Below are positions 1 to 64,000 of a stretch of 64,000 nt of DNA, one piece after another. The notes beneath the pieces are model-generated. The model ran no database searches. It was given only the letters and a program-made list of their open reading frames with translations, and was not told the DNA's origin. The DNA comes from Candidatus Hydrothermarchaeales archaeon (GTDB taxonomy: Archaea > Hydrothermarchaeota > Hydrothermarchaeia > Hydrothermarchaeales > JAZGAD01): positions 1-64,000 of the forward strand of contig JAZGAD010000053.1 of assembly GCA_036444275.1 (NCBI GenBank). The letters are read 5' to 3'. Position numbers and translations under genes: made by a program. Position 1 is the first letter of the stretch. Each line of letters opens with the position of its first letter.

Positions 1-96
1 ATTGTCGAATACTCTTACTGTATGCTTTTTTTCCAGCAGGTATTCTACTAGGTTGGCTCCTATGAATCCGCAGCCGCCTGTTATCAAAACCTTCAT
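1..96 (-). CDS. NAD-dependent epimerase/dehydratase, 5' part only (runs off window)
   Basis: Manual translation from ATG at 96: MKVLITGGCGFIGANLVEYLLEKKHTVRVFDN (GxxGxxG Rossmann motif). Confidence 0.85.
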   Translation of the reverse strand, partial: MKVLITGGCGFIGANLVEYLLEKKHTVRVFDN

Positions 97-147
97 GATT
101 TTCCCTCGCAATATTCCATACCATATCTTTTAAATCTCTATTTTTAT

Positions 148-293
148 CGTCCGATACCGTCCGATAGAGACACCTGACAGGATATAACAAGTTTGTGGTC
201 CAGAACCTCTTCTTTCAATTATACCTTTCGTGCCATAATCGTGCCGTTCATATCAACTCAAGATTGACGCATTTTTTGACGCTTTTTTGACGC
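148..293. repeat. Three stacked sets of short direct repeats with 10-12 bp period
   Basis: cgtccgata at 148 and 158; tcgtgcc at 228 and 239; ttgacgc at 264, 276 and 287. Confidence 0.8.
170..228 (-). pseudogene. Orphan C-terminal wing of a wHTH domain
   Basis: Reads KGIIERRGSGPQTCYILSG, paralleling LGIFTRVGRGKRELRYILL of the adjacent gene and LGFIERSGVGRAIKYRI of the Fic gene. Confidence 0.55.
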
Positions 294-1661
294 ATTTTGC
301 ATCGAAAGTAAAATATACCTTAACTCTCTTTTACCCCTACCAACCCTGGTGAAAATACCTAATTTGACAAGTTTTGCTAAATCCCGTGCAGCAGTATATC
401 TGGTTGTATTGTTCAATTTTTGATATTCTCCACTCGTTATAGAACCGCTCTTTTTTACATACTCTACTGCCTTTATCTGTCTTTTATTTAAGCCAAGTTT
501 TTCTAGATCCTCTAAGAAAGGAGGTAATCTAAAAATCACAACAAGAGCACCAGTAATATGTTTAAAATCTGGTTCAAGAATTTCCCACTCTCTACATAGA
601 CTTATCATATCCAAGGTCCCACCCCCGACATCCTCTACATATTTTACCCAAAATAATTGCTTAAACAAAAGAGGATTACGAGGGATTGATCTATGTTCTC
701 TTTTTAAATCCTCAACAGTTATTCCCTCAGGTAGCAAACCAGGACTCCAAACTTCAATTCTGTTGTCAAAGATTCTAACTTGGACCTTTGAGGGGGATTC
801 ATAATCTCTATGAACTACGGCATTTACTATTGCCTCTCTTATTGCATTTGGTGGATATTCATATTTCTCCTCTCTTTGAATTTGCTCGGGAACAAGCCAT
901 ATGGCTTTTCTAATGTTTCTAAGAACAAAGTCTTCTGCCCCATTTACCAAATCGAAAACAGTTCCCTCCATGCTTGCAAAATCGATGTATGGCTTAACCG
1001 GCTCATTTCCAGAAAATCGTATGCACTTTATTTCACATTGTAAAAACATTGGTTCTTCTGAAAACAAAAGTAAAGTTGCGTGAGTTAATTTTCCATTCCT
1101 CAATAGTTTTAATCTCGTCAGAATTTCTTTTATCGGCAACTCCGCAGATAATTTCAGACCTCTCTGCCTCTTAGCTTCTTTCACAAACCATCTAACTTTC
1201 TCTTCATCAATATCCTCCAACCCCGCCCCCTCGCACACCTGCTCGTCCCAATACGCTTTCGTGCTCTCTTTGGCAAGCGCCCTTATCTCGCTTGCGGATA
1301 AACGGTGCTTGGATTTTCCCACTCTCTTGAAGGCTTTGCCCTTGAAAAACACCGGCTTCTCACTGCTCTCCGAAACCTCGACAACGACGATGTCCTTATC
1401 GCCGACTTTTTCAACAATGATGGAAGGAAAAACCTGGTTGTCGGTATTTCTCTTGACGTAGTTCGCCAGCTCCTCCAGGGTATTCTCTCCCACATTAATG
1501 CCTAGGATTTTGCCGGGATCAGAGACGCCGACAACGATGGTGCCGCCGTGAGCGTTGGAGAAGGCTGATATCGCCTCGCCTATCTCATCTTTCAATTGCA
1601 GTGATTTTTTGAATTCCAGAGTTTCGGATTCTTTCTGCCCGACCACTTCTTCGATATTCAT
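258..1661 (-). CDS. Schlafen/AlbA_2 DNA-binding domain + RecG-C-like (HATPase_c_4) + C-terminal wHTH protein
   Basis: ESETLEFK and AFSNAHGGTIVVGV (AlbA_2); REAIVNAVVHRDY, SPG and PRNP motifs; terminal wHTH. Confidence 0.85.
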   Translation of the reverse strand: MNIEEVVGQKESETLEFKKSLQLKDEIGEAISAFSNAHGGTIVVGVSDPGKILGINVGENTLEELANYVKRNTDNQVFPSIIVEKVGDKDIVVVEVSESSEKPVFFKGKAFKRVGKSKHRLSASEIRALAKESTKAYWDEQVCEGAGLEDIDEEKVRWFVKEAKRQRGLKLSAELPIKEILTRLKLLRNGKLTHATLLLFSEEPMFLQCEIKCIRFSGNEPVKPYIDFASMEGTVFDLVNGAEDFVLRNIRKAIWLVPEQIQREEKYEYPPNAIREAIVNAVVHRDYESPSKVQVRIFDNRIEVWSPGLLPEGITVEDLKREHRSIPRNPLLFKQLFWVKYVEDVGGGTLDMISLCREWEILEPDFKHITGALVVIFRLPPFLEDLEKLGLNKRQIKAVEYVKKSGSITSGEYQKLNNTTRYTAARDLAKLVKLGIFTRVGRGKRELRYILLSMQNASKKRQKMRQS

Positions 1662-1718
1662 TTCATCTCACTTTCGCGGTCTCAGGATATAAAGGTGCAG
1701 GAATTACGTCAAGCTTCG

Positions 1719-2549
1719 TTATAGCTCTTTCGCTTTATCCCACAGAGCTTCGAAATAGAGAGTCAAAGCACTTGCCATGTTCTCGTTTTCTGTTATTCCA
1801 ATCTCTTTCTGAAAGGGCAGAAGCTTCCCTTCATCAACCGAAAAAATGGCAATACGAGAATCAACAATGGTGCCTCTGAGAGGCATATCCTCAGCGAACC
1901 TGAATTCAACGTTTTCCATACCCTCAAGGACTTTAACAACCTCATCTTGTATCTTATCACTCCCGCCCCTAAGCTTTCCAGGATCCAACAACAGAACCTT
2001 AACCTTCACACCCCTCTGGACAGCCTTTTCAATCTCAGATATCACCCTCGGCAGATACTCGAAGACACCAGTTAATACCGATATCCCTTTTACAGCAGAA
2101 CCGTAAGCCCTCTTCGTCTCCACCTCAGATATCTCTCCAGCCGGGATTATCTCCATGAAACCCTTCGTAGCTACCCTCGTCTCACCCTTTCCGTATAGAG
2201 CATGTAACCCCTCGATCAATCCATCCTTTGCCTCAGTGAGCAGAATCAATTCCCTTTCACTCTTTTCCTTCTTCCACTTCAACATGTTCTCTAACCCTTT
2301 GTTTGGAGGAAGCGCAGCATATTTGATAGGCCTGCCAGGTTTTTTCCTTACCACTCCCATCTCAAGTAGCTCGTCCAATATCTGGTATATCCTAGCCTTT
2401 GGGACATCGACTAGGTCAACCAGCTCAGGTGCCTTTGTCTCTGAAAGAGCAAGCAATCCAGCGTAGACTTTCGCTTGGTACGCACTAAAACCCAATTTGA
2501 GTAGATTCCTCACAGCTCTATCAAGTCCTTCCTTCCTTATTTTAATCAC
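1719..2549 (-). CDS. TrmB-family transcriptional regulator
   Basis: LGFSAYQAKVY...VPKARIYQIL HTH; C-terminal PLD-like sensor (RGVKVKVLL, IVD, FEALW). Confidence 0.9.
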   Translation of the reverse strand: MIKIRKEGLDRAVRNLLKLGFSAYQAKVYAGLLALSETKAPELVDLVDVPKARIYQILDELLEMGVVRKKPGRPIKYAALPPNKGLENMLKWKKEKSERELILLTEAKDGLIEGLHALYGKGETRVATKGFMEIIPAGEISEVETKRAYGSAVKGISVLTGVFEYLPRVISEIEKAVQRGVKVKVLLLDPGKLRGGSDKIQDEVVKVLEGMENVEFRFAEDMPLRGTIVDSRIAIFSVDEGKLLPFQKEIGITENENMASALTLYFEALWDKAKEL

Positions 2550-2570
2550 CTTTTACAAATGAAACGAAAG

Positions 2571-2611
2571 CTATATATTTATATATAAAGGTTACTTATA
2601 TTTTGAGTAAC
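2571..2611. promoter_or_regulatory. Bidirectional TATA tract plus palindromic operator candidate
   Basis: ctatatatttatatataaag (2571-2590) followed by GTTACTtA-N5-TgAGTAAC (2591-2611). Confidence 0.6.
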
Positions 2612-2630
2612 TATCGAAGAAGGATATGAG

Positions 2631-3905
2631 TTGAGAAAAATGGGAAGGATTGTTATTGTAGGACTGGACGGTGTTCCTTACCGGCTGATGGAGGACTTGT
2701 CTGAGAGGGGAGTGATGCCGAACTTCCAGAGCCTTAAAAAGGAAGGAATTTTTAGAAAAATGCAGTCCACTATTCCAGAAGTTTCTTCCACAGCCTGGAG
2801 CTCTATTATTACTGGAAAGAACCCAGGGGAGCATGGAATCTTTGGGTTTATGGAGTTGATAGAAGGTACTTATACCATGTCTTTTCCTGATTTTAGGAAC
2901 TTGAAGGCAAAGCCTTTCTGGCAGATGGATGGCAAGAGGTCTGTTATAATGAATGTGCCCTCAACATATCCTGCAGGCGAGATGAATGGGTTTATTGTTT
3001 CTGGTTTTATTTCCCTGGATCTGGAGAAAGCTACTTACCCCAAGCAGTATGTTGAAAAGTTGAAGGCCCTTGACTACAGGATAGATGTTGATTCCCATAA
3101 GTGGTACAAGTCTCAGGACCTTTTTGTAAGAGAATTGTTTGATACGCTGGAGAGGAGAGTAGACGCGTACAGGTACTTTTGGAATGAATTTAGATGGGAC
3201 TTGTTCATGTTGGTATTCACAGGTACTGACAGACTTGGGCATTTTCTGTGGGATGCATATGAAGAGTCGGACCATAAGTATCACGATAAGGTTATAGAAT
3301 TCTTCGGGAGGATAGACGAGGTTATCGGGGAGATAGTTGAGAGATTAGGGGAAGGGGATTCACTTTTGATGCTCTCTGATCATGGTTTCGAGAGGGTGAA
3401 GACAAATGTCAATGTCAATACTTTGTTGATGGAAAATGGATTTCTAGAGCTCGAAGAGGCCCAGGAAAAGAACTACACCAACATTAAAGAGGGTACGAAG
3501 GCATTTGCCCTTGAACCTGCCAGGATATATCTGAATAAGAAGGGAAAGTATCCAAGGGGCAGCGTTGAGAAAGAGGATGAAGAGAGTATTCTACAGGAGC
3601 TGTCAGAACTCTTTAGGGCCCTTGAAAAGGATGATAAAAAAGTCGTTAAGAAGGTGTATAGAAAAGACGAAATATACTCGGGAGAGTATTTGGAAAAGGC
3701 ACCGGATCTAGTGCTTCTAGGGGAGCCGGGTTTTAATCTGAGAGCTGGTCTAGACAAAGACACGCTTTTCGAGCAGGACCATTTCAAGGGAAAGCACACA
3801 CAGGATGATGCTTTCCTTTTCGTGAAAGCTCATAATGCTGAAGAAGCGGTTCCGGAGGAACCGAGCGTAACAGATGTAGTAGGAATACTTAGGAGAATGA
3901 GGTGA
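2631..3905 (+). CDS. Alkaline phosphatase superfamily protein (type I phosphodiesterase/nucleotide pyrophosphatase)
   Basis: GLDG, AWSSIITGKNPGEHGIFGF, TDRLGH, SDHGF, GKH motifs. Confidence 0.85.
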   Translation: MRKMGRIVIVGLDGVPYRLMEDLSERGVMPNFQSLKKEGIFRKMQSTIPEVSSTAWSSIITGKNPGEHGIFGFMELIEGTYTMSFPDFRNLKAKPFWQMDGKRSVIMNVPSTYPAGEMNGFIVSGFISLDLEKATYPKQYVEKLKALDYRIDVDSHKWYKSQDLFVRELFDTLERRVDAYRYFWNEFRWDLFMLVFTGTDRLGHFLWDAYEESDHKYHDKVIEFFGRIDEVIGEIVERLGEGDSLLMLSDHGFERVKTNVNVNTLLMENGFLELEEAQEKNYTNIKEGTKAFALEPARIYLNKKGKYPRGSVEKEDEESILQELSELFRALEKDDKKVVKKVYRKDEIYSGEYLEKAPDLVLLGEPGFNLRAGLDKDTLFEQDHFKGKHTQDDAFLFVKAHNAEEAVPEEPSVTDVVGILRRMR

Positions 3906-3909
3906 GAAT

Positions 3910-5478
3910 ATGGAGGCGCATAATGCTAAAAAGACTTGTTGGAATTGCCCTGCCGCGAAGTTCAAGGGGAATGTAGATTTCAGGGCGTGCGGACAGTCTA
4001 AGGAGGAGATAAGGGAAAAGCAGAAGCATGGACAGATAATGATAGAATGCGAGAGACGACAAGAGCTGGGACATTTTGAGCCTTCTATCACCTTTGAGCA
4101 GTGTCCAGAGTGGGAGCTTATGGAGTATGGGTATATGCTCAAGGACATGCGGATTATGATTTTGGGTATTGACGGCTATTTGGGATGGACCCTTGCCCTG
4201 AAACTTGGAAGCCTGGGATGCAAGGTCAGCGGTATAGATAACTACAGTAGAAGAGATAATGTAATGGAAAAAGGATCCCATACCGTGGTGCCTATTGAGA
4301 GGATGACGGATAGACTGCATATTGCGAGAAAGGTTCTCGGTATCGATATCGATTTCAGGAAGATCGATATAACTGACAGAGAAAAGCTCAGGGAATTTCT
4401 GGAGGAGGTTAAGCCAGAGGCGATAGTGCACTACGCCGAGAATCCTAGTGCTCCGTATAGCATGGTTGACGCAGATCACGCTATAAAGGTACAGAGAAAC
4501 AATGTCCTAGGCACGTTAGGGCTTTTGTTTTTGATAAGGGATATCGTTCCTGAGACGTGCTTGATAAAGCTCGGGACGCTAGGGGAGTATGGAAGTCCCC
4601 TGACGGGGAGGCCTCTTTTCGAAGGAATATTCCCTGCTGATGCTGTATTGAAATGGGATGATAGAGAGTGGAGCCTGGGCGGAGAGCTAACCCCGAGAGA
4701 TCCTGTCAGTTTTTATCATGTTAGTAAGGTGCAGGATACCTTCAATGTTTACGAGGCCTGTAAGTACTGGTGGCTCAGGTCCTACGATGTAATGCAGGGA
4801 GTCATATTTGGAGTTCATACCGATCAAGTTGCGGCAGACGAGCGGCTGAGGACTAGATTTGACATTGACGAGTGGTTTGGAACCGTAATTAACAGGATGG
4901 TCTCCCAGGCTGTTATTGGGATCCCGTTGACAATCTACGGCAAAGGGGAGCAGGCCCGCGGTCTTATAGCTCTTGAAGATGCCATGGAGTGCATGCTTCG
5001 ATTGATAATTTCTCCCCCAGAGCCCGGACAATACGATGTTGTTAACCAGGTTTCCAGCGTACATAAGGTGGGCGAGCTGGCCGAGACTGTTGCAAAGGTG
5101 GCTGAGGAAAAGTTTGGTTTGGATGTTAAGATACAGAGGCTTGAAAATCCGAGGGTCGAGGCTGAGGAGCATCCACTTGAAGTTGTCTCCAGAAAACTGC
5201 CAAACAAGTTTGGATTCAATGCAAAGGTGAGTCTTGAAAAGGAAGTAACGAGGATGTTCAAGTTGCTTACAAAGCCTGAGATAGCTGCAAGGATAAAGGA
5301 GAAGGAGCATGTTATAATGCCAAAAACGAGATGGAGTGGTGAGAAGAAGGAGTCGGATGTTCTCGAGATCTATGAACCCGGGACAAAGGAGATAGAGGGC
5401 TACAAACCAGTTTTGCGGACTGGAGCAAAGCAAAAGCAGGTAGAAAGCCCTAGGCCTGTGTTGAGGACTGAGGAGTAA
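3910..5478 (+). CDS. sqdB: UDP-sulfoquinovose synthase (SqdB/Agl3) with Cys-rich N-terminal extension
   Basis: GIDGYLGW, PSAPYSM, KLGTLGEYG, SFYHVSKVQD, TRFD..FGTVINR, ENPRVEAEEH; SD gaggtg upstream. Confidence 0.88.
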   Translation: MEAHNAKKTCWNCPAAKFKGNVDFRACGQSKEEIREKQKHGQIMIECERRQELGHFEPSITFEQCPEWELMEYGYMLKDMRIMILGIDGYLGWTLALKLGSLGCKVSGIDNYSRRDNVMEKGSHTVVPIERMTDRLHIARKVLGIDIDFRKIDITDREKLREFLEEVKPEAIVHYAENPSAPYSMVDADHAIKVQRNNVLGTLGLLFLIRDIVPETCLIKLGTLGEYGSPLTGRPLFEGIFPADAVLKWDDREWSLGGELTPRDPVSFYHVSKVQDTFNVYEACKYWWLRSYDVMQGVIFGVHTDQVAADERLRTRFDIDEWFGTVINRMVSQAVIGIPLTIYGKGEQARGLIALEDAMECMLRLIISPPEPGQYDVVNQVSSVHKVGELAETVAKVAEEKFGLDVKIQRLENPRVEAEEHPLEVVSRKLPNKFGFNAKVSLEKEVTRMFKLLTKPEIAARIKEKEHVIMPKTRWSGEKKESDVLEIYEPGTKEIEGYKPVLRTGAKQKQVESPRPVLRTEE

Positions 5479-5789
5479 TGGAATTCACAGAACAAAACTT
5501 TGAGAAGGAAGTGTTAAACTCAAATATTCCTGTTATGGTTGACTTCTGGGGGTCCTGGTGCCCGCCTTGCAAGATGATGGAACCGCTTGTCGATCAGTTG
5601 AAGGAGGAGTATAATGGCAGGGTGAAGATTGGAAAGATTAACGTGGATAGGAATCAGACCATTCCAAGAAGGTATAATATTGCAGGGGTGCCGACTTTTA
5701 TATTGTTCAAGAGAGGAAAAGAAGTTGACAGGAAAATAGGAGCTGTGTCAATAGAGGCTATGAGAAAATTTATTGAGGTGGTGCTTTAG
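5478..5789 (+). CDS. trxA: Thioredoxin
   Basis: WCPPC active site, GVPTF; overlaps the sqdB stop codon. Confidence 0.9.
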   Translation: MEFTEQNFEKEVLNSNIPVMVDFWGSWCPPCKMMEPLVDQLKEEYNGRVKIGKINVDRNQTIPRRYNIAGVPTFILFKRGKEVDRKIGAVSIEAMRKFIEVVL

Positions 5790-5804
5790 CCGGATAAAAT
5801 TGTT

Positions 5805-5916
5805 TCACATGTACCCAAGGTCTCTCAGCCTCTTCATGATGCCTTCCCTGTGCTGTCGTCTCCCAGCCCTTTCAACGGTGTTTTCCAAGTCCTGCTCCCA
5901 AGCCGGGAGATCAGAC
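5805..5916 (-). repeat. Displaced 3' end of the CysD-like gene (direct repeat of 6368-6479)
   Basis: 112 bp, 10 mismatches by manual alignment; encodes SDLPAWEQDLENTVERAGRRQHREGIMKRLRDLGYM*. Confidence 0.9.
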
Positions 5917-5986
5917 AGAGGAACATGCTAATGCCCCCAAAAGTTAATATGTTCCCAAGGCCGAGAACAAATAGGAGTATACCATT

Positions 5987-6196
5987 ATGGAAGAAGTTGT
6001 TGTAAAGGAGCTCCGAGAGATTAAAACCATGATCTCTGGCCTCTCAGACATCCTGCTAAAAGTTTTGGACATGGAAATAGAGCCAGTATTAAAAGATGAG
6101 ATCTCGGATGAAGAAAAAAAGGTTATACAGAGTATCGCAAGTGGGAAAGAAAAATTACTAACTAAAGAAGAGCTTGAAAGATATCTGTCAGAGTAG
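5987..6196 (+). CDS. Small acidic protein, probable antitoxin of a RelE-type pair
   Basis: 69 aa, EISDEEKKVI...LLTKEELERYL; own BRE/TATA (aaaagttaatat near 5939) and SD aggag. Confidence 0.6.
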   Translation: MEEVVVKELREIKTMISGLSDILLKVLDMEIEPVLKDEISDEEKKVIQSIASGKEKLLTKEELERYLSE

Positions 6197-6367
6197 CGCA
6201 GAATAAGAGATAATTTTTCCACATAGCGCAATTTGACTAGTTAGGATAAGGAAGGTGGAGAGGAAAAGGGGTGGAGGAGGAAGTCGAGGGCAAGGGAGAG
6301 GGTATAAAGCTCGTTATAATGAGCGAGGAAAGCGCTCTAGAATGCCGTGATAACCATCTTCTAAACA

Positions 6368-7213
6368 TCACATATAGCCCAGGTCTCTCAGCCTCTTCAT
6401 AATGCCTTCCTTGTCCTGTCGTCTCCCAGCCCTTTCAACTGTGTTCTCCAAGTCTTGCTCCCAAGCCGGAAGATCAGACGTCTTAGTAGTAGTGCCTTTG
6501 GCACCCAGTGAGCGATAGCCCTTGGCATATAAACTGGCGGTGGGAATATCATGCTTCTTCAACGCATCCCACACCTCCCTCTCAGTAAAGTGAAGTATTG
6601 GATGCACCCGCACGTGCATCGGTTCATCCCTAGGGCTGAAATAGGTTTCGTCACGCCTCGCCTCCTGCTCGTCCCACCTTATACCCGTGAACACCGCCTC
6701 AACATTCCTGCTAGAAAGGAAGTTGTTCATCGCGACAGTCTTCATCAAGTGATTGCCCACATAGCTCTCCGGTTCGAAGGGGAAAGACTTCTCAGTAAAA
6801 CCCAGCTTGGCCAGCTCAGCTCTATTCACCTCGTCCAGCCTATCCACATATACGATGTCACCCACCTCTTTAGCCTGCCTCAACACGTCCTCGTTCTTCA
6901 CCTCAGTGAACTTGAGGCCCCACTTCTCAGCTATCTCGTAGACGAAACTTACTACTTCCTCGAACACATGCCCCTCGTTGATAAACATAAGCTCCGGAAC
7001 CTCTACGCCTCTTTCTTTACAGACATCTCTTATCATCCAGAGCATCAATGTACTATCCTTCCCACCGGTGTATGCTATAATGCTATTATCTCCATACTTT
7101 TCCAGGCCTTCGGTTATAACTTCCTTGGACTTCTCCACCTTTTCCTCTAAACTCAAATTCATCAGTGCTTCATCCATTCTGTCACCTGCTATTACTTTTA
7201 GCTCAACAACCAT
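6368..7213 (-). CDS. PAPS reductase/CysD family protein, most like sulfate adenylyltransferase subunit 2
   Basis: PP-loop TGGKDS, GIRWDE..R, RVHPILHFTE, GYRSLG, ERAGR.QDKE...RLRDLGYM; no ECG(I/L)H and no Fe-S cysteines. Confidence 0.8.
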   Translation of the reverse strand: MVVELKVIAGDRMDEALMNLSLEEKVEKSKEVITEGLEKYGDNSIIAYTGGKDSTLMLWMIRDVCKERGVEVPELMFINEGHVFEEVVSFVYEIAEKWGLKFTEVKNEDVLRQAKEVGDIVYVDRLDEVNRAELAKLGFTEKSFPFEPESYVGNHLMKTVAMNNFLSSRNVEAVFTGIRWDEQEARRDETYFSPRDEPMHVRVHPILHFTEREVWDALKKHDIPTASLYAKGYRSLGAKGTTTKTSDLPAWEQDLENTVERAGRRQDKEGIMKRLRDLGYM

Positions 7214-7345
7214 CCATTTCCATGTAGAGTGGGGAATAAAACCTTTTCCATCAAGCCACTTTACAAGCCGAAAGTCAGTCAGAGAACACTATTTTCCTCG
7301 TTCAAAAACGATGATAGTGATTTACAATTAACATCGAAAAGCCAA

Positions 7346-7741
7346 CTACCGACTCGACTTCATAGTCGCTAGTTTCTCCTTATAGCTTTTATAATAGCCG
7401 CCGGTTATCCTGTGCTTTTGATCACTCCACTGTTTTCTATAATAATAGAAATACTCTGATATCCCAGGTTCTTCGCCATAGAGAACTAAATAGTCACTCA
7501 TCGTGGATGCCTTTAGCTTAAGTGGCAGAAGCTCAAATATTCTTATATCATATACAGGCTTAGCTTTCCCTATAAAGCTCTTCAAAAGCTCTAAGTTTTT
7601 GCCGCGATCTTTAATCCTGGTTATCACCGCAACATCTATATCCGACCCCCCTCTGAACTCTCCGGTTACATAGGAACCATAGAGGATCACTTCGTAATCC
7701 TTCAAGAACTTGAGGTTTCCTTTGATTTTTTCCAAGTTCAT
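7346..7741 (-). CDS. Minimal nucleotidyltransferase (MNT antitoxin)
   Basis: LYGSY...SDIDVAV motif. Confidence 0.85.
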   Translation of the reverse strand: MNLEKIKGNLKFLKDYEVILYGSYVTGEFRGGSDIDVAVITRIKDRGKNLELLKSFIGKAKPVYDIRIFELLPLKLKASTMSDYLVLYGEEPGISEYFYYYRKQWSDQKHRITGGYYKSYKEKLATMKSSR

Positions 7742-8133
7742 TTTAAAAACCCTTCCACAACCTCTACAAAATCATAGAGAGTTTTCTTAACCTCGCTAAC
7801 AGAACTTAATGCTACTTCATCGTCCACCTTGTTGTATCTATGAACAAGATAATTTCTCAAACCATTGCACTTTTTCAGCTTTCCAGAGAGCTCTCTTGTT
7901 ATTGTTCTAGATTCCTCTAGAGCTTCTATGTTTGCGTAGTCGTCTTCAATTTTTTTCCCAAGATCCTTTAGAATCATTGCCACTAAATCCATTGCAGCCT
8001 CTATAGATGTATGGAGCTTATAGAATACCCCGCTGATTTCGAGATCACGTTTAGGTTCTTCTGGTATAGACTCCAAGCTGCTTACAATAAAATCTATTTT
8101 ATCCTTGTATCTGATTACTCTTTTTTCTTTCAT
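7738..8133 (-). CDS. HEPN (DUF86) toxin
   Basis: GLRNYLVHRY R-X4-H motif; ATGA overlap with MNT. Confidence 0.85.
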   Translation of the reverse strand: MKEKRVIRYKDKIDFIVSSLESIPEEPKRDLEISGVFYKLHTSIEAAMDLVAMILKDLGKKIEDDYANIEALEESRTITRELSGKLKKCNGLRNYLVHRYNKVDDEVALSSVSEVKKTLYDFVEVVEGFLK

Positions 8134-8273
8134 ACGAATCCTTGCTAGTATTCTAAGGGTTCATGATTAATAAAGCTTAATCAGAGGTAAAATCAATTCA
8201 GGCACCTGTTTCCCGTCCTTTATCACCGAAATCATAGTTACACCTGCATATACCCCGGCTCGCTCATCCATAT

Positions 8274-9032
8274 TCATACCTCATACTTGCTTTTGATAGC
8301 GAAAAACACGTCCATGGGCTGGTTTATGTCATATTCGATGTTCTTTGTTATTAGAATAGCCTCGGGGTGGTGGTCGCCTTTTATCTCTCCCTTAGGCGTC
8401 CTCTTTGGTAATGTCCTTATAGGAGCCTTGTCATAGTCGCAAAAACCATGGTCAGAGATTACTATTATTTCATCGTCGTAGGGTAGTAGCTTTCCCAGGA
8501 CTTCGTCCACTTTTTTATAGAATTCCACTAGTATCGGCTCGTCCCAATGCAGGTGCGACAGTTTATCAAGGGCGGTGTAGACTAGTATGAAAACCTCGGG
8601 TCTAGCGTTTCTGAGGATGCTGAGGGCTTTTTCTGTAACCCTTTCTATTTCTTCCAATAGCTCGTGGGTCTCCACGGGCACGCCGTTTGCTACAGGAGTG
8701 AAATCCAAGTTAAAATTATAGGGAGGAACTATAAAGGGAACGTTAAGCGCCTTTACAGAGACGCCTTTTCTATCCAGTAGATCCCAAATGAAATCTACGT
8801 TGATGTCTTCACGCTTGACGATTTCGCCGTCTTTAACGAAGTCATAGTGCTTGTGTTCCTCTGGCATTTTGCCGCTGAACATGGAACACCATACAGGAGG
8901 AGACCAGGGCTTCTGGTTAAGCTTGATGGTTTTGGGTTTTCCTTCTTCTGTTAGCTTCTTGAAGTTAGGCAAAGAATCAATATTCGGATTAATTATGTCC
9001 CAGGTAGCGGCATCTATTCCTATTACCAGCAA
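8274..9032 (-). CDS. Short alkaline phosphatase superfamily (phosphodiesterase-like) protein
   Basis: IGIDAATW, WCSMFSG, DKLSH, SDHGF, GDH. Confidence 0.8.
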   Translation of the reverse strand: MLVIGIDAATWDIINPNIDSLPNFKKLTEEGKPKTIKLNQKPWSPPVWCSMFSGKMPEEHKHYDFVKDGEIVKREDINVDFIWDLLDRKGVSVKALNVPFIVPPYNFNLDFTPVANGVPVETHELLEEIERVTEKALSILRNARPEVFILVYTALDKLSHLHWDEPILVEFYKKVDEVLGKLLPYDDEIIVISDHGFCDYDKAPIRTLPKRTPKGEIKGDHHPEAILITKNIEYDINQPMDVFFAIKSKYEV

Positions 9033-9077
9033 TTTTTCACCTTATTGGGGGTACCCTATAAAAATATGTATTTAAGT

Positions 9078-10262
9078 TTAAGAACTTTCTTCCATGTAGT
9101 TCTTAAAGAAGGCAGCGAAAACGCCTATGAACAGGCCGAGCACGCCTGCTATCACCACGTTAATCTTCCTAGAAGGACCAGAGGGCACCTGCGGCACTAT
9201 CGGCGACTCAACCATCCTTATCGAGTTGAGTTGCTCCTCCTTAGATATCCTCGCCTCCTGTACCTTCTTGTACAAAAATTTATAAGTACCCGTCAAGCTG
9301 GAAATCTCCCTGTTCAAGCCAGAAAGAGTAAGCTTTATCTCGTTTATCCTTGCCTCCTTTTCATCCAACCCTGATTTGAGTTCTCCCGTCTCTTTTTCCA
9401 AATAGGAGACTTCTTTCTTCAGTACATCCACTGAGACTCTAATAGCGATCAGATAATCCTCTACAGAGGTATACACTTCGTTCTCCAAGGCTATTTGGGT
9501 GAGGACTGACTCATCCAACTTTGATGACCTAGTGCCCTTTGCGAGTTCCCTCTCAAGGCTAAGCAATTTAGCCTCGTTCTCGTTAAGTTCACGCTTCTTC
9601 TCGTTGAGTTGCGACAAAAAGTCCTCGTATGTAGCTTTCGATACATTAAGCTCGGTCCTTAGTGCTTCTACGGGATTCTTCTCGAGATAGGCTCTCTTCT
9701 CCTCCTCTTTCGCCACGAGCTCTTGGCTAACCTCCGTGTACCTCTCAGAGACGAACTCATAGGATTGAGCAGTCCTAGTAGAAAGAAGCTCGGCGTTCCT
9801 CTCAATAAAGAGTCTGCCCCACTCCTCGGCTACGGCCTTTATCTCCACAGGATCGCTACCACTAACCGTCATGGTAAGCAGTGGTAGTGGTGTAGCAGCT
9901 CTGCCCTTCTCGACGAACTCAGCCTTGGGCTCCATCCTCCCCCTCAATGCTTCAATGGTCAGAGCCTCAGCATCTCCCTTGAGGTTCAGTGACTTTATTA
10001 TATCAGCCAAGAGGTCGTTTGTTACTGCGAGCCTCTCATAGGTCTCAGTAGAGAGCGTTGCAGTGCCCAACTCTCCGAGCTCCTCAGAGACGCGGGGAGA
10101 AATAAGCAGAGTAGTCCGGGTCTCGTACTGCTTTGGCTGTCCAAGAGAAAACAGGGTAGCAGAGACAACTGCAACTAGGAATATGGCGAGTATTAACAGC
10201 TTCTCCTTCCTGAGCACATCTATGTAGTCCTTAAGTGAAACCTCGTATTCCTCCATCTCCAT
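9078..10262 (-). CDS. Wzz/GumC-like polysaccharide chain-length determinant
   Basis: EVSLKDYI N-terminus, two TM helices, coiled coil, PIVPQVPSGP..AGVLGLFIG (GNVR-type) C-terminus. Confidence 0.8.
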   Translation of the reverse strand: MEMEEYEVSLKDYIDVLRKEKLLILAIFLVAVVSATLFSLGQPKQYETRTTLLISPRVSEELGELGTATLSTETYERLAVTNDLLADIIKSLNLKGDAEALTIEALRGRMEPKAEFVEKGRAATPLPLLTMTVSGSDPVEIKAVAEEWGRLFIERNAELLSTRTAQSYEFVSERYTEVSQELVAKEEEKRAYLEKNPVEALRTELNVSKATYEDFLSQLNEKKRELNENEAKLLSLERELAKGTRSSKLDESVLTQIALENEVYTSVEDYLIAIRVSVDVLKKEVSYLEKETGELKSGLDEKEARINEIKLTLSGLNREISSLTGTYKFLYKKVQEARISKEEQLNSIRMVESPIVPQVPSGPSRKINVVIAGVLGLFIGVFAAFFKNYMEESS

Positions 10263-10309
10263 CTTCCTCCTCCTGAAGTATGAAGGGGGGATATAAAAAG
10301 GTTTTTCCG

Positions 10310-10480
10310 TGACAAATCATTGTTTTCAACGATGCGGCGAGCTATAGCGTAGTGGTGCGACGGATCAAAGACTAGAAGGCGGTTGTACTTGAAGGTAACC
10401 AGGCGCAGAGTAAGAGCAACGATCAGGATGCCTGATAGCAACACCAGCTCTTTCTTGGTAGACTCTTCTATTAGAAAATG
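10310..10480 (-). pseudogene. N-terminal fragment of an STT3/AglB-like GT-C protein
   Basis: ALTLRLVTFKYNRLLVFDPSHHYAIARRIVEN (TM then DP..H motif), cut off by the wzz promoter aaaaacctttttatat. Confidence 0.6.
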
Positions 10481-10598
10481 TCAAAGGCTGGATAAAAGGT
10501 TTAGTTTACGAGTCGGGTTAAGCAATAAAGGGATAAGCAAAGTTATCACCTGTTCATTCGTATCTGCTACTGAGATTGAGAACTCTCAGAGTCTTAAT

Positions 10599-10674
10599 GG
10601 CACCCAAGGCACTATCGGCGACTCAACCATCCTTATCGAGTTGAGTTGCTCTTCTTTAGATATCCTCGCCTCCT
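10599..10674 (-). repeat. Second copy of a wzz 3' segment (repeat of 9184-9259)
   Basis: 76 bp, 5 mismatches; encodes EARISKEEQLNSIRMVESPIVPWVP. Confidence 0.9.
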
Positions 10675-10790
10675 TAAGGTAGCTAATCTTTCGAGCTACT
10701 ACATCCGTAGGATTTTCGGTGCAATAATTCCATCCAATGTTATATCTTTATAGCATTATAAATAATAGAAGTATAAAAATGAGGTATAAA

Positions 10791-10985
10791 ATGCCTACCA
10801 CAATAATGGTTAAGGATGATCTTATAAAAATCCTCAGCAAACTAAAGGAAGAGAGTGGTGCAAAGACCTATGATGAGTTGCTCAGAGGCATGCTTAAAAA
10901 AGTAAAAAAACTTGATAAGTCGCACTTCGCTACCTTGCCCAAACTTAAAACGTTTGAGAGGGAAGAAATTGACCGTTTTGATTGA
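10791..10985 (+). CDS. vapB: VapB-type antitoxin
   Basis: MPTTIMV...KTYDELL; SD gaggt before ATG 10791; overlaps the PIN toxin gene. Confidence 0.75.
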   Translation: MPTTIMVKDDLIKILSKLKEESGAKTYDELLRGMLKKVKKLDKSHFATLPKLKTFEREEIDRFD

Positions 10986-11346
10986 CTCTTGGGCGTGGAT
11001 AGAATACTTCAGGGGCTCTGAGACAGGTAGGAAAGCAGGCAGGATTATTGAGGACGAAGAGGAAGCGGTCGTCAGCACTATAAATATCGCAGAGGTCTAC
11101 AGGTGGGTGCTGCGGTTCTACGATGAGGATAAAGCAAAAGAGAAGGTAAGCGCCATGAAACAGAGGTGCTTTGTGATAAATGTTACAGAGGAGATTGCAA
11201 TTAAAAGCGCAAAAATCAAGCACGAAACGAAGCTTGGTCTCGGTGATGCTATTATTTTAGCTACAGCTAATCAGGGGAATGCCAGAGTTCTCACCGGCGA
11301 TCCAGACTTCAAGGGCATGGAAGATGTGGTTTATTTAGGGGATTAG
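10969..11346 (+). CDS. vapC: VapC PIN-domain toxin
   Basis: IDSWAWIEY, AEV, LGDAIILATA, LTGDPDF; probable TTG start at 10969. Confidence 0.9.
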   Translation: MTVLIDSWAWIEYFRGSETGRKAGRIIEDEEEAVVSTINIAEVYRWVLRFYDEDKAKEKVSAMKQRCFVINVTEEIAIKSAKIKHETKLGLGDAIILATANQGNARVLTGDPDFKGMEDVVYLGD

Positions 11347-11418
11347 CCTTCAACGGCGATGTCAACTTCTGTAGCGAGGGTTGCAGGCTTTTGGGATGTT
11401 CAATCCTTCTTTTTTCAT
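11343..11418 (-). pseudogene. HicB C-terminal remnant with 1-bp frameshift
   Basis: MKKEGLNIP/KPATLATEVDIAVEG* resembles LTREGLSIPKPSKAAIEVAV of the intact hicB. Confidence 0.55.
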
Positions 11419-11633
11419 TATCTAATAACCATAAGGCTATACGAGGAAAGATGGTTGATATACTATTGGAGAGAGGGATCAGAGGTAATATTACCATGGA
11501 GCAACAGCAAAAGGCCTTGAGACTTTGCTAAAATGGAATAAAAATAGGTCCTTCTTTGGGAGTATATGCGTGAGCAACTAGCACTTATCATAATGTATGC
11601 GGTTTCCTCATTAACACTTCATTATCGAGTACT

Positions 11634-12596
11634 CTAAGAATTAGAATTAAACTTAAACCACTCAATAAACCTCTCGATACCGTCCTCAATCGAAGTCTTT
11701 GGATTATAATCCAGCATTCTCTGTGCCTTCGAAATATCAGCATAGGTAATAGGAACATCCCCAGGTTGCTCCAAAAGCTCCTCGATTATCGGCTTTACTC
11801 CAAGTTTCCTCCCTATGAGCTCTATCAAATCCGTTAATCTTATGGTCTTGGAATTCCCTATATTGAAGACCTCGAAATCATAGTTCTTCTCAATGGCACT
11901 TATCACCCCGTCAACTGCATCGTCAATATAGGTATAATCCCTCTCCGAGTTACCATCGCCATACATTGGGATCGGCTTCCCCTCACTCATCAACGCAGTG
12001 AACTTTCTAATCGCCATATCAGGCCTCTGTCTTGGGCCATAGACCGTAAAGAATCGTAGAATAGTCACTGGAATACCATAGAGGCGATTATAGGTCTTAC
12101 AGTATATCTCGGCAGCCTTCTTCGCAGCAGCATAAGGAGACACCTGGAGCTCAGTAGCATCATCCTCAGAGAAAGGCACCTTCTCATTAACGCCGTAGAC
12201 CGAAGAGGAAGAACCAAAGACAAATTTAGCTCTGCTCTCCTTGCATTTTTCCAAGAGGTTCACCGTCCCCTCAACGTCTACCTCAACATATCTAGCGGGA
12301 GAGATAAGGGAAGGCCTGACACCAGCAAGGGCAGCTAAATGCACCACCACCTCGATTTCATTCTCTGAGAACACCTTTGCAAGTAGGTTGCTATCAAGGA
12401 TGTCGCCTTTTACAAGAGTGAAACCAGGGTGGGCCATTGCTTTTGAGATGTTATTCTCTTTAAGCCTTGGATCATAGAACTCGTTGAAATTGTCCAGGCA
12501 AATAACCTTTGCATCTTGTTTTAGAAGTCTGTCGACTATGTGTGAGCCTATGAATCCAGCGCCGCCGGTTACCAAAATACTTTTCATCTGCATCAC
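11634..12596 (-). CDS. NAD-dependent epimerase (UDP-glucuronate 4-epimerase-like)
   Basis: GGAGFIG, HLAALAGVRPS, SSSSVYG, YAAAK, RFFTVYGPRQRPDMA. Confidence 0.88.
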   Translation of the reverse strand: MMQMKSILVTGGAGFIGSHIVDRLLKQDAKVICLDNFNEFYDPRLKENNISKAMAHPGFTLVKGDILDSNLLAKVFSENEIEVVVHLAALAGVRPSLISPARYVEVDVEGTVNLLEKCKESRAKFVFGSSSSVYGVNEKVPFSEDDATELQVSPYAAAKKAAEIYCKTYNRLYGIPVTILRFFTVYGPRQRPDMAIRKFTALMSEGKPIPMYGDGNSERDYTYIDDAVDGVISAIEKNYDFEVFNIGNSKTIRLTDLIELIGRKLGVKPIIEELLEQPGDVPITYADISKAQRMLDYNPKTSIEDGIERFIEWFKFNSNS

Positions 12597-12664
12597 TCAC
12601 TCACTGCATAAACCAAACATAGTGAATCATAAGAAAAGAGACCCTTTGGATATAAAAGACTTAG

Positions 12665-12750
12665 TCAGGTTTTATGAATGTGAAACGTTCCATAGAATGC
12701 AGTCAAAATACCAGTAGCATCTGCCAGCCAGTCAAAGAAGCTCGGTTCTC
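12665..12750 (-). repeat. Displaced 3' end of a vanZ allele
   Basis: Encodes EPSFFDWLADATGILTAFYGTFHIHKT*; 28 bp identical (12723-12750 = 13954-13981), then mostly synonymous differences. Confidence 0.88.
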
Positions 12751-12754
12751 CTAA

Positions 12755-12964
12755 CTATACCGCAACTTCAATGGCGGCTTTGGAAGGTTTTGGTATGCTA
12801 AGCCCTTCTCTTGTCAGACCTTCCAGATGAAATTCTATGGCTTCTTTCATCCTCTCAATGGTTTCCGTTGTAGTTTTGGCCGTAGCTACACAACTAGGGA
12901 GGTCTGGACAGTAGGCTGAATAGTTCCCGTCAGCTTTTTCAACGATGACTACATACTTATACAC
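12755..12964 (-). CDS. hicB: HicB antitoxin
   Basis: YSAYCPDLPSCVATAKT..E...EAIEFHLEG..IP. Confidence 0.85.
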   Translation of the reverse strand: MYKYVVIVEKADGNYSAYCPDLPSCVATAKTTTETIERMKEAIEFHLEGLTREGLSIPKPSKAAIEVAV

Positions 12965-13043
12965 TTTCCTTCACCTCCTTCAAACCAGCCTGTTTCAGGA
13001 TACTATTTAGAGTTCCCTTTGCGACATCATCACTTAAATTACC
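12957..13043 (-). pseudogene. hicA: HicA toxin C-terminal remnant
   Basis: GNLSDDVAKGTLNSILKQAGLK...*; N-terminal half carrying GSH is absent. Confidence 0.75.
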
Positions 13044-13117
13044 TGACTCCTCCTTGATTCTAAAATTATAGTACCCAACGCAATGACATCCCCAGTAAAT
13101 TCGGGAATATCAAGTTA

Positions 13118-13330
13118 TCAAAGCGATACGCTTACACCGCTCTCTGAGATTTTTTGAAGAATCTTAGGCAAGAAGTTTTTGCTGGCACCCAATATCTCGA
13201 ACCAGACTGGTTCTTTGCTCTCAGAGAACCCTACTATCAGGTCGTCCATCTCCTCCTCGTAGGCGATCTTCTCGTCCGAAAATACTATGATGAGAGCATC
13301 CACATCCTTATCGTATCTTATCTCTTTCAT
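13118..13330 (-). CDS. DUF2283 antitoxin-like protein
   Basis: IRYDKDVDALII...FEILGAS; likely start ATG 13330. Confidence 0.8.
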   Translation of the reverse strand: MKEIRYDKDVDALIIVFSDEKIAYEEEMDDLIVGFSESKEPVWFEILGASKNFLPKILQKISESGVSVSL

Positions 13331-13577
13331 ATCTTTCTCTCCTGGCAACCATGACAGTAACAACCAAAATATTAACATCTGCATCGTATATAACCCTAAC
13401 CATAAGACCACCGTACAGGTTCTTGTGGGCGGCCTTTCTTCCGTATTTTGCTTCAGTTGTGAAGTCAGGATCCTGGATAGTGTTCCTTACCGTCTCTTGG
13501 GTGATTGTGAAACCATGATCCTTCAACAATTTCAACTTAAAGACCGCGTGTTCTGTGAAAACAATTTCCATAGACAC
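13308..13577 (-). CDS. DUF4258 RelE-like toxin
   Basis: FTEHA...ITQE.V..TIQDPD...RVIY...VVTV; overlaps the DUF2283 gene. Confidence 0.75.
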   Translation of the reverse strand: MSMEIVFTEHAVFKLKLLKDHGFTITQETVRNTIQDPDFTTEAKYGRKAAHKNLYGGLMVRVIYDADVNILVVTVMVARRERYERDKIR

Positions 13578-13709
13578 CAGATGTCCACCTTCCTATTTTT
13601 TAATCCGGTTGGGATCTATTTTCTTGTCCTTTTTATCAATTTCAGTAGATCATAAAGTGCTCTTGTTTTTGGGTATTAGACTTCTTTTCCGGGATATTTA
13701 AGGCTTCCC

Positions 13710-13903
13710 TCGTCAGATCTCGCCAGTGGTGCCCACCCTGGCCCAAGGGAAGATGAATGATAAGGGGTTATCTCAAAAATCGATGGTCCTAATTGGGGAT
13801 GGAGCGGCGTATTATGCCATGCACCCATTAACCATCGCTTACCAGAAGCTCCACAAGATAAGAGCCGTCTTGTCAGGTTATGCCGGTGATCAATGCTTTG
13901 TTA
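13710..13903 (-). pseudogene. gmd: GDP-mannose 4,6-dehydratase N-terminal relic
   Basis: [31 protein letters not shown] matches Gmd [25 protein letters not shown], with stops. Confidence 0.8.
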
Positions 13904-14279
13904 TTCTACCTCTTAATTTCAATGCAAAGGCAACTAGTATCCCAGTTGCATCCGCCAGCCAGTCAAAGAAGCTCGGTTCTCTAGTGGGCACTAATCCCTG
14001 GTGCACCTCGTCTGAAGCAGCATATGCAAGGGCGAAAAAAGCGCTGACAGAATATCCCTTCAATGTAACTGGGGCAAATGCCTTCAGTGTTAAATAGCCA
14101 AAGGGAACGTATTCAGCGAAATGCATTACCTTGTCCTGATGCGGGAAGAGTGGAGGTGTTGGAGGAGCCTCCAAGCTCGAGAGATGGAATATGAATGCAG
14201 CGTAGACTATCAGCAAAAGCCACCAGTAAAGACGTTTCATTCGATCTCGTCGGTTCATTGACATCATTCCTTTGTACAA
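13890..14279 (-). CDS. VanZ-family membrane protein
   Basis: DKVMHFAEY, SDEVHQ..VP.R, DWLAD. Confidence 0.85.
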   Translation of the reverse strand: MYKGMMSMNRRDRMKRLYWWLLLIVYAAFIFHLSSLEAPPTPPLFPHQDKVMHFAEYVPFGYLTLKAFAPVTLKGYSVSAFFALAYAASDEVHQGLVPTREPSFFDWLADATGILVAFALKLRGRITKH

Positions 14280-14381
14280 CTACGTCATTATCCCAGTTAC
14301 CATAGGCAATAAATTCTTTCTAGCCAAGTCTCAACCTCATTCAAGCAAAACCTTATTTAATATCTTGGTAATCATTCTTCC

Positions 14382-14738
14382 ATGGAAAGTCTTCTTATCG
14401 TCTCTATGGCAGGTCCGAAGGATCCTGATAGGGCGATTCTCCCCTTTGTCACTGCTACTATGGCCAAAGTCTCAAGGATTGACGTTAGAATATTCCTATT
14501 GGGAGAGGCTACGTTATTGATAACAAACGATTACGTGGACAAGGTCCAAGGGAAGGTATTTCCCTCTCTAAGAAAAGCCTTGGAAGACGCTCTCAAAGAG
14601 GACATAGAGATTTACATCTGCAGCAGATATATGAAGTCATACGACCTCGGTAGGAAAGACTTCGCCGTAAGGGTAACTATCTCCAGCCTAGCTAAGCTAG
14701 CGGAATTGGCCCAAGAAAACAGCACCCTGAATTTCTAA
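14382..14738 (+). CDS. DsrE/DsrF-like protein
   Basis: PFVTA, IFLLGEA, IYICS. Confidence 0.7.
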   Translation: MESLLIVSMAGPKDPDRAILPFVTATMAKVSRIDVRIFLLGEATLLITNDYVDKVQGKVFPSLRKALEDALKEDIEIYICSRYMKSYDLGRKDFAVRVTISSLAKLAELAQENSTLNF

Positions 14739-14741
14739 AGG

Positions 14742-15401
14742 ATGACATCCATGCATCTGCTCTGCGTCACTGATATCCATGGAAAGCAAAGAGGTATTGA
14801 ACGCTTAACCAAAGAGGCACCGTCCTGCGATCTCTTGGTGGTAGCTGGCGATATAACGGATTTCGGCGGTCGTGAAGAAGCTCGCGTCATCTTGGATGGA
14901 CTCCTCGAGATAAGCGAAGAGTTAGTAGCCGTGCCTGGAAATTGCGACTATAATGGAGTCAATGAATTCTTGGCAGAATCCCAACTTGGGCTCCATGGCA
15001 GTGCAAGAGTCATCAAGGATTTCGGCTTTTTGGGAGTGGGAGGAAGCAACATCACACCGTTTAATACAGCACAAGAATACTCTGAAGATGACATAAGTGG
15101 TCTTTTGAAAAATGCTTACCAAGCGTTGAAGGAACAGGGAGAGACAATCCTAATCAGCCATGCTCCAGCATATGCAACCAAGGTGGACAAGACGGGTATG
15201 GGGCTCCACGTCGGTAGCAGGAGTGTTCGCAACTTCGTGGATGAATACCAGCCGAAAGTGGTAATAAGTGGCCATGTGCATGAGGCGAGGGGAATGGATA
15301 CACTGGGTAAAAGCACGCTAGTCAACCCAGGCCCGTTACACATGGGATACGCCATGATCACCCTTGATGAGGATGTCGAGGTTAAGTTTGTGACTTTTTA
15401 A
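14742..15401 (+). CDS. Metallophosphoesterase
   Basis: DIH, GD, GNCD, SH, GHVHE motifs. Confidence 0.85.
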   Translation: MTSMHLLCVTDIHGKQRGIERLTKEAPSCDLLVVAGDITDFGGREEARVILDGLLEISEELVAVPGNCDYNGVNEFLAESQLGLHGSARVIKDFGFLGVGGSNITPFNTAQEYSEDDISGLLKNAYQALKEQGETILISHAPAYATKVDKTGMGLHVGSRSVRNFVDEYQPKVVISGHVHEARGMDTLGKSTLVNPGPLHMGYAMITLDEDVEVKFVTF

Positions 15402-15912
15402 GAAGAAGCTCGAGATAGGACCGCCTCTCCATGTCTTTTTCACTAACGCCTAGCCCTTTAAGGAAATTAATTATCTCCTGCGGATCATAGTCTCCCTTGT
15501 GCTTCTCCACTTCTATGTAATCGCCTAGTCCTTCAACTTTGTCCAGCATTACCTTGAAGTCCCCTAGCTCGTAGTAGTCCCTCTGCTTCTTTACCTCATA
15601 TACCCCTCTAAAGCCTATTCTCTCAAGAATCTCTCTGGCCTCCGTTTCATCAGATACCTCAACTTTATGCTCCTCCCTGGTCTTGGTTATTCTATCTATC
15701 CTCGGTCCCTTATAAGTAAGAGTGATCCTTCGCTCCTGTTTTCGCAGCCTAAGCGCCTCGTCGCTACTCGCGAAGTCCCTCGACGGGTGCTCAAAATAAA
15801 CATCCTCCTGGGTACTGCTCTTTACAAACTTGGCTCCCATCTCCTTGAGTTTATTCTTAAGTGCCTCTGTATCCCTGAGCCTGGCCTTTACTTCTATCTC
15901 AAGCATGCGCAT
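15382..15912 (-). CDS. cyaB: CYTH/class IV adenylate cyclase
   Basis: EIEVK, LRLR, YKGP, KTREE, YIEVE, SYLEL. Confidence 0.85.
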   Translation of the reverse strand: MRMLEIEVKARLRDTEALKNKLKEMGAKFVKSSTQEDVYFEHPSRDFASSDEALRLRKQERRITLTYKGPRIDRITKTREEHKVEVSDETEAREILERIGFRGVYEVKKQRDYYELGDFKVMLDKVEGLGDYIEVEKHKGDYDPQEIINFLKGLGVSEKDMERRSYLELLLKKSQT

Positions 15913-15958
15913 CCATATGAGATAAAGAGATATATCATTTAGGGCGAATGTTTGCCTA

Positions 15959-16849
15959 ATGTATTCTGGTTACCTGTTAGAGAAATATAAACAGATCTTT
16001 CAGGAAGAGGTCATAGAATCACTAGCTAAGCCTCTGAAGCAGTCGATAAGGATTAATGAGCTAAAAGCGACTGAGGACGAGCTAGTCCCAAGGCTGAAAG
16101 AGAAAGGGATTCTCCTTGAGAAGATACCCTGGACGAGGAAAGGCTATTTTGTTACTGACGCGCCTTTCTCCATAGGCGCTACCCCGGAGTACCTACTAGG
16201 CTACTATTTCATTCAGGATGCCGCCTCCATGTATGCTTGCGAGGTATTAGCTCCACAGAGGGGGGAAGTGGTATTGGATATGACGGCTTCACCAGGCGGG
16301 AAGACCACCTACTTGGCCCAGCTTATGGACAATGATGGAGCCATAATCGCATTGGAACTTAATCGGGAGCGGATGAAGTCACTGCGCTCAAATATAAGCA
16401 GGATGGGGGTGGAGAATACTATAGCCATAAGGATGGATGCATTGGCAGTTGAAGAACTTGGAATCTTGTTTGACAGGATTCTCTTAGATGTACCCTGCAC
16501 AGGCGTGGGTACAGTAAGCAAAAATCCAGAAGCAGCTCAAAAAATCAAGGAGGATGTCAGTAAGTGCTCGGCCCTTCAAATAGAGCTGTTGCAGGCTGCC
16601 GAAAGGGTGCTCAAGAAGGGAGGCATTCTAGTGTACAGCACCTGTAGCTTTCTGCCAGAAGAGAATGAATTCGTCGTACAGCAAGCTCTAGACGACCTTT
16701 CCTTAAGGCTGGAAGATGTTCAGTTTGGAGAAGAGGCCTTCACCGAATGCTACGGCGTAAAGCTATCTAAGGACATGGCTAAAGCTAAAAGATTTTATCC
16801 CCATATCCATGGCACACAAGGATTCTTCATCGCGAGACTGAGAAAATAA
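15959..16849 (+). CDS. NOL1/NOP2/RsmB-family RNA m5C methyltransferase
   Basis: QDAAS, ASPGGKT, DVPCTG, YSTCS, ENE. Confidence 0.9.
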   Translation: MYSGYLLEKYKQIFQEEVIESLAKPLKQSIRINELKATEDELVPRLKEKGILLEKIPWTRKGYFVTDAPFSIGATPEYLLGYYFIQDAASMYACEVLAPQRGEVVLDMTASPGGKTTYLAQLMDNDGAIIALELNRERMKSLRSNISRMGVENTIAIRMDALAVEELGILFDRILLDVPCTGVGTVSKNPEAAQKIKEDVSKCSALQIELLQAAERVLKKGGILVYSTCSFLPEENEFVVQQALDDLSLRLEDVQFGEEAFTECYGVKLSKDMAKAKRFYPHIHGTQGFFIARLRK

Positions 16850-16982
16850 ATCTAATAACTCTTTAGTCCCGGTGGATAGCGATGGGTTGATGCTAGAGTT
16901 CCATTCGTTCCATGGGAACTAGGGGATATAAAGGTAGGCCAATCGAAAGAAATAAGAGGTATCAATAAAGACGCACAAACAC

Positions 16983-17075
16983 GGGGGAATTCACATTTGG
17001 CCTGTAAGACACGCCTCCTCACCACCTCTTGGATAAGGACTGTTTTTTCCCCGGTCTTGCAGGCCTCCCTCCCCC
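16983..17075. other. Long imperfect hairpin, candidate structured RNA
   Basis: ggcctgtaagac (16999-17010) pairs with gtcttgcaggcc (17054-17065); outer ggggga/tccccc; inner tcct/agga. Confidence 0.45.
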
Positions 17076-17096
17076 CTTAAGACTAATAGTGGACGG

Positions 17097-17378
17097 CTAT
17101 CCGACTAGATCATCCCTGAGCTCGTCCGGAAGCATGTGGGGTATGTCATCTATGATAGGATACCAGCGATTGCAGTCTACGCAGATCAAGACCTCTCCTT
17201 TTATCTCATCTAGTTTCTCCCCACATTTCGGGCAAGTATCCTTTCCCTGCATACGCTCGGTGTAGTAGCGAATGTCGCACTTTTTGCACTGCAGAAAATC
17301 CTCCTCTTTTTTGTACTCCACATCCTTTTTGCATATCGGGCAAGCTAGGATTTCCAATAACTCGCTACTGACAGGCAT
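17097..17378 (-). CDS. trm112: Trm112-family methyltransferase activator
   Basis: LLEILACPICK...C..CNRWYPIIDDIPHMLPDE. Confidence 0.85.
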   Translation of the reverse strand: MPVSSELLEILACPICKKDVEYKKEEDFLQCKKCDIRYYTERMQGKDTCPKCGEKLDEIKGEVLICVDCNRWYPIIDDIPHMLPDELRDDLVG

Positions 17379-17383
17379 ATCTT

Positions 17384-17989
17384 TTAGTCTACCTCTGGAG
17401 AATATTTAAATCTTCCGTCAGTCAGTAGCCCTAGTGCAGCATCGAAATCCTTCTGGGTATTGACGTTGGCTGCGAACTGAGGCATATTGACAACGAGTCT
17501 TGCTTCTCCGGGTGCGTCGAGGTCCACAATATTGACGCCACTTGGCACCAAGTCATGCATGACCAAACTCGGACTCATGCCCTGCTCCTCGAATACTTTT
17601 TTAGGCACCATTACCGCGAGTGATGTTTTTCCAAGCCTTTGGTATTCATCGACTACGAAGTCTATGTCGCTGGCCCTGATCAGGGGTAGGTCTACCGCCA
17701 TAACCAGCGCTCTGGATAATCCTATTTTTTTCATCGCTATGCGCATGTCCTGCACGTAACCCTTCCCAGGTGTTCTGACCACCTGCACATCTCTCTCCTT
17801 CAACCACACCTCTGTTTTCTTAGTCCATTTTGTAGTGGCAACATGTTTTCCCTGTATATAACTGGAGCCTTCCATGGCGTCCAAGGCTAACTCAATCATA
17901 GATTTTCCTCTAAAGGAAAGCATTGCCTTTTCCACTCCTTCCAGCCTCTTTCCCCTTCCACCGGCCATGATCAAGGCATCCAACCTCAC
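17384..17989 (-). CDS. cobY: GTP:adenosylcobinamide-phosphate guanylyltransferase
   Basis: MAGGRGKR..EK, GKGYVQD, DLP, NVNT; cob context. Confidence 0.88.
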   Translation of the reverse strand: MRLDALIMAGGRGKRLEGVEKAMLSFRGKSMIELALDAMEGSSYIQGKHVATTKWTKKTEVWLKERDVQVVRTPGKGYVQDMRIAMKKIGLSRALVMAVDLPLIRASDIDFVVDEYQRLGKTSLAVMVPKKVFEEQGMSPSLVMHDLVPSGVNIVDLDAPGEARLVVNMPQFAANVNTQKDFDAALGLLTDGRFKYSPEVD

Positions 17990-18711
17990 GTTATCACCAC
18001 TAGTACCAGCATCCTCACGAGCTCATTGATCGCACCAAAAGCATCGCCGCCGATACCATTGAAGGCTCTTTCGAATAGACGGACAAGAAGTAAAGTGAAA
18101 ACTACGGTAGCCAGCAGCAAACCTAAGCCCTTCGTCATTGTAAGGGGAATTATCAAAATCAAACATGATAGCAGGGCTAAAATGAGTTGCCTTTTATCCC
18201 GACTGACCACCTCTATGAAAGTGCTGCCTATTCCACTATGCGATGGTCTTCCTACGTACATCCCTAAAACCATGGCGAATTTGGCTAGGGTTTCAGCAGC
18301 TATTAGTGCTCTAAAAGGCTCGCCAGTTTCTATGAGAGCAGAGTAAGAGACAAGGAGAACGAAGAAGGCGAGGCCGAAGCCTCCTGCTCCAACTCTAGAG
18401 TCATGCAGTACCCTGAGCCTCTCCTCAGAGCTTTTTCTTACCATTAGAGCATCTCCAATATCCAATAAGCCGTCTAAGTGATGGAAACCCGTCAGTAGGA
18501 GGAGGACGAAAAAAGTCAGTGCCAATGAGATGCCCCTGGATAGAATGTAAGTAAGGGCATAGCCCAGGGATACGGCTATCAACGCCATCAATGCTCCAAT
18601 CACTGGGAAGAGCCAGGCATGTTCGGCTGTCTCCTCTAGCTCGCTGCCGTTCACTGGTATTATCGTTAGGAAGCCCAATACAGCTTTTACACCTATTAAT
18701 CTCAATCTCAT
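17986..18711 (-). CDS. cobS: Cobalamin synthase
   Basis: FLTIIP, GFHHLDGLLD, DSRVGAGG, GIGGDAFGA. Confidence 0.92.
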   Translation of the reverse strand: MRLRLIGVKAVLGFLTIIPVNGSELEETAEHAWLFPVIGALMALIAVSLGYALTYILSRGISLALTFFVLLLLTGFHHLDGLLDIGDALMVRKSSEERLRVLHDSRVGAGGFGLAFFVLLVSYSALIETGEPFRALIAAETLAKFAMVLGMYVGRPSHSGIGSTFIEVVSRDKRQLILALLSCLILIIPLTMTKGLGLLLATVVFTLLLVRLFERAFNGIGGDAFGAINELVRMLVLVVIT

Positions 18712-18734
18712 CCCACCGGAGGAAGCATTTTATT

Positions 18735-19832
18735 TCATCTATCTGTATCTACCAACTTGGAGTAATTCTCTTCGATTCTTTCCAGTAATAGATTGCTGTT
18801 GCATCCTCTAATAGAAGCGAGAATGGCAGTACCTCCAGCTCCAACACCCTCTTTGACTATTCCTTCCTCATAGATCCGTAGACCCGGGAATCTGGAGTTA
18901 GCAAAGCTGAGTTTAGAATACAGTATAGGTACCTCGGCAATCTGCTCAACCGTGCTTTTTATATCTGAACTTCTGTCTTCAACAATCCACTTCGTTGTGC
19001 CTATTGCAAGATTCTTAAGCACGTCTTTATTAAGGGCTGCGACGACTGCTAGTACAGCTGTCATTTGGGTGCCTCCGGCCATAAGTATTGGTATCTCTGC
19101 GCCTGCTCCAAGGACTATGCCTGAGAAGGCAGGTATCATGGGGTCGCCTAAAGCAGCAATTGCTCCTATAGGGTCTTCCCTCAAAGAGCCGAATTCAATA
19201 CCAGCTTTTTTCATACCCTCGCCTATGATCTCCTTTTTTAAATCCATAGGGTTCAGAGGCATGCTGCTGCTCACCTTTCCATTTATGCCTATGGCTGTAA
19301 GTACTCCAAGGGCAGTAGTGGTACCACCGGCAATACTCTCCCCTATAACTAGGAAATCAGCTGTTCCTGCTAGATTCTTTCCGAGGATCTTGCCCTCGTT
19401 TATCACTTTTCTCACGTCTCCTACGGCCTTCCCGTTCCGTATATCAGCACCTGGTTTTCCACCCAGAGAGAAATATGGCACATTAGGCTTCACCCTCAGA
19501 CCACCTTCGACTATGAAGGCTGGGACCTTTGTTAATTCCAAGGCAGACATCGTGATAAGGCCAGGCGTTGGTATACCCTCTGGTGTAACCGGCACGCCGT
19601 CTATGCACTCACACCTCCCAAGAAATAAGAGTTCGGCGTCAGCTGCAGGTGTATAATCAGTGATTTCTGGAACCGCTCCAGCAGCAGAGACTCCTGGTAT
19701 CTTTCCAGTCTCAGTGTTCCCTAGAACGCAGAGGAAAACAGGATTCTTGTCCTTAACCCTCGAGACAAATTCCCTCCCTTTATCTTCTAGGTAATAGAAG
19801 CCTACGTCTTTGTCTAAATCTTCATTATGCAT
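18735..19832 (-). CDS. cobT: Archaeal-type NaMN:DMB phosphoribosyltransferase
   Basis: TPAADAE, GESIAGGTTTA, AGGTQM, KEGVGAGG. Confidence 0.88.
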   Translation of the reverse strand: MHNEDLDKDVGFYYLEDKGREFVSRVKDKNPVFLCVLGNTETGKIPGVSAAGAVPEITDYTPAADAELLFLGRCECIDGVPVTPEGIPTPGLITMSALELTKVPAFIVEGGLRVKPNVPYFSLGGKPGADIRNGKAVGDVRKVINEGKILGKNLAGTADFLVIGESIAGGTTTALGVLTAIGINGKVSSSMPLNPMDLKKEIIGEGMKKAGIEFGSLREDPIGAIAALGDPMIPAFSGIVLGAGAEIPILMAGGTQMTAVLAVVAALNKDVLKNLAIGTTKWIVEDRSSDIKSTVEQIAEVPILYSKLSFANSRFPGLRIYEEGIVKEGVGAGGTAILASIRGCNSNLLLERIEENYSKLVDTDR

Positions 19833-19846
19833 ATCTCCACCTCTAT

Positions 19847-20746
19847 TTAGCTCATTAAGATTATTGATGAGACTAAGAACAATACCGAAGAGATGTTCAC
19901 AAGCCTTAGTGCTCTGCCAATATGCTCCCTTCGGAGTTCTGCATTCCCATCTCCAAGTCGGTAGTAACCTATTTTCTCCAGCTGCACGCCTAAGGCACCG
20001 GCAAGGGCACTCATGGCATGCCCTGAGTTCGGACTAAGGGTCTTCTTCCTATCTCTCAGGAATATCTTCGCGCTGCCCTTCCAGTTCTCGCCGAGCAGGA
20101 TAGAAGATAGCAGAATCAATAAGGAGGTTATACGAGCCGGGATATAGTTGAGGACATCGTCAAGTTTCGCTGGGAAGAACCCGATGTTTGAATATCCCTT
20201 TTTTTTGTACCCTAGCTCCGAGTCCAGTGTATTCACTGCTCTATAAAAGACAGCCGCCGCTACACCAAGCGCAGGTCCTAAAATGCTCCCTACGACAAGG
20301 TAATAGAACAATGGTGCTACAATGCCATCTACGCTGCTGTCCCCTATGGATTCTACAGCTGCAGAAATCACATGTCCCTCGTCAAGAGTGCCAGTATCTC
20401 TCCCCACCATCTTTGAAACCGCCTTCCTCGCACGCTCTAGATCGTTTTGAATGCATTTAGATACTTCCTTAGCATGCTCCGAAAGGGACCGCCATGCGAA
20501 CTGGAGCTTGAGTATCCAGGCTGCAACTACGACGTTGGTGACTGCTACCAACGCATAAGCAGTGAAGGAAAAAGGTAAGGCAACTGCCAAGAGGATAAGC
20601 ACGCCGTAAATCCTCCTATCGCTAGTATACGGCCTCAGAAGACTGGTCAATCTTCCCATCCACACAGTAGAGTGAAACCTTCTAGGCTCTCCTACAAGCC
20701 AGTCAGCTAGCAACGCTAGTAATAAAATCTGAAACAAGGGCGTCAT
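19847..20746 (-). CDS. cbiB: Adenosylcobinamide-phosphate synthase
   Basis: VGRDT, AVES, YRAVNTLDS, SPNSG. Confidence 0.92.
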   Translation of the reverse strand: MTPLFQILLLALLADWLVGEPRRFHSTVWMGRLTSLLRPYTSDRRIYGVLILLAVALPFSFTAYALVAVTNVVVAAWILKLQFAWRSLSEHAKEVSKCIQNDLERARKAVSKMVGRDTGTLDEGHVISAAVESIGDSSVDGIVAPLFYYLVVGSILGPALGVAAAVFYRAVNTLDSELGYKKKGYSNIGFFPAKLDDVLNYIPARITSLLILLSSILLGENWKGSAKIFLRDRKKTLSPNSGHAMSALAGALGVQLEKIGYYRLGDGNAELRREHIGRALRLVNISSVLFLVSSIILMS

Positions 20747-22213
20747 TTACATCAGCCACCCTTCTATCATATCTATCTCTATGCTCTCAGACACAGTGCT
20801 CGCTGCTCTTGTAATACTCTTCAGCCATGCATCCCTTACATCCACATCTCGCGGCGCTGTTTTCCCTGAATCTAAGCCTGCGAAGAAGGCCTTCCTGAAC
20901 CCAGGTGAGTCGAAGATGCCATGGAGATAGGTCCCGAAGACCGTGCCCTCGCGATTCATTGCTCCATCAACTCTGCCACTCAAGTCAAGTAACGGCTGGG
21001 CGTTACTCCCTAAAATGGTCTTTCCCATATGTATCTCGTATCCAGCTACACTCTCGCCAGCAGCAGCACGCAAGAATCCATAGTCTGCTAGAACCTTCCC
21101 CTCCACTTGCTTTGTCACTTTCCGGTATTCCTCGAACCTAGTTTCCACATCTAATAATCCAAGGCCTTCTAGTTCGCCGTTGCCTTCTATCCCATTATCT
21201 ATGATGCGCTTCCCCAGGATCTGGTAGCCTCCACATATCCCTATTATTGGAATGGTACCTGCCAGGCTCTTGAGTTTATCCGCAAAGCCCTTTTCCCGGA
21301 GCCACTTCAAGTCCTCCATGGTATTCTTGGTCCCAGGAATTATAATACCCTCTGGTCTGCCTAACTCCGACGCCTCTGCGACGTATCTAACCCTAGCGCC
21401 ATCGTAGGCAAGAGGATCGAAATCTGTGAAATTAGATATCCTGGGAAGCCTTATCACAGCTATATCCACACCATTGTTTGCCGAGTGTTCTTCTAACGAG
21501 AGAGAGTCCTCCCCCGGAAGCTCAAGGTCAGTGATGTAGGGTATCACGCCGAGCACCGGTATATGGGTCTTATTTTCTATCATCTCCAAACCTGGGTTAA
21601 GGATATTCACGTCCCCTCGGAACTTGTTGATGACAACGCCTTTGACCCTGTGTTTATGCTCAGGCTTCAAAAGCTCGACTGTTCCATAGATGCTCGCAAA
21701 TACCCCTCCGCGATCTATATCTGCGATGAGTATCACCTCTGCATCAGCCATATCTGCAATACGCATGTTGGCTATGTCGCAGTGATAGAGATTTATCTCG
21801 GCAGGGCTTCCGGCGCCCTCGATGATTATAAGCTCGTACTCTCGCTGCAGCGTTTCTAGGGCGTCGCCCACTATCTCTAGTCCTTCTTTTAAGGCGAACT
21901 TTTCGTAGTAGTCCCTAGCATCTATCTCGATGTATGGGGAGCCATTCACTACAACCTGCGATGTGCTGTCTCCTTTGGGCTTTACTAGAATGGGATTCAT
22001 CTCTGGTGTCGGTTCTATTCCAGCGGCTAGGGCTTGAAGAGCCTGTGCCCTGGATATCTCCTTCCCGTCTCTAGTAACGAAGGAGTTCAACGAGGTGTTC
22101 TGGGCCTTAAAGGGCGCCACTTTATACCCCTTGTCGGCAAAGACCCTGCAGAGTGCCATAGCGAGAAAAGATTTCCCGGAATAAGAAGCCGTTCCCTGCA
22201 CCATCAGATTCAT
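20747..22213 (-). CDS. cbiP: Cobyric acid synthase
   Basis: GTASYSGKS, PFKAQN, EGAGSPAEIN, GICGGYQ, GTYLHG. Confidence 0.95.
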   Translation of the reverse strand: MNLMVQGTASYSGKSFLAMALCRVFADKGYKVAPFKAQNTSLNSFVTRDGKEISRAQALQALAAGIEPTPEMNPILVKPKGDSTSQVVVNGSPYIEIDARDYYEKFALKEGLEIVGDALETLQREYELIIIEGAGSPAEINLYHCDIANMRIADMADAEVILIADIDRGGVFASIYGTVELLKPEHKHRVKGVVINKFRGDVNILNPGLEMIENKTHIPVLGVIPYITDLELPGEDSLSLEEHSANNGVDIAVIRLPRISNFTDFDPLAYDGARVRYVAEASELGRPEGIIIPGTKNTMEDLKWLREKGFADKLKSLAGTIPIIGICGGYQILGKRIIDNGIEGNGELEGLGLLDVETRFEEYRKVTKQVEGKVLADYGFLRAAAGESVAGYEIHMGKTILGSNAQPLLDLSGRVDGAMNREGTVFGTYLHGIFDSPGFRKAFFAGLDSGKTAPRDVDVRDAWLKSITRAASTVSESIEIDMIEGWLM

Positions 22214-22536
22214 AAAGCACCTTCCATACCAGCTATTTTCAACCTGAGGTTGGCGATAGCATCCTTATCCACTCCTTTAAGGTCTCTTATTCCTTCTAAG
22301 ACTGTCTTTGCGGTTTTCTGATGGTGAATCCATGTGCAGTCGATGCAGCTCCAGACTTCATTGCGTGTCTTCTTGCTAATCTTTAGCTTTCCACCTGTAG
22401 AGGTATCTAAACAAGGGTAGAATGGGCAATAGCACCATGTGCAGTCCTGGCCCTCGAAGTGACAGGGGTAGTAGTCACAGTCCTTATCACTCCCCTTGAG
22501 TTCAGAGATAGCCCATATTTCAGTCGTTTTAGTCAC
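22210..22536 (-). CDS. Cysteine-rich small domain protein (cob-associated)
   Basis: CDYYPCH...DCTWCYCPFYPC...WSCIDC..H. Confidence 0.8.
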   Translation of the reverse strand: MTKTTEIWAISELKGSDKDCDYYPCHFEGQDCTWCYCPFYPCLDTSTGGKLKISKKTRNEVWSCIDCTWIHHQKTAKTVLEGIRDLKGVDKDAIANLRLKIAGMEGAL

Positions 22537-23594
22537 TTCAACACCTTTTTCAACTCTCCCAGTAGAATGAAGTTCTCCTCCCTACTTCTAACCGATATCC
22601 TAGCGTGGTACTCGTCTAGGCCATGGAAGGAAGCGCAGTCCCTGATCAATATCCCCTTGTCTATGAGCTTTTTTCTCAGTTCAGCAGCAGTAACCTCAAA
22701 GTGCCTTAGATTAAAGAGGAGGAAGTTCGCCTCTGAGCAGTAGACCTTCAACTCCAATCTGGAAAGCTCATCATAGAGGAGATCCCTCTCCATGCGAATG
22801 AATTCTCTAGATTTCCTAGCAAAATCGTCGTCTTGTAGCAACTTCAGGAGGGCAACCTGAGCAAGAGCGTTTACATTCCATGGCACCCTCACCCCCTCCA
22901 TTTTTGCTATGAGTTCTTCATCAGCTACACCATAGCCAATTCTCAAGCCAGGTAAGGAATAGAATTTGGTCATAGAGCGGAGTACGAAGAGGTTGGGATA
23001 TCCTCTTATCTTGCTTGATGCACTCTCCAAATCAGTGAATTCGATATAGGCTTCATCTAGGAAAAGGAGTATACCTCTCTCTAATGCTTCCTTCATTATT
23101 GCATCGAGGCCCTTTATTGTTTTCCCAGTGGGATTATTCGGATTGCACAGGAAGACAGCTCTAGTGTTATCTCCGAATTCTATATCCTTATGCGAGACTT
23201 CGAAGTCTCTCTCCTTCCCCCCATACACCCTCTTAATGATAGCTCCCTCTGCCTCGCTCCATAAGCCATATTCTGAGAAGGTAGGCTCCAATATGAGTAC
23301 TTCATCTTCTTTTCTGAGGAAAGCTTCACAGAAGTTTTTAATAAGTTCCGTTGACCCGTTGCCCAATGTTATATTCTCTGGTTCTAGTCCTAGGTGTCTA
23401 GAAAGGACGGCCTTCATCTCCTTCCCATCGGGGTCTGGGTAATAACCAATTCTCCATAGCTCCTTTTTGATGGCTTCTACAGCGCTTTTCGGCGGGCCAA
23501 GAGGATTGACATTGGAACTGAAGTCTATAACAGGAAAATAGTCCCAGACATCCCCTCCATGCACTCGCTTTTGAAGCTGGATTCTAAGGGCCAT
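22533..23594 (-). CDS. cobD: L-threonine-O-3-phosphate decarboxylase
   Basis: HGG, DFSSNVNPLG, NPNNPTG, RSMTKFYSLPGLRIG. Confidence 0.9.
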   Translation of the reverse strand: MALRIQLQKRVHGGDVWDYFPVIDFSSNVNPLGPPKSAVEAIKKELWRIGYYPDPDGKEMKAVLSRHLGLEPENITLGNGSTELIKNFCEAFLRKEDEVLILEPTFSEYGLWSEAEGAIIKRVYGGKERDFEVSHKDIEFGDNTRAVFLCNPNNPTGKTIKGLDAIMKEALERGILLFLDEAYIEFTDLESASSKIRGYPNLFVLRSMTKFYSLPGLRIGYGVADEELIAKMEGVRVPWNVNALAQVALLKLLQDDDFARKSREFIRMERDLLYDELSRLELKVYCSEANFLLFNLRHFEVTAAELRKKLIDKGILIRDCASFHGLDEYHARISVRSREENFILLGELKKVLK

Positions 23595-23646
23595 GAAACC
23601 TACTTGATAAGAGATTTAAATAACTCACCGATTAAGATAATATTTG

Positions 23647-23662
23647 TTAGCCTAAGTAGTAA
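23647..23662. promoter_or_regulatory. Putative cob-regulon operator TTAGC-N6-AGTAA
   Basis: Begins 53 bp upstream of the cobD ATG, beyond the TATA (minus-strand TTTAAAT near 23614-23621). Confidence 0.65.
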
Positions 23663-23746
23663 TGAAAATCGTTTTTCTATATTTCTGCAACATCATGCCC
23701 AAGATATGCGATTATGGTTACAAAGTAGCATGTTCGCACTATGATG

Positions 23747-24520
23747 TCATACGTGAGTTTGCGCCTTCGACTCTCTAAGCAACCAACTCAAGACACCTGA
23801 GTAATCCTGTGTAATCTCCCCATAATCGATCACCGGCCGCTTAATCACTACCGCATGTATCCCCAACTCCAAAGCAGCCATCACCTTATCTTCAGTGCCA
23901 CCTGTAGACCCGCTTTCCTTCATTACTAGGACATCAGCACAGTATTCCTTGAGAAACGCAACATTGAGCTCGTGACTAACAGGCCCCTCCATAGCTATTA
24001 TGTCGTTGGGCGTTAAGCCCAAATCCAAGCAGATTCTTAGTGCGTTTTCAGAGGGCAAAACTCTAGCTACCACTCTTCTTTCGCCCACAGCATTCATAAA
24101 TGTTGCAAGGTTATTTGTGCCAGCTGCATAGAAGATCACTTTTCCCCAGTCTGCAGCTATCTTTCCAGCTTCATTGAAGTCCTCAGCTATATGTATCAAT
24201 TCAGATTTAGGCAGCTTAGCCGCCTTCCGCTCAAACCTTAGATATGGAACAGCCGATTTCCGGCATGCCTTAATGGCATTCTGTGAGGCAGTTGCGGCGA
24301 AGGGATGCGTGGCATCCACAACTCCTGTTATAGCCTTTTCACCGAGGAATTCCATCATTTGTTGCAGGTCCATGGATCCTACGACTTCGTCAGCTCCAGC
24401 CGCCCTCACAAGAGTGGCCCCATACTCAGTCACAGCGCTGGCTACAACGCTATATCCTTTCTCTTTAAGGAGCTCTACAAGTTCCTTTCCCTCCCTCGTA
24501 CCTGAGAGCACCCAGATCAT
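23747..24520 (-). CDS. cbiJ: Cobalt-precorrin-6A reductase
   Basis: GTREG, DATHPFA, KESG..GG..K. Confidence 0.9.
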   Translation of the reverse strand: MIWVLSGTREGKELVELLKEKGYSVVASAVTEYGATLVRAAGADEVVGSMDLQQMMEFLGEKAITGVVDATHPFAATASQNAIKACRKSAVPYLRFERKAAKLPKSELIHIAEDFNEAGKIAADWGKVIFYAAGTNNLATFMNAVGERRVVARVLPSENALRICLDLGLTPNDIIAMEGPVSHELNVAFLKEYCADVLVMKESGSTGGTEDKVMAALELGIHAVVIKRPVIDYGEITQDYSGVLSWLLRESKAQTHV

Positions 24521-24523
24521 TGC

Positions 24524-25261
24524 CTATCCCTTCTTAGGGTAGCCCCTAGGCGTCACTATTTTCCCGTTATGGATAAAGCTCTCAGAATTCCCTATAATTA
24601 TCGTGGTAAACATATCCACTTCAGGCTCCAGCATCTCGCCTAGGGTAGTTACCTTCACTTTCTCTCCCTCCCGCATAGCATTCTTCACTATGCCCACTGG
24701 AGTATCACTTGCTCTGTACTTCCGTAGAAGCTCAACGGCTTTTTTCAACTGCCACTCCCGTCCCTTACTCTTTGGATTATACAAGACTATGACGAAGTCG
24801 GCCTCAGCGGCACATACGAGTCTCTTCTCTATAGCCTCCCACGGCGTCAAGAGATCACTCAGGCTGATGACAGCATGATCATGTCCTAAAGGAGCACCTA
24901 GGAGAGCGGCTGCAGCATTGGCAGCGGCTACACCAGGTATTATCTCTACGTTAACCGCTAGGTTGGAGTCCCGCATATACTCGAGGAGCGCACTCCCCAT
25001 AGCATACACCCCGGGGTCCCCGCTACTTACCACGGCTACATCATCACCAGCGAGCGCCCTATCCACCGCTATCCTCGCCCTATCACTCTCATGCCCCATA
25101 CCCATAGAGACCACATCCTTACCGCGTAGAAACTCGGATAGCAGCTCGATATAGCCTTTATAGCCCACTACCACCTTCGCTCTCTCCACCGCCTCTACCG
25201 CGCGATAAGTCATATGCGCCTTGCCCCCGGGACCGATGCCTACTAAGAAGATCTTTCCCAC
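24524..25261 (-). CDS. cbiH: Cobalt-precorrin-3B C17-methyltransferase
   Basis: GIGPG, SSGDPGVY, ISLSDLLTPW, LYNP, TPRGY. Confidence 0.93.
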   Translation of the reverse strand: MGKIFLVGIGPGGKAHMTYRAVEAVERAKVVVGYKGYIELLSEFLRGKDVVSMGMGHESDRARIAVDRALAGDDVAVVSSGDPGVYAMGSALLEYMRDSNLAVNVEIIPGVAAANAAAALLGAPLGHDHAVISLSDLLTPWEAIEKRLVCAAEADFVIVLYNPKSKGREWQLKKAVELLRKYRASDTPVGIVKNAMREGEKVKVTTLGEMLEPEVDMFTTIIIGNSESFIHNGKIVTPRGYPKKG

Positions 25262-26247
25262 TGGTAATCCTCCTCTGCTATCGCGATAGTTACTCCTGCA
25301 AATTTCGTCTTCCCTTGGATAAGCTTAGCTCCTTTCCCCGCTAGTACTGCACTCGGCTCGCATACTGCTGAAACACCCACCTTTGCTTTTACTTCTCTAG
25401 AGCCTTTGAATAAGCCTTCATTCTCCCTTATCAGCTCTGAACTCACCGGCAGTAAAGGCACTGCAAGCGCATGTGCCGCCTTTACTATGCCTCTCTCACC
25501 AGCTTTAAAATCAGCTGTGGCTAAGGCGGCTATGCTACCCATACTCAGCTCTGCAGTCTCGAAGGACTGAGCAATAGCATCCAGCACAGTTTTACTACTT
25601 ATCCCCTTTTTTGCACCGATACCTACCACTAGGTTCCTGGGCCTCAGTACCGCCCTCGGTTGTTTTGTCTCTCCATAGATCTTGTTGGTTATGATCACTA
25701 AGGCGTCGAAGTCGTTGGGGGAGTCGCAGATAGACATATTTCCTGACAGGTGCAGACTCAAATTAAAGTTTGAATCCAGATCAATGTGGACACCAACCTC
25801 TTTGTCGTTGACTATCGCGGCATTCACTTCTTTCAACTGGGATTCCTCATCGATTACTAGTTTATACATACGTGCTATGTCTTCTACACTCGGCTTTCCC
25901 TGGACATCTGTAGCTGTAGTTATAACCGGATCAGAGCCTAGATGCGCTGCTATCTCTCTGGTTAGTTCGTTAGCCCCTCGATGCCCAGACAGAACGCTTA
26001 TAACGTGTCTGCCCTTCTCGTCTACTGCTACGACAGCTGGATCGCTTCTCTTGTCACTTATAAGCCCCGAGATAGTCCTTACAACTATACCCAAAGCCAT
26101 TACAAAGACCAAAGCATCGTAGCTTCTAAACGCCTCTTCGACTAACCTAGGGGAGAAATTAGAGAGCTTTGCATCACCTAGAGCCTCCGTAATCCTCTGG
26201 GCTGTCTCCCGTCCGTGTTTCGTAACTGCAAAGACAGCTATCCTCAT
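25243..26247 (-). CDS. cbiG: Cobalt-precorrin-5A hydrolase
   Basis: MALGIVVR, DPAVV, SGH..GAN, VITTATD, VCEPSA. Confidence 0.9.
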   Translation of the reverse strand: MRIAVFAVTKHGRETAQRITEALGDAKLSNFSPRLVEEAFRSYDALVFVMALGIVVRTISGLISDKRSDPAVVAVDEKGRHVISVLSGHRGANELTREIAAHLGSDPVITTATDVQGKPSVEDIARMYKLVIDEESQLKEVNAAIVNDKEVGVHIDLDSNFNLSLHLSGNMSICDSPNDFDALVIITNKIYGETKQPRAVLRPRNLVVGIGAKKGISSKTVLDAIAQSFETAELSMGSIAALATADFKAGERGIVKAAHALAVPLLPVSSELIRENEGLFKGSREVKAKVGVSAVCEPSAVLAGKGAKLIQGKTKFAGVTIAIAEEDYQWERSS

Positions 26248-27018
26248 CTAAAGTTCCTCTTTTTTTGTCCTGAAACTGTGCTCGAATTCCCCAGAGTATA
26301 GTCTGGACCTCTTATCTTTAGCACTCAAAAAATCCCCAACCAATATAATGGCAGTCTTATTTACTCCCGCGGCTTTCACCTTGCTGGCAATATCGCTCAG
26401 CTTTCCAGTTATGATCTTCTCATCCTTCCATGAAACCCTGTAGACAACAGCAACTGGAGCTGCGCCTCCATAGCCCCTCTTCAGCTCCTCGACCGCTTCC
26501 TCGATCATATGGGCACTAAGAAAGACGCCCATGGAGCACCGATGCCTAGCCAGTTCTCCCAGCTTCTCCTTTTCAGGCACACTTGTCCTGCCAGCTAGAC
26601 GAGTGATTATCAAGCTTTGAGATACATCCGGAACCGTATATTCTCTCTTCAGAGAAGCCGCAGCCGCAAAGATGGAGCTCACACCAGGTATGACCTTATA
26701 GTTGATTCCTTCCTTCCTTAACAGTGCCATCTGCTCCTGTGTAGCGCCGTATAAGCTTGGATCCCCGCTGTGCAGCCTAGCCACTACTTTCCCCTCATTT
26801 GCAGCTTTCTTGATGATCTTAAATATCTCTTCCAGGGTAAGCCCAGCGGAGTCATAAAGCTCTGCACCTGTCTTAGCGTATTTCAGAATCTCTGGATTTA
26901 TGAGGGAGCCGGCATAGACGACGACATCAGCTCTTTCCAAAATGGCTTTTGCCTTCAGAGTTATTAGCTCAGGGTCTCCTGGCCCAGCTCCTATTATGTA
27001 GACCGTCATTTGGTGCAC
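26248..27018 (-). CDS. cbiF: Cobalt-precorrin-4 C11-methyltransferase
   Basis: GAGPGDPELIT, RLHSGDPSLYG, SRLY...F.H. Confidence 0.93.
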   Translation of the reverse strand: MHQMTVYIIGAGPGDPELITLKAKAILERADVVVYAGSLINPEILKYAKTGAELYDSAGLTLEEIFKIIKKAANEGKVVARLHSGDPSLYGATQEQMALLRKEGINYKVIPGVSSIFAAAASLKREYTVPDVSQSLIITRLAGRTSVPEKEKLGELARHRCSMGVFLSAHMIEEAVEELKRGYGGAAPVAVVYRVSWKDEKIITGKLSDIASKVKAAGVNKTAIILVGDFLSAKDKRSRLYSGEFEHSFRTKKEEL

Positions 27019-27710
27019 CTGATTATGATCATAGAGAAGTAGTCTATCTCCTTCCCACTCATCTCATCCAGCGTGGCTGAATAATAGCCCTTGCTACCAC
27101 ATCTACTTAGGTAGATAGCCTTCTCTTTAAGGCCATGCTCCTCTAGTGTATGAAGTATCCTGTTAAAATTCCTGGAGACCTTCATTAGGACTATTGTATC
27201 AAGCACCTTAGAAAGTTCTCCCAGATTCTCAAGGCCGTAGCTGGCTGGCAGCACTGCTATCCTTTCATCCCCTTCGCCGAGAGGCATTTTCAGTTCTACT
27301 GCGCAGGCAGAGAGTGAAGTCACACCCGGCACTGCCTCTACCTCCACCTTTGGATGCCTTTCCTTCATTTTCCGCATGACATAGATGAAGGTGCTGTAGA
27401 AGAGGGGATCACCTATCGTAGGGAACGCTACATCCCTATCCTTCTCGAGTTCGGCGTATATTTCGTCTACAGTATTCTCCCAAGCTTCCTCCAATACTCC
27501 GGCATCTTTGGTCATAGGGAATTCAAGCTCTTTTATCTCAGCTTTCCCCTCCAATAGACCCCTCACAACAGATAGAGCTAGACTCTCCTTTTTCCCCTTG
27601 GATTTCGGTGCGAAGATTATGTTAACTGAGTTCAGTACCTTTAATGCCTTAGGGGTCACCAATTCTGGATCACCAGGGCCTACGCCCACGCCGTAGAGCT
27701 TGCCAGTCAT
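27006..27710 (-). CDS. cbiL: Cobalt-precorrin-2 C20-methyltransferase
   Basis: GVGPGDPEL, FPM, GDPLFYSTF, YFS. Confidence 0.92.
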   Translation of the reverse strand: MTGKLYGVGVGPGDPELVTPKALKVLNSVNIIFAPKSKGKKESLALSVVRGLLEGKAEIKELEFPMTKDAGVLEEAWENTVDEIYAELEKDRDVAFPTIGDPLFYSTFIYVMRKMKERHPKVEVEAVPGVTSLSACAVELKMPLGEGDERIAVLPASYGLENLGELSKVLDTIVLMKVSRNFNRILHTLEEHGLKEKAIYLSRCGSKGYYSATLDEMSGKEIDYFSMIIIRCTK

Positions 27711-27711
27711 C

Positions 27712-28281
27712 TCACCGCCTCACATCGATTACGAATACAGGATTATGAGCCTTCATGATCATCTTATCACCGACCGTCTCACTCCTGCTTATAGATACCT
27801 GGGTGACGTTGAAATCTAGGTCAAGTGCCTGCAGCGTCGATAACGCCTTGCCGAGGGAATCTAAAGTCACGATGTTCACAACTATAATTCCCCCACGCTT
27901 CAGCCTCTCGATGCTCTTCCTTAAGATGCCTCCAATTTTACCACCGCTTCCACCTATGATTATCCTATCAGCTAGGGGGAGTTCAGCTAGTACGTCGGGG
28001 GCTTCTCTATTTATGATATCTACGTTTTTCACACCGAATATCTTCAGGTTCTTCTCTATTATTGGTATTCTGTCTGCATTTCTCTCAACGGCAAAGACTC
28101 TGCCACCTCTAGCTAGAAGGGCTGCCTCGACAGTAAGAGAACCGCATCCAGCGCCGATGTCGTAGATAATATCGAAGTCCCCTATCCTCGCCTTTGACAG
28201 GGTGACTGCCCTTACCTCCTGCTTAGTCATCGGAGCTCCTCCAATGAATTCCTCATCAGGTATGCCTAGGCTATGCTCCAT
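27712..28281 (-). CDS. cbiT: Cobalt-precorrin-6B C15-methyltransferase (decarboxylating)
   Basis: GIPDEEF, PMTKQEVR, DIGAGCGS; likely start ATG 28281. Confidence 0.9.
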   Translation of the reverse strand: MEHSLGIPDEEFIGGAPMTKQEVRAVTLSKARIGDFDIIYDIGAGCGSLTVEAALLARGGRVFAVERNADRIPIIEKNLKIFGVKNVDIINREAPDVLAELPLADRIIIGGSGGKIGGILRKSIERLKRGGIIVVNIVTLDSLGKALSTLQALDLDFNVTQVSISRSETVGDKMIMKAHNPVFVIDVRR

Positions 28282-28888
28282 CAAAGACCACCATGATACA
28301 GTTACCAGAGAAACTTTTTTTCGAGATATCCTCAAGGTTAGAATTAATAATCCTCTCCTCACTTCCAGAGAGGTCCTCGCAGACCGCTGCACTCCTGTTC
28401 CCTACGCCCGAACTTAAAAGGAGGCTCGCTATCCTGTCAGGCGTATATGTACTATCAGTCAAGATAACGGATTTACCTTCTATTATCCTCTCCGGCAGGC
28501 CCTTTGGGTCTCGCCCGTGAAGGCTTATGAAGCGTGCATCTTTCCATGATTCCTTTAGCTTGGCAAAGCAGAGTTGCATAGAACTTATACCCGGGATTAT
28601 CTCTACATCCTTTTCCTGGAAATTCTCTAGTACTACGTCTAGAATACTGTAGAAACCAGGATCGCCAGAGGTGAGGACTGCGACATCCTTATCTCCATTC
28701 TCTCTTATGAATTCAAGGACAGCATTTAGATCTCTGTCTATCACCATTTGCTTGGATTTAGATTGAAATAGGGACAACGCTTTCTTTCCACCAACCAATA
28801 CCTCGGCTTTATCGACTGCCGCTTCGGCTGCAGGGGTAAGAAAGTCCCTTGAGCCTGGTCCTATGCCTATGACAAATATCTTTCCCAT
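28271..28888 (-). CDS. cbiE: Cobalt-precorrin-7 C5-methyltransferase
   Basis: GIGPG, SGDPGFY, PGISSMQ, SLHGR. Confidence 0.9.
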   Translation of the reverse strand: MGKIFVIGIGPGSRDFLTPAAEAAVDKAEVLVGGKKALSLFQSKSKQMVIDRDLNAVLEFIRENGDKDVAVLTSGDPGFYSILDVVLENFQEKDVEIIPGISSMQLCFAKLKESWKDARFISLHGRDPKGLPERIIEGKSVILTDSTYTPDRIASLLLSSGVGNRSAAVCEDLSGSEERIINSNLEDISKKSFSGNCIMVVFDGA

Positions 28889-29976
28889 CGTGTCGCCCCA
28901 GTGAAATGCCTCCCAACTACTTCGCCCTTCAGGGATATCAAAGCCGTGCTTATGTCAATGCGATTATCTACGTACGTCATTGCTCTACTACTCACCTTCT
29001 CAGCTATAGAGTCAAATACCTCTGCGAGGTGATTCTCCTTCAAAATCTCTAGTGCTTCTTCAGTGGTGTTAGCACCGAGGACGTCTTTTATAATTTCTTC
29101 ACATGCTCCCATACGTGCTACGTGGGAAGCAATGGTCTTGAAGCCTCTTTCAGAAGCTTTACTATGCGTATAAAAGGCGCCTCCAGCCACCTTAGTCAGC
29201 TTGCCTAGGCCGCCTAGTATGAGTGCCCTTTTCACCTCTCTTGCTACGCATGCCTGGAGCATGAAGCCAATGAAGTTGCTGACTTGCACTATAGCGTCTT
29301 CTGGTATCCCTCTGCTCAAGGCGCTCTTCTCTCCTATCCTGCCCGGCGTTAGAACTATTTCATCGTAGCCCAATGCAAGGGCAACGTCTATCTGCGGCAG
29401 GAGGGAATCCCTTAATGCTTCTTCAGATCTAGGCTCAACTATGCCGGTAGTGCCCAGTATGGAGATGCCTTCCATGATCCCAAGGCGCTGGTTCATAGTC
29501 CTCTTCGCCAGTTCTCTTCCATTCGGGACAGAAATAGTGACCTCTATGCCTTCTCTTGGTAGAACCTTTGAGACCTCCCGCAGTATCATCTCCCTGGGTA
29601 CAGGGTTTATCGCGGGCTCGCCTACTTCTACTTGCAGCCCCCGTTTTGTTACCATGCCAATACCCTCGCCGCCTTTAAGCTCTATTCCGCTTTTTTTCAT
29701 TTTCACGGAGGCCCATATCTCTGCCTTATTTGTGACATCCGGATCGTCTCCTGCGTCTTTCACAACACAGCACTCCGCCTTAGCGTTACTGAGTCTCACT
29801 TTATTTATTTTCAATACAGCTGTCCCGCCAGCTGGCAGCTCGACCTCTACTTCATGCACTCTTTCTCCAGTGAAGAGCATGCTCGCAGCTGCCTTGGCTG
29901 ATGCTGCAGCGCAGGTGCCTGTGGTATAGCCGCGCTTCAGGGTCTTTCCATTTCTCTGTATATACTGCTCAATCAT
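28867..29976 (-). CDS. cbiD: Cobalt-precorrin-5B C1-methyltransferase
   Basis: GYTTGTCAAA, KDAGDDPDVT, AINPVP, GISILGTTGIV. Confidence 0.95.
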   Translation of the reverse strand: MIEQYIQRNGKTLKRGYTTGTCAAASAKAAASMLFTGERVHEVEVELPAGGTAVLKINKVRLSNAKAECCVVKDAGDDPDVTNKAEIWASVKMKKSGIELKGGEGIGMVTKRGLQVEVGEPAINPVPREMILREVSKVLPREGIEVTISVPNGRELAKRTMNQRLGIMEGISILGTTGIVEPRSEEALRDSLLPQIDVALALGYDEIVLTPGRIGEKSALSRGIPEDAIVQVSNFIGFMLQACVAREVKRALILGGLGKLTKVAGGAFYTHSKASERGFKTIASHVARMGACEEIIKDVLGANTTEEALEILKENHLAEVFDSIAEKVSSRAMTYVDNRIDISTALISLKGEVVGRHFTGATRWERYLS

Positions 29977-30593
29977 TATTCCTTTTTCTTCCCAGCAAGG
30001 TCCAGCAGGGCATTAAATATTGCAACTGCGACAGTGCTCCCGCCTCTATCACCCTTTACCACTATACTCGGGGTGCTGTATTCCAAAATCTGCTCTTTTG
30101 ACTCTCTCGCGCCAACGAATCCCACTGGAGCTGCAATGACAAAGGCAGGCAAGTTTCCTTCTTCAATCAATCTGCATAATTCAAAGAGCGCTGTAGGAGC
30201 ATTCCCAACTACTACGATATTATCCTGAAGTTCATTCTTGAAGAGATGAAAGGCAGAGCCTGCCCGTGTCTTACCAGTATCCTCTGCAAGGGCATAGACG
30301 TCGTTGCGGTCGATGAAACATTTTACTACACTACCATAGCTTTCTAGGGCTCGTGAGTTGATGCCTACTTTAACCATGTTCACATCGGTTATGACATTCT
30401 TCCCAGATCGTATCGCCTCTATTCCCTTTTCAACTGCATTTTTACTAAATACCACGAGATCAGCGAAGTCAAAGTCTGCAGTGGCATGTACCACCCTCTT
30501 GACGATCTCCCTCTCTGGAAATGGAGTACTACTTAACCTAGATTCGATTATCCTAAAACTCTCTCTTGCTATCTTCTCTGCCTCTGGAGTCAT
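29976..30593 (-). CDS. cbiC: Cobalt-precorrin-8 methylmutase
   Basis: RVVHATAD, GNAPTAL, PVGFVGARESK, GGS. Confidence 0.93.
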   Translation of the reverse strand: MTPEAEKIARESFRIIESRLSSTPFPEREIVKRVVHATADFDFADLVVFSKNAVEKGIEAIRSGKNVITDVNMVKVGINSRALESYGSVVKCFIDRNDVYALAEDTGKTRAGSAFHLFKNELQDNIVVVGNAPTALFELCRLIEEGNLPAFVIAAPVGFVGARESKEQILEYSTPSIVVKGDRGGSTVAVAIFNALLDLAGKKKE

Positions 30594-30988
30594 TTCAATG
30601 CCTCCTTTGCCCTGTCCACCACTACGTCAGCGAGGCGCTCATCTGCACCAATGTGTCGAGCATACAGTATTTCCACATCCTCTGGGATCTTTATCTTGCC
30701 ATAGCCAAACCCTGGAGACTCGCCCTCCTTCAAACCTAAGAGAATAGGTAAGTCCTCTGTAACATGCAGGCCAGGAAGCAGGAATAAGGGTACGATAATA
30801 ATCTTCTTGACACCTTCTTCCAATAAGGAATTTATTGTATCCTCCAGTGTGGGCTTCCAATGCTTCATATACCCGATGCGGATTTCTAACCCAGATTTTT
30901 CCCTAGCCTTCTTTGCTATCTCCTCGTAGATGCCCCGGCTCTCAGGAACCTTGCTGCCATGACCCACTATTATAACACACGTCTTCAC
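30590..30988 (-). CDS. cbiX: Sirohydrochlorin cobaltochelatase, small archaeal form
   Basis: GHGS and PLFL.PGLHVTEDLP; 132 aa. Confidence 0.85.
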   Translation of the reverse strand: MKTCVIIVGHGSKVPESRGIYEEIAKKAREKSGLEIRIGYMKHWKPTLEDTINSLLEEGVKKIIIVPLFLLPGLHVTEDLPILLGLKEGESPGFGYGKIKIPEDVEILYARHIGADERLADVVVDRAKEALK

Positions 30989-31022
30989 TGCGATTCAACC
31001 TTTGTTATACGTCAACGTCACA

Positions 31023-32384
31023 TCACACAGACAATGATAGACACTCTATACAGCGGTTGTTTTTCCGATTATTCTCGTCGATTTTTTTGACAGCATGCTC
31101 TGCCATCTTCCCGCTTGCAAGGATTGCCACGTCGATACCTCGGAGCGCAGCTGAGATGCTGGCATTCACTACATCTACATCATAGTTGCACTCTAGGTCA
31201 AGTTTTCTAACCACCGCCTTTGCAGATGTGCCCATTGCCGCTATCCTCCCTGGATTCATCTCTTTTATCTTGTCTCTGAGTTCATCTAACACAACCGCTC
31301 TTGAGCCGCCTTCTGCTGTACTCGGTATTTTAACCACATATATCCTGCCGGGTTGCGTTCTTATCTTCCCACCCAACGCAATTAATGCGATATCATCCCC
31401 TACCTTAGCGGAATACAACACCCTACCGAATGTGTCTGCATCTGCATCTTGCACCGCGTAGATTACTCCATCTCTTAATACAAGCCCAGCTTTATCACCG
31501 GATTTGAAATCAGTACTTGCTATAGCGTACCTGACGATTACATCGCTTTCTACCCCATCCACCAGATCCAAGACTGTTAGAGGGGTGTCTATCTTCTTCT
31601 CCTTCTTTGATACAATTCCACGTGCTTCGAAATCCCTGAAAGCCTGTACAGTAATAGGGGCATTTAGCTTAGCCTTTCGCAGGAGTTTCTCATCCTTGAA
31701 TATTTCTTCAGGCATGCCAGATGCCAATACTCTGCCCTCGTCTAGCACTACGACATTTTCTGCCCAACTTCCAACTGCATTAATAGAGTGAGTGGACAGT
31801 ATCACTGTGGTACCGTATTCTTTGTTAAGTTCGCTGAGGACACCTACGAGCTCTTCAGAGCCACTGGGATCCAGATTCGATAGAGGCTCGTCTAGCACTA
31901 GGATCTCAGAGCCCATAGCCAGTGCTCCTGCTATAGCTGCCCTATGCTTCTGGCCGGCGCTTAGGTTATGTGGTGGTCTATCTCGCAAGTGGTATATGCC
32001 CATCATTTTAAGAGAATCTGCAACCCTTGCTTCTACCTCACCTTCAGGCAGGCCTATGTTCCTAGGTCCAAAGGCAACGTCTTGATACACAGTAGGTGCA
32101 AAGAGCTGGTCATCTGGATTCTGAAAAACCATGCCTATCTCCCGCCTTATTTCATTCACGTTGGTCTTAGTGAGTTCTCGCCCATTAACAAATACATTAC
32201 CTGTAGTCGGAGTGTAGATGCCGTTAAGGCAGTAAAAAAGTGTTGTCTTACCGGCGCCGTTCGAGCCGAGGATGGCAGTGCGCTCACCCTTCTGAATCGC
32301 TAGCTCCAGTCCCTTAAGGGCTTGGGTCCCATCAGGATATGTATAGTGCAGGTCTAGTGTCTTGAGTGCTTCCATATTTACCAC
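31023..32384 (-). CDS. cbiO: Cobalt ECF ATPase with long C-terminal extra domain
   Basis: GSNGAGKT, FQNPDDQLF, LDEP, STH; extra region after about residue 265. Confidence 0.88.
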   Translation of the reverse strand: MVNMEALKTLDLHYTYPDGTQALKGLELAIQKGERTAILGSNGAGKTTLFYCLNGIYTPTTGNVFVNGRELTKTNVNEIRREIGMVFQNPDDQLFAPTVYQDVAFGPRNIGLPEGEVEARVADSLKMMGIYHLRDRPPHNLSAGQKHRAAIAGALAMGSEILVLDEPLSNLDPSGSEELVGVLSELNKEYGTTVILSTHSINAVGSWAENVVVLDEGRVLASGMPEEIFKDEKLLRKAKLNAPITVQAFRDFEARGIVSKKEKKIDTPLTVLDLVDGVESDVIVRYAIASTDFKSGDKAGLVLRDGVIYAVQDADADTFGRVLYSAKVGDDIALIALGGKIRTQPGRIYVVKIPSTAEGGSRAVVLDELRDKIKEMNPGRIAAMGTSAKAVVRKLDLECNYDVDVVNASISAALRGIDVAILASGKMAEHAVKKIDENNRKNNRCIECLSLSV

Positions 32385-33127
32385 TTATCAATAACTAACA
32401 GCACCGCGAAAAGCATTACAGAGACAGATCCTAGGGCGATGTCCTTAAAAGGAATTCTCTTGGCAGGCACATATATCCTGGAGCCCGGATGATAGCCTCT
32501 TGCGAGCATCGCAGTATATGAGCATCGTGCCTTTTCAATGGACCTAATCATAAGCATGCCGCTTAGGGTCGAGAAGTTTTCAATGCGCTTTCTAATGGAG
32601 AGGGTCTTGGAAAAAGCATTTCGTGCACTCATTGCATTGTGCAACTTTACGCTCTCGTCAGCGAAGAGGAATATGTACCTGAGCATAAGTGCTGTAAGGT
32701 CTATGAGCGTCCTCGGCAGCCTCAACCAGGAGAGAGCGTCCAGAAGAGAAGTCATCGGCGTAACTAAAGTTAGCAAGTTTAATAGGGAGGTCGCTGCTAG
32801 TACTCGGGTAAATATCAGCACGCCGAAAGAGACTCCTTCTAAGCCTTGCGCAAATATCACTCCACCCACTGCAAAGCCAGCGAATAATCCCGGAAACAGC
32901 ATCCTAGAGAGGTATCTCCAAGCTGGTATACCTGAAAAAAGCGCAAATAGGAAACATACCGCTGCTATAGACAGAGCGAAAATCCATCTTTCTAGAAAAA
33001 CCACTGTGAATATACCCAGACCGGCTACAACGAGCTTTATCCTTGCATCGATACCACATAGTCGTGCGTCATAGGAAGATTTGTCTACCTGTATGAGTTC
33101 TCTAACGCATTCTAGAGCATCAACCAT
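32378..33127 (-). CDS. cbiQ: ECF T component
   Basis: DARIK, LMLRYIF, AMSARN, AMLARGY. Confidence 0.88.
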   Translation of the reverse strand: MVDALECVRELIQVDKSSYDARLCGIDARIKLVVAGLGIFTVVFLERWIFALSIAAVCFLFALFSGIPAWRYLSRMLFPGLFAGFAVGGVIFAQGLEGVSFGVLIFTRVLAATSLLNLLTLVTPMTSLLDALSWLRLPRTLIDLTALMLRYIFLFADESVKLHNAMSARNAFSKTLSIRKRIENFSTLSGMLMIRSIEKARCSYTAMLARGYHPGSRIYVPAKRIPFKDIALGSVSVMLFAVLLVIDKW

Positions 33128-33233
33128 ACGCTCTCCTCCTTAGCAACACCTCCCTGCCGAACAGGAAACCGAGAAAAAACCCTGTTGTTGTCGCCAAGCC
33201 GTTGAGCACGTCTATGAGAAGCCATTCAAACAC
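33120..33233 (-). CDS. 37-aa single-TM protein not in the ORF track
   Basis: AGGAGG 7 nt before GTG; MFEWLLIDVLNGLATTTGFFLGFLFGREVLLRRRAYG*; overlaps the cbiN stop and the cbiQ start. Confidence 0.65.
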   Translation of the reverse strand: MFEWLLIDVLNGLATTTGFFLGFLFGREVLLRRRAYG

Positions 33234-33507
33234 TATGTAACCTCCTTATTTCTACTATAGATGTCCAGTAGTACCCGAATAATGCACCGGCAAGCAAACC
33301 TGCTAGGGCGAAGGCAATATTCTCTCCAGTGTTGTTTAGACCAATAGGGGTGCTCGGCTCACGGCCAGCAATTTCTGCTGCCATGTCTTCTACAGCGGCA
33401 TCTGTACCGCCAAGGTCTCCCTTTGCAGAACCCGCATATGCTCCTCCAATGATTAATGCGATCGTAAACAGCCACAGGATTGCGATATTCTTAATTATCT
33501 TGTCCAA
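33226..33507 (-). CDS. cbiN: CbiN-like small ECF component
   Basis: TM-GGTD-loop-TM ending ..GYYW; follows cbiM. Confidence 0.75.
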   Translation of the reverse strand: MDKIIKNIAILWLFTIALIIGGAYAGSAKGDLGGTDAAVEDMAAEIAGREPSTPIGLNNTGENIAFALAGLLAGALFGYYWTSIVEIRRLHSV

Positions 33508-34159
33508 CTATCTCACCCTTCTCTAATACGAATATATCGTGCCTCGTCGAGAGGTAGCTTATAGTCCAAGCAGTAAATCCAAATTCTACAGCCGCTAGCA
33601 CTATCTGTGTCGGGGCAAAACCCAGCATGAATATCCCCCAAAGGGTAACAACAGATCCCTCGCCGGCTAAGCTTAGAGCGAGTTCTGCAGAGGTCATAGT
33701 ATAAGTCGCAATATCCCCAATGAAACCAGCAGCTCCAGCAGCGATTGGCAGAGAAAAATTCAGCCTCCTAAGCACTTTGTATACAAGCAATCCTGAAAAC
33801 GCGCCGACAATGCCCATAGAAACAAGGTTCGCACCGAGCGTTGTTAAGCCGCCGTGAGCAAGAAACATGTGGAAAAATAATGCTATAGCACTTACTACGA
33901 CTGTTGGAAATGCGCCTACCAATATCGCCGCCATCGGTGTGCCGATAGGATGCGATGAAGATCCAGTTACAGGCACCGGAAAGTGCCATATAGAGATCAC
34001 GAAAACTGCTGCGCCCATAACAGCAAGCATAGGCATGTAGGCAGGATTCTTTTTCATCCTTCGTTGAATATCCCACAGGCCAACTGCCATGAATATCAGA
34101 GCAACTAGATACCATACAACTATCCACTTAAATGACAGGATGCCATCTGATATGTGCAT
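33491..34159 (-). CDS. cbiM: Cobalt ECF S component
   Basis: MHISDGIL N-terminus, GSSSHP, AHGGLTTLGAN. Confidence 0.93.
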   Translation of the reverse strand: MHISDGILSFKWIVVWYLVALIFMAVGLWDIQRRMKKNPAYMPMLAVMGAAVFVISIWHFPVPVTGSSSHPIGTPMAAILVGAFPTVVVSAIALFFHMFLAHGGLTTLGANLVSMGIVGAFSGLLVYKVLRRLNFSLPIAAGAAGFIGDIATYTMTSAELALSLAGEGSVVTLWGIFMLGFAPTQIVLAAVEFGFTAWTISYLSTRHDIFVLEKGEIVGQDN

Positions 34160-34211
34160 AGTCCTAAATCCTAGGAGGGCCTTATATACTGCATGTTTCT
34201 TGTAAGAATTG

Positions 34212-34227
34212 TTAGCCTTCTGGGTAA
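34212..34227. promoter_or_regulatory. Putative cob-regulon operator TTAGC-N6-GGTAA
   Basis: Begins 53 bp upstream of the cbiM ATG, beyond the TATA (minus-strand TATATAA near 34182-34188). Confidence 0.7.
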
Positions 34228-34268
34228 GATACGTTTCTAAAGTAAGTTTTATATTTAAGTAATATCTA

Positions 34269-34284
34269 TTAGCTAATTAGGTAA
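34269..34284. promoter_or_regulatory. Putative autoregulatory operator TTAGC-TAATTA-GGTAA
   Basis: 14/16 palindrome between the TATA (about 34247-34258) and the regulator ATG at 34298. Confidence 0.7.
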
Positions 34285-34297
34285 CAATGGTGGTGTT

Positions 34298-34804
34298 ATG
34301 TTCAAGACACTGAGCAGTAAAACTCGAAGAGAGATATTGAAGATTTTGGCAAAGCGAGAAATGCATATCTCAGGCTTGGCAAGGGAGCTGGGCATCTCTG
34401 TTCCGGTTGCTGCAAAGCACTGCAAGTTACTGGAGGAGAAAGAACTGGTCGAGAGGAAGAAGTTCGGGCGTACGCACGTGCTAAAGCTGCGGAGGGATAA
34501 GTTCAATATGGACTCGCTATACGACACCCTGGATATCTTCAGCGATACCTATAAGGTGACCCTCCCGAAGGGCGCCAATGTTATCGATGCTTTGAAGGAG
34601 GTGGCAGGTGTGACTGTCCAACGCGTAGGCGACAAGGAATTTGTTACTTCTGTTGACGGGGAAGAAGGATACTATATCTACGAGATCGACGGCAAGATAC
34701 CGAACGTCTCTATGGACAGGTTCGTGCTGAAGAAAAATTCTAACGTGAAATTAAAGAAATTGGTTCCGATGAAAAAGAAGGAGATAAAGATAAGGATAAA
34801 GTGA
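34298..34804 (+). CDS. ArsR-type wHTH regulator fused to a transcobalamin-like (DUF4430-type) beta-grasp domain
   Basis: FKTLSSKTRREIL...LARELGIS...H..LLE HTH; KGANVIDALKE...FVTSVDG..YYIYEIDGKIPNVSMDRFVL..N C-terminal domain. Confidence 0.8.
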   Translation: MFKTLSSKTRREILKILAKREMHISGLARELGISVPVAAKHCKLLEEKELVERKKFGRTHVLKLRRDKFNMDSLYDTLDIFSDTYKVTLPKGANVIDALKEVAGVTVQRVGDKEFVTSVDGEEGYYIYEIDGKIPNVSMDRFVLKKNSNVKLKKLVPMKKKEIKIRIK

Positions 34805-34826
34805 AGTAAAAGACAACGTGGGCAGG

Positions 34827-36236
34827 TTAGAGCTCTGCCTCCTTTTCCCGCCACTTCTCCTCTAAACTTTTAACTTCCTTTTCTTCTACTAGCTTCAGAT
34901 CCTTTATCTCATCGTGGAGCTCCTCCAGGGTCTTATCCGAATGCTTGTAGTAGTTCTGGACGAATCTATGGATGTCCTTCTGGGTCAGATCGTAGTCCAG
35001 CATCAGCTCTAGTACGAGTTCGCGCTTATACATCTCATGATCCAGCTCCTTTAGAGAGAGATTGGTTATTGTGGAGAGCTCTTGGATATACCTGCCGTTC
35101 ATGAGCTGAAGGTCAAGCTTGCCTGTCCTTGGATCATGGGAGAACAGGGTATTGGTGAGAAAGGTATCCTTCTCCCTACCAGCAAGCTCTACAACTTCGA
35201 AGACAATCCTCTTGAGCTTTCCATTCTCGGTGTACCTCCTATGGGCAATTAGAAGGTCGAGGGCAGGGAGCATCATGCTGGGGACATTCATGGGGTGTCC
35301 TTGGAGTCTGATTAGAGCGTCTCTGGCACTGTTAGCATGTATAGTAGCCATGCAACCGTCGTGCCCAGTGTTCATGGCAGTGAACATCGTTAGAGCTTCT
35401 TCAGCTCGCACCTCGCCGACAATCATCCTGTCAGGACGCATTCTCAGGGCATTCTTGAGGAGCATATCCATGCTTATCTCATTGCCTTCCCTGTCAGGTG
35501 GGCGGCTCTCCATTGGTATCCAGTGCTTGTGTCTGATGCTTATCTCAAGAGTGTCTTCTATGCTCACGATGCGCTTGTCTTCGGGTATAAAACTCGACAA
35601 AGCATTCAGCGTCGTTGTCTTGCCGCTGGCAGTGCCTCCGATTATAATTATGTTAGCTGGCAGCTTATCCAGGCCTTCTACCGCGAGCCAGAGGAAGGAT
35701 GTCAACTTCGGGTCCAGGGTTTTATAGCGTAGAAGGTGCAGAACAGTAAGGGGCTCTACTCCGAACTTTCTTATGGTTATCGTCGAACCCTTTGGGGTAA
35801 CCGCTGAGAGAGTTGCATTTACCCTAGAGCCGTCCTGGAGCCTCCCATCTAGCAGGGGAGCAGTTGCATTCACCGTACGTCCTGAATATCTCGCTATTCG
35901 CTCTATTATTGCTCTAGTCTCCTCTTCATCTAGGTAACTATCAGTAGCCCTCGCTCCCGTCTCTTTGTCGAAGACATATACCGGCTGTTCCTTGCCGATC
36001 ACCATGATCTCTTCTAAAGACTCATCCCACATATAGGGAGTAAGTTGCCCCAGGCTGAGGACTTGGTAGATGAAGCAGTCTATGGCCTCCTCGGGCACCT
36101 TGTCTCCCAGACTGGATTTTATCTCGTTTTTAAGCTCTGATACCCGCTTCTTGTCTATAACAAAGACATCACGGTACTTCTCCCCCACGGCTTTGTTTAT
36201 CGCCTCTACATCTGAGCGGTATTTGCTACAATCCAT
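34827..36236 (-). CDS. CpaF/VirB11-like type II/IV secretion ATPase
   Basis: GGTASGKTT, IEDTLE, LRMRPDR, GEVR, TGHDG..TIHA. Confidence 0.9.
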   Translation of the reverse strand: MDCSKYRSDVEAINKAVGEKYRDVFVIDKKRVSELKNEIKSSLGDKVPEEAIDCFIYQVLSLGQLTPYMWDESLEEIMVIGKEQPVYVFDKETGARATDSYLDEEETRAIIERIARYSGRTVNATAPLLDGRLQDGSRVNATLSAVTPKGSTITIRKFGVEPLTVLHLLRYKTLDPKLTSFLWLAVEGLDKLPANIIIIGGTASGKTTTLNALSSFIPEDKRIVSIEDTLEISIRHKHWIPMESRPPDREGNEISMDMLLKNALRMRPDRMIVGEVRAEEALTMFTAMNTGHDGCMATIHANSARDALIRLQGHPMNVPSMMLPALDLLIAHRRYTENGKLKRIVFEVVELAGREKDTFLTNTLFSHDPRTGKLDLQLMNGRYIQELSTITNLSLKELDHEMYKRELVLELMLDYDLTQKDIHRFVQNYYKHSDKTLEELHDEIKDLKLVEEKEVKSLEEKWREKEAEL

Positions 36237-36374
36237 CTCAACTATAACTCATCTGGGTAGTATAAAAAATTTTGTGGATGCTGACTGTTCTACATCCTTG
36301 ATCAAATCAAATAAAGACAGTGGAAACTGTGCGTCAGCTGTATTGTGAGAAAGCCCGTCGTTTGTTATACTATG

Positions 36375-37046
36375 CTATACCCTTTTCACATAGATGGTGC
36401 TAACGATCTCCTCATCTAAGGCTAGCTCTGTCTCCCCTATTTTTACCACGTATGAGGGTTGCTTCTGATGCAGTTTGATTATACTTCCTGGGAGTACCCC
36501 CAAGCTGCTGAGGCGGTCCAACCTTGCATGTTCCTTTGGAACAATGAATACTATTCTCCCTTCCTGTCCAGGTGTAAGCTCCCCAAGAGGAAGCACTAGG
36601 GGCTTCACTTCTTTCTTGAACTTTGCGCAGCAATTAGCCCGCGGTATAGGCTTGTTGTGGGGGCACATCGGTGGGTGTCCCAGAAAGGTGCAGACGCTGT
36701 CAGTCACTTCAATGCTTAAGATGTGTTCAAATTTACAGGCCTCAGGATGTATATGCTTCGCCGGTAGTTCAAAGATTTCTGAAAGTAGACTTTCAGCTAA
36801 GCGGTGGCGCCTTATTATATCCTCTGCCTTTTTCTCTCCACTTTTGCTCAGAGTGACCCTGCCTTCTTGGATGCCTACAAGCCCCTTTTGTTCCATCTCG
36901 TTGAGCAGCTTGCTTGCATCCTCTTCTTCGCTTGACTTAACAATATACTCCAGCTCGTCCTTTTTCCGCTCCCTTGAGATCCATATAAGCTCTAATAGCT
37001 CATCAATACTCTGCTCGCTTATCCCACTGCTTTCCTTTCGTGTCAT
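36375..37046 (-). CDS. DtxR/MntR-family metalloregulator with C-terminal FeoA domain
   Basis: RRHRLAE, EACKFEH, CPH..PIP; RLSSLGVLPG FeoA motif. Confidence 0.88.
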   Translation of the reverse strand: MTRKESSGISEQSIDELLELIWISRERKKDELEYIVKSSEEEDASKLLNEMEQKGLVGIQEGRVTLSKSGEKKAEDIIRRHRLAESLLSEIFELPAKHIHPEACKFEHILSIEVTDSVCTFLGHPPMCPHNKPIPRANCCAKFKKEVKPLVLPLGELTPGQEGRIVFIVPKEHARLDRLSSLGVLPGSIIKLHQKQPSYVVKIGETELALDEEIVSTIYVKRV

Positions 37047-37225
37047 CTTCTCCTCCTTAATATCTTCTTAATAACATCAATAGTTTTGGATTTTTGTACA
37101 AACTGATAGTTACAGTGTGGGCAGCAGATCATGCCGCATCCCCTACTCATAGGGCAACCCTTGCACTTCACCTCTTCCATTTCCTCTGCGAATTCATAGC
37201 CGCAGAGAGGGCATTTCAACTTCAT
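37043..37225 (-). CDS. Small Cys-rich FeoB-associated protein
   Basis: CPLC...CKGCP...C..ICCPHC; coupled to feoB. Confidence 0.75.
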   Translation of the reverse strand: MKLKCPLCGYEFAEEMEEVKCKGCPMSRGCGMICCPHCNYQFVQKSKTIDVIKKILRRRR

Positions 37226-39183
37226 AAGCTCACCTCGAATAAGTGCAGCAGGAAGTTTAAGATACCGCCAACTAGAAAGGCAAATGGGAAGATAAATGCC
37301 GTTATAGCTAGAGCTGTCTTTAAGCCGCGTTCCTTTATAATCACGAGGAAGTTGGCTATACAGGGCACAAACAATGTTATGGTAACCAGGCTAACCACTG
37401 TCTGGATAGCGTCCAGTTGTCCGGCTCGGGCAAGTGTGAATAAGCCAGCGGCACCGAAGTCTCTTCTTAGAAAACCGATGAGGAATGCCTCAGTGGCTTT
37501 GGCCGGAAGCCCCAGGAAGTTTACTACTAGTGGCGATGCAAGTTCTTCGATAAGTTGTAGGAGCAAGAGCTTGTCAAACACAAATAGGATCGTAGTGCCC
37601 AAAATGAATAGGGGGATCACCTCTTTCAGATACCATTCGACGCGTGCCATAGTCTTAACGATTATATTCGAAAGCTGGGGCATCCTGATGGGCGGCAACT
37701 CTAAGACAAAATCAGAGCTTTCACCGGGTATAACTTTAGAGGCGAGAAAACCTACTAATACGAGAACTCCGCCGACAACACCTGCCCATAGGGCAGTTGC
37801 CTTAAAGGAGAGCATGCCTAGCATACCCAGCACTACTCCAAGCTGAGCAGAACATGGTACAGCCAGTGCTAAGAGGAGGGTGACTATGATTCGATCTTTC
37901 CTGGTATCTAGAGTTCGAGTAGTCATGGTAGCCATAGTGTCGCAACCCAACCCCAGGACCATTGGTAGTACAGCCTTGCCGTTTAATCCCATGAGTCTGA
38001 ATACCTTGTTGAGCATTACAGCCAATCTGGGCAGGTAGCCGGAATCCTCGAGGATGCCGAAGACGATGAAGAATGTCCCCACTATCGGCAAAATAATGGC
38101 AAACCCATAAGAGAGCGCCATAGTAACCATCCCGTACTCGCCGACCAGAAAATCACGTACTATCCCGGCTGGAATCAGGTAATTGACTGCGCGCACAGAC
38201 CACGGGTTTATGTATCCACCGAAGACCCTACGCTCCATAAAGTCAACCAGGGTCTGAGCACCGAATTCACCGACGAACTTATAGGTCAAATATAAAACGA
38301 GTAGTAGGATAGGCACTCCCCAGACTGGGTGCGTGGATAGTCTACCCAGAGCATCGGATAGAGAAGGGTGCTCTATCTTTGTTGTTTGCACCACTTGCTC
38401 GACGACCTCGTCAGCCTTCTTCAGGCGGTGTCTGTTTATCGCATAGCCCAATGACTCTGTATATTTAAACTGTATGTCTTGCCTAGTACGCTCTATTCTC
38501 TTTATATCACCAGGCGCAAGGTTATCGTGCAGCCATTTCCCTAAGCTTTCATCCCCGGCGAGGAGCATTAGTGCAATACTCCTCCTCGAGATTCTGGCCT
38601 CTGGCAGTAGGGCCGCTATCTCTCTTACTCCCCGCTCTATATCCTCGTCATAGGCAATCACGTAGTTCGAGACACGTGGCTTGGATACGCCTTTTATTAA
38701 GTTGCTCAAACCTTCTTTCTGGGTCGCCACAGTAGCTATAGCCTCAATGCCCAGAATTTCTGATAGTCTCTCAGTATCAATTGTAATACCCCTGCTTTTA
38801 GCTTCATCGTGCATATTCAGGTCTAGGACAAAAGGTAAGCCCATCTCAGCTAGCTGCAGTGTTATCAGCAGACCTCGCCTCAGATTTTTAGAATCAGCGA
38901 CTTGTATAATGTTGTACAGGTCTTCTGTCAAAAGGATGTCCCGAGTGACCCTCTCGTCCTCGGACATGGGTATCAAATTATTTATCCCGGGAGTATCAAC
39001 GATCACGCTTTCCTTATCGAAGGAGGCGTTTCCATGCGTTATCTCAACGGTTGTACCTGGATAATTGGATACCGTAACATATCTGCCTGTAAGGAGGCCG
39101 GATATAACGCTCTTCCCTACGTTCGGGTTCCCTACGAGTACTATCTTCCTGCCCGTTATGTCTGTCTTTTTATGTTGATGCAT
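37222..39183 (-). CDS. feoB: Ferrous iron transporter B
   Basis: GNPNVGKS, NYPGTTVE, DTPG, LEDSGYLPR, ELPP. Confidence 0.95.
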   Translation of the reverse strand: MHQHKKTDITGRKIVLVGNPNVGKSVISGLLTGRYVTVSNYPGTTVEITHGNASFDKESVIVDTPGINNLIPMSEDERVTRDILLTEDLYNIIQVADSKNLRRGLLITLQLAEMGLPFVLDLNMHDEAKSRGITIDTERLSEILGIEAIATVATQKEGLSNLIKGVSKPRVSNYVIAYDEDIERGVREIAALLPEARISRRSIALMLLAGDESLGKWLHDNLAPGDIKRIERTRQDIQFKYTESLGYAINRHRLKKADEVVEQVVQTTKIEHPSLSDALGRLSTHPVWGVPILLLVLYLTYKFVGEFGAQTLVDFMERRVFGGYINPWSVRAVNYLIPAGIVRDFLVGEYGMVTMALSYGFAIILPIVGTFFIVFGILEDSGYLPRLAVMLNKVFRLMGLNGKAVLPMVLGLGCDTMATMTTRTLDTRKDRIIVTLLLALAVPCSAQLGVVLGMLGMLSFKATALWAGVVGGVLVLVGFLASKVIPGESSDFVLELPPIRMPQLSNIIVKTMARVEWYLKEVIPLFILGTTILFVFDKLLLLQLIEELASPLVVNFLGLPAKATEAFLIGFLRRDFGAAGLFTLARAGQLDAIQTVVSLVTITLFVPCIANFLVIIKERGLKTALAITAFIFPFAFLVGGILNFLLHLFEVSL

Positions 39184-39196
39184 ACGTCCTTTCCTA

Positions 39197-39214
39197 AATT
39201 AGGCTTGCCTAATT
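39197..39214. promoter_or_regulatory. DtxR-type operator AATTAGGC-TT-GCCTAATT
   Basis: Perfect 8-bp inverted repeat (TTAGG-N4-CCTAA core) 14 bp upstream of the feoB ATG. Confidence 0.8.
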
Positions 39215-39364
39215 AATAAGAATTTGTGCACAGTAAATAAAAACCTTTGGTTCGTTTTTGCCTTATTAAGCTGCGATATAATAAAGGTAAATTTATATAT
39301 CACGTTTACAAATATCTACAAAGACTGGGTTTGCAGACTGGGGTGGCATATCCTGGAAAAAAAG

Positions 39365-41644
39365 ATGAACCAGGGCAGACCTCTAGGGAAGCTATTGCTT
39401 CGAGCAATGGTTGACAGCATAGGGGAAGGAATAGTCGTACTTGATGCCAGTTATCGTATAATATTCGTGAATGATGCTCTAACCAAGCTTATGAAGGTGC
39501 GTACGGAGGGGCTCTTGGGGAAGACTTGTTACACTGTTTTTCACAACCGATCTAGTGTGTGTTCTGATTGCCCTGTGGAGACGACCTTTGCTACAGGGGA
39601 GCCAGCGGCAACAGCATTCCATACGGGAAAGACCGCTAATGGTAGCACGACATATATGGAGCTTACTTCTTATCCCATAAAGGATTCCGAGGGCAAGGTG
39701 CTCCAAGTCGTAGAGATCGTGAAGGACATCAAACATAGAATGGAAGTTGAGCGCAAGCTCAGGGAGAAAAGCGATGAGCTTGAGATGATATTCGACAATG
39801 CTCATGTAGGGATAGGCCTTCTGGATAATGATATGCGTTACATTCGGATTAATCGCTTCATGGAAGACATGATTGGACTCAAATCCAATGAGATCAAAGG
39901 GGAGCACTGCTACGACGTGGTAGGAGAATACAGAAATGACCCCACAAGAGGCGGGAAGGAGAGGATATGTGATGCCTGCAATATTGTGAAGGTCCTGGAT
40001 ACTGGTGATATACATAGCCATGTCAGAGAACACTCCTGGGGGCTAATAACCGAGAGTACAGGGGTTCCAGTAAAGAATGAGCATGGAGAGGTTGTTGGCG
40101 TGATGGAGATAATACGTGACATCACGAAGGAGAAAAAACTAGAGGAGGGGAAGAAAAAATCCGAGGAAAAATACCGCACTTTAATCGAGACCATGGACGA
40201 TGGCATTGCCGTGATGGATAAGGAGAGAAAGGTGACCTTTTGCAATAAGAAATTCGCAGAGATGATGGAATACGAAGTAGAAGAAATGCTGGGTATGGAT
40301 GTTATTTCTCTGTTCAATAAGGAGAACCAGGGGATTTTGAAAAAGGAACTTAAAAAAAGGGCACAGGGGAAATCATCAGTATATGAGATAGAATTCACAA
40401 CCCAGAGTAGGAGGCAACTACCAGTGTTGATGCATGCTACTCCACTCCTAGACAAAGACGAAAAACATATAGGTAGCTTCGCGGTTGTCACTGACATGAC
40501 TGAGAAGAAGAAACTTGAAAATGAGCTCAGGGAGTACGTAGAGAAGCTGGAGGAAAAGGTCGAGGAACGAACGGCAAGGCTAAGGGAAGCACAGAAGCAC
40601 CTTAAGAATGTAATTGACACTATTGGAGAGCAGATCTGTGTCATTGACAGAGACCTTAAGATAGGGGGATTTAACAAGGTCTTTGCCAAGCATGTAACAT
40701 TTCCAAAAGAGAAGATAAGTGGGGTGAAATGCTATAAGGTTATTCATGGCTATTCAGAGGAAGATTTCCACAAGTTCTGCATTTCGTGCTCTGTTAAACA
40801 AGCATTCGAGTTCGGGAAGAGCGTGGAATCGATTCATGAACATGAGGCGGACGATGATATAGTATACCATGAATGCAGGGCTCTTCCAATGAAGAATCCA
40901 GATGGCGAAGTCTATCAAGTCGTCTATGTGGTCAACGATGTTACTACTAAGAAAAAGTTAGAGCAATCTATAATTCAAGCCAAAGACGACGCTGAATTCT
41001 ACATAGATCTAATGAGCCACGACATCAACAACGCAAATACTGTGGCACTAGGCATGCTAGAATTGCTGGGCGATTCAGTACAGGGAGAGGAGAAAGAATA
41101 TATCAGTAAATCTCTGGCGGCCGTCAAGCGGAGCTCCGAGATCATAAACGACGTGAAAAAGCTTCAACTTGTGAGACACACTAGGAAAGAAGCTTTGCAA
41201 AGGAGGATGCTCTCACCAGTCTTGCAGGAGGCAATAACAAGTGTAAAGGCTGCCTACGGTGATAAAGTCGAAGTCACTTACAAGCCAAAGAAGGCTGTAG
41301 TACTCGCCGATGATTTAATTAAGGATCTCTTCTGGAATCTCCTGGATAATGCAGCCAAATACGATCCTCACTCAAAAGTCGTTATCGGCGTAGAAGTAGA
41401 AGACATGGGGGACGCGTGGAGGATAGGTGTAACAGACAGGGGACGAGGAGTACCTGACGATATGAAGATAGAGATTTTCGAGCGCTTCAGAAGGCTGGAA
41501 AAGCAAGTCAAAGGTTCAGGTATAGGTCTCTACCTAGCAAAGACTCTCGTTGATACATATGGAGGCAAGATCTGGGTGGAGAACCGCGTGAAAGGAGACC
41601 ATGAGAAGGGTAGCGTCTTCTACGTCGTACTGCCTCAGGCTTAA
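39365..41644 (+). CDS. Multi-PAS sensor histidine kinase
   Basis: Four PAS repeats; H-box SHDINN; NLLDNAAKY, DRGRG, GSGIGL; likely start ATG 39365. Confidence 0.9.
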   Translation: MNQGRPLGKLLLRAMVDSIGEGIVVLDASYRIIFVNDALTKLMKVRTEGLLGKTCYTVFHNRSSVCSDCPVETTFATGEPAATAFHTGKTANGSTTYMELTSYPIKDSEGKVLQVVEIVKDIKHRMEVERKLREKSDELEMIFDNAHVGIGLLDNDMRYIRINRFMEDMIGLKSNEIKGEHCYDVVGEYRNDPTRGGKERICDACNIVKVLDTGDIHSHVREHSWGLITESTGVPVKNEHGEVVGVMEIIRDITKEKKLEEGKKKSEEKYRTLIETMDDGIAVMDKERKVTFCNKKFAEMMEYEVEEMLGMDVISLFNKENQGILKKELKKRAQGKSSVYEIEFTTQSRRQLPVLMHATPLLDKDEKHIGSFAVVTDMTEKKKLENELREYVEKLEEKVEERTARLREAQKHLKNVIDTIGEQICVIDRDLKIGGFNKVFAKHVTFPKEKISGVKCYKVIHGYSEEDFHKFCISCSVKQAFEFGKSVESIHEHEADDDIVYHECRALPMKNPDGEVYQVVYVVNDVTTKKKLEQSIIQAKDDAEFYIDLMSHDINNANTVALGMLELLGDSVQGEEKEYISKSLAAVKRSSEIINDVKKLQLVRHTRKEALQRRMLSPVLQEAITSVKAAYGDKVEVTYKPKKAVVLADDLIKDLFWNLLDNAAKYDPHSKVVIGVEVEDMGDAWRIGVTDRGRGVPDDMKIEIFERFRRLEKQVKGSGIGLYLAKTLVDTYGGKIWVENRVKGDHEKGSVFYVVLPQA

Positions 41645-41674
41645 TCTAACCAATTATTCTATGTGGTAGATTAG

Positions 41675-43270
41675 TCATTTCACTCTTATTATCCTCACTA
41701 TGCCGTAGGGTGAGGGCTTTTCATATACCGTCTCGAAGAATTGTCCGTTGAATTTTTCTATATCGATATCTACACCGTACTCGCTGGCTGGCTTATAATA
41801 TGATAAGAGGTTGCCGTAGCGCATCATGTTGTCTGAGTAGAAGATATGTGTCGCGTTATAGCGCTTGGCGATATTGCTTGCTACTCCTGCATTGGATGTA
41901 TCGTAAAGGATAAAGAGGTCGTTCTGCACCTGCCCAGGTGCTTTAATATACAGATAGTTGACATTGCGCAGTGGAAATACACCGCCTAGCAGTGCCTTCC
42001 CACCGGTTACACCTGCGAACATCTGGGAGCGGTAGTAATCAGCGATTATCCTATCACTTGGTGAGGAATTATTCCTGAACCAGAGTGCTGCCTCGTATTC
42101 AGCCTCTGTTAAGCCTGAGGTCTGGAATCTTGTGGTTAAGCCGTAGTCATAGATGTTCCAGCCCATACCCAGCAAGAGAGCCGCTGCTAGAATGAGGGTA
42201 ATCTTTCTTCTGCTGGAGGAAAGGAAGACACCTATAGCCAGGGAGAGTGGCTGGGCTAAGAAGGGATAGAATCTGAATCCCTCAAGAGGCTTCGCGAGAG
42301 TGCTCCATGATAGGTGTGTGGCATTAAAGGCGTTGAGGATCACCTCGTTCTGGGTTTCGAGAAAAATGGGTAGCGCCCATAGGATAAGGAGTAGGTGCTT
42401 ATGCTTTCTCCAGTCTCTGAAGAGGTAGAGGTAGGATGCGATTCCAAGGAGAGCTGCAAATACTCCATAGTCTAGCAACTGGTGCTCCATAGGATACATT
42501 CCGCTGCTCGTCACCAAGGCCTTTATCCACCACCAATAGAGGTTTCTGGGGAGCCACCAAGGCGCTGCTATCACTTGGGAGATAAGGATTACCTTGCCGA
42601 GATCTAGGAACAACTTCTTTCCTGCTTTATGCACGGCAACTAATGCTATAGTCACCATCAAAAGGATCAATATCTCTATGAAGTAGGATAGGTGTATCAG
42701 GAAATTCACTCCAAGGGCTATGCCCATGCCAGCGATTATTAGATTACTAGGCTTCTTAGAGTGTTTTAGCCACGCAAGTACCAGTAGAGGAATGAGGAAG
42801 AGTGTGAAGGACTGTGGGTCTGAGATTCCGCTCCAGAATATGAATGACGGTGTAAGTGCTAGTGCAGTAGTGGAGATGAAAGCTACATGCGAGCCATATA
42901 GGTATCTAGCCAAGAAGAATAGGGATAGGGGTGCTAAGGCCTCGATAAAAGGGAGCAATCTAGAGCTCACCGTGGGTATATCCAAGCCCGAGATAGAGCT
43001 CGTCAGGGCAAACAGGATTGGTGAAAGCGGGGGATACCACATGGGCACCATGCCATATGCTCTGTATCGAATATCTGGCTCAGGAAGGATGCCATAGTCC
43101 TGGATGTACTGGGCCATGGTGAGGCGGTACCATATGTCCCCCTGGAAAGTCAGGAGGTGTGAGTCTATCGCAAGTCTAGGCGCCAGTCTAAGATAGAAGC
43201 CCAGGAAGAAGAGTGCTAGCAGGAAAAGGGCTTCCTTCTTATTCAGCCTGAATTCCTGCACTTCTACCAC
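41675..43270 (-). CDS. GT-C (STT3/PMT-like) membrane glycosyltransferase
   Basis: LR..P, GDIWY, YPP, many TM helices, A..WFR.N C-terminal domain. Confidence 0.7.
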   Translation of the reverse strand: MVEVQEFRLNKKEALFLLALFFLGFYLRLAPRLAIDSHLLTFQGDIWYRLTMAQYIQDYGILPEPDIRYRAYGMVPMWYPPLSPILFALTSSISGLDIPTVSSRLLPFIEALAPLSLFFLARYLYGSHVAFISTTALALTPSFIFWSGISDPQSFTLFLIPLLVLAWLKHSKKPSNLIIAGMGIALGVNFLIHLSYFIEILILLMVTIALVAVHKAGKKLFLDLGKVILISQVIAAPWWLPRNLYWWWIKALVTSSGMYPMEHQLLDYGVFAALLGIASYLYLFRDWRKHKHLLLILWALPIFLETQNEVILNAFNATHLSWSTLAKPLEGFRFYPFLAQPLSLAIGVFLSSSRRKITLILAAALLLGMGWNIYDYGLTTRFQTSGLTEAEYEAALWFRNNSSPSDRIIADYYRSQMFAGVTGGKALLGGVFPLRNVNYLYIKAPGQVQNDLFILYDTSNAGVASNIAKRYNATHIFYSDNMMRYGNLLSYYKPASEYGVDIDIEKFNGQFFETVYEKPSPYGIVRIIRVK

Positions 43271-43419
43271 CGGTATCCTTTTTTATTCTGTGATTAATCG
43301 AGAGATATGGGAGTTTATATCTTTCTCCCAAGTGGGTGCTCAGCAGTAGCATGCCTCAACAATGTCCGAGAAAAAGTGTCAAAATTAGAATTTGAAGTAG
43401 GATATGCAGGGGGATAGAG

Positions 43420-44085
43420 ATGAAGATAGCAGTGCTATCAGATATTCATTCCAACATGCCAGCCTTGAAAGAGGTGTTAAAGGGTATTGACGGCATGGAA
43501 ATATTCTGTTGCGGGGACCTAGTGGGTTATAATCCCTTTCCAAACGAGGTTGTAGAGTTGTTTAGGAAGAAGCATATACATTGTATCCTCGGCAACCACG
43601 ACCAAGCGGTCATTACAGGTGATACCTCGTGGTTTAATCCAATCGCAGCTAGAGCTATAGAATGGACCATAGAGGCGCTCAAAGATGAGAATCTGGAATT
43701 TCTAAAGACATTGCCCAGGGTATACGAGGATGGATTCTACGCAGTTCATGGTAGCCCACGCAACCAGCTGGAGGAATACGTCTATCCAGATTACCCATTA
43801 GAGGTTCTCCTCAGCTTCTTCGACTCTACTGAGAAGAATGTCATGGCCCTTGGTCACACTCATACCCCTTTTCAAAAGAGGCTTGATGACAAGCTCCTAT
43901 TTAACCCGGGGAGTGTTGGGCAACCCAGGGATCTTGACCCATGTGCGGCATATGCTATCTTAGACTTAGATATTAATGATGTTGAGATCAGGAGAGTGGA
44001 ATATGATATAGACGAAGTGGCAGATGCAATAATCGAGCGGGGGCTTCCAACAGCTCTGGCTCAGAGGCTCCACTTGGGTTGGTGA
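43420..44085 (+). CDS. Metallophosphoesterase
   Basis: SDIHSN, GDLVGY, GNHD, HGSP, GHTH, NPGSVGQPRD. Confidence 0.88.
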   Translation: MKIAVLSDIHSNMPALKEVLKGIDGMEIFCCGDLVGYNPFPNEVVELFRKKHIHCILGNHDQAVITGDTSWFNPIAARAIEWTIEALKDENLEFLKTLPRVYEDGFYAVHGSPRNQLEEYVYPDYPLEVLLSFFDSTEKNVMALGHTHTPFQKRLDDKLLFNPGSVGQPRDLDPCAAYAILDLDINDVEIRRVEYDIDEVADAIIERGLPTALAQRLHLGW

Positions 44086-44129
44086 ACTATACATCCAAGA
44101 AATGTGAGGGTTAAGACGACCTTCCAAAG

Positions 44130-45038
44130 TCACCCATAGACCTCTTCGAGGATCTCGTCTGCCCCTTTCCTGAGAAGCTCCTCGGCAGCTGTAACACCTA
44201 TCTCCTCAGCATCCTCTGCTTTTCCGTCGGCTATAGCTTCGATCTTCCTATCTCCATTAGGGGAAAAGACCGCTGCCGTAAGGAAGAGTTTTCCATTTAT
44301 TTGAGTCATAGCCCCTATAGGTACTTGACACCCACCGCCCAAGCGCTTCAACAATGCTCTCTCAGCCTGGATCCTATGCATGGACGCTATATGATTAATG
44401 GCAGAGAGATATTCCCCCTCAAAGTCTCTCCTTGCGACGACAGCTATAGCTCCCTGCCCTATCGAAGGCAGGAAGACATCCAAAGGAAGTTCTTGAGAAA
44501 TCACTTCCTCTAAGTCCAGCCTCTTTAATCCCGCCTTGGCCATGATAATAGCGTCGTATTCTCTAGAGCTGAGCTTCCTGAGCCGAGTATCCACGTTTCC
44601 CCGTATATCCTTCACCTGGAGGTCGCCTCGATAGTTCAACACCTCGGCCTTCCTCCTTAAACTGCTAGTACCTATTACTGCGCCTCTGGGCAGAGTCTCT
44701 AACGTCAGCTTATCTCTAGATATCAGAACATCTCTAGCATCTTCCCTTTCCGGTACACATGCTATCTCCAGCTCCTCCAGAACCTCGGTGGGGACATCCT
44801 TCATGCTGTGAACAGCGAAGTCCACGTCACCCCTTGCTACTGCCTCATCGATCTCCTTCACAAACAACCCTTTTCCCCCTATTCTTGCGAGAGGCGCGTC
44901 AGAGATTTTATCTCCAGTTGTCTTTATAATCCTTTTTTCAAACTCTAGATCAGGGAACCTCTCTTTCAAAAGCATCGAGACAAAATCAACTTGGGCTAGT
45001 GCGAGCTTGCTGCCCCTTGTACCTATGACAAGCTTCAT
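44130..45038 (-). CDS. hemC: Hydroxymethylbilane synthase
   Basis: GTRGSKLA, GKGLFVKE, VHSMKD, GTSSLRR, GGCQVP; start ATG 45038 overlaps the hemL stop. Confidence 0.95.
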   Translation of the reverse strand: MKLVIGTRGSKLALAQVDFVSMLLKERFPDLEFEKRIIKTTGDKISDAPLARIGGKGLFVKEIDEAVARGDVDFAVHSMKDVPTEVLEELEIACVPEREDARDVLISRDKLTLETLPRGAVIGTSSLRRKAEVLNYRGDLQVKDIRGNVDTRLRKLSSREYDAIIMAKAGLKRLDLEEVISQELPLDVFLPSIGQGAIAVVARRDFEGEYLSAINHIASMHRIQAERALLKRLGGGCQVPIGAMTQINGKLFLTAAVFSPNGDRKIEAIADGKAEDAEEIGVTAAEELLRKGADEILEEVYG

Positions 45039-46306
45039 CGAAGGGACCTCAGCACCTCTTCGGCAGTTGTTAATGTGTGTTCCAATTCCGCATTGCCGTG
45101 GGCTTGGGATATGAAGTTGCACTCGTACTGGGAAGGTGGAAGAAATACTCCCTTCAAGAGCATACCCCTCTGAAACTTGAGGAACGCTTCCCTGTCAGCC
45201 TTCAGCGCAGTCGAGTAGTCTGTGATTTCTTCGTCAGTGAAGTACATCTGGAACATAGATGCTATACCACAAATCCTAGTTTTCAGGTTGCAGTCACTGG
45301 ATATGCTTTCTAATCCTTTCCTGAGCCTAGCCGCATAGGAATTTACCTTCTCATATACCCTGCCGTCTTTAAGCTCTCTTAGGGCGGCCAGCCCAGCTAC
45401 CATAGAGATGGGGTTCCCGTTGAAGGTGCCGGCTTGGTACACCTTGCCAAGAGGTGAGAATTCCTTCATTATCTCTGTGCTAGATGCTATCGCACCCAGA
45501 GGGAATCCGCCTCCTAAAATCTTCCCCAGGGTGGTAATATCCGGGGATACGTCGTAGTATTCCTGAGCACCGCCATAGGAGAGCCTGAAGCCTGTTATCA
45601 CTTCGTCAAAGATGAGCAGAACACCTCTCTCCTCGGCTAGCTCTCTCAAAAACTGCAGGTAGCCCTCTTTAGGCAGTATGCATCCAGCGTTCCCTATAAC
45701 CGGCTCCAAGATTATGCATGCTACATCCTCTTTTTTCAAAAGCCTCTCTACTGCCGCCTCATCATTAAATGGAGCTAAAAGAGTGTTTTTCGTGGTCTCC
45801 TCAGGTATCCCCAAGGAATTTGGTACACCATGGGTGGTGGCACCGCTTCCAGCTTTGACTAGGACGTAATCATGTGCCCCATGGAACGCTCCCTCGAACT
45901 TAATGATCTTCTTCCGTTTAGTATAGCCTCTGGCAAGCCGGATAGCTGCCATTGTTGCCTCGGTGCCAGTGTTCACAAAGCGTACCATCTCTGCACTGGG
46001 CACTGCCTCTACCACCTCCCTAGCGAGTTCTACCTCGAGCTCTGTGGGCGTGCCATAAGCGCTTCCATTCGTGAGCTGGGACTTGACTTTCTCCATTACT
46101 TTTGGATGCGCATGCCCTAGGATGAGCGGCCCATATGCGAGGCAGTAATCGATATAGCTATTCCCATCGACATCATAGAGCATGCAGCCCTCGCCGCGGG
46201 TGGTGAAAAATGGATAAGGCTTCATCGCTCTGACAGGGGAATTGACACCTCCGACGAGGTAGTGCTTCGCTTTTTCGAAAAGCATCTGCGATTTATTTTT
46301 ATTCAT
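45035..46306 (-). CDS. hemL: Glutamate-1-semialdehyde 2,1-aminomutase
   Basis: GGVNSPVRA, FDEVITGFR, GKILGGG, QAGTFNGNP. Confidence 0.95.
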   Translation of the reverse strand: MNKNKSQMLFEKAKHYLVGGVNSPVRAMKPYPFFTTRGEGCMLYDVDGNSYIDYCLAYGPLILGHAHPKVMEKVKSQLTNGSAYGTPTELEVELAREVVEAVPSAEMVRFVNTGTEATMAAIRLARGYTKRKKIIKFEGAFHGAHDYVLVKAGSGATTHGVPNSLGIPEETTKNTLLAPFNDEAAVERLLKKEDVACIILEPVIGNAGCILPKEGYLQFLRELAEERGVLLIFDEVITGFRLSYGGAQEYYDVSPDITTLGKILGGGFPLGAIASSTEIMKEFSPLGKVYQAGTFNGNPISMVAGLAALRELKDGRVYEKVNSYAARLRKGLESISSDCNLKTRICGIASMFQMYFTDEEITDYSTALKADREAFLKFQRGMLLKGVFLPPSQYECNFISQAHGNAELEHTLTTAEEVLRSLR

Positions 46307-46350
46307 GCCTCTCCAGCTCCCTGAGTATGTCCAATAATACCTCTCTTATT

Positions 46351-46704
46351 CTATAACCTTTGTTCAGCAGCTCGAATATGATTATTCCTTTGAATCGAAA
46401 ACCAATAAACAAGGAGGTTCTTTTCTTTCTCTTGATACCTATTAAATCTTCTTGAAATCATGTTCCAAAAACGCTCGTTATGCCTTTTTTCAGCGATTTT
46501 TACCGGTTCAGAACAGAAAGATACAGGTGTAGGATGAATTTCTCCAAATTCGGCCTTACCTTGCAAAAATGGTAAACCTATCCCTTTGTTATTGTATGTT
46601 GAAGATGGAGGGGATTGCTCCATAATCAAATCTGCAACACTTTTATCACTCAGCATTACAACTTCCCACTCCTCCGGGATTTCTTCGATTGGGGTTTGTT
46701 TCAT
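46351..46704 (-). pseudogene. hsdS: Truncated type I R-M specificity subunit
   Basis: KQTPIEEIPEEWEVV, QSPPSSTYN..G.GLPFLQGKAEFG; homology is lost after about 73 aa. Confidence 0.75.
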
Positions 46705-46712
46705 TTTGACTT

Positions 46713-47384
46713 TTAATCCTCCAAAAGTTTCAATTCAAGATCTTTGATTTTGCGTAACAGTTTTCTTAAACTTTCATTCTTTACGTAACCAACGGGCTTA
46801 GGTATCTCAATACCTCTTCCCACCCTTGGTGGCAAGAAAATCAGAGCATCTACTGAGCTAGAGAGAAAATATGTTTTTCTTATAAAATCCGGCTTGAACA
46901 ATTGGTCTACAAGCTTACTTTGGAGTGCTAATATCACGTGATCGTAGAATATTACACCAATCCTGTGGCGTCCGTCATTATCTTCCTTTTCCTCCGCGTG
47001 CTCGACCCCCCTGTTTATCCTTTCAATAAATTCCTTCTCACCAGTCGGTAAGTTAATGGGTATGTTTCCGTCCTTATCCTGCTCACCAGCAACAACAGTA
47101 TTCAAAGAGCTTACTTCAATGACAATATTACTACTTTCTATTATGTAATCGCTTGTTTTACCCCTGCCTCTCGATAATTTCTTTACTTGTCTAATTGGAG
47201 AAAAAAAGTCCCGAACTTCCTTTTCTTTAACTGGAGATATGAACCTTGTCCGGGTATAATCTTCGTAGTTTTTTATTTCTCCGGCTGAGACATTCTTACC
47301 GTCTATATTTGGCCCATAGTAAATTTTTTCCAGATCCTCGATAGTTTTAACTTTATTTTTCATTCTTTTTCCCATACCGATCAA
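46713..47384 (-). CDS. Hypothetical protein, possible PD-(D/E)XK nuclease
   Basis: KTSDYII...IVIEVSS motif; AT-rich; islet context. Confidence 0.5.
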   Translation of the reverse strand: MIGMGKRMKNKVKTIEDLEKIYYGPNIDGKNVSAGEIKNYEDYTRTRFISPVKEKEVRDFFSPIRQVKKLSRGRGKTSDYIIESSNIVIEVSSLNTVVAGEQDKDGNIPINLPTGEKEFIERINRGVEHAEEKEDNDGRHRIGVIFYDHVILALQSKLVDQLFKPDFIRKTYFLSSSVDALIFLPPRVGRGIEIPKPVGYVKNESLRKLLRKIKDLELKLLED

Positions 47385-48058
47385 CCCTCCTCCAGTTTAG
47401 GGAACTCCACAGGTCTAAAGTCCATGCCTGAGCCCACTACCCTATGTTTTTCTTTCAATTCAGAAAGCCGTTCTACGAATTCCTCTTCTTCTCGGAAATA
47501 TTTCCCAAAGAGGAATTCTAGGATGTTGAGTATTTGGTAGGGGATTGCGTAATGCCCCACTTGGTGGAAATGGAGGTGGATTAATTCGTTCCTCCTAGTA
47601 TTTATCAGGGTCAGGATGTCTTCAAGGCGCTCCAGTTGATCTTTGTCCAGCTCATTTCCCAGAAGGTCCATTACAATCCCGGTGCACTGCTTGAGGGAGG
47701 GCGTGTAGACATAGTCGTCACGGATTTTAACTCCGTTTATGAACCTCTCGGGGTCTTCTTTCAGTAGCATCGATTTTAAGAAGAGCTCGACCCCGACTCC
47801 CAGGAGGACGTCAGAGGCATCTGTCATCTTTTTTAGGTCCTGGCTTTCAGATATGGCAAGGCCGATGAAGGATTTGGCGGTATCTTTGATGTGGTCGTGG
47901 GGCGCTTTTTTCAGCTCCGTCTCCTTATACCTTAGTTCTTCATCCTCGATTTGATAGTATTTTTGAATCCTCTCCCAGCCTTCGAGGTAAAACCTCTTTT
48001 CATCTTTAAGGGTATCCTTGAAATCTAAGAATCCGATTGGGGTTTGCTTTCCGGTCAT
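47381..48058 (-). CDS. Hypothetical HEPN-like protein
   Basis: GVELFLK helix and RNELIH (R-X4-H). Confidence 0.6.
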   Translation of the reverse strand: MTGKQTPIGFLDFKDTLKDEKRFYLEGWERIQKYYQIEDEELRYKETELKKAPHDHIKDTAKSFIGLAISESQDLKKMTDASDVLLGVGVELFLKSMLLKEDPERFINGVKIRDDYVYTPSLKQCTGIVMDLLGNELDKDQLERLEDILTLINTRRNELIHLHFHQVGHYAIPYQILNILEFLFGKYFREEEEFVERLSELKEKHRVVGSGMDFRPVEFPKLEEG

Positions 48059-48125
48059 TTTTATCTCTCACTTTTCAATGTCACAGTACTGTCGCAGCGA
48101 TGCCCTCGTCCCACTATGCTTATGC

Positions 48126-48157
48126 TTGCGTGCAATTTGCGTGCAATTTGCGTGCAA
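48126..48157. repeat. ttgcgtgcaa x3 with 11-bp period
   Basis: Units at 48126, 48137 and 48148, just past the Fic stop codon. Confidence 0.9.
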
Positions 48158-48161
48158 ATCA

Positions 48162-49208
48162 TCACCCCACTGTTATCCTATATTTTATTGCTCTTCCCAC
48201 TCCACTCCTTTCTATAAATCCCAGCCGTTCCAAGAGGGCTAAATCATAGTTCGCAGTCCTTTGAGATACTCCACACAACTCAACATATTTAGAGCGGATG
48301 ATGTATGGATTTTCCATGAGGTAAACCAACGCCTTTTTTTGTCTATCGTTAAGCCCTGCTTTAACTGCTTTCTCCACAACAATCTCTTTTTTGATAGCCA
48401 CCTCACCCTTATCCTTAACATCAAGCATCTGGTTTTTCAGCCCTTCAACAAAATACTCAAGCCATTCCGTCATATCCATATCCTTCGCCCTCACCGATTG
48501 GATGGCATCATAATATCCCCTTCGATTCTTATCGTAATACTCTGACAGAGAGAAGAGCCTCTTGAAGTCATAGCCATTCTGATAAAGGATAAGGGTGCAG
48601 AGAACCCGAGCAGTTCTGCCATTCCCGTCAAGAAATGGATGGATGTCGACAAATCGATGCTGAGCCACCCCTGCCACTAGTACAGGTGACATATCCGTCT
48701 CCTTATTTAGCCGTTCAACAAATTCCTTCATCAGTTTTGGAACTTCCTCAGGAGGGTGCGGGGTATAGATCGTCTCTCCCGTCAAAGAATTGACCACATA
48801 ATTTTGTACCTTCCTGTATCTCCCAGGTTCAAGGGTTCCGCCCCTGACATCCTTGACCAGAATTCTATGTATCTCTTTGATTAACTCCTCGGTAATCTCA
48901 GATTTTTTATCAAGATAGTCTGAGACAAAGTCCATGGCGTCCCTATAGTTCAAGAGTTCCTGACGGTCATCAGGTCTTACCCCTTTTACAGGTTTGCCTG
49001 TGAGGATCGCTTGGGACTGCGACAGGGTGAGCTGGGTCCCTTCGATGTGGGTAGAATAATGGGCTTCAAGGATAAGGGCCTCGCTCTGCATCTCTTTTAT
49101 CCAATCCTCTTTTAATTTAGCAGCGTCGAGAAATCCCCTTGCCCTTTCAATCTCAAGTAGCGCATTGTTAATCCTGTTGGTAATTATGAATTTTAGCCTG
49201 AACATCAC
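48162..49208 (-). CDS. Fic-family protein with C-terminal wHTH
   Basis: HPFLDGNGRTAR; STHIEG inhibitory helix; terminal wHTH. Confidence 0.92.
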   Translation of the reverse strand: MMFRLKFIITNRINNALLEIERARGFLDAAKLKEDWIKEMQSEALILEAHYSTHIEGTQLTLSQSQAILTGKPVKGVRPDDRQELLNYRDAMDFVSDYLDKKSEITEELIKEIHRILVKDVRGGTLEPGRYRKVQNYVVNSLTGETIYTPHPPEEVPKLMKEFVERLNKETDMSPVLVAGVAQHRFVDIHPFLDGNGRTARVLCTLILYQNGYDFKRLFSLSEYYDKNRRGYYDAIQSVRAKDMDMTEWLEYFVEGLKNQMLDVKDKGEVAIKKEIVVEKAVKAGLNDRQKKALVYLMENPYIIRSKYVELCGVSQRTANYDLALLERLGFIERSGVGRAIKYRITVG

Positions 49209-49229
49209 ATATTACCTCCAAGATTTAGT

Positions 49230-49508
49230 TTACACATCCAGCTCATACCTCCCATGGAGCTCGTCAAGATATTCCTTGTCCAATAGTACTCTGATAAAGT
49301 ACTCCTTTGAATCAACGTCTATACTCCTAATGCCGATTTCAAGAACGTCATCAATGACTCTTTCGTCTGTTAGTATGCCAAACAGATTCATATCCTTTTT
49401 AAGGACGGCCACAAAAAATTTTGCGGCGCTCTTGTCCACCAAACCAAAGACGGTATCAAAATCCTTGTCAGATGGGACTCTTCCACAGCTCGTGCGGACA
49501 TCCAGCAT
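49230..49508 (-). CDS. Hypothetical protein
   Basis: 92-codon ORF from ATG 49508; no family recognised. Confidence 0.4.
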   Translation of the reverse strand: MLDVRTSCGRVPSDKDFDTVFGLVDKSAAKFFVAVLKKDMNLFGILTDERVIDDVLEIGIRSIDVDSKEYFIRVLLDKEYLDELHGRYELDV

Positions 49509-49551
49509 GGTGACATCTGTCCTTAACCCTTTACAAATACAAATTGGAAGA

Positions 49552-50529
49552 TTACTTCCCGTCCAGCCACTTCGCAACGTCCTTGGCATGGTAGGTCAGG
49601 ATCATATCAGCCCCGGCCCTCTTTATGGCGGTCAGGATCTCCATGACAAGCTTCTTCTCTTCTAAAAGGCCCTCTCGGCATGCCGCTTTAACCATAGAGT
49701 ACTCGCCGCTCACATTGTAGGCTGCTGTGGGCACCAAGAATTCTTTTTTGACTCTGTGTATGACATCGAGATAGGCAAGAGCTGGTTTTACCATCACGAT
49801 ATCTGCTCCCTCTTGCAGGTCAAGATATACCTCCTCGAGGGCTTCATCACTGTTCCGTGAGTCCATCTGATATGCACTTCTATCACCAAATGAAGGAGCT
49901 GAATCCACAGCATCCCTGAAGGGACCGTAAAAGGAGGAGGCATACTTAGCGGCATAAGACATTATTATAGTTTCTTCATAGCCGTTTTCGTCAAGCGCCT
50001 CCCTTATTGCTCCAACACGCCCATCCATCATATCACTCGGGGCAACAATGTCTGCTCCAGCCTCAGCATGGCTTAATGCCTCCTTGGCCAATAGCTCCAA
50101 AGTAGGATCATTGCGGACTACCTCACCTTCTACGACACCACAGTGCCCATGGGAAGTGTACTCGCAGAGACAGACATCTGTTATAACAACGAGGTCGTCA
50201 CCCACCTCGTCCTTGATTTTTCTCACCGCCTCCTGGATTATACCCTTTGGATTGTATGCTTCACTCCCCATTTCATCTTTCTTTTCAGGAATCCCGAAGA
50301 GAAGCACAGCCGGTATTCCCAGGCTTACCAGCTCCAGTGCTTCATCCCGCACCTCCTTTAGGGGCAGTCTAAATTGAAAAGGCATAGAGGGAATCTCTTC
50401 CTTCGCCTTTAATCCCTCTTGAATAAAGAGTGGAAAAACCAGGTCCTCCCTGTTCAGCTTGGTCTCGCTGACCATGGACCGTATCTTCTTGGTCCTCCGC
50501 AGACGCCTCATTCTTTTAGTAGGGAACAT
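49552..50529 (-). CDS. hemB: Porphobilinogen synthase
   Basis: [32 protein letters not shown]. Confidence 0.96.
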
Positions 50530-50543
50530 AGCATCCTCTCTAA

Positions 50544-51890
50544 CTAGGCATGTTTATGGTGGAGTTCCTTCAAGAACACTTTCTCGGCTAACTTAATAGT
50601 AGCGTCGTCTCCTGTCTCCGCGGCCTTCCGTATGTTGTCAACGACGGGCGACATAGTCCTATTTATTATCACCTTCGTCAGATCGTTTAGAATTTCTCTA
50701 TCTTTTTCGTTGATTCCATTTCCAAACATTTTCGAAGCCTTTTCCAACTCCTTTTGTCTTATATGCTCCGCTCTTCCGAAAATGGCCTTCACTATTCCTT
50801 CTACATCAATGTGATACAACTGCTTCTCAAGTAGGGACAGCTCCCCCTCTAATATCTCTTCTACTCTTATTGCTTCTTTCCCCCGAGCTTGGCGATTCTT
50901 CTCAGCTACTTCCCTTAAGCCGTCAATATTGAAGAGCTTCACACCCTGGATTTCTCCTACATCCTCCTCCGCATCTCTGGGTATTGCAACGTCTATTATA
51001 ATGAGATTTTTCTTTTTGCCTTGTATAGCTTCTAGAACAAGATCTTTTGTTAAGAGGGTTTTAGGTGCCCCCGTCGCAGTTATCACGAGATCAGCATTCT
51101 TTATACCCTTGGTTACCTCCTTGAACTTTATGACCTTACCATTTAGCTCCTTAGCTAAGCTTAATCCACGCTCATATGTTCGGTTCGCCACTACCACAGA
51201 GTCTAGGTTATATCCTGACAAAGACTTTGCAACCAAAGTGCCCATCTCTCCAGCGCCTATAAGAAGGACTTTTTTCCCCTCCAAAGAGCCTAGGACGGAT
51301 TCCGCGAGTTCTACAGCTGCGCTTCCAATCGATACAGCCCCCTTATTGATTTTTGTCTCCTTTCGAACGCGTTTACCCACGTTTACAGCCTTACTGAATA
51401 TGTTCTTAAAGAAGGGGCCGATGGTATTAGAGGCCCAGGCCAATTGGTAGGAATCTCTAACCTGACCTAGGATCTGGTCCTCCCCTACGATCATTGATTC
51501 CAAGCCAGAGGTCAGCCTGAGCAGGTGGTGCAGCGCAGCTGCGTGATACTCTACTTCAAGGACATCATGGAATTTTGCGCCCTTGCTTATAACATGCGCA
51601 ACCAACTGATCTATAGGGACTTTAGCGGCAGTCGTTGCCTTTTGCTGCTTCATCCTAGACATGGTCTCGGTCATCATGTAGTCTATTATCTCATGATAGG
51701 CCACATCCACGTCCTCTGCCGCGGCAAATATCTCAACTCGATTGCAGGTCTGGATAACTACGCATTCCTTTACCGATGAAAGTGCGGCAATATCAAGCAT
51801 CGCCTTTCTATTGTCTGGAAAGCTCATTGCTTCCAAAGTGGGGATATCTGCCTTATGATGAGTAACTCTAATGTTTATTGTATGCATCAC
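50544..51890 (-). CDS. hemA: Glutamyl-tRNA reductase
   Basis: [34 protein letters not shown]. Confidence 0.95.
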
Positions 51891-52515
51891 ACGTCTCCTC
51901 TAGCTCTTTCTTGGCCCTATCGACAGCTCCCTTCTTTAGGAGCCTTAATATCTCCGGAGAATTCAGGGCTTCCCTGAGGACCTCCTTCCTCTTTGCTTGG
52001 TCCTTAATGCTCTTCTTAAGCCTTTTCCTAGCGAACTCCTGGAGTTCCACTTGGAGGATATCCTCCTTAGTGATCGCCTTCTTTATCCTTCTCTTTATGG
52101 CTTTAGTCACTGCAGGGCTCTTACCACTGGTCGATATTGATATGATGGCATCCCCAAGCTCAAGGGTTGCTGGTATTGAGAAGTCCGCCAGTCCATCGGC
52201 GCGGTTTACCAATTTTCCACCTGCTTTTGATTCTTTTTCTATAGTATTATTTAAATCTTTGTCGTTAGTCGCTATCAAGACAAAATCTGAGCCCCTTATG
52301 AATTCCCTGGCATTAGCTGCATCCAAAGTAAGGGTTATCAATTCTAAACCACGATTTCTATCGGCGAGTCTCTTTAGGGAATGAGTGAACTCCTTGCTTA
52401 CCACTCGTATTTTGGCGTTCGCCTTCAAAAGCTTAGCCACTCGCCTCTCAGCTACTTTGCCTCCCCCGAAGACTACGACACTTTTTCCCTTTAAGTTTAG
52501 TAGGACAGGAAACAT
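51868..52515 (-). CDS. sirC: Precorrin-2 dehydrogenase
   Basis: GGGKVAERR, ATND, VNRAD, STSGKSP. Confidence 0.9.
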   Translation of the reverse strand: MFPVLLNLKGKSVVVFGGGKVAERRVAKLLKANAKIRVVSKEFTHSLKRLADRNRGLELITLTLDAANAREFIRGSDFVLIATNDKDLNNTIEKESKAGGKLVNRADGLADFSIPATLELGDAIISISTSGKSPAVTKAIKRRIKKAITKEDILQVELQEFARKRLKKSIKDQAKRKEVLREALNSPEILRLLKKGAVDRAKKELEETCDAYNKH

Positions 52516-53435
52516 TAAATCAGGAGCCTCCCCTTCTGCATTATCTGTCTCTCATCGAGCCATATACTGGGCTTCCTTATTATCCCATCTAGGTGCACTT
52601 CAGCCTTGCTTAAGCCACCGAAGGTATGATTATCGCCCAGAGCTACATGAGCAGTGCCCAGGACTTTCTCGTCCTCTAAGATGTTTCCTATTATCATCGC
52701 TTTTGGATTGGTGCCTATGCCTATCTCTGCAATATTATCGGCGTTCTCGTACTTTAAATATTCCTTAAGCTCCTGGCTATCGCTCTTAGTCACTCTCCCA
52801 TTTTCTACATAAAACCTGATGGGCTCTCTTAACACACCAGTTCTGCCAAAGGACCCATCAAAAACGACTGTTCCCTTAGATTCTCCCTCTAAAGGCGCTA
52901 TGAAGCCTTCTCCAGCAGGCAGGTTTCCGAAGGCACCTTTTTCTATGAATATCCCGGTGTCGGCTAATCCTCGCCTTCCCTTAATAGATGCCTTGAAATC
53001 CATACCTTGCTCGCTTTTTATCCTAATCTCTGCAACTTGAGTCAGCATCCCCGCTACCTCTTCTGACATTTTCTTTACTGAGTTATAGTCAGCTGTTAAA
53101 CCACCGCTTTTAAGCATACTCATTGTGATGCCGGGCATAGATGCGATTCTAGCTCCCTTATCACAGGCCTGTTTCCTTGCATCAGTATGCGAAAGGGATT
53201 TGCTAGTTGGAATAAGAACAACATCAGATGCTTCCATAGCTCTAGCGACAGCGAGAGGGGGTTCTTCTGCATGCCTTGAGCGAGGCTTCATCCGCATGGT
53301 TATCACTTCATTACTAAGTTCCTTCGCAGCCATCTCAAGTTCCCCTGCAACCCCAAGCATGTCGGCATCTGTTACTACCAATACTGTTTCCCCCTGCGCT
53401 ATGCCGAGGCAAGTACTTAGGATGTCCTTAAGCAT
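52515..53435 (-). CDS. M29-like (leucyl) aminopeptidase
   Basis: EEPP, SLSHT, NLPAGE, AEIGIGTN, EDEK..GTAH.ALG, HLD. Confidence 0.8.
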   Translation of the reverse strand: MLKDILSTCLGIAQGETVLVVTDADMLGVAGELEMAAKELSNEVITMRMKPRSRHAEEPPLAVARAMEASDVVLIPTSKSLSHTDARKQACDKGARIASMPGITMSMLKSGGLTADYNSVKKMSEEVAGMLTQVAEIRIKSEQGMDFKASIKGRRGLADTGIFIEKGAFGNLPAGEGFIAPLEGESKGTVVFDGSFGRTGVLREPIRFYVENGRVTKSDSQELKEYLKYENADNIAEIGIGTNPKAMIIGNILEDEKVLGTAHVALGDNHTFGGLSKAEVHLDGIIRKPSIWLDERQIMQKGRLLI

Positions 53436-53542
53436 TTTTCTTTCTCTTTTCCTTTCTATCTGTTACTTCAGCTGCATAGAGTGAAAGTATTACGGTAACT
53501 CAGAAGCGTTATAAGAACGTGGTATTAACCTTAGAGGGGGTA

Positions 53543-54838
53543 TTACATTGACGGCTCCTCTAATAGCACCGCAGTTAGGTTCGAGGATACTATTCGCACT
53601 ATGAATAAGTTTTCTTCTTGAAGGACTTCGTAATCTGAGAACCCTCTCTCAGAGCTCGAACTTTGAAGGGCTTTATATCTCTCCAAGGGCAGAAAGTCGG
53701 GTTGCGTGATCCTATAAGCGGTAACTCTCTCGGTTTCATTACCAATAGCGTCTAGCGATACATATCTCATGTCAGAGAAAGGGCTGGTTATAATGGAAAC
53801 CTCAGCGATCCCGACATTCCCGTCAAACTTCTTTACAAGTGGCTCAAATGTGTCATAGGCGCTCCCGTATCTAGCTGGATTGCCCAAGAAGTCTATGAGG
53901 AGGTTGACGTTCTTGGTATGCCCGTATATATAGGGTCTAACCGAGACTTTATTCGTTATGCCGATGGAATTCCTAGATTGTAAGTTAAATTCATTATAGC
54001 CTAGATCATGGAGCTCTATCCACGTGTTATCAGGATAATCCGCTGAGTACATACCGATGATCTTCCTCCCATAGAATGCATCAGGCTGAACCCTAGATGA
54101 AGCATATTCCTCCAAAGAGGTATTCAACACGCGTTTCACATTGACAAAACGGGCCCAAAAGATACCTGAAGGTGTCTTCTTCAATCCATCGCTTAGTGAG
54201 TCAAAATCTTCCTTGAGAAAGAGTTGGGATATCTCTGGTTGCGCAATTGGAGCAGTCATCGGGGCGCTAGTCTGCTGAGGTGCAGATGCCATCTCACTAA
54301 TGGTCATATCTTCCATCTCCTTCGGTAGTTGGGGCGTTGGAGTTGCTTCTTGATATTCACCGTAGGCCCTATCGATCCTTTCCCTTATCTCCTTCAGTGG
54401 CACGCCCTCGGTCCACCACCTGTAGGAACTTATGGCTATATCGAGGCACATCTCGCACTGGCTAGCGTGCTCATCGAAGCTGCCATCTTCTTTAATGAAG
54501 CAGTTCTTGACGCTTTTGTGATTACTGTGTCCGCCGCATCCACAGTAGCAGGGTATCCACTGTAGTATGTCCTGGATCTCAACTGCTTTCGTGTACCCAT
54601 CCAGAATCTTCTCATTTGTATAGGCATAGCTAGGCAGGTTAACAGGCGTGCTCTGCGGTGACTCTACGGTCTTTTTCCTGAAACTCGGGGAACCACCGCT
54701 CAAAAAAGCGTATGCAAGCGAACTGAAGAGGAAGAGCCCAATTAAAACTAAGCCGACCTTGTTCGATTTCAAGGTTTTGAATATTGACTTCTTTTTTGCT
54801 CGGTCTTTTTTAACTTTGACCCTTTTGCGCCTTGCCAT
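53543..54838 (-). CDS. Membrane-anchored PCYCGC-motif protein with long C-terminal domain
   Basis: N-terminal TM; IPCYCGC...H.S..CF...HASQCEMC. Confidence 0.8.
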   Translation of the reverse strand: MARRKRVKVKKDRAKKKSIFKTLKSNKVGLVLIGLFLFSSLAYAFLSGGSPSFRKKTVESPQSTPVNLPSYAYTNEKILDGYTKAVEIQDILQWIPCYCGCGGHSNHKSVKNCFIKEDGSFDEHASQCEMCLDIAISSYRWWTEGVPLKEIRERIDRAYGEYQEATPTPQLPKEMEDMTISEMASAPQQTSAPMTAPIAQPEISQLFLKEDFDSLSDGLKKTPSGIFWARFVNVKRVLNTSLEEYASSRVQPDAFYGRKIIGMYSADYPDNTWIELHDLGYNEFNLQSRNSIGITNKVSVRPYIYGHTKNVNLLIDFLGNPARYGSAYDTFEPLVKKFDGNVGIAEVSIITSPFSDMRYVSLDAIGNETERVTAYRITQPDFLPLERYKALQSSSSERGFSDYEVLQEENLFIVRIVSSNLTAVLLEEPSM

Positions 54839-54929
54839 GGGAATGCAACCTAAAATCAGTCTTATATATTTATCTTCAGCAAATAATCTTTTCCCAGAAT
54901 TCCACCCAATTCTGTTAACTAGAAAGGTA

Positions 54930-56318
54930 TTAAGGCATTACGAAGAGAAAGACGAAGACTGAAGTTAAAAACCCGATGAAAATCGTTATAGGCAGCGCTG
55001 CTTTGAGCGCCCTTTCTCTGAAGTACTCAACAGATATCTTCCATACTATCTGCGTAGACAAGACGCCACCGATCAAAAATGAGAGGAGCTGTACGTAGGG
55101 CACAAGGCCAGAGAAGTAGGGCCTCCACGAGTAATTTGCTGTGCCAAATATATTCCATCCCCATCCAAAGGGATCTGATACAACAGAAACTATGTAAGAA
55201 CCATTTATCATGAGCATCCCTATAACGAAGCCTACCCACGCCATAAAGCCCAGTGGAACTAGTGAGTAGGAATAGCCTATGAATATGTCGTTAAGAGATG
55301 TACCTTTATCTCCAGCCACTGTTTTAGCGATCCATGCAAAGATAAGCTGCATACCCGGCAGAACTACTAGGGAAACCCCTGAGAGTATGGCTGCAAATAT
55401 AAAGACATTACTCCAGTTCAGCTTCATTGAGAGAAACACAGCGTCACTGAAATTGATAAGCTCCTTCAGTTCCGCCCACCATCCAAAATAGGCTGCTGAG
55501 TAGACAATGACAGAGCCGAGCATTACGAAGCCCTTGAAAGCCTCGTCAAGCCTCCTCTTTTCTAGAAGGCCTCCTCCGATAGTTTTTACTGTCATATTGT
55601 TATAAGCGCAACTCTTTATGCATTCTAGGCACATGCCGCAGTACGAGTTTTTCTTCATACCCCCCGGGTAAATCAGCCACGGGCATCCGTATCCCCGTTC
55701 GTTCCCCTTCATGCACGTCTTCAATGTGCATTTTTTACATATGCCCTTATCCTTAGACCTGATCCCGAGGACACCGAGATTCGAATATAATCCTAGGAAT
55801 CCGCCTAGCGGACAGACGAATCTGCAGAAGATCTTACCAGGCCTGCCTTTTTTGAATGAGAGGTCAACTGTAAGTGCCAAGAACATGAAGAGTAAAAGTG
55901 CAACTACACTAGCGTCGGGCATTGTCAGTATCAAGGGGCTGAATGTTGCAATAGCAAGAAAGCCTAGATTCTGAAGCCAGATATTGTCTAACCTCTTAGG
56001 CCATTTGTATCCCAGATTGATTATTCTGTCTGATTTCCTTACTATTGAAAGCCTCCCCAGCCACTCAGCAGGTGCAGTGATCGGGCAGACCATGCACCAG
56101 ATACGCCCACCCAATGGTATGAGGAGGACCATGAGGAAGAAGAACCAGAGTATCCATATGAGCACGACAGAGGCGTTTCTGTTCCCGGCAGGGGTCCCGA
56201 CAATACCAGCTAGTATAACTATCTCGAAGAATGCAAGAGCCACGAGTAAGAGGATGGGTCGAAATAGCCGGGAATTCGCTAGCCTTCTTATTATGCCAAA
56301 TCCTAAGAGATCAGTCAT
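54930..56318 (-). CDS. NapH/NosR-like membrane polyferredoxin
   Basis: GRIWCMVCP, FCRFVCP, CKKC...C...CPW, CGMCLECIKSC. Confidence 0.85.
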   Translation of the reverse strand: MTDLLGFGIIRRLANSRLFRPILLLVALAFFEIVILAGIVGTPAGNRNASVVLIWILWFFFLMVLLIPLGGRIWCMVCPITAPAEWLGRLSIVRKSDRIINLGYKWPKRLDNIWLQNLGFLAIATFSPLILTMPDASVVALLLFMFLALTVDLSFKKGRPGKIFCRFVCPLGGFLGLYSNLGVLGIRSKDKGICKKCTLKTCMKGNERGYGCPWLIYPGGMKKNSYCGMCLECIKSCAYNNMTVKTIGGGLLEKRRLDEAFKGFVMLGSVIVYSAAYFGWWAELKELINFSDAVFLSMKLNWSNVFIFAAILSGVSLVVLPGMQLIFAWIAKTVAGDKGTSLNDIFIGYSYSLVPLGFMAWVGFVIGMLMINGSYIVSVVSDPFGWGWNIFGTANYSWRPYFSGLVPYVQLLSFLIGGVLSTQIVWKISVEYFRERALKAALPITIFIGFLTSVFVFLFVMP

Positions 56319-56769
56319 CTCTTCCTCCGTCTTTCAAATAGAGGTATGCAAGAGTTGCAAAGGGAGCCCCGAAGGCAAGAAAGGTAGAAACTGTGAACCT
56401 GTGATTCGGCTCAACCACGAGCTTCCCAACCATGAAAGGGTGCAAAGAGCCGCATACTACAGAGCACCTCGTCTTGAAGGTTCCCGGCTTGTCTGCGACA
56501 AATTCCAATACCTTGATCTCAATGTGTCCCACTTCCTCGCCTATGTCATAGCCGTCTATGTAGAATCCATGCTGAAGGTCTATCCCCTCAAGGTAAAGCC
56601 TGACTCTGTCGCCTTCGTTCACCCTGATAACCTCAGGGGTGAACGTGAATCTCTTGAGCTTTACATGGATCTCCTTTACATTTTCTTTAGCATGCACATC
56701 CACGCTTCTTAGCATGCTTATTGAGGCAGCGGCGAAAAGCGTCTTAAGAAATCTGCGTCTCGTTAGCAT
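56311..56769 (-). CDS. Tat-exported CuA-type cupredoxin with C-terminal anchor
   Basis: TRRRFLK signal; HGF...CSVVCGSLHPFM; terminal TM. Confidence 0.85.
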   Translation of the reverse strand: MLTRRRFLKTLFAAASISMLRSVDVHAKENVKEIHVKLKRFTFTPEVIRVNEGDRVRLYLEGIDLQHGFYIDGYDIGEEVGHIEIKVLEFVADKPGTFKTRCSVVCGSLHPFMVGKLVVEPNHRFTVSTFLAFGAPFATLAYLYLKDGGRDD

Positions 56770-56773
56770 ATCT

Positions 56774-57247
56774 TCACCTAGGCTCTACGATCAATTTACC
56801 TTTCATTTCAAGATGCCCAAATCCACAGGAGCGGACGTTGCAGCGGAAAGGAAATTCTCCACTATGATCTGCAACAAATTTTACTATTTTTACCTTTCCA
56901 GGATAGATCATCTCAGATATATTGTAAAAGGGCAGATAGAATCCATGAACTAAGTCAACCGATGTTATATAAAGTGTAACAGTCTCTCCTTCTGTGACTA
57001 CTATTTCATTCTTTTTCTTATTTGTGTCACGAAAATTCCATCCCCCCTCGTTGATCAACCATACCCCTGGTTCCAAGCCAAAAGGGTTATAACCAACGAC
57101 ATTTATTGCCACAGCATCTCTATGTGGCTGATAGTTCAGGGTATAGTAAGGGATAGTGATTAAAAGCAGAGCAGCTGCTACGACGAATATTGGTTCAATA
57201 TACTTGTATTCGGTCAATTCCTGCCTCCATGCATACCGGGTATCCAA
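56774..57247 (-). CDS. Membrane-anchored COX2-like cupredoxin
   Basis: SVDLVHGF...CNVRSCGFGHLEM. Confidence 0.82.
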   Translation of the reverse strand: MDTRYAWRQELTEYKYIEPIFVVAAALLLITIPYYTLNYQPHRDAVAINVVGYNPFGLEPGVWLINEGGWNFRDTNKKKNEIVVTEGETVTLYITSVDLVHGFYLPFYNISEMIYPGKVKIVKFVADHSGEFPFRCNVRSCGFGHLEMKGKLIVEPR

Positions 57248-57257
57248 TTCACTAAGC

Positions 57258-58019
57258 TTACTTGCCCAGCAACAGCTCGCTCTCTAAATCAGGGAAGTAT
57301 GGTAGGAGTCTCGTCTGTACGAGTCGATCCACCCCGAAGAGTATTGCGATACCTGTGAGTATTAGCACCCAGCCTGCGAGCTTTTTTATAAGAAGAGAAT
57401 TACGCTTGACCCACTCGATTTTGCTGGAAGTATACTTCCCGCCATAGGCGATGGCAAGCATAGGCAATCCTAACCCAATAGAGTAGGAGAGAAGCAGTAG
57501 TGAGCCTCGTATCATACTCCCTTGGACAATGGCGAACGCCAAAACTGACCCTAATATGGGCCCAACACAGGGAATCCATACTATGCCAAGGGATAAACCC
57601 AAGAGAAAAGCACTAGCCAGTGGGTGGGACTCATAGGCTATTTTATCCCTTTGATAAAAGTCAGAGAGCCCCCTCCTGAATAAGGAGTGGAATCTGTTCA
57701 CGAGGGCAGATGAATACCTGGCATAAAAGTCGTAGATATCCTCGTCGACCATAACTGCACCCAAGGCAATTATCACGGCCACGAAAATAAGTCTAAGAGT
57801 ATCCCTCCCGGCTCCAACGGCTATTCCTATAGCTGAGAATAAGCCGCCCATAAGGGTGAAAGTTACGGAGCTTCCTAGGACTATGAAGAGGGGCCTCAAC
57901 CTATGCCCAACGCTACCCGCGAGCATTGGAGGTAAGATGGGTATCACGCAGGGGGTAGCTATAGTCAATACTCCAGCAACAAATGCCAGAAGCATCGTGG
58001 GTTCCGGGAGAGTGGCCAT
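57258..58019 (-). CDS. ccdA: Cytochrome c biogenesis protein CcdA
   Basis: TPCVIPILP and WIPCVGPILG. Confidence 0.9.
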   Translation of the reverse strand: MATLPEPTMLLAFVAGVLTIATPCVIPILPPMLAGSVGHRLRPLFIVLGSSVTFTLMGGLFSAIGIAVGAGRDTLRLIFVAVIIALGAVMVDEDIYDFYARYSSALVNRFHSLFRRGLSDFYQRDKIAYESHPLASAFLLGLSLGIVWIPCVGPILGSVLAFAIVQGSMIRGSLLLLSYSIGLGLPMLAIAYGGKYTSSKIEWVKRNSLLIKKLAGWVLILTGIAILFGVDRLVQTRLLPYFPDLESELLLGK

Positions 58020-58047
58020 CGTCTATCACCTGAATTTAGTTTAGATA

Positions 58048-60426
58048 TCATTTAATCTTATATCTCGGGTCGAAGATGATTATCATAATTATGCTCACCG
58101 CGAATAAAATTACCCCTAGCCACGTAAGGTTTATCAGGGGCTTTATCTTTACATCAAGGGGTATCGAGTCACCGCTGAAGCCAGTGAATATCACATAGAC
58201 ATCGCCGTAGAGACCGCGGTCTATCATCACCTTCTTGGCATCGCCATTCTTATACTGGATCAGCCTCGCTACTCCTTCCCCTATCTTGCTTGTACCTTTG
58301 TAGACCACCAGTCTAACCTCCTGCGTGGTGGAGAAGACTTTTTCCTCCTCTTCGTAGCTCCTAATATTACTGGAGAACAGGACTAAATCAAAGGTCTTGT
58401 TCAGGGTATCGCTTTTGAAATCCGCCATCAAGAAGCCGCTGGCCACCAGCCTTGTGTCTACTGGTATTTCTGCATCTATTCTATCCACAGCCACCCAAAG
58501 CTCTCTATTACCTTCCACCAGCTTCAAGTAGGTGATGTGCTCAGTGTTTACCACCTCGCCCACAGCACCCCGAATGAGGTAGTCATCTCTCAACTGGACA
58601 GCCAAGTCGGCGTAGAATTCCGAGATGCTCATACCCGGCGGCAACTTTTGCTCATTACTATCTTCGTATTGCTTTGTGATGTCGTAGCTTATCAGTTGCA
58701 CACCGTAGGGGGTGCCCTGAACCTGTGACACTACACCCTTGCTGGCCTTATTGACAGTTATAGAGAACCCAGAGTCAAACATCGAACTAAACACTACCCC
58801 AATAAAGATCAGGACGATTGAAGCGTGAATGACTATTACGCTCAGTTCGACGATCTTATAGTTCCTGCCCTTGAGTTTACGCAGCCTCTCTATTCCCCTC
58901 TCAACTATGGAGTAGATCAAATAGATGGAGGGGGGGAATATGCTCAGGGCAGAGATAGAACCAACTAGGGTATAAAAGAAGGGCTTCTCAGGGCTTATTA
59001 TTGCAGAATAATCTACTATGTTCCAGGCCTCATTAGGACGATACACAGCTGCGATGATAGTTAAGGCTGAGAAGAAAGTAAAGTAAGTGAGGCATTTCTT
59101 CTTGGTAGAAGCCTTATAATTGAAGCAGAGTCCTCCAAGGAGTAAGAGGACTATAAATAGGGGATAGCTCCAGATATTGAAAAAGGCCAGACCCACACCA
59201 TACTTCTTACCGGTGAAGAGCTTAGTCAGAGCCGGGAAGGTTACCCCCCAGAAGGATATGACGGTCAGAATAATAAAAATAAGAATTGATAGATAAAAGA
59301 TATTGGTCTTAGTGATATAGGAAGTCTCTATTCTTTCCTCAGCGTCTTCTACGACTAGGTATCTAATCACTGCTAGTCCAATAGGCAGGACGAACGCGAT
59401 TATAGTTAGAGCCACAAGATAGAATCCAACGCCTCCAGCCGCAAAAGCATGAACGCTTTCAAAGAAGCCACTCCTAGTCACTAAAGTAGCGTATACCACC
59501 AGAGTGAAGGTCATAGCGACAAGGGTTGGAGCTAGGAGCACGTACCTCCTCTTGTTTCGCCGGTGTTCAACAAGGGTATGCATCGCGCCTGTTAGTATGA
59601 GCCACGGTATGAGGGGAGCGGTCTCTACTGGGTCCCATGCCCAGAAGCCGCCCCAGCCCAGCACCTGGTATGCCCATATGCCACCGACGGCTATCGCAAG
59701 CGTTAGGAAGAGCCAGGATATCCGGCACCACAGCATGATGTGGGGTAGAAGCTGGCGCAGCCCTTCTTCTCCTTTCCCTCTAATGGACTTGAATAGATAG
59801 ACCACTGAAATTGCAAATGGATTGGTTGTAGCTGCATAGGCTATGAACATGAGCATCGGGTGAATAGTCATCCAAGGGTCAATTAACAATGGGTTGAGGC
59901 TATTGCCATCCTCTGGTATAAAGGTCTTAGGTAGGTCTGGGTAAAGGTTGTAGATGGTCTTGAAGGGGGAGTCCAACTTTGTTAAGAACACGAAGTACAA
60001 GCCTATGAATAGGACCACTATCAACGTCTTGTCTATGAAGTCCTTGTTAGCTCCCTTCCGCTCGCTCAGCCACAGGCCACCGACAGCGATGAGGAAGGCC
60101 CAGAATAGCATTGTCCCCTGCTGTCCAGCCAGAGTTCCAGCTAGTTTGTAATAGATGGGTAAACCTTTACTGGTGAATGCCCAGACGTAGTTTATACTGA
60201 AATTGGTGGTGACGAAGTAGTAGGTAAGCAGGGCGTAATCGATCGCTAGAAGGAGAGTGAATACCCTGATCAGCCACGTCACCGGCCTATCGAAGGATCT
60301 ATCCTTGAATCTCTGCCCAGCCAGGAGAAGGAGAAGTGCTAAGGCCCCAACAGGTATGCTGGCATAGAGAATATGGTCTCCAACGTCTAATTCAATAATA
60401 TGGGTTATCGTGCTTCCTATGTCCAC
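58048..60426 (-). CDS. ccmF: CcmF/NrfE-type heme lyase with inserted OB-like domain
   Basis: LNPLL..P.M.IHP, WGGFWAWDPVE, TRSG...SVHAF; probable GTG start at 60426 after GGAGG (ORF open to 60462). Confidence 0.88.
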   Translation of the reverse strand: MDIGSTITHIIELDVGDHILYASIPVGALALLLLLAGQRFKDRSFDRPVTWLIRVFTLLLAIDYALLTYYFVTTNFSINYVWAFTSKGLPIYYKLAGTLAGQQGTMLFWAFLIAVGGLWLSERKGANKDFIDKTLIVVLFIGLYFVFLTKLDSPFKTIYNLYPDLPKTFIPEDGNSLNPLLIDPWMTIHPMLMFIAYAATTNPFAISVVYLFKSIRGKGEEGLRQLLPHIMLWCRISWLFLTLAIAVGGIWAYQVLGWGGFWAWDPVETAPLIPWLILTGAMHTLVEHRRNKRRYVLLAPTLVAMTFTLVVYATLVTRSGFFESVHAFAAGGVGFYLVALTIIAFVLPIGLAVIRYLVVEDAEERIETSYITKTNIFYLSILIFIILTVISFWGVTFPALTKLFTGKKYGVGLAFFNIWSYPLFIVLLLLGGLCFNYKASTKKKCLTYFTFFSALTIIAAVYRPNEAWNIVDYSAIISPEKPFFYTLVGSISALSIFPPSIYLIYSIVERGIERLRKLKGRNYKIVELSVIVIHASIVLIFIGVVFSSMFDSGFSITVNKASKGVVSQVQGTPYGVQLISYDITKQYEDSNEQKLPPGMSISEFYADLAVQLRDDYLIRGAVGEVVNTEHITYLKLVEGNRELWVAVDRIDAEIPVDTRLVASGFLMADFKSDTLNKTFDLVLFSSNIRSYEEEEKVFSTTQEVRLVVYKGTSKIGEGVARLIQYKNGDAKKVMIDRGLYGDVYVIFTGFSGDSIPLDVKIKPLINLTWLGVILFAVSIIMIIIFDPRYKIK

Positions 60427-60439
60427 CTGGTTTCCTCCA

Positions 60440-60931
60440 CTAAGAATGGGGTAATTCTCCAAATACTAACTGCCTTTGATGTCCCTCTGCAATGCTCCTG
60501 AGGATAGGCGCCAACTGCTCAACTGATACGTAGCCCGGAATCCTTGTTATAGTATCTCCATCTCGCGTAAGGAAGAGCAGATGGGGGGGATATGAAATTC
60601 CAAATTTATTTGCGTCTCCCCTATTCGTATCTAGGTCCACGGCGACTAGGACGAAATGTTCCGTCAGTAAACTATAGATCTCTGGATCAGGATATACCTC
60701 GGTGTGCAGTTTCTCGCAGTACCGGCACCACATAGCCCAGACATAGAGCAATATGGGCTTGTTCTCGATCTCTGCTACGCTCTTGCCCGCCTCGTAGGTA
60801 TTGTACCACGTTAGCCCGCTGATATATGTGTAGTTTGCATCGCTAATTAAAGGGGACGCGTTAATAGAGTAATATATGAATAACATCACAGTCACCAAGG
60901 CTGCTATACTGATAACCTTCTTGGGTTTCAT
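60440..60931 (-). CDS. Membrane-anchored thioredoxin-fold protein
   Basis: N-terminal TM; WCRYC; YPP. Confidence 0.85.
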   Translation of the reverse strand: MKPKKVISIAALVTVMLFIYYSINASPLISDANYTYISGLTWYNTYEAGKSVAEIENKPILLYVWAMWCRYCEKLHTEVYPDPEIYSLLTEHFVLVAVDLDTNRGDANKFGISYPPHLLFLTRDGDTITRIPGYVSVEQLAPILRSIAEGHQRQLVFGELPHS

Positions 60932-60975
60932 GTTTCTTCAACTCCTGTTTAACATCTCCATACTAAATAAATAAT

Positions 60976-61257
60976 CTACTTCACCACCAGGTAAAGGAGG
61001 ACCCCTAAGCCTATGAATTCGAATGCAGAGGCGGCTGCATGGAATCCCTCTACAGGGCACTGCTGTATACTACCCAAAACAGAGTAAAGAAGAGGGCAAG
61101 AGAACACCGCGTCCAAGAGAAAGATGAGGACAAAGATTATCAATCCAAGGGTGAATTTAGACTTGACCTCCCGGTAGCTCTGAGCGAAGACATAGAGAAG
61201 GGCTATAAGCAGGATTATATTCCCAACTGAGATGGCTGTATATATCTCGTGTATCAT
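60976..61257 (-). CDS. Small 3-TM membrane protein
   Basis: N..LL..LLY...Y...KSKFTLGL..F pattern; follows the wHTH gene. Confidence 0.75.
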   Translation of the reverse strand: MIHEIYTAISVGNIILLIALLYVFAQSYREVKSKFTLGLIIFVLIFLLDAVFSCPLLYSVLGSIQQCPVEGFHAAASAFEFIGLGVLLYLVVK

Positions 61258-61284
61258 TGTCTCTCCCTATCCTTATACTTTTAA

Positions 61285-61566
61285 TTACTTTTTCCCAATT
61301 TTCTCCCAGATTTCTTGAAAGAGTTCGAAGTTCTCTTCCATCTCCTCCGTTAGGAAATAAGGCGTGCCGTATTTTTCTCCAGCTGTGGTGAGTATCTTAT
61401 TATCCACCAAGATATCCAGGTGGTGCCTCACGGTCTTATAGTCTAATTTGAGTCTATCTGCCAGCTGATTTGCATTATAAGGACGCTTCTCCAATTCTAT
61501 GATTATCCTAGCTCTAGTCGCTCCCCCTCTAGTACCAGCGAGCAACCACCATAGGACGCGTTTCAT
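61285..61566 (-). CDS. ArsR-like wHTH regulator, resembling the TFB-RF1 (PF1088) family
   Basis: WWLLAGTRGG.TRARII, NANQLA, DYKTVRHHL, YG..YF. Confidence 0.75.
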   Translation of the reverse strand: MKRVLWWLLAGTRGGATRARIIIELEKRPYNANQLADRLKLDYKTVRHHLDILVDNKILTTAGEKYGTPYFLTEEMEENFELFQEIWEKIGKK

Positions 61567-61587
61567 GCGTTATGATTAGGAAAGCCT

Positions 61588-62592
61588 CTACTTAAACCAC
61601 TCGATGGTACTTTTAAGCCCCTCTTTAAGCGGGACCCTTGGCTTCCAGTCCAAGAGCCTCTTCGCCTTAGTTATATCTGGGCACCGCCTCTTGGGATCGT
61701 CCTTGGGCAAGGGATAGAATGTTATCTCAGATCTGGAGTTGGTCAGTTCTTTTATGAGTTTAGCTAAATCCAAAATATTCGTCTCTTTATCGCTCCCTAG
61801 ATTTACTACTTCGCTTTCAGCCTCATCAATAGCCGCGAGCTTCAGGATGCCTTCCACCTCGTCGGTGACATAGGTGAAGGAACGTGTCTGCGTACCATTC
61901 CCGAAGACTGTTATAGGCTCACCTTTGAGTGCTTGGTCGATGAACCTAGGTACCGCTCTACCGTAGATGTCCCCTGCCCGCATAAGGGGGCCATATGTAT
62001 TAAAGATCCTGACTATTCGCGTGTCTAACCCATGTTGCAGCTCGTACGCTTTGACGAAGGACTCTCCAGCTCGCTTGGCCTCGTCGTAGCAGCTTCTTGG
62101 GCCTACAGGGTTCACATTTCCATTGTAGCTCTCCGATGTCGGAATAAACCTCGGGTCAGCATCACCGTAGATTTCACTGGTAGATGTGTACAGGAAGCGT
62201 GCGCTATGCTTCTTAGCTATCCCCAAGGCTATCCATATCCCTAATGTGTTAGCCTTAAGAATCTGTATTGGGTGCTTTTCAAATTCAAAGGGAGATGCCC
62301 TGCTCGCAAGGTGCATCACAATATCAAATTTTTTATCCAGTTCTATAGGCCGGGAGATATCATGCTCTATGAACTCGAAGTTCTCTTTCCCGCGTAAACC
62401 TGCAATGTTCTTAGATCGACCGCTGGCCAGGTTATCTATACAGGTGACTTTTGCATTATGTTCTACTAGCACATTGCATATCCAAGAGCCGAGGAAGCCG
62501 GCTCCACCTGTAATTAGAACCTTTCTACCCTCGAAAGAAAGATTATCTTTATTTAAAGCTTCAACTATCGCTGAGATATCCTCGTCAATCAC
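61588..62592 (-). CDS. UDP-glucuronate decarboxylase (UXS-like)
   Basis: GGAGFLG, HLAS.ASP, STSEIYG, GPRSCYDEAKR, DDPKRRCPDI. Confidence 0.88.
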   Translation of the reverse strand: MIDEDISAIVEALNKDNLSFEGRKVLITGGAGFLGSWICNVLVEHNAKVTCIDNLASGRSKNIAGLRGKENFEFIEHDISRPIELDKKFDIVMHLASRASPFEFEKHPIQILKANTLGIWIALGIAKKHSARFLYTSTSEIYGDADPRFIPTSESYNGNVNPVGPRSCYDEAKRAGESFVKAYELQHGLDTRIVRIFNTYGPLMRAGDIYGRAVPRFIDQALKGEPITVFGNGTQTRSFTYVTDEVEGILKLAAIDEAESEVVNLGSDKETNILDLAKLIKELTNSRSEITFYPLPKDDPKRRCPDITKAKRLLDWKPRVPLKEGLKSTIEWFK

Positions 62593-63455
62593 TGAAGACC
62601 ACTCTCACTCAGCAACTCGTTTAAATATCCTTCTAAGTCCTCCCGTATCTCAGGGTTATCTAAAGCTATCTCAATGGAACTCTTAAGCCAGTCCAGTTTG
62701 TTCCCTATGTCGTATCTCTTTCCCTTGAACTCATAGGCATATATTTCCTGCTTATCCTTCAAAAGATGCAATGCATCTGTAAGCTGGATCTCCCCACCAA
62801 CTCCCGGCTCCACTCGCTCTATGCAGTCAAAAATCTCTGGGGTAAGGAGGTACCTACCAATTATCCCAAGATCAGAGGGCGCTTCTTCTGGAGTGGGCTT
62901 CTCCACTAGATCTAAAATTTTATAAATGTCATCAATAGGCTTTGCCTCAATGATACCATAGCTTGATATCTTCTCCCTCTTAACCCGCTCAACCGCTATA
63001 ATAGAGGTTGAGTATCTATCGAATACTTCTACCAACTGCTTGGTGCATGGTACAGGAGCTATAGTTATGGTATCACCTAACAAGACGGCGAAGGGCTCAC
63101 CGCCTACGTATTTCTTGGCGCAGTATATAGCGTCTCCAAGGCCCAACTGCTCCTTCTGCCTAATAAAATGCAGGCTCGCTAGGTCCGAGATATCCTCTAT
63201 CTCCTTTAGAAAGTCATTCTTGTTCTTCTGCTTCAGGACCAATTCTAGCTCTACGGACTTATCGAAGTGGTCCTCTATAGCTCGCTTTCCTCTGCCTGTG
63301 ATTATCAAGATGTCCTCTATGCCAGAGGCTACCGCTTCTTCCACCACATATTGAATGGTAGGCTTATCGTATACCGGTAGCATCTCCTTGGGCTGGGCCT
63401 TCGTAGCAGGCAAAAACCGCGTTCCCAAACCACCTGCTGGTATAACCGCTTTCAT
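62589..63455 (-). CDS. galU: UTP-glucose-1-phosphate uridylyltransferase
   Basis: GGLGTRFLPATKAQPKEMLP, LGD, VEKP, GEIQLTDA. Confidence 0.95.
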   Translation of the reverse strand: MKAVIPAGGLGTRFLPATKAQPKEMLPVYDKPTIQYVVEEAVASGIEDILIITGRGKRAIEDHFDKSVELELVLKQKNKNDFLKEIEDISDLASLHFIRQKEQLGLGDAIYCAKKYVGGEPFAVLLGDTITIAPVPCTKQLVEVFDRYSTSIIAVERVKREKISSYGIIEAKPIDDIYKILDLVEKPTPEEAPSDLGIIGRYLLTPEIFDCIERVEPGVGGEIQLTDALHLLKDKQEIYAYEFKGKRYDIGNKLDWLKSSIEIALDNPEIREDLEGYLNELLSESGLQ

Positions 63456-63459
63456 AACC

Positions 63460-64000
63460 TCACCAACATATACCCTCGTAGTCGTCAGCTATCTTTGCTT
63501 CCTCTATCCTCCGCCCATCTATCACAATCTTCCCCTTATACAAATTCTCCTTCCTGAAGTCGTCCCATTCAGTAACGATAAGCACGTATTTCCCATGCTT
63601 CACAGCTTCCTCAGGCGAAGAGCAGTAGACGAGGCGTTCGTGCTCCCCAAAGATCTTCTTTGCCTCCTCCATAGCTTTAGGATCCGTAACATAGACCTTT
63701 GCCCCTTTCCTCAACAGGCTGTGGACAACTTTTATGGATTGGGCCTCCCGCATGTCATCAGTACCAGGTTTAAATGCCAATCCCAGGACTACTGTATCTA
63801 TCCCCTTTAAAGGTCCGGCCTTCTTTTCCAGTATTTCCACCATCCTCAATGCTTGGGCATCGTTTATCTCTAGGGCAGCATTCAACAGAGAGGGGCGATA
63901 GTAGACCTCTTGGGCTTTGCCCACTAATGCCTTGACATCTTTTGGAAAACACGATCCTCCGAATCCCAGACCAGAGTTAAGGAACTTCGGGGAGATCCTT
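63460..64000 (-). CDS. ugd: UDP-glucose/GDP-mannose dehydrogenase, 3' part (start lies beyond window)
   Basis: GLGFGGSCFPKDVKAL near 63930-63975; LGLAFKPGTDDMRE, TEW, DGR. Confidence 0.9.
   Translation of the reverse strand, partial: RISPKFLNSGLGFGGSCFPKDVKALVGKAQEVYYRPSLLNAALEINDAQALRMVEILEKKAGPLKGIDTVVLGLAFKPGTDDMREAQSIKVVHSLLRKGAKVYVTDPKAMEEAKKIFGEHERLVYCSSPEEAVKHGKYVLIVTEWDDFRKENLYKGKIVIDGRRIEEAKIADDYEGICW

Follow-up and report, generated by a model that had tools for sequence, protein, structure and literature searches.

A conserved predicted operator links an ArsR-SLBB regulator family to cobalamin and cobalt genes in Hydrothermarchaeales and related archaea

A DNA signal termed the 'CBL-box' was reportedly put forward by Rodionov et al. 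in 2003, for some archaea, as the candidate recognition signal of a postulated B12 regulator, and is said to have been left without an assigned regulator protein. The operator described here resembles it in being a DNA signal ahead of archaeal cobalamin genes that would stand in for the bacterial B12 element. On the protein side, fusions of an ArsR-type winged helix-turn-helix to an SLBB domain have been predicted to act as one-component B12-responsive transcription factors (Burroughs, Balaji, Iyer and Aravind 2007, PMC1796856). By Pfam and fold, the regulator encoded in the window analysed here (the whole 64,000-nucleotide stretch of a Candidatus Hydrothermarchaeales genome) is a member of this group, whose two-domain architecture it shares and which occurs in euryarchaea beside cobalt and cobalamin genes. 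While the protein architecture was already predicted in 2007, the available sections of that paper name no operator, regulon or mechanism; defined here are the operator, a tripartite promoter module, its two positions and the target genes.

Predicted operators at the cobalamin and regulator promoters

An earlier note on this DNA had proposed that a palindromic operator is shared by two cobalamin transcription units and the adjacent regulator. The strings that it quoted are all present at their coordinates, and the cores beginning at 23647 and 34212 each lie 53 nt from an ATG (23594 and 34159, respectively), both on the minus strand. Three of its four sites proved real, far above chance, and together with sites in other genomes they define a 20-bp palindrome with the consensus TRTTAnCC-N4-GGnTAAYA.

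In the spacer between cbiM and the regulator gene, the cbiM operator (34210..34229, minus strand; TCTTACCCAGAAGGCTAACA when read in the direction of the gene) encloses the core 34212-34227 and is followed 2 nt away, on the TATA side, by a third half-site, TCTTACAA (34200..34207, minus), which emerged from the promoter alignment and lies at the 97.4th percentile with the left-half matrix. The cbiM TATA box, TATATAAG (34181..34188, minus), begins 21 nt past the palindrome, with the start codon (ATG at 34159) another 21 nt on. This ATG opens the first cobalamin unit (23747..34159, minus), in which a Pfam scan identified cbiM, a cbiN-like ORF, cbiQ, cbiO (with DUF7839), cbiX, cbiC, cbiD, corrin methylases, cbiG and cbiJ, and which, judged from gene spacing only, would form a single transcript. 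On the plus strand, the regulator has a TATA box, TTTATATTT (34248..34256; total BRE/TATA matrix score at the 94th percentile), and the autoregulatory operator, TATTAGCTAATTAGGTAACA (34267..34286), lies downstream of it and stops 11 nt short of the ATG at 34298; the homologous site was recovered de novo in orthologue promoters. Between the two lies a half-site-like element, AAGTAATA (34257..34264, plus), the third-ranked match to the promoter module described below (22.6), for which the evidence is weaker than for the other parts.

The cobD-like promoter has its operator at 23645..23664 (minus; CATTACTACTTAGGCTAACA in gene direction, enclosing the core 23647-23662), a conserved third half-site, TATTATCT (23635..23642, minus; 99.9th percentile), and a TATA box, TTATTTAA (23616..23623, minus), with 21-22 nt between it and the palindrome and a further 21 nt to the start codon at 23594. 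The orthologous site in a related genome (G001) scores 14.5 and shows the same geometry and the same module. Genome-wide, TATA-like words peak at -40 to -26, and the cbiM and cobD-like boxes, 28-29 nt before their respective ATGs, fall inside this peak. Downstream lies the second cobalamin unit (17986..23594, minus; Pfam and NCBIfam), which encodes a cobD-like aminotransferase/decarboxylase, a PF04071 zinc-finger-like ORF, cobQ, cbiB, cobT and cobS; since the first of these scores 278.9 bits as hisC and 274.2 bits as CobD, its name rests on context. The weaker palindrome that had been listed at 23625-23640 was rejected as such: it scores 5.5 and amounts to a half-site, its GATAA arm being part of the third half-site just described and its TCACC arm reaching a non-significant 82nd percentile.

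The exact pattern TTAGC-N6-GGTAA occurs three times across the 1.49-Mb assembly, twice in the cbiM/regulator spacer, 57 bp apart, and TTGTTAGC-N6-RGTAA occurs twice, both times at the promoter sites claimed earlier. When one mismatch was allowed the pattern was not enriched in the window (6 observed against 3.7 expected; at least 6 in 16 of 100 shuffles), so that significance has to come from position and conservation. The genome-wide motif scan that had been suggested as a check was run with matrices built elsewhere. A 20-bp matrix derived from the promoters of 24 regulator orthologues outside the source genome places 34267-34286 (19.96) first and 34210-34229 (18.71) second among 1,484,933 positions; it gives 23645-23664 a score of 11.33, a modest value on its own that 50 genome positions equal or exceed. 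A further matrix, which spans the 49-nt promoter module and was derived from nine foreign target promoters, places the cbiM promoter first (27.0) and the cobD-like promoter second (25.8) among 2.97 million positions.

The operator and its regulator in related genomes

The operator was found upstream of the regulator gene in 25 of the 29 order-level orthologue loci that have upstream sequence and, in a wider set, at 44 of 79 regulator loci, compared with 1.1% of control windows. Unsupervised Gibbs sampling of the 29 orthologue promoters recovered the palindrome, with 24 sites lying 19-32 nt before the start, outliers at 44 nt (L021) and 79 nt (L007), and three loci without the motif. When a sequence-only model was used to search 37 genomes, 15 of the 29 non-autoregulatory loci that it hit stood in front of B12-related genes (cbiM in six cases, BtuF-like/CbiZ in six, and cobD-like, cobN-like and nrdD genes in one each). 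Sites scoring at least 11 are present at 5 of 22 cbiM loci in regulator-bearing genomes and at none of 8 in genomes without the regulator; in the source genome, which accounts for one of these loci, the regulator's own operator (34267-34286) gave the top score in the stretch that was scanned, and in three further genomes a second cbiM copy has a site. Since a strong site is found at only these 5 of 22 loci, regulon membership differs among genomes. The nrdD gene of the source genome has no operator (best score 1.7). At three loci (L011, L012 and L024), NicO-like genes are found together with a NikR-like gene.

Could the motif belong to another factor, such as the DtxR-like protein encoded at 36375-37046 or a NikR-like protein, or be a chance likeness of AT-rich promoter DNA? 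The DtxR-like gene is only 2 kb distant, the loose pattern lacks enrichment in the window, and unrelated genes flank one of the exact matches (C23:10028). We nevertheless consider this very improbable, as most orthologue loci have the motif in the promoter of the regulator gene irrespective of the neighbouring genes, no Fe_dep_repr (DtxR-type) match was found among 67 neighbouring ORFs scanned at these loci, the top genome-wide ranks were obtained with matrices trained on other genomes, and the sequence-only model found no match in three genomes (G008, G009 and G025), all without a full-length regulator match. As the earlier note had argued, then, a single operator travels with the adjacent regulator, not with DtxR. 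The repeated motif is real and specific, a conserved, predicted binding site of the adjoining regulator, an assignment in which we have high confidence, and it is linked by sequence to this regulator family and to B12/cobalt genes.

The regulator itself (34298..34804, plus; 168 aa) was analysed using Pfam, structure models, Foldseek and homodimer prediction. It is composed of an ArsR-type winged helix (residues 5-52; HTH_5, 36.9 bits) and a DUF4430/SLBB beta-grasp domain (residues 92-152; DUF4430, 25.1 bits), both exceeding the Pfam cut-offs. The model of the C-terminal domain has a pLDDT of 91.9, and 16 of its 17 best PDB matches in Foldseek are a DUF4430 protein or the beta domains of transcobalamin, haptocorrin and intrinsic factor, with query-normalised TM-scores of 0.57-0.68 and weak E-values (0.02-1.4); a profile search of PDB sequences with the sensor domain returned nothing relevant. 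Homodimer prediction gave 0.66, against 0.01 for the best control, in runs sharing at least 82% of contacts and with a partner pLDDT of at least 78; 20 of 30 solved pairs and 1 of 23 single chains also attain that mark. The modelled interface (residues 79-103, 119-127 and 144-168) suggests dimerisation via the C-terminal domain. We found no experimental characterisation of the regulator in the literature.

A real operator could also serve a regulator whose effector is not cobalamin, but cobalt, nickel or a corrin precursor (cobinamide, cobyric acid). Many of the targets are metal transporters (CbiMNQ, as well as the NicO-like genes with their NikR-like neighbour), and reviewers' comments in the available sections of PMC1796856 caution that the ligands of HTH-fused SLBB domains may differ. 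This appears unlikely, however, given that the sensor fold resembles corrinoid-binding beta domains, that the domain has L, G, Y, E, P and K as its invariant residues and no Cys/His-rich invariant columns, and that the BtuF-like/CbiZ salvage, nrdD and late cob targets match a B12 riboswitch regulon better than a metal regulon.

Promoter geometry and the sign of regulation

In a gap-free alignment, target promoters show the palindrome, then after 2 nt the half-site, and after a further 11 nt the TATA box; at the cbiM and cobD-like promoters about 21 nt more lead to the ATG. The layout recurs in Methanosarcinales and ANME-1 loci. The sites noted earlier upstream of the cob/cbi TATA boxes are real and keep a conserved spacing: the best BRE/TATA match begins 21 nt past the palindrome in 11 of 14 relatives' promoters. 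Of 21 promoters, 16 have a third half-site at the 99th percentile or higher. A fourth, over the BRE, reaches at least the 95th percentile in four of the 21, all BtuF-like. Against an unbiased background, BRE strength lies at the 10th percentile for cbiM, at the 47th for the cobD-like gene and at a median of the 58th for 12 relatives, values that do not mark the target BREs as clearly weak. In the promoters of the regulator genes, by contrast, a TATA-like word precedes the site at 21 of 25 loci scored, with TATA-palindrome gaps of -3 to 8 nt or 20 to 23 nt; L003, L015, L021 and L026 have no such word within 60 nt, and L007 has an additional one 18 nt past the palindrome.

We propose that a one-component regulator, comprising an ArsR-type winged helix and a transcobalamin-like SLBB/DUF4430 domain, would recognise the 20-bp palindrome. 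At its own promoter, the DNA-bound regulator would block polymerase recruitment, because the palindrome lies between TATA box and start codon; since this downstream position is conserved, autorepression is well supported and probable. In front of cbiM and the cobD-like gene, binding of this form most likely aids TBP/TFB recruitment. Among archaeal regulators, SurR and TrmBL1 activate where they bind upstream of BRE/TATA and repress where they bind downstream. TFB-RF1 reportedly activates through TFB recruitment (PMC5937170). The rigid upstream geometry tips the balance slightly towards activation at the target promoters, and to the scheme as a whole, activation included, we would give an even chance. 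With regard to the ligand, ArsR/SmtB proteins usually leave DNA on ligand binding; here the ligand-free form would bind DNA and corrinoid on the SLBB dimer would release it, and plentiful B12 would then lower both cobalt uptake and B12 synthesis. We infer the ligand, the DNA-binding form and the sign at target promoters.

The same operator and regulator would also be compatible with a corrinoid-dependent co-repressor at every promoter, in which the B12-bound form binds the palindrome and either a second dimer or one subunit bound at the third half-site extends across BRE/TATA, turning off cbi, btu, nrdD and its own gene. ArsR-family proteins are mostly repressors, and a divergent repressor/target layout with a common TATA box, as seen in G017, is a frequent repressor design. 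A repressing B12-bound form is possible because the third half-site extends towards BRE/TATA and because, in one relative from another family, the palindrome adjoins two cbi start codons, lying 7 and 19 nt from the starts of a divergent TP_methylase gene and cbiM in a repressor-like position (G035, L052). As the third half-site ends 11 nt from the TATA box and a fourth may lie over the BRE, a second dimer could occlude BRE/TATA; G033 has a full second palindrome (score 11.9). We regard this reading as possible but less likely than activation: except in G035, the aligned targets of this order keep palindrome and third half-site clear of BRE/TATA, the fourth half-site lacks general conservation (median, 82nd percentile), and the contrast between a downstream site in the regulator's own promoter and a fixed upstream spacing at targets is unexplained under pure repression but expected under activation. 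Thus, of the activation and autorepression proposed in the earlier note, autorepression is well supported, while activation is favoured by geometry and shares the field with B12-bound repression.

Comparison with known systems

The DNA-binding fold of the regulator resembles that of the ArsR/SmtB metalloregulators CzrA, SmtB and CadC (Foldseek E-values 1.7e-4 to 2e-3, target-normalised TM-scores of about 0.65-0.7), but the window protein lacks the classical alpha-5 dimer helix and the metal site, and is instead predicted to dimerise via its added beta-grasp domain and Lys-rich tail. CarH and LitR are bacterial MerR-family proteins with a B12-binding domain, which serve as light sensors and do not control B12 supply. 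They are alike in being transcription factors with a corrinoid ligand, a putative one in our case, and differ in both their DNA-binding and B12-binding folds. SurR and TrmBL1/Tgr share with the system proposed here a winged helix and a site that lies upstream of BRE/TATA where they activate and downstream of TATA where they repress. TFB-RF1 (PMC5937170) and EarA (PMC5512572), reported upstream activators, are likewise comparable. These regulators belong to other families with other ligands, whereas here there are 1.5 palindromes at a fixed 21-nt spacing, and activation is putative.

Rfam searches identified no cobalamin riboswitch in the window or in the assembly, which is 81% complete. The bacterial riboswitch (RF00174) governs nearly the same gene set, namely cobalt uptake, corrinoid uptake and salvage, cob/cbi synthesis and the B12-independent reductase nrdD. 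It does so as an RNA sensor in the 5' leader, whereas the transcripts here look leaderless and control is predicted to be exerted by a DNA-binding protein. The archaeal regulator and its operator are probably a protein-based counterpart of the bacterial B12 riboswitch.

The operator and its attribution to the ArsR-SLBB regulator

With gene starts set throughout by ORF logic, the cobalamin genes of the window fall into two minus-strand units. The first runs from the cbiM start at 34159 down to 23747 and contains cbiM, a cbiN-like ORF, cbiQ, cbiO, cbiX, cbiC, cbiD, corrin methylases, cbiG and cbiJ. The second, 152 bp beyond it, begins at 23594 with a cobD-like aminotransferase gene, followed by a PF04071 ORF, cobQ, cbiB, cobT and cobS. 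A 138-bp spacer separates cbiM from the divergent regulator gene (34298-34804), and a DtxR-like gene that adjoins feoB lies 2 kb beyond the latter. No Rfam family scored above threshold in the window, and the cobalamin riboswitch RF00174 had no match in the assembly of the window's own genome (G000; 1.49 Mb, 61 contigs, 81% complete), while the same search matched RF00174 in 7 of 14 control genomes. The cbiO ATPase gene (31023-32384, minus strand) encodes 453 aa with a C-terminal DUF7839 at residues 344-439 (E 2.2e-16), an extension that makes it about 190 residues longer than a normal CbiO and may be a regulatory add-on. Outside the window, contig C14 of G000 carries a single ORF of 11,078 aa (25353-58589).

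An earlier note had proposed a shared palindromic operator upstream of both units. The strings that it quoted are present in the window, and the cores at 34212 and 23647 do both start 53 nt from the start codons of cbiM and the cobD-like gene. Across the 1.49-Mb assembly there are three exact matches to TTAGC-N6-GGTAA, two of them within the 138-bp cbiM/regulator spacer, while TTGTTAGC-N6-RGTAA is confined to the two promoter sites, before cbiM and before the cobD-like gene. In the window, a one-mismatch pattern was found 6 times against 3.7 expected; as this raw count is not enriched, it was not used as evidence and the case for the operator rests on position and conservation.

Of the 61 related genomes searched, 35 encode a full-length relative of the regulator, or 36 if a fragment cut by a contig end is counted. 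Unsupervised Gibbs sampling of the 29 regulator loci with upstream sequence returned a 20-bp palindrome, TRTTAnCC-N4-GGnTAAYA, placed 19-32 nt before the start at 24 loci, at 44 nt in locus L021 and at 79 nt in L007, with three loci lacking the motif. At 25 of these 29 loci, on which the matrix itself had been trained, a site scoring at least 10 lies no more than 100 nt from the start of the regulator. In a wider set of species-representative loci, taking in Hydrothermarchaeota, Methanoperedens, Methanosarcinales, Methanocellales, ANME-1 and one Bathyarchaeia MAG, 44 of 79 scored at least 11 within 110 nt, compared with 1.1% of control windows; the related genomes behind these counts are not independent of each other.

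When a matrix built from 24 orthologue sites, with G000 excluded, was run across the genome, the site in the regulator's own promoter (34267-34286, score 19.96) and that in the cbiM promoter (34210-34229, 18.71) ranked first and second of 1,484,933 positions; the next-best matches fall in coding DNA. The site before the cobD-like gene (23645-23664) scored 11.33, with 50 positions equal or above, and the additional, weaker site put forward in the earlier note (23625-23640) fell away at 5.5. Matches at C23:10028, C30:3177, 51143 (inside hemA), C40:8887 and C49:975 were put down to chance on account of their location, either inside coding DNA or with unrelated genes on both sides. As for the protein that reads the motif, its assignment to the adjacent regulator over DtxR was upheld, since occurrence of the motif follows the ArsR-SLBB gene. 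The scans gave no sign of a DtxR/IdeR regulon: Fe_dep_repr was absent from the 67 neighbour ORFs scanned at regulator loci, and none of the 40 best matrix matches in G000 is near feoB or the DtxR-like gene.

Target promoter architecture and the regulon

Gapless alignment of the target promoters, read in gene direction, revealed a constant module: the 20-nt palindrome, 2 nt, a third half-site of 8 nt resembling the left half of the palindrome, 11 nt, the TATA box and then about 21-27 nt to the ATG. Using a BRE/TATA matrix learned from G000's own promoters, we found 11 of 14 relatives' promoters to have their best match starting 21 nt past the palindrome; in both target promoters of the window the distance is 21-22 nt. 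The site therefore lies upstream of BRE/TATA at a constrained distance, as do archaeal upstream-activating sites of the TFB-RF1, Ptr2 and EarA type. The same layout precedes cbiM at two Methanosarcinales loci and is also seen at three ANME-1 loci. In 16 of 21 promoters the third half-site reaches the 99th percentile or higher, and a fourth half-site is not general (median, 82nd percentile).

With a 49-nt module matrix trained on nine promoters of other genomes, the top-ranked of 2.97 million positions is the cbiM promoter (27.0), followed directly by the cobD-like promoter (25.8). In the related genome G001, the orthologue of the cobD-like gene has CATTACCTCATTGGCTAATA, the half-site and then TATTTATG. 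Together, the module rank and this orthologue settle that 23645-23664 is a real site, and the equal 53-nt distance at the two units is explained by the module sitting in apparently leaderless promoters. A further palindrome, TGTTAACTAGAAAGGTATTA at 54913-54932, scores 14.29 with the operator matrix. A PCYCGC-domain gene begins 75 nt downstream of it, the first of a cluster that also includes an M29-like gene, precorrin-2 dehydrogenase, hemA and hemB. The palindrome has no half-site/TATA geometry (module score -7.7, rank 5915) and is probably a chance match.

The TATA assignment bears on how these sites are read. TATA-like words also occur on the far side of the sites, at 23674-23686 and 34248-34260, and if these were used the sites would fall at transcript starts, with 50-70 nt leaders. 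The proximal TATA boxes are the likelier ones, as they agree with both the conserved module and the genome-wide peak of TATA-like words in G000, at -40 to -26 from start codons. A weak BRE had at first seemed to argue for activation, with cbiM at the 0th and the cobD-like gene at the 3rd percentile. That comparison was misleading because its background had been chosen partly on BRE score; under TATA-only selection, which gives an unbiased background, the effect was gone (percentiles of 0.10 for cbiM, 0.47 for the cobD-like gene and a median of 0.58 for the relatives).

The regulon was searched in 37 genomes with a sequence-only covariance model of the operator. The search is insensitive, scoring at most 150 candidates per genome, and it missed 34210-34229 of G000 itself, so its negatives mean little. 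A B12-related gene lay downstream at 15 of the 29 matched loci examined, regulators' own promoters being excluded: cbiMNQ at six, a BtuF-like binding protein gene (often after CbiZ) at six, and at one locus each a cobD-like aminotransferase gene (in G001, of the window's family), a cobN-like gene and nrdD. The remaining 14 fell within coding DNA or had unrelated or unknown genes as neighbours. In G000, nrdD has no site, and a BtuF-like gene was not found in the 81% complete assembly. Sites scoring at least 11 were present at 5 of 22 cbiM loci in genomes with the regulator, compared with 0 of 8 in genomes without it. G000 is among the five, its best site in the scanned stretch being the regulator's own operator (34267-34286); beyond the five, a second cbiM copy bears a site in three genomes, and another three show sub-threshold sites with the same geometry.

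Many relatives carry two copies of cbiM (L157, L156, L170, L173, L177 and other loci). One copy, with a Shine-Dalgarno-like GGAGGTG and a protein start of MHIPDG, lacks the operator, and the other is leaderless-looking and has the operator module; the operator-free copy may be a nickel or constitutive paralogue. Strong sites also precede, by about 50-65 nt, operons that encode a NikR_C-domain protein with a NicO/DsbD_2-like permease and sit immediately ahead of the regulator (L011 317-336, score 22.7; L012 315-334, 15.6; L024 195-214, 22.1; genomes G013, G024 and G020, respectively), which may form a cobalt-uptake branch of the regulon. In the genus g18 (L016, L017, L019, L025, L028), an ORF ending near 1436 and divergent from the regulator encodes a protein of about 155-162 aa without a Pfam match, with nrdD on the opposite side. 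At L016, 22 nt separate its likely ATG from a TATA box, which in turn is 21 nt from the palindrome; judged by this promoter, the ORF looks like an unknown regulon member. The geometry at L052 1502-1521 (G035, from another family) differs from the rest of the regulon: the 46-bp spacer between cbiM and a divergent corrin methylase gene holds one palindrome, at 19 nt from the former and 7 nt from the latter.

A winged helix joined to a predicted B12-carrier-like domain

The regulator, a protein of 168 aa, belongs by sequence to the ArsR/SmtB group (HTH_5, PF01022, 36.9 bits against a Pfam cut-off of 22), and the N-terminal half of its structural model matched the winged-helix proteins CzrA, SmtB and CadC in Foldseek; NCBIfam HTH_metalloreg scored 49.3 bits, under its cut-off of 55. 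DUF4430 (PF14478) was also above its Pfam cut-off (25.1 bits against 23.8). Since the whole-protein model returned winged-helix proteins only, the C-terminal 85 residues were folded separately with 26 orthologues (pLDDT 91.9). The best PDB matches of this domain were 3u7z, 5no0, 4kki, 4zrp, 2bb6 and 2pmv (probability 0.87-1.0), and 16 of the best 17 were the DUF4430 protein 3u7z or the beta domains of transcobalamin, haptocorrin and intrinsic factor, with query-normalised TM-scores of 0.57-0.68, rmsd of 1.8-3.0 Å and weak E-values of 0.02-1.4. A sequence profile search of the PDB with the same domain gave no relevant match. The regulator is thus predicted to carry an SLBB/DUF4430 domain, having both a sequence above the cut-off and a modelled beta-grasp fold like that of B12-carrier beta domains. 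The B12/cobalt gene context of the regulon suggests that this domain may bind cobalamin or another corrinoid. Divergent from the regulator at L010 (G043, 2100-3489), a 463-aa protein combines an alpha/alpha-toroid (SQHop_cyclase/prenyltransferase-like) domain with DUF4430, the complete two-domain transcobalamin architecture in an archaeon.

In homodimer prediction the regulator (best control, 0.01) scored 0.66, a mark that 20 of 30 solved pairs and 1 of 23 single chains also attained. Contact agreement between runs was 82% or better, with partner pLDDT of at least 78. The predicted interface is formed by the beta-grasp domain and a Lys-rich tail, within residues 79-168 and outside the winged helix, so that the modelled dimer does not use the alpha-1/alpha-5 dimerisation of ArsR/SmtB proteins. 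Invariant metal-type residues in the N-terminal domain of the family are limited to H23 and H41, and an alpha-3N or alpha-5 metal-sensing site is probably absent.

Operator position, the sign of regulation and known systems

The regulator's own promoter has the opposite order, with the TATA box first and the palindrome downstream. Of 25 regulator loci scored, 21 have a TATA-like word ahead of the palindrome, the gap being -3 to 8 nt in one class and 20 to 23 nt in the other; L003, L015, L021 and L026 had none within 60 nt of the palindrome, and L007 has a further one 18 nt past it. Loci of the latter class often have a target gene oriented divergently to the regulator. In the related genome G017, cbiM and the regulator appear, from the promoter sequence, to have a single palindrome and a single near-symmetric TATA box in common, and the g18 genomes may likewise share a palindrome and near-symmetric TATA box at divergent loci. 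In an ANME-1 MAG (L098 1377-1396), one regulator paralogue is preceded by a target-type module (palindrome, half-site and TATTTAAG), not by a downstream autoregulatory site.

A specific, conserved operator is linked to the regulator family and to B12/cobalt genes, and occupies two distinct positions relative to TATA. The DNA-bound dimer probably blocks the regulator's own promoter and, from the upstream module at target promoters, would aid TBP/TFB recruitment. ArsR/SmtB proteins usually bind DNA in their ligand-free form; were this so here, a corrinoid bound at the beta-grasp dimer would release the regulator from DNA. We lean towards activation at the target promoters, because own and target promoters differ systematically in the position of the site and the spacing is rigid. 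Three observations count against it and speak for a general co-repression by the regulator, which we nevertheless consider rather doubtful: the third half-site is directed at BRE/TATA, a fourth half-site is present in some BtuF-like promoters, and in G035 the palindrome adjoins the start codons of two cbi genes. Activation can be extended, more tentatively, to a scheme in which a ligand-free transcobalamin-like sensor would be a true activator from a tripartite site 21 nt off TATA, the same dimer would repress its own gene, binding at a shared palindrome and TATA box would act as a direction switch of a bidirectional promoter at divergent loci, and B12 at the beta-grasp interface would reset the switch.

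Archaea are large-scale makers and users of cobalamin. How they sense it has been open: RF00174 is unmatched in G000, and our literature search found neither a characterised archaeal B12 transcription factor nor experiments on one, with nothing on archaeal regulation in the parts of PMC3509894 and PMC2667541 consulted. The window offers a testable pair, a small regulator with a predicted B12-carrier-like sensor domain and a defined operator with fixed promoter geometry, which is kept from Hydrothermarchaeota to Methanoperedens, Methanosarcinales, Methanocellales and ANME-1. If the proposed mechanism is true, the system would be a protein counterpart of the riboswitch regulon, would place the transcobalamin beta-grasp domain in a new role as an intracellular sensor, and would provide a clean system for position-dependent activation and repression in archaeal transcription. 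The pair is also a potential B12 biosensor part.

Among known systems, the 'CBL-box' of Rodionov et al. (2003) was reportedly a candidate signal of a hypothetical archaeal B12 regulator. Like the window motif, the CBL-box reportedly lies upstream of archaeal cobalamin genes, a likeness in location. The closest known item, ahead of the CBL-box, is a prediction from domain architecture in 2007, in which the ArsR-winged-helix plus SLBB arrangement was described and proposed to be a one-component factor responsive to B12 or its precursors; the consulted parts of that paper name no operator for these proteins (PMC1796856). To this the window adds the two-operon layout, the validated weaker site at 23645-23664, the tripartite module with its fixed spacing, and the contrast in operator position between own and target promoters.
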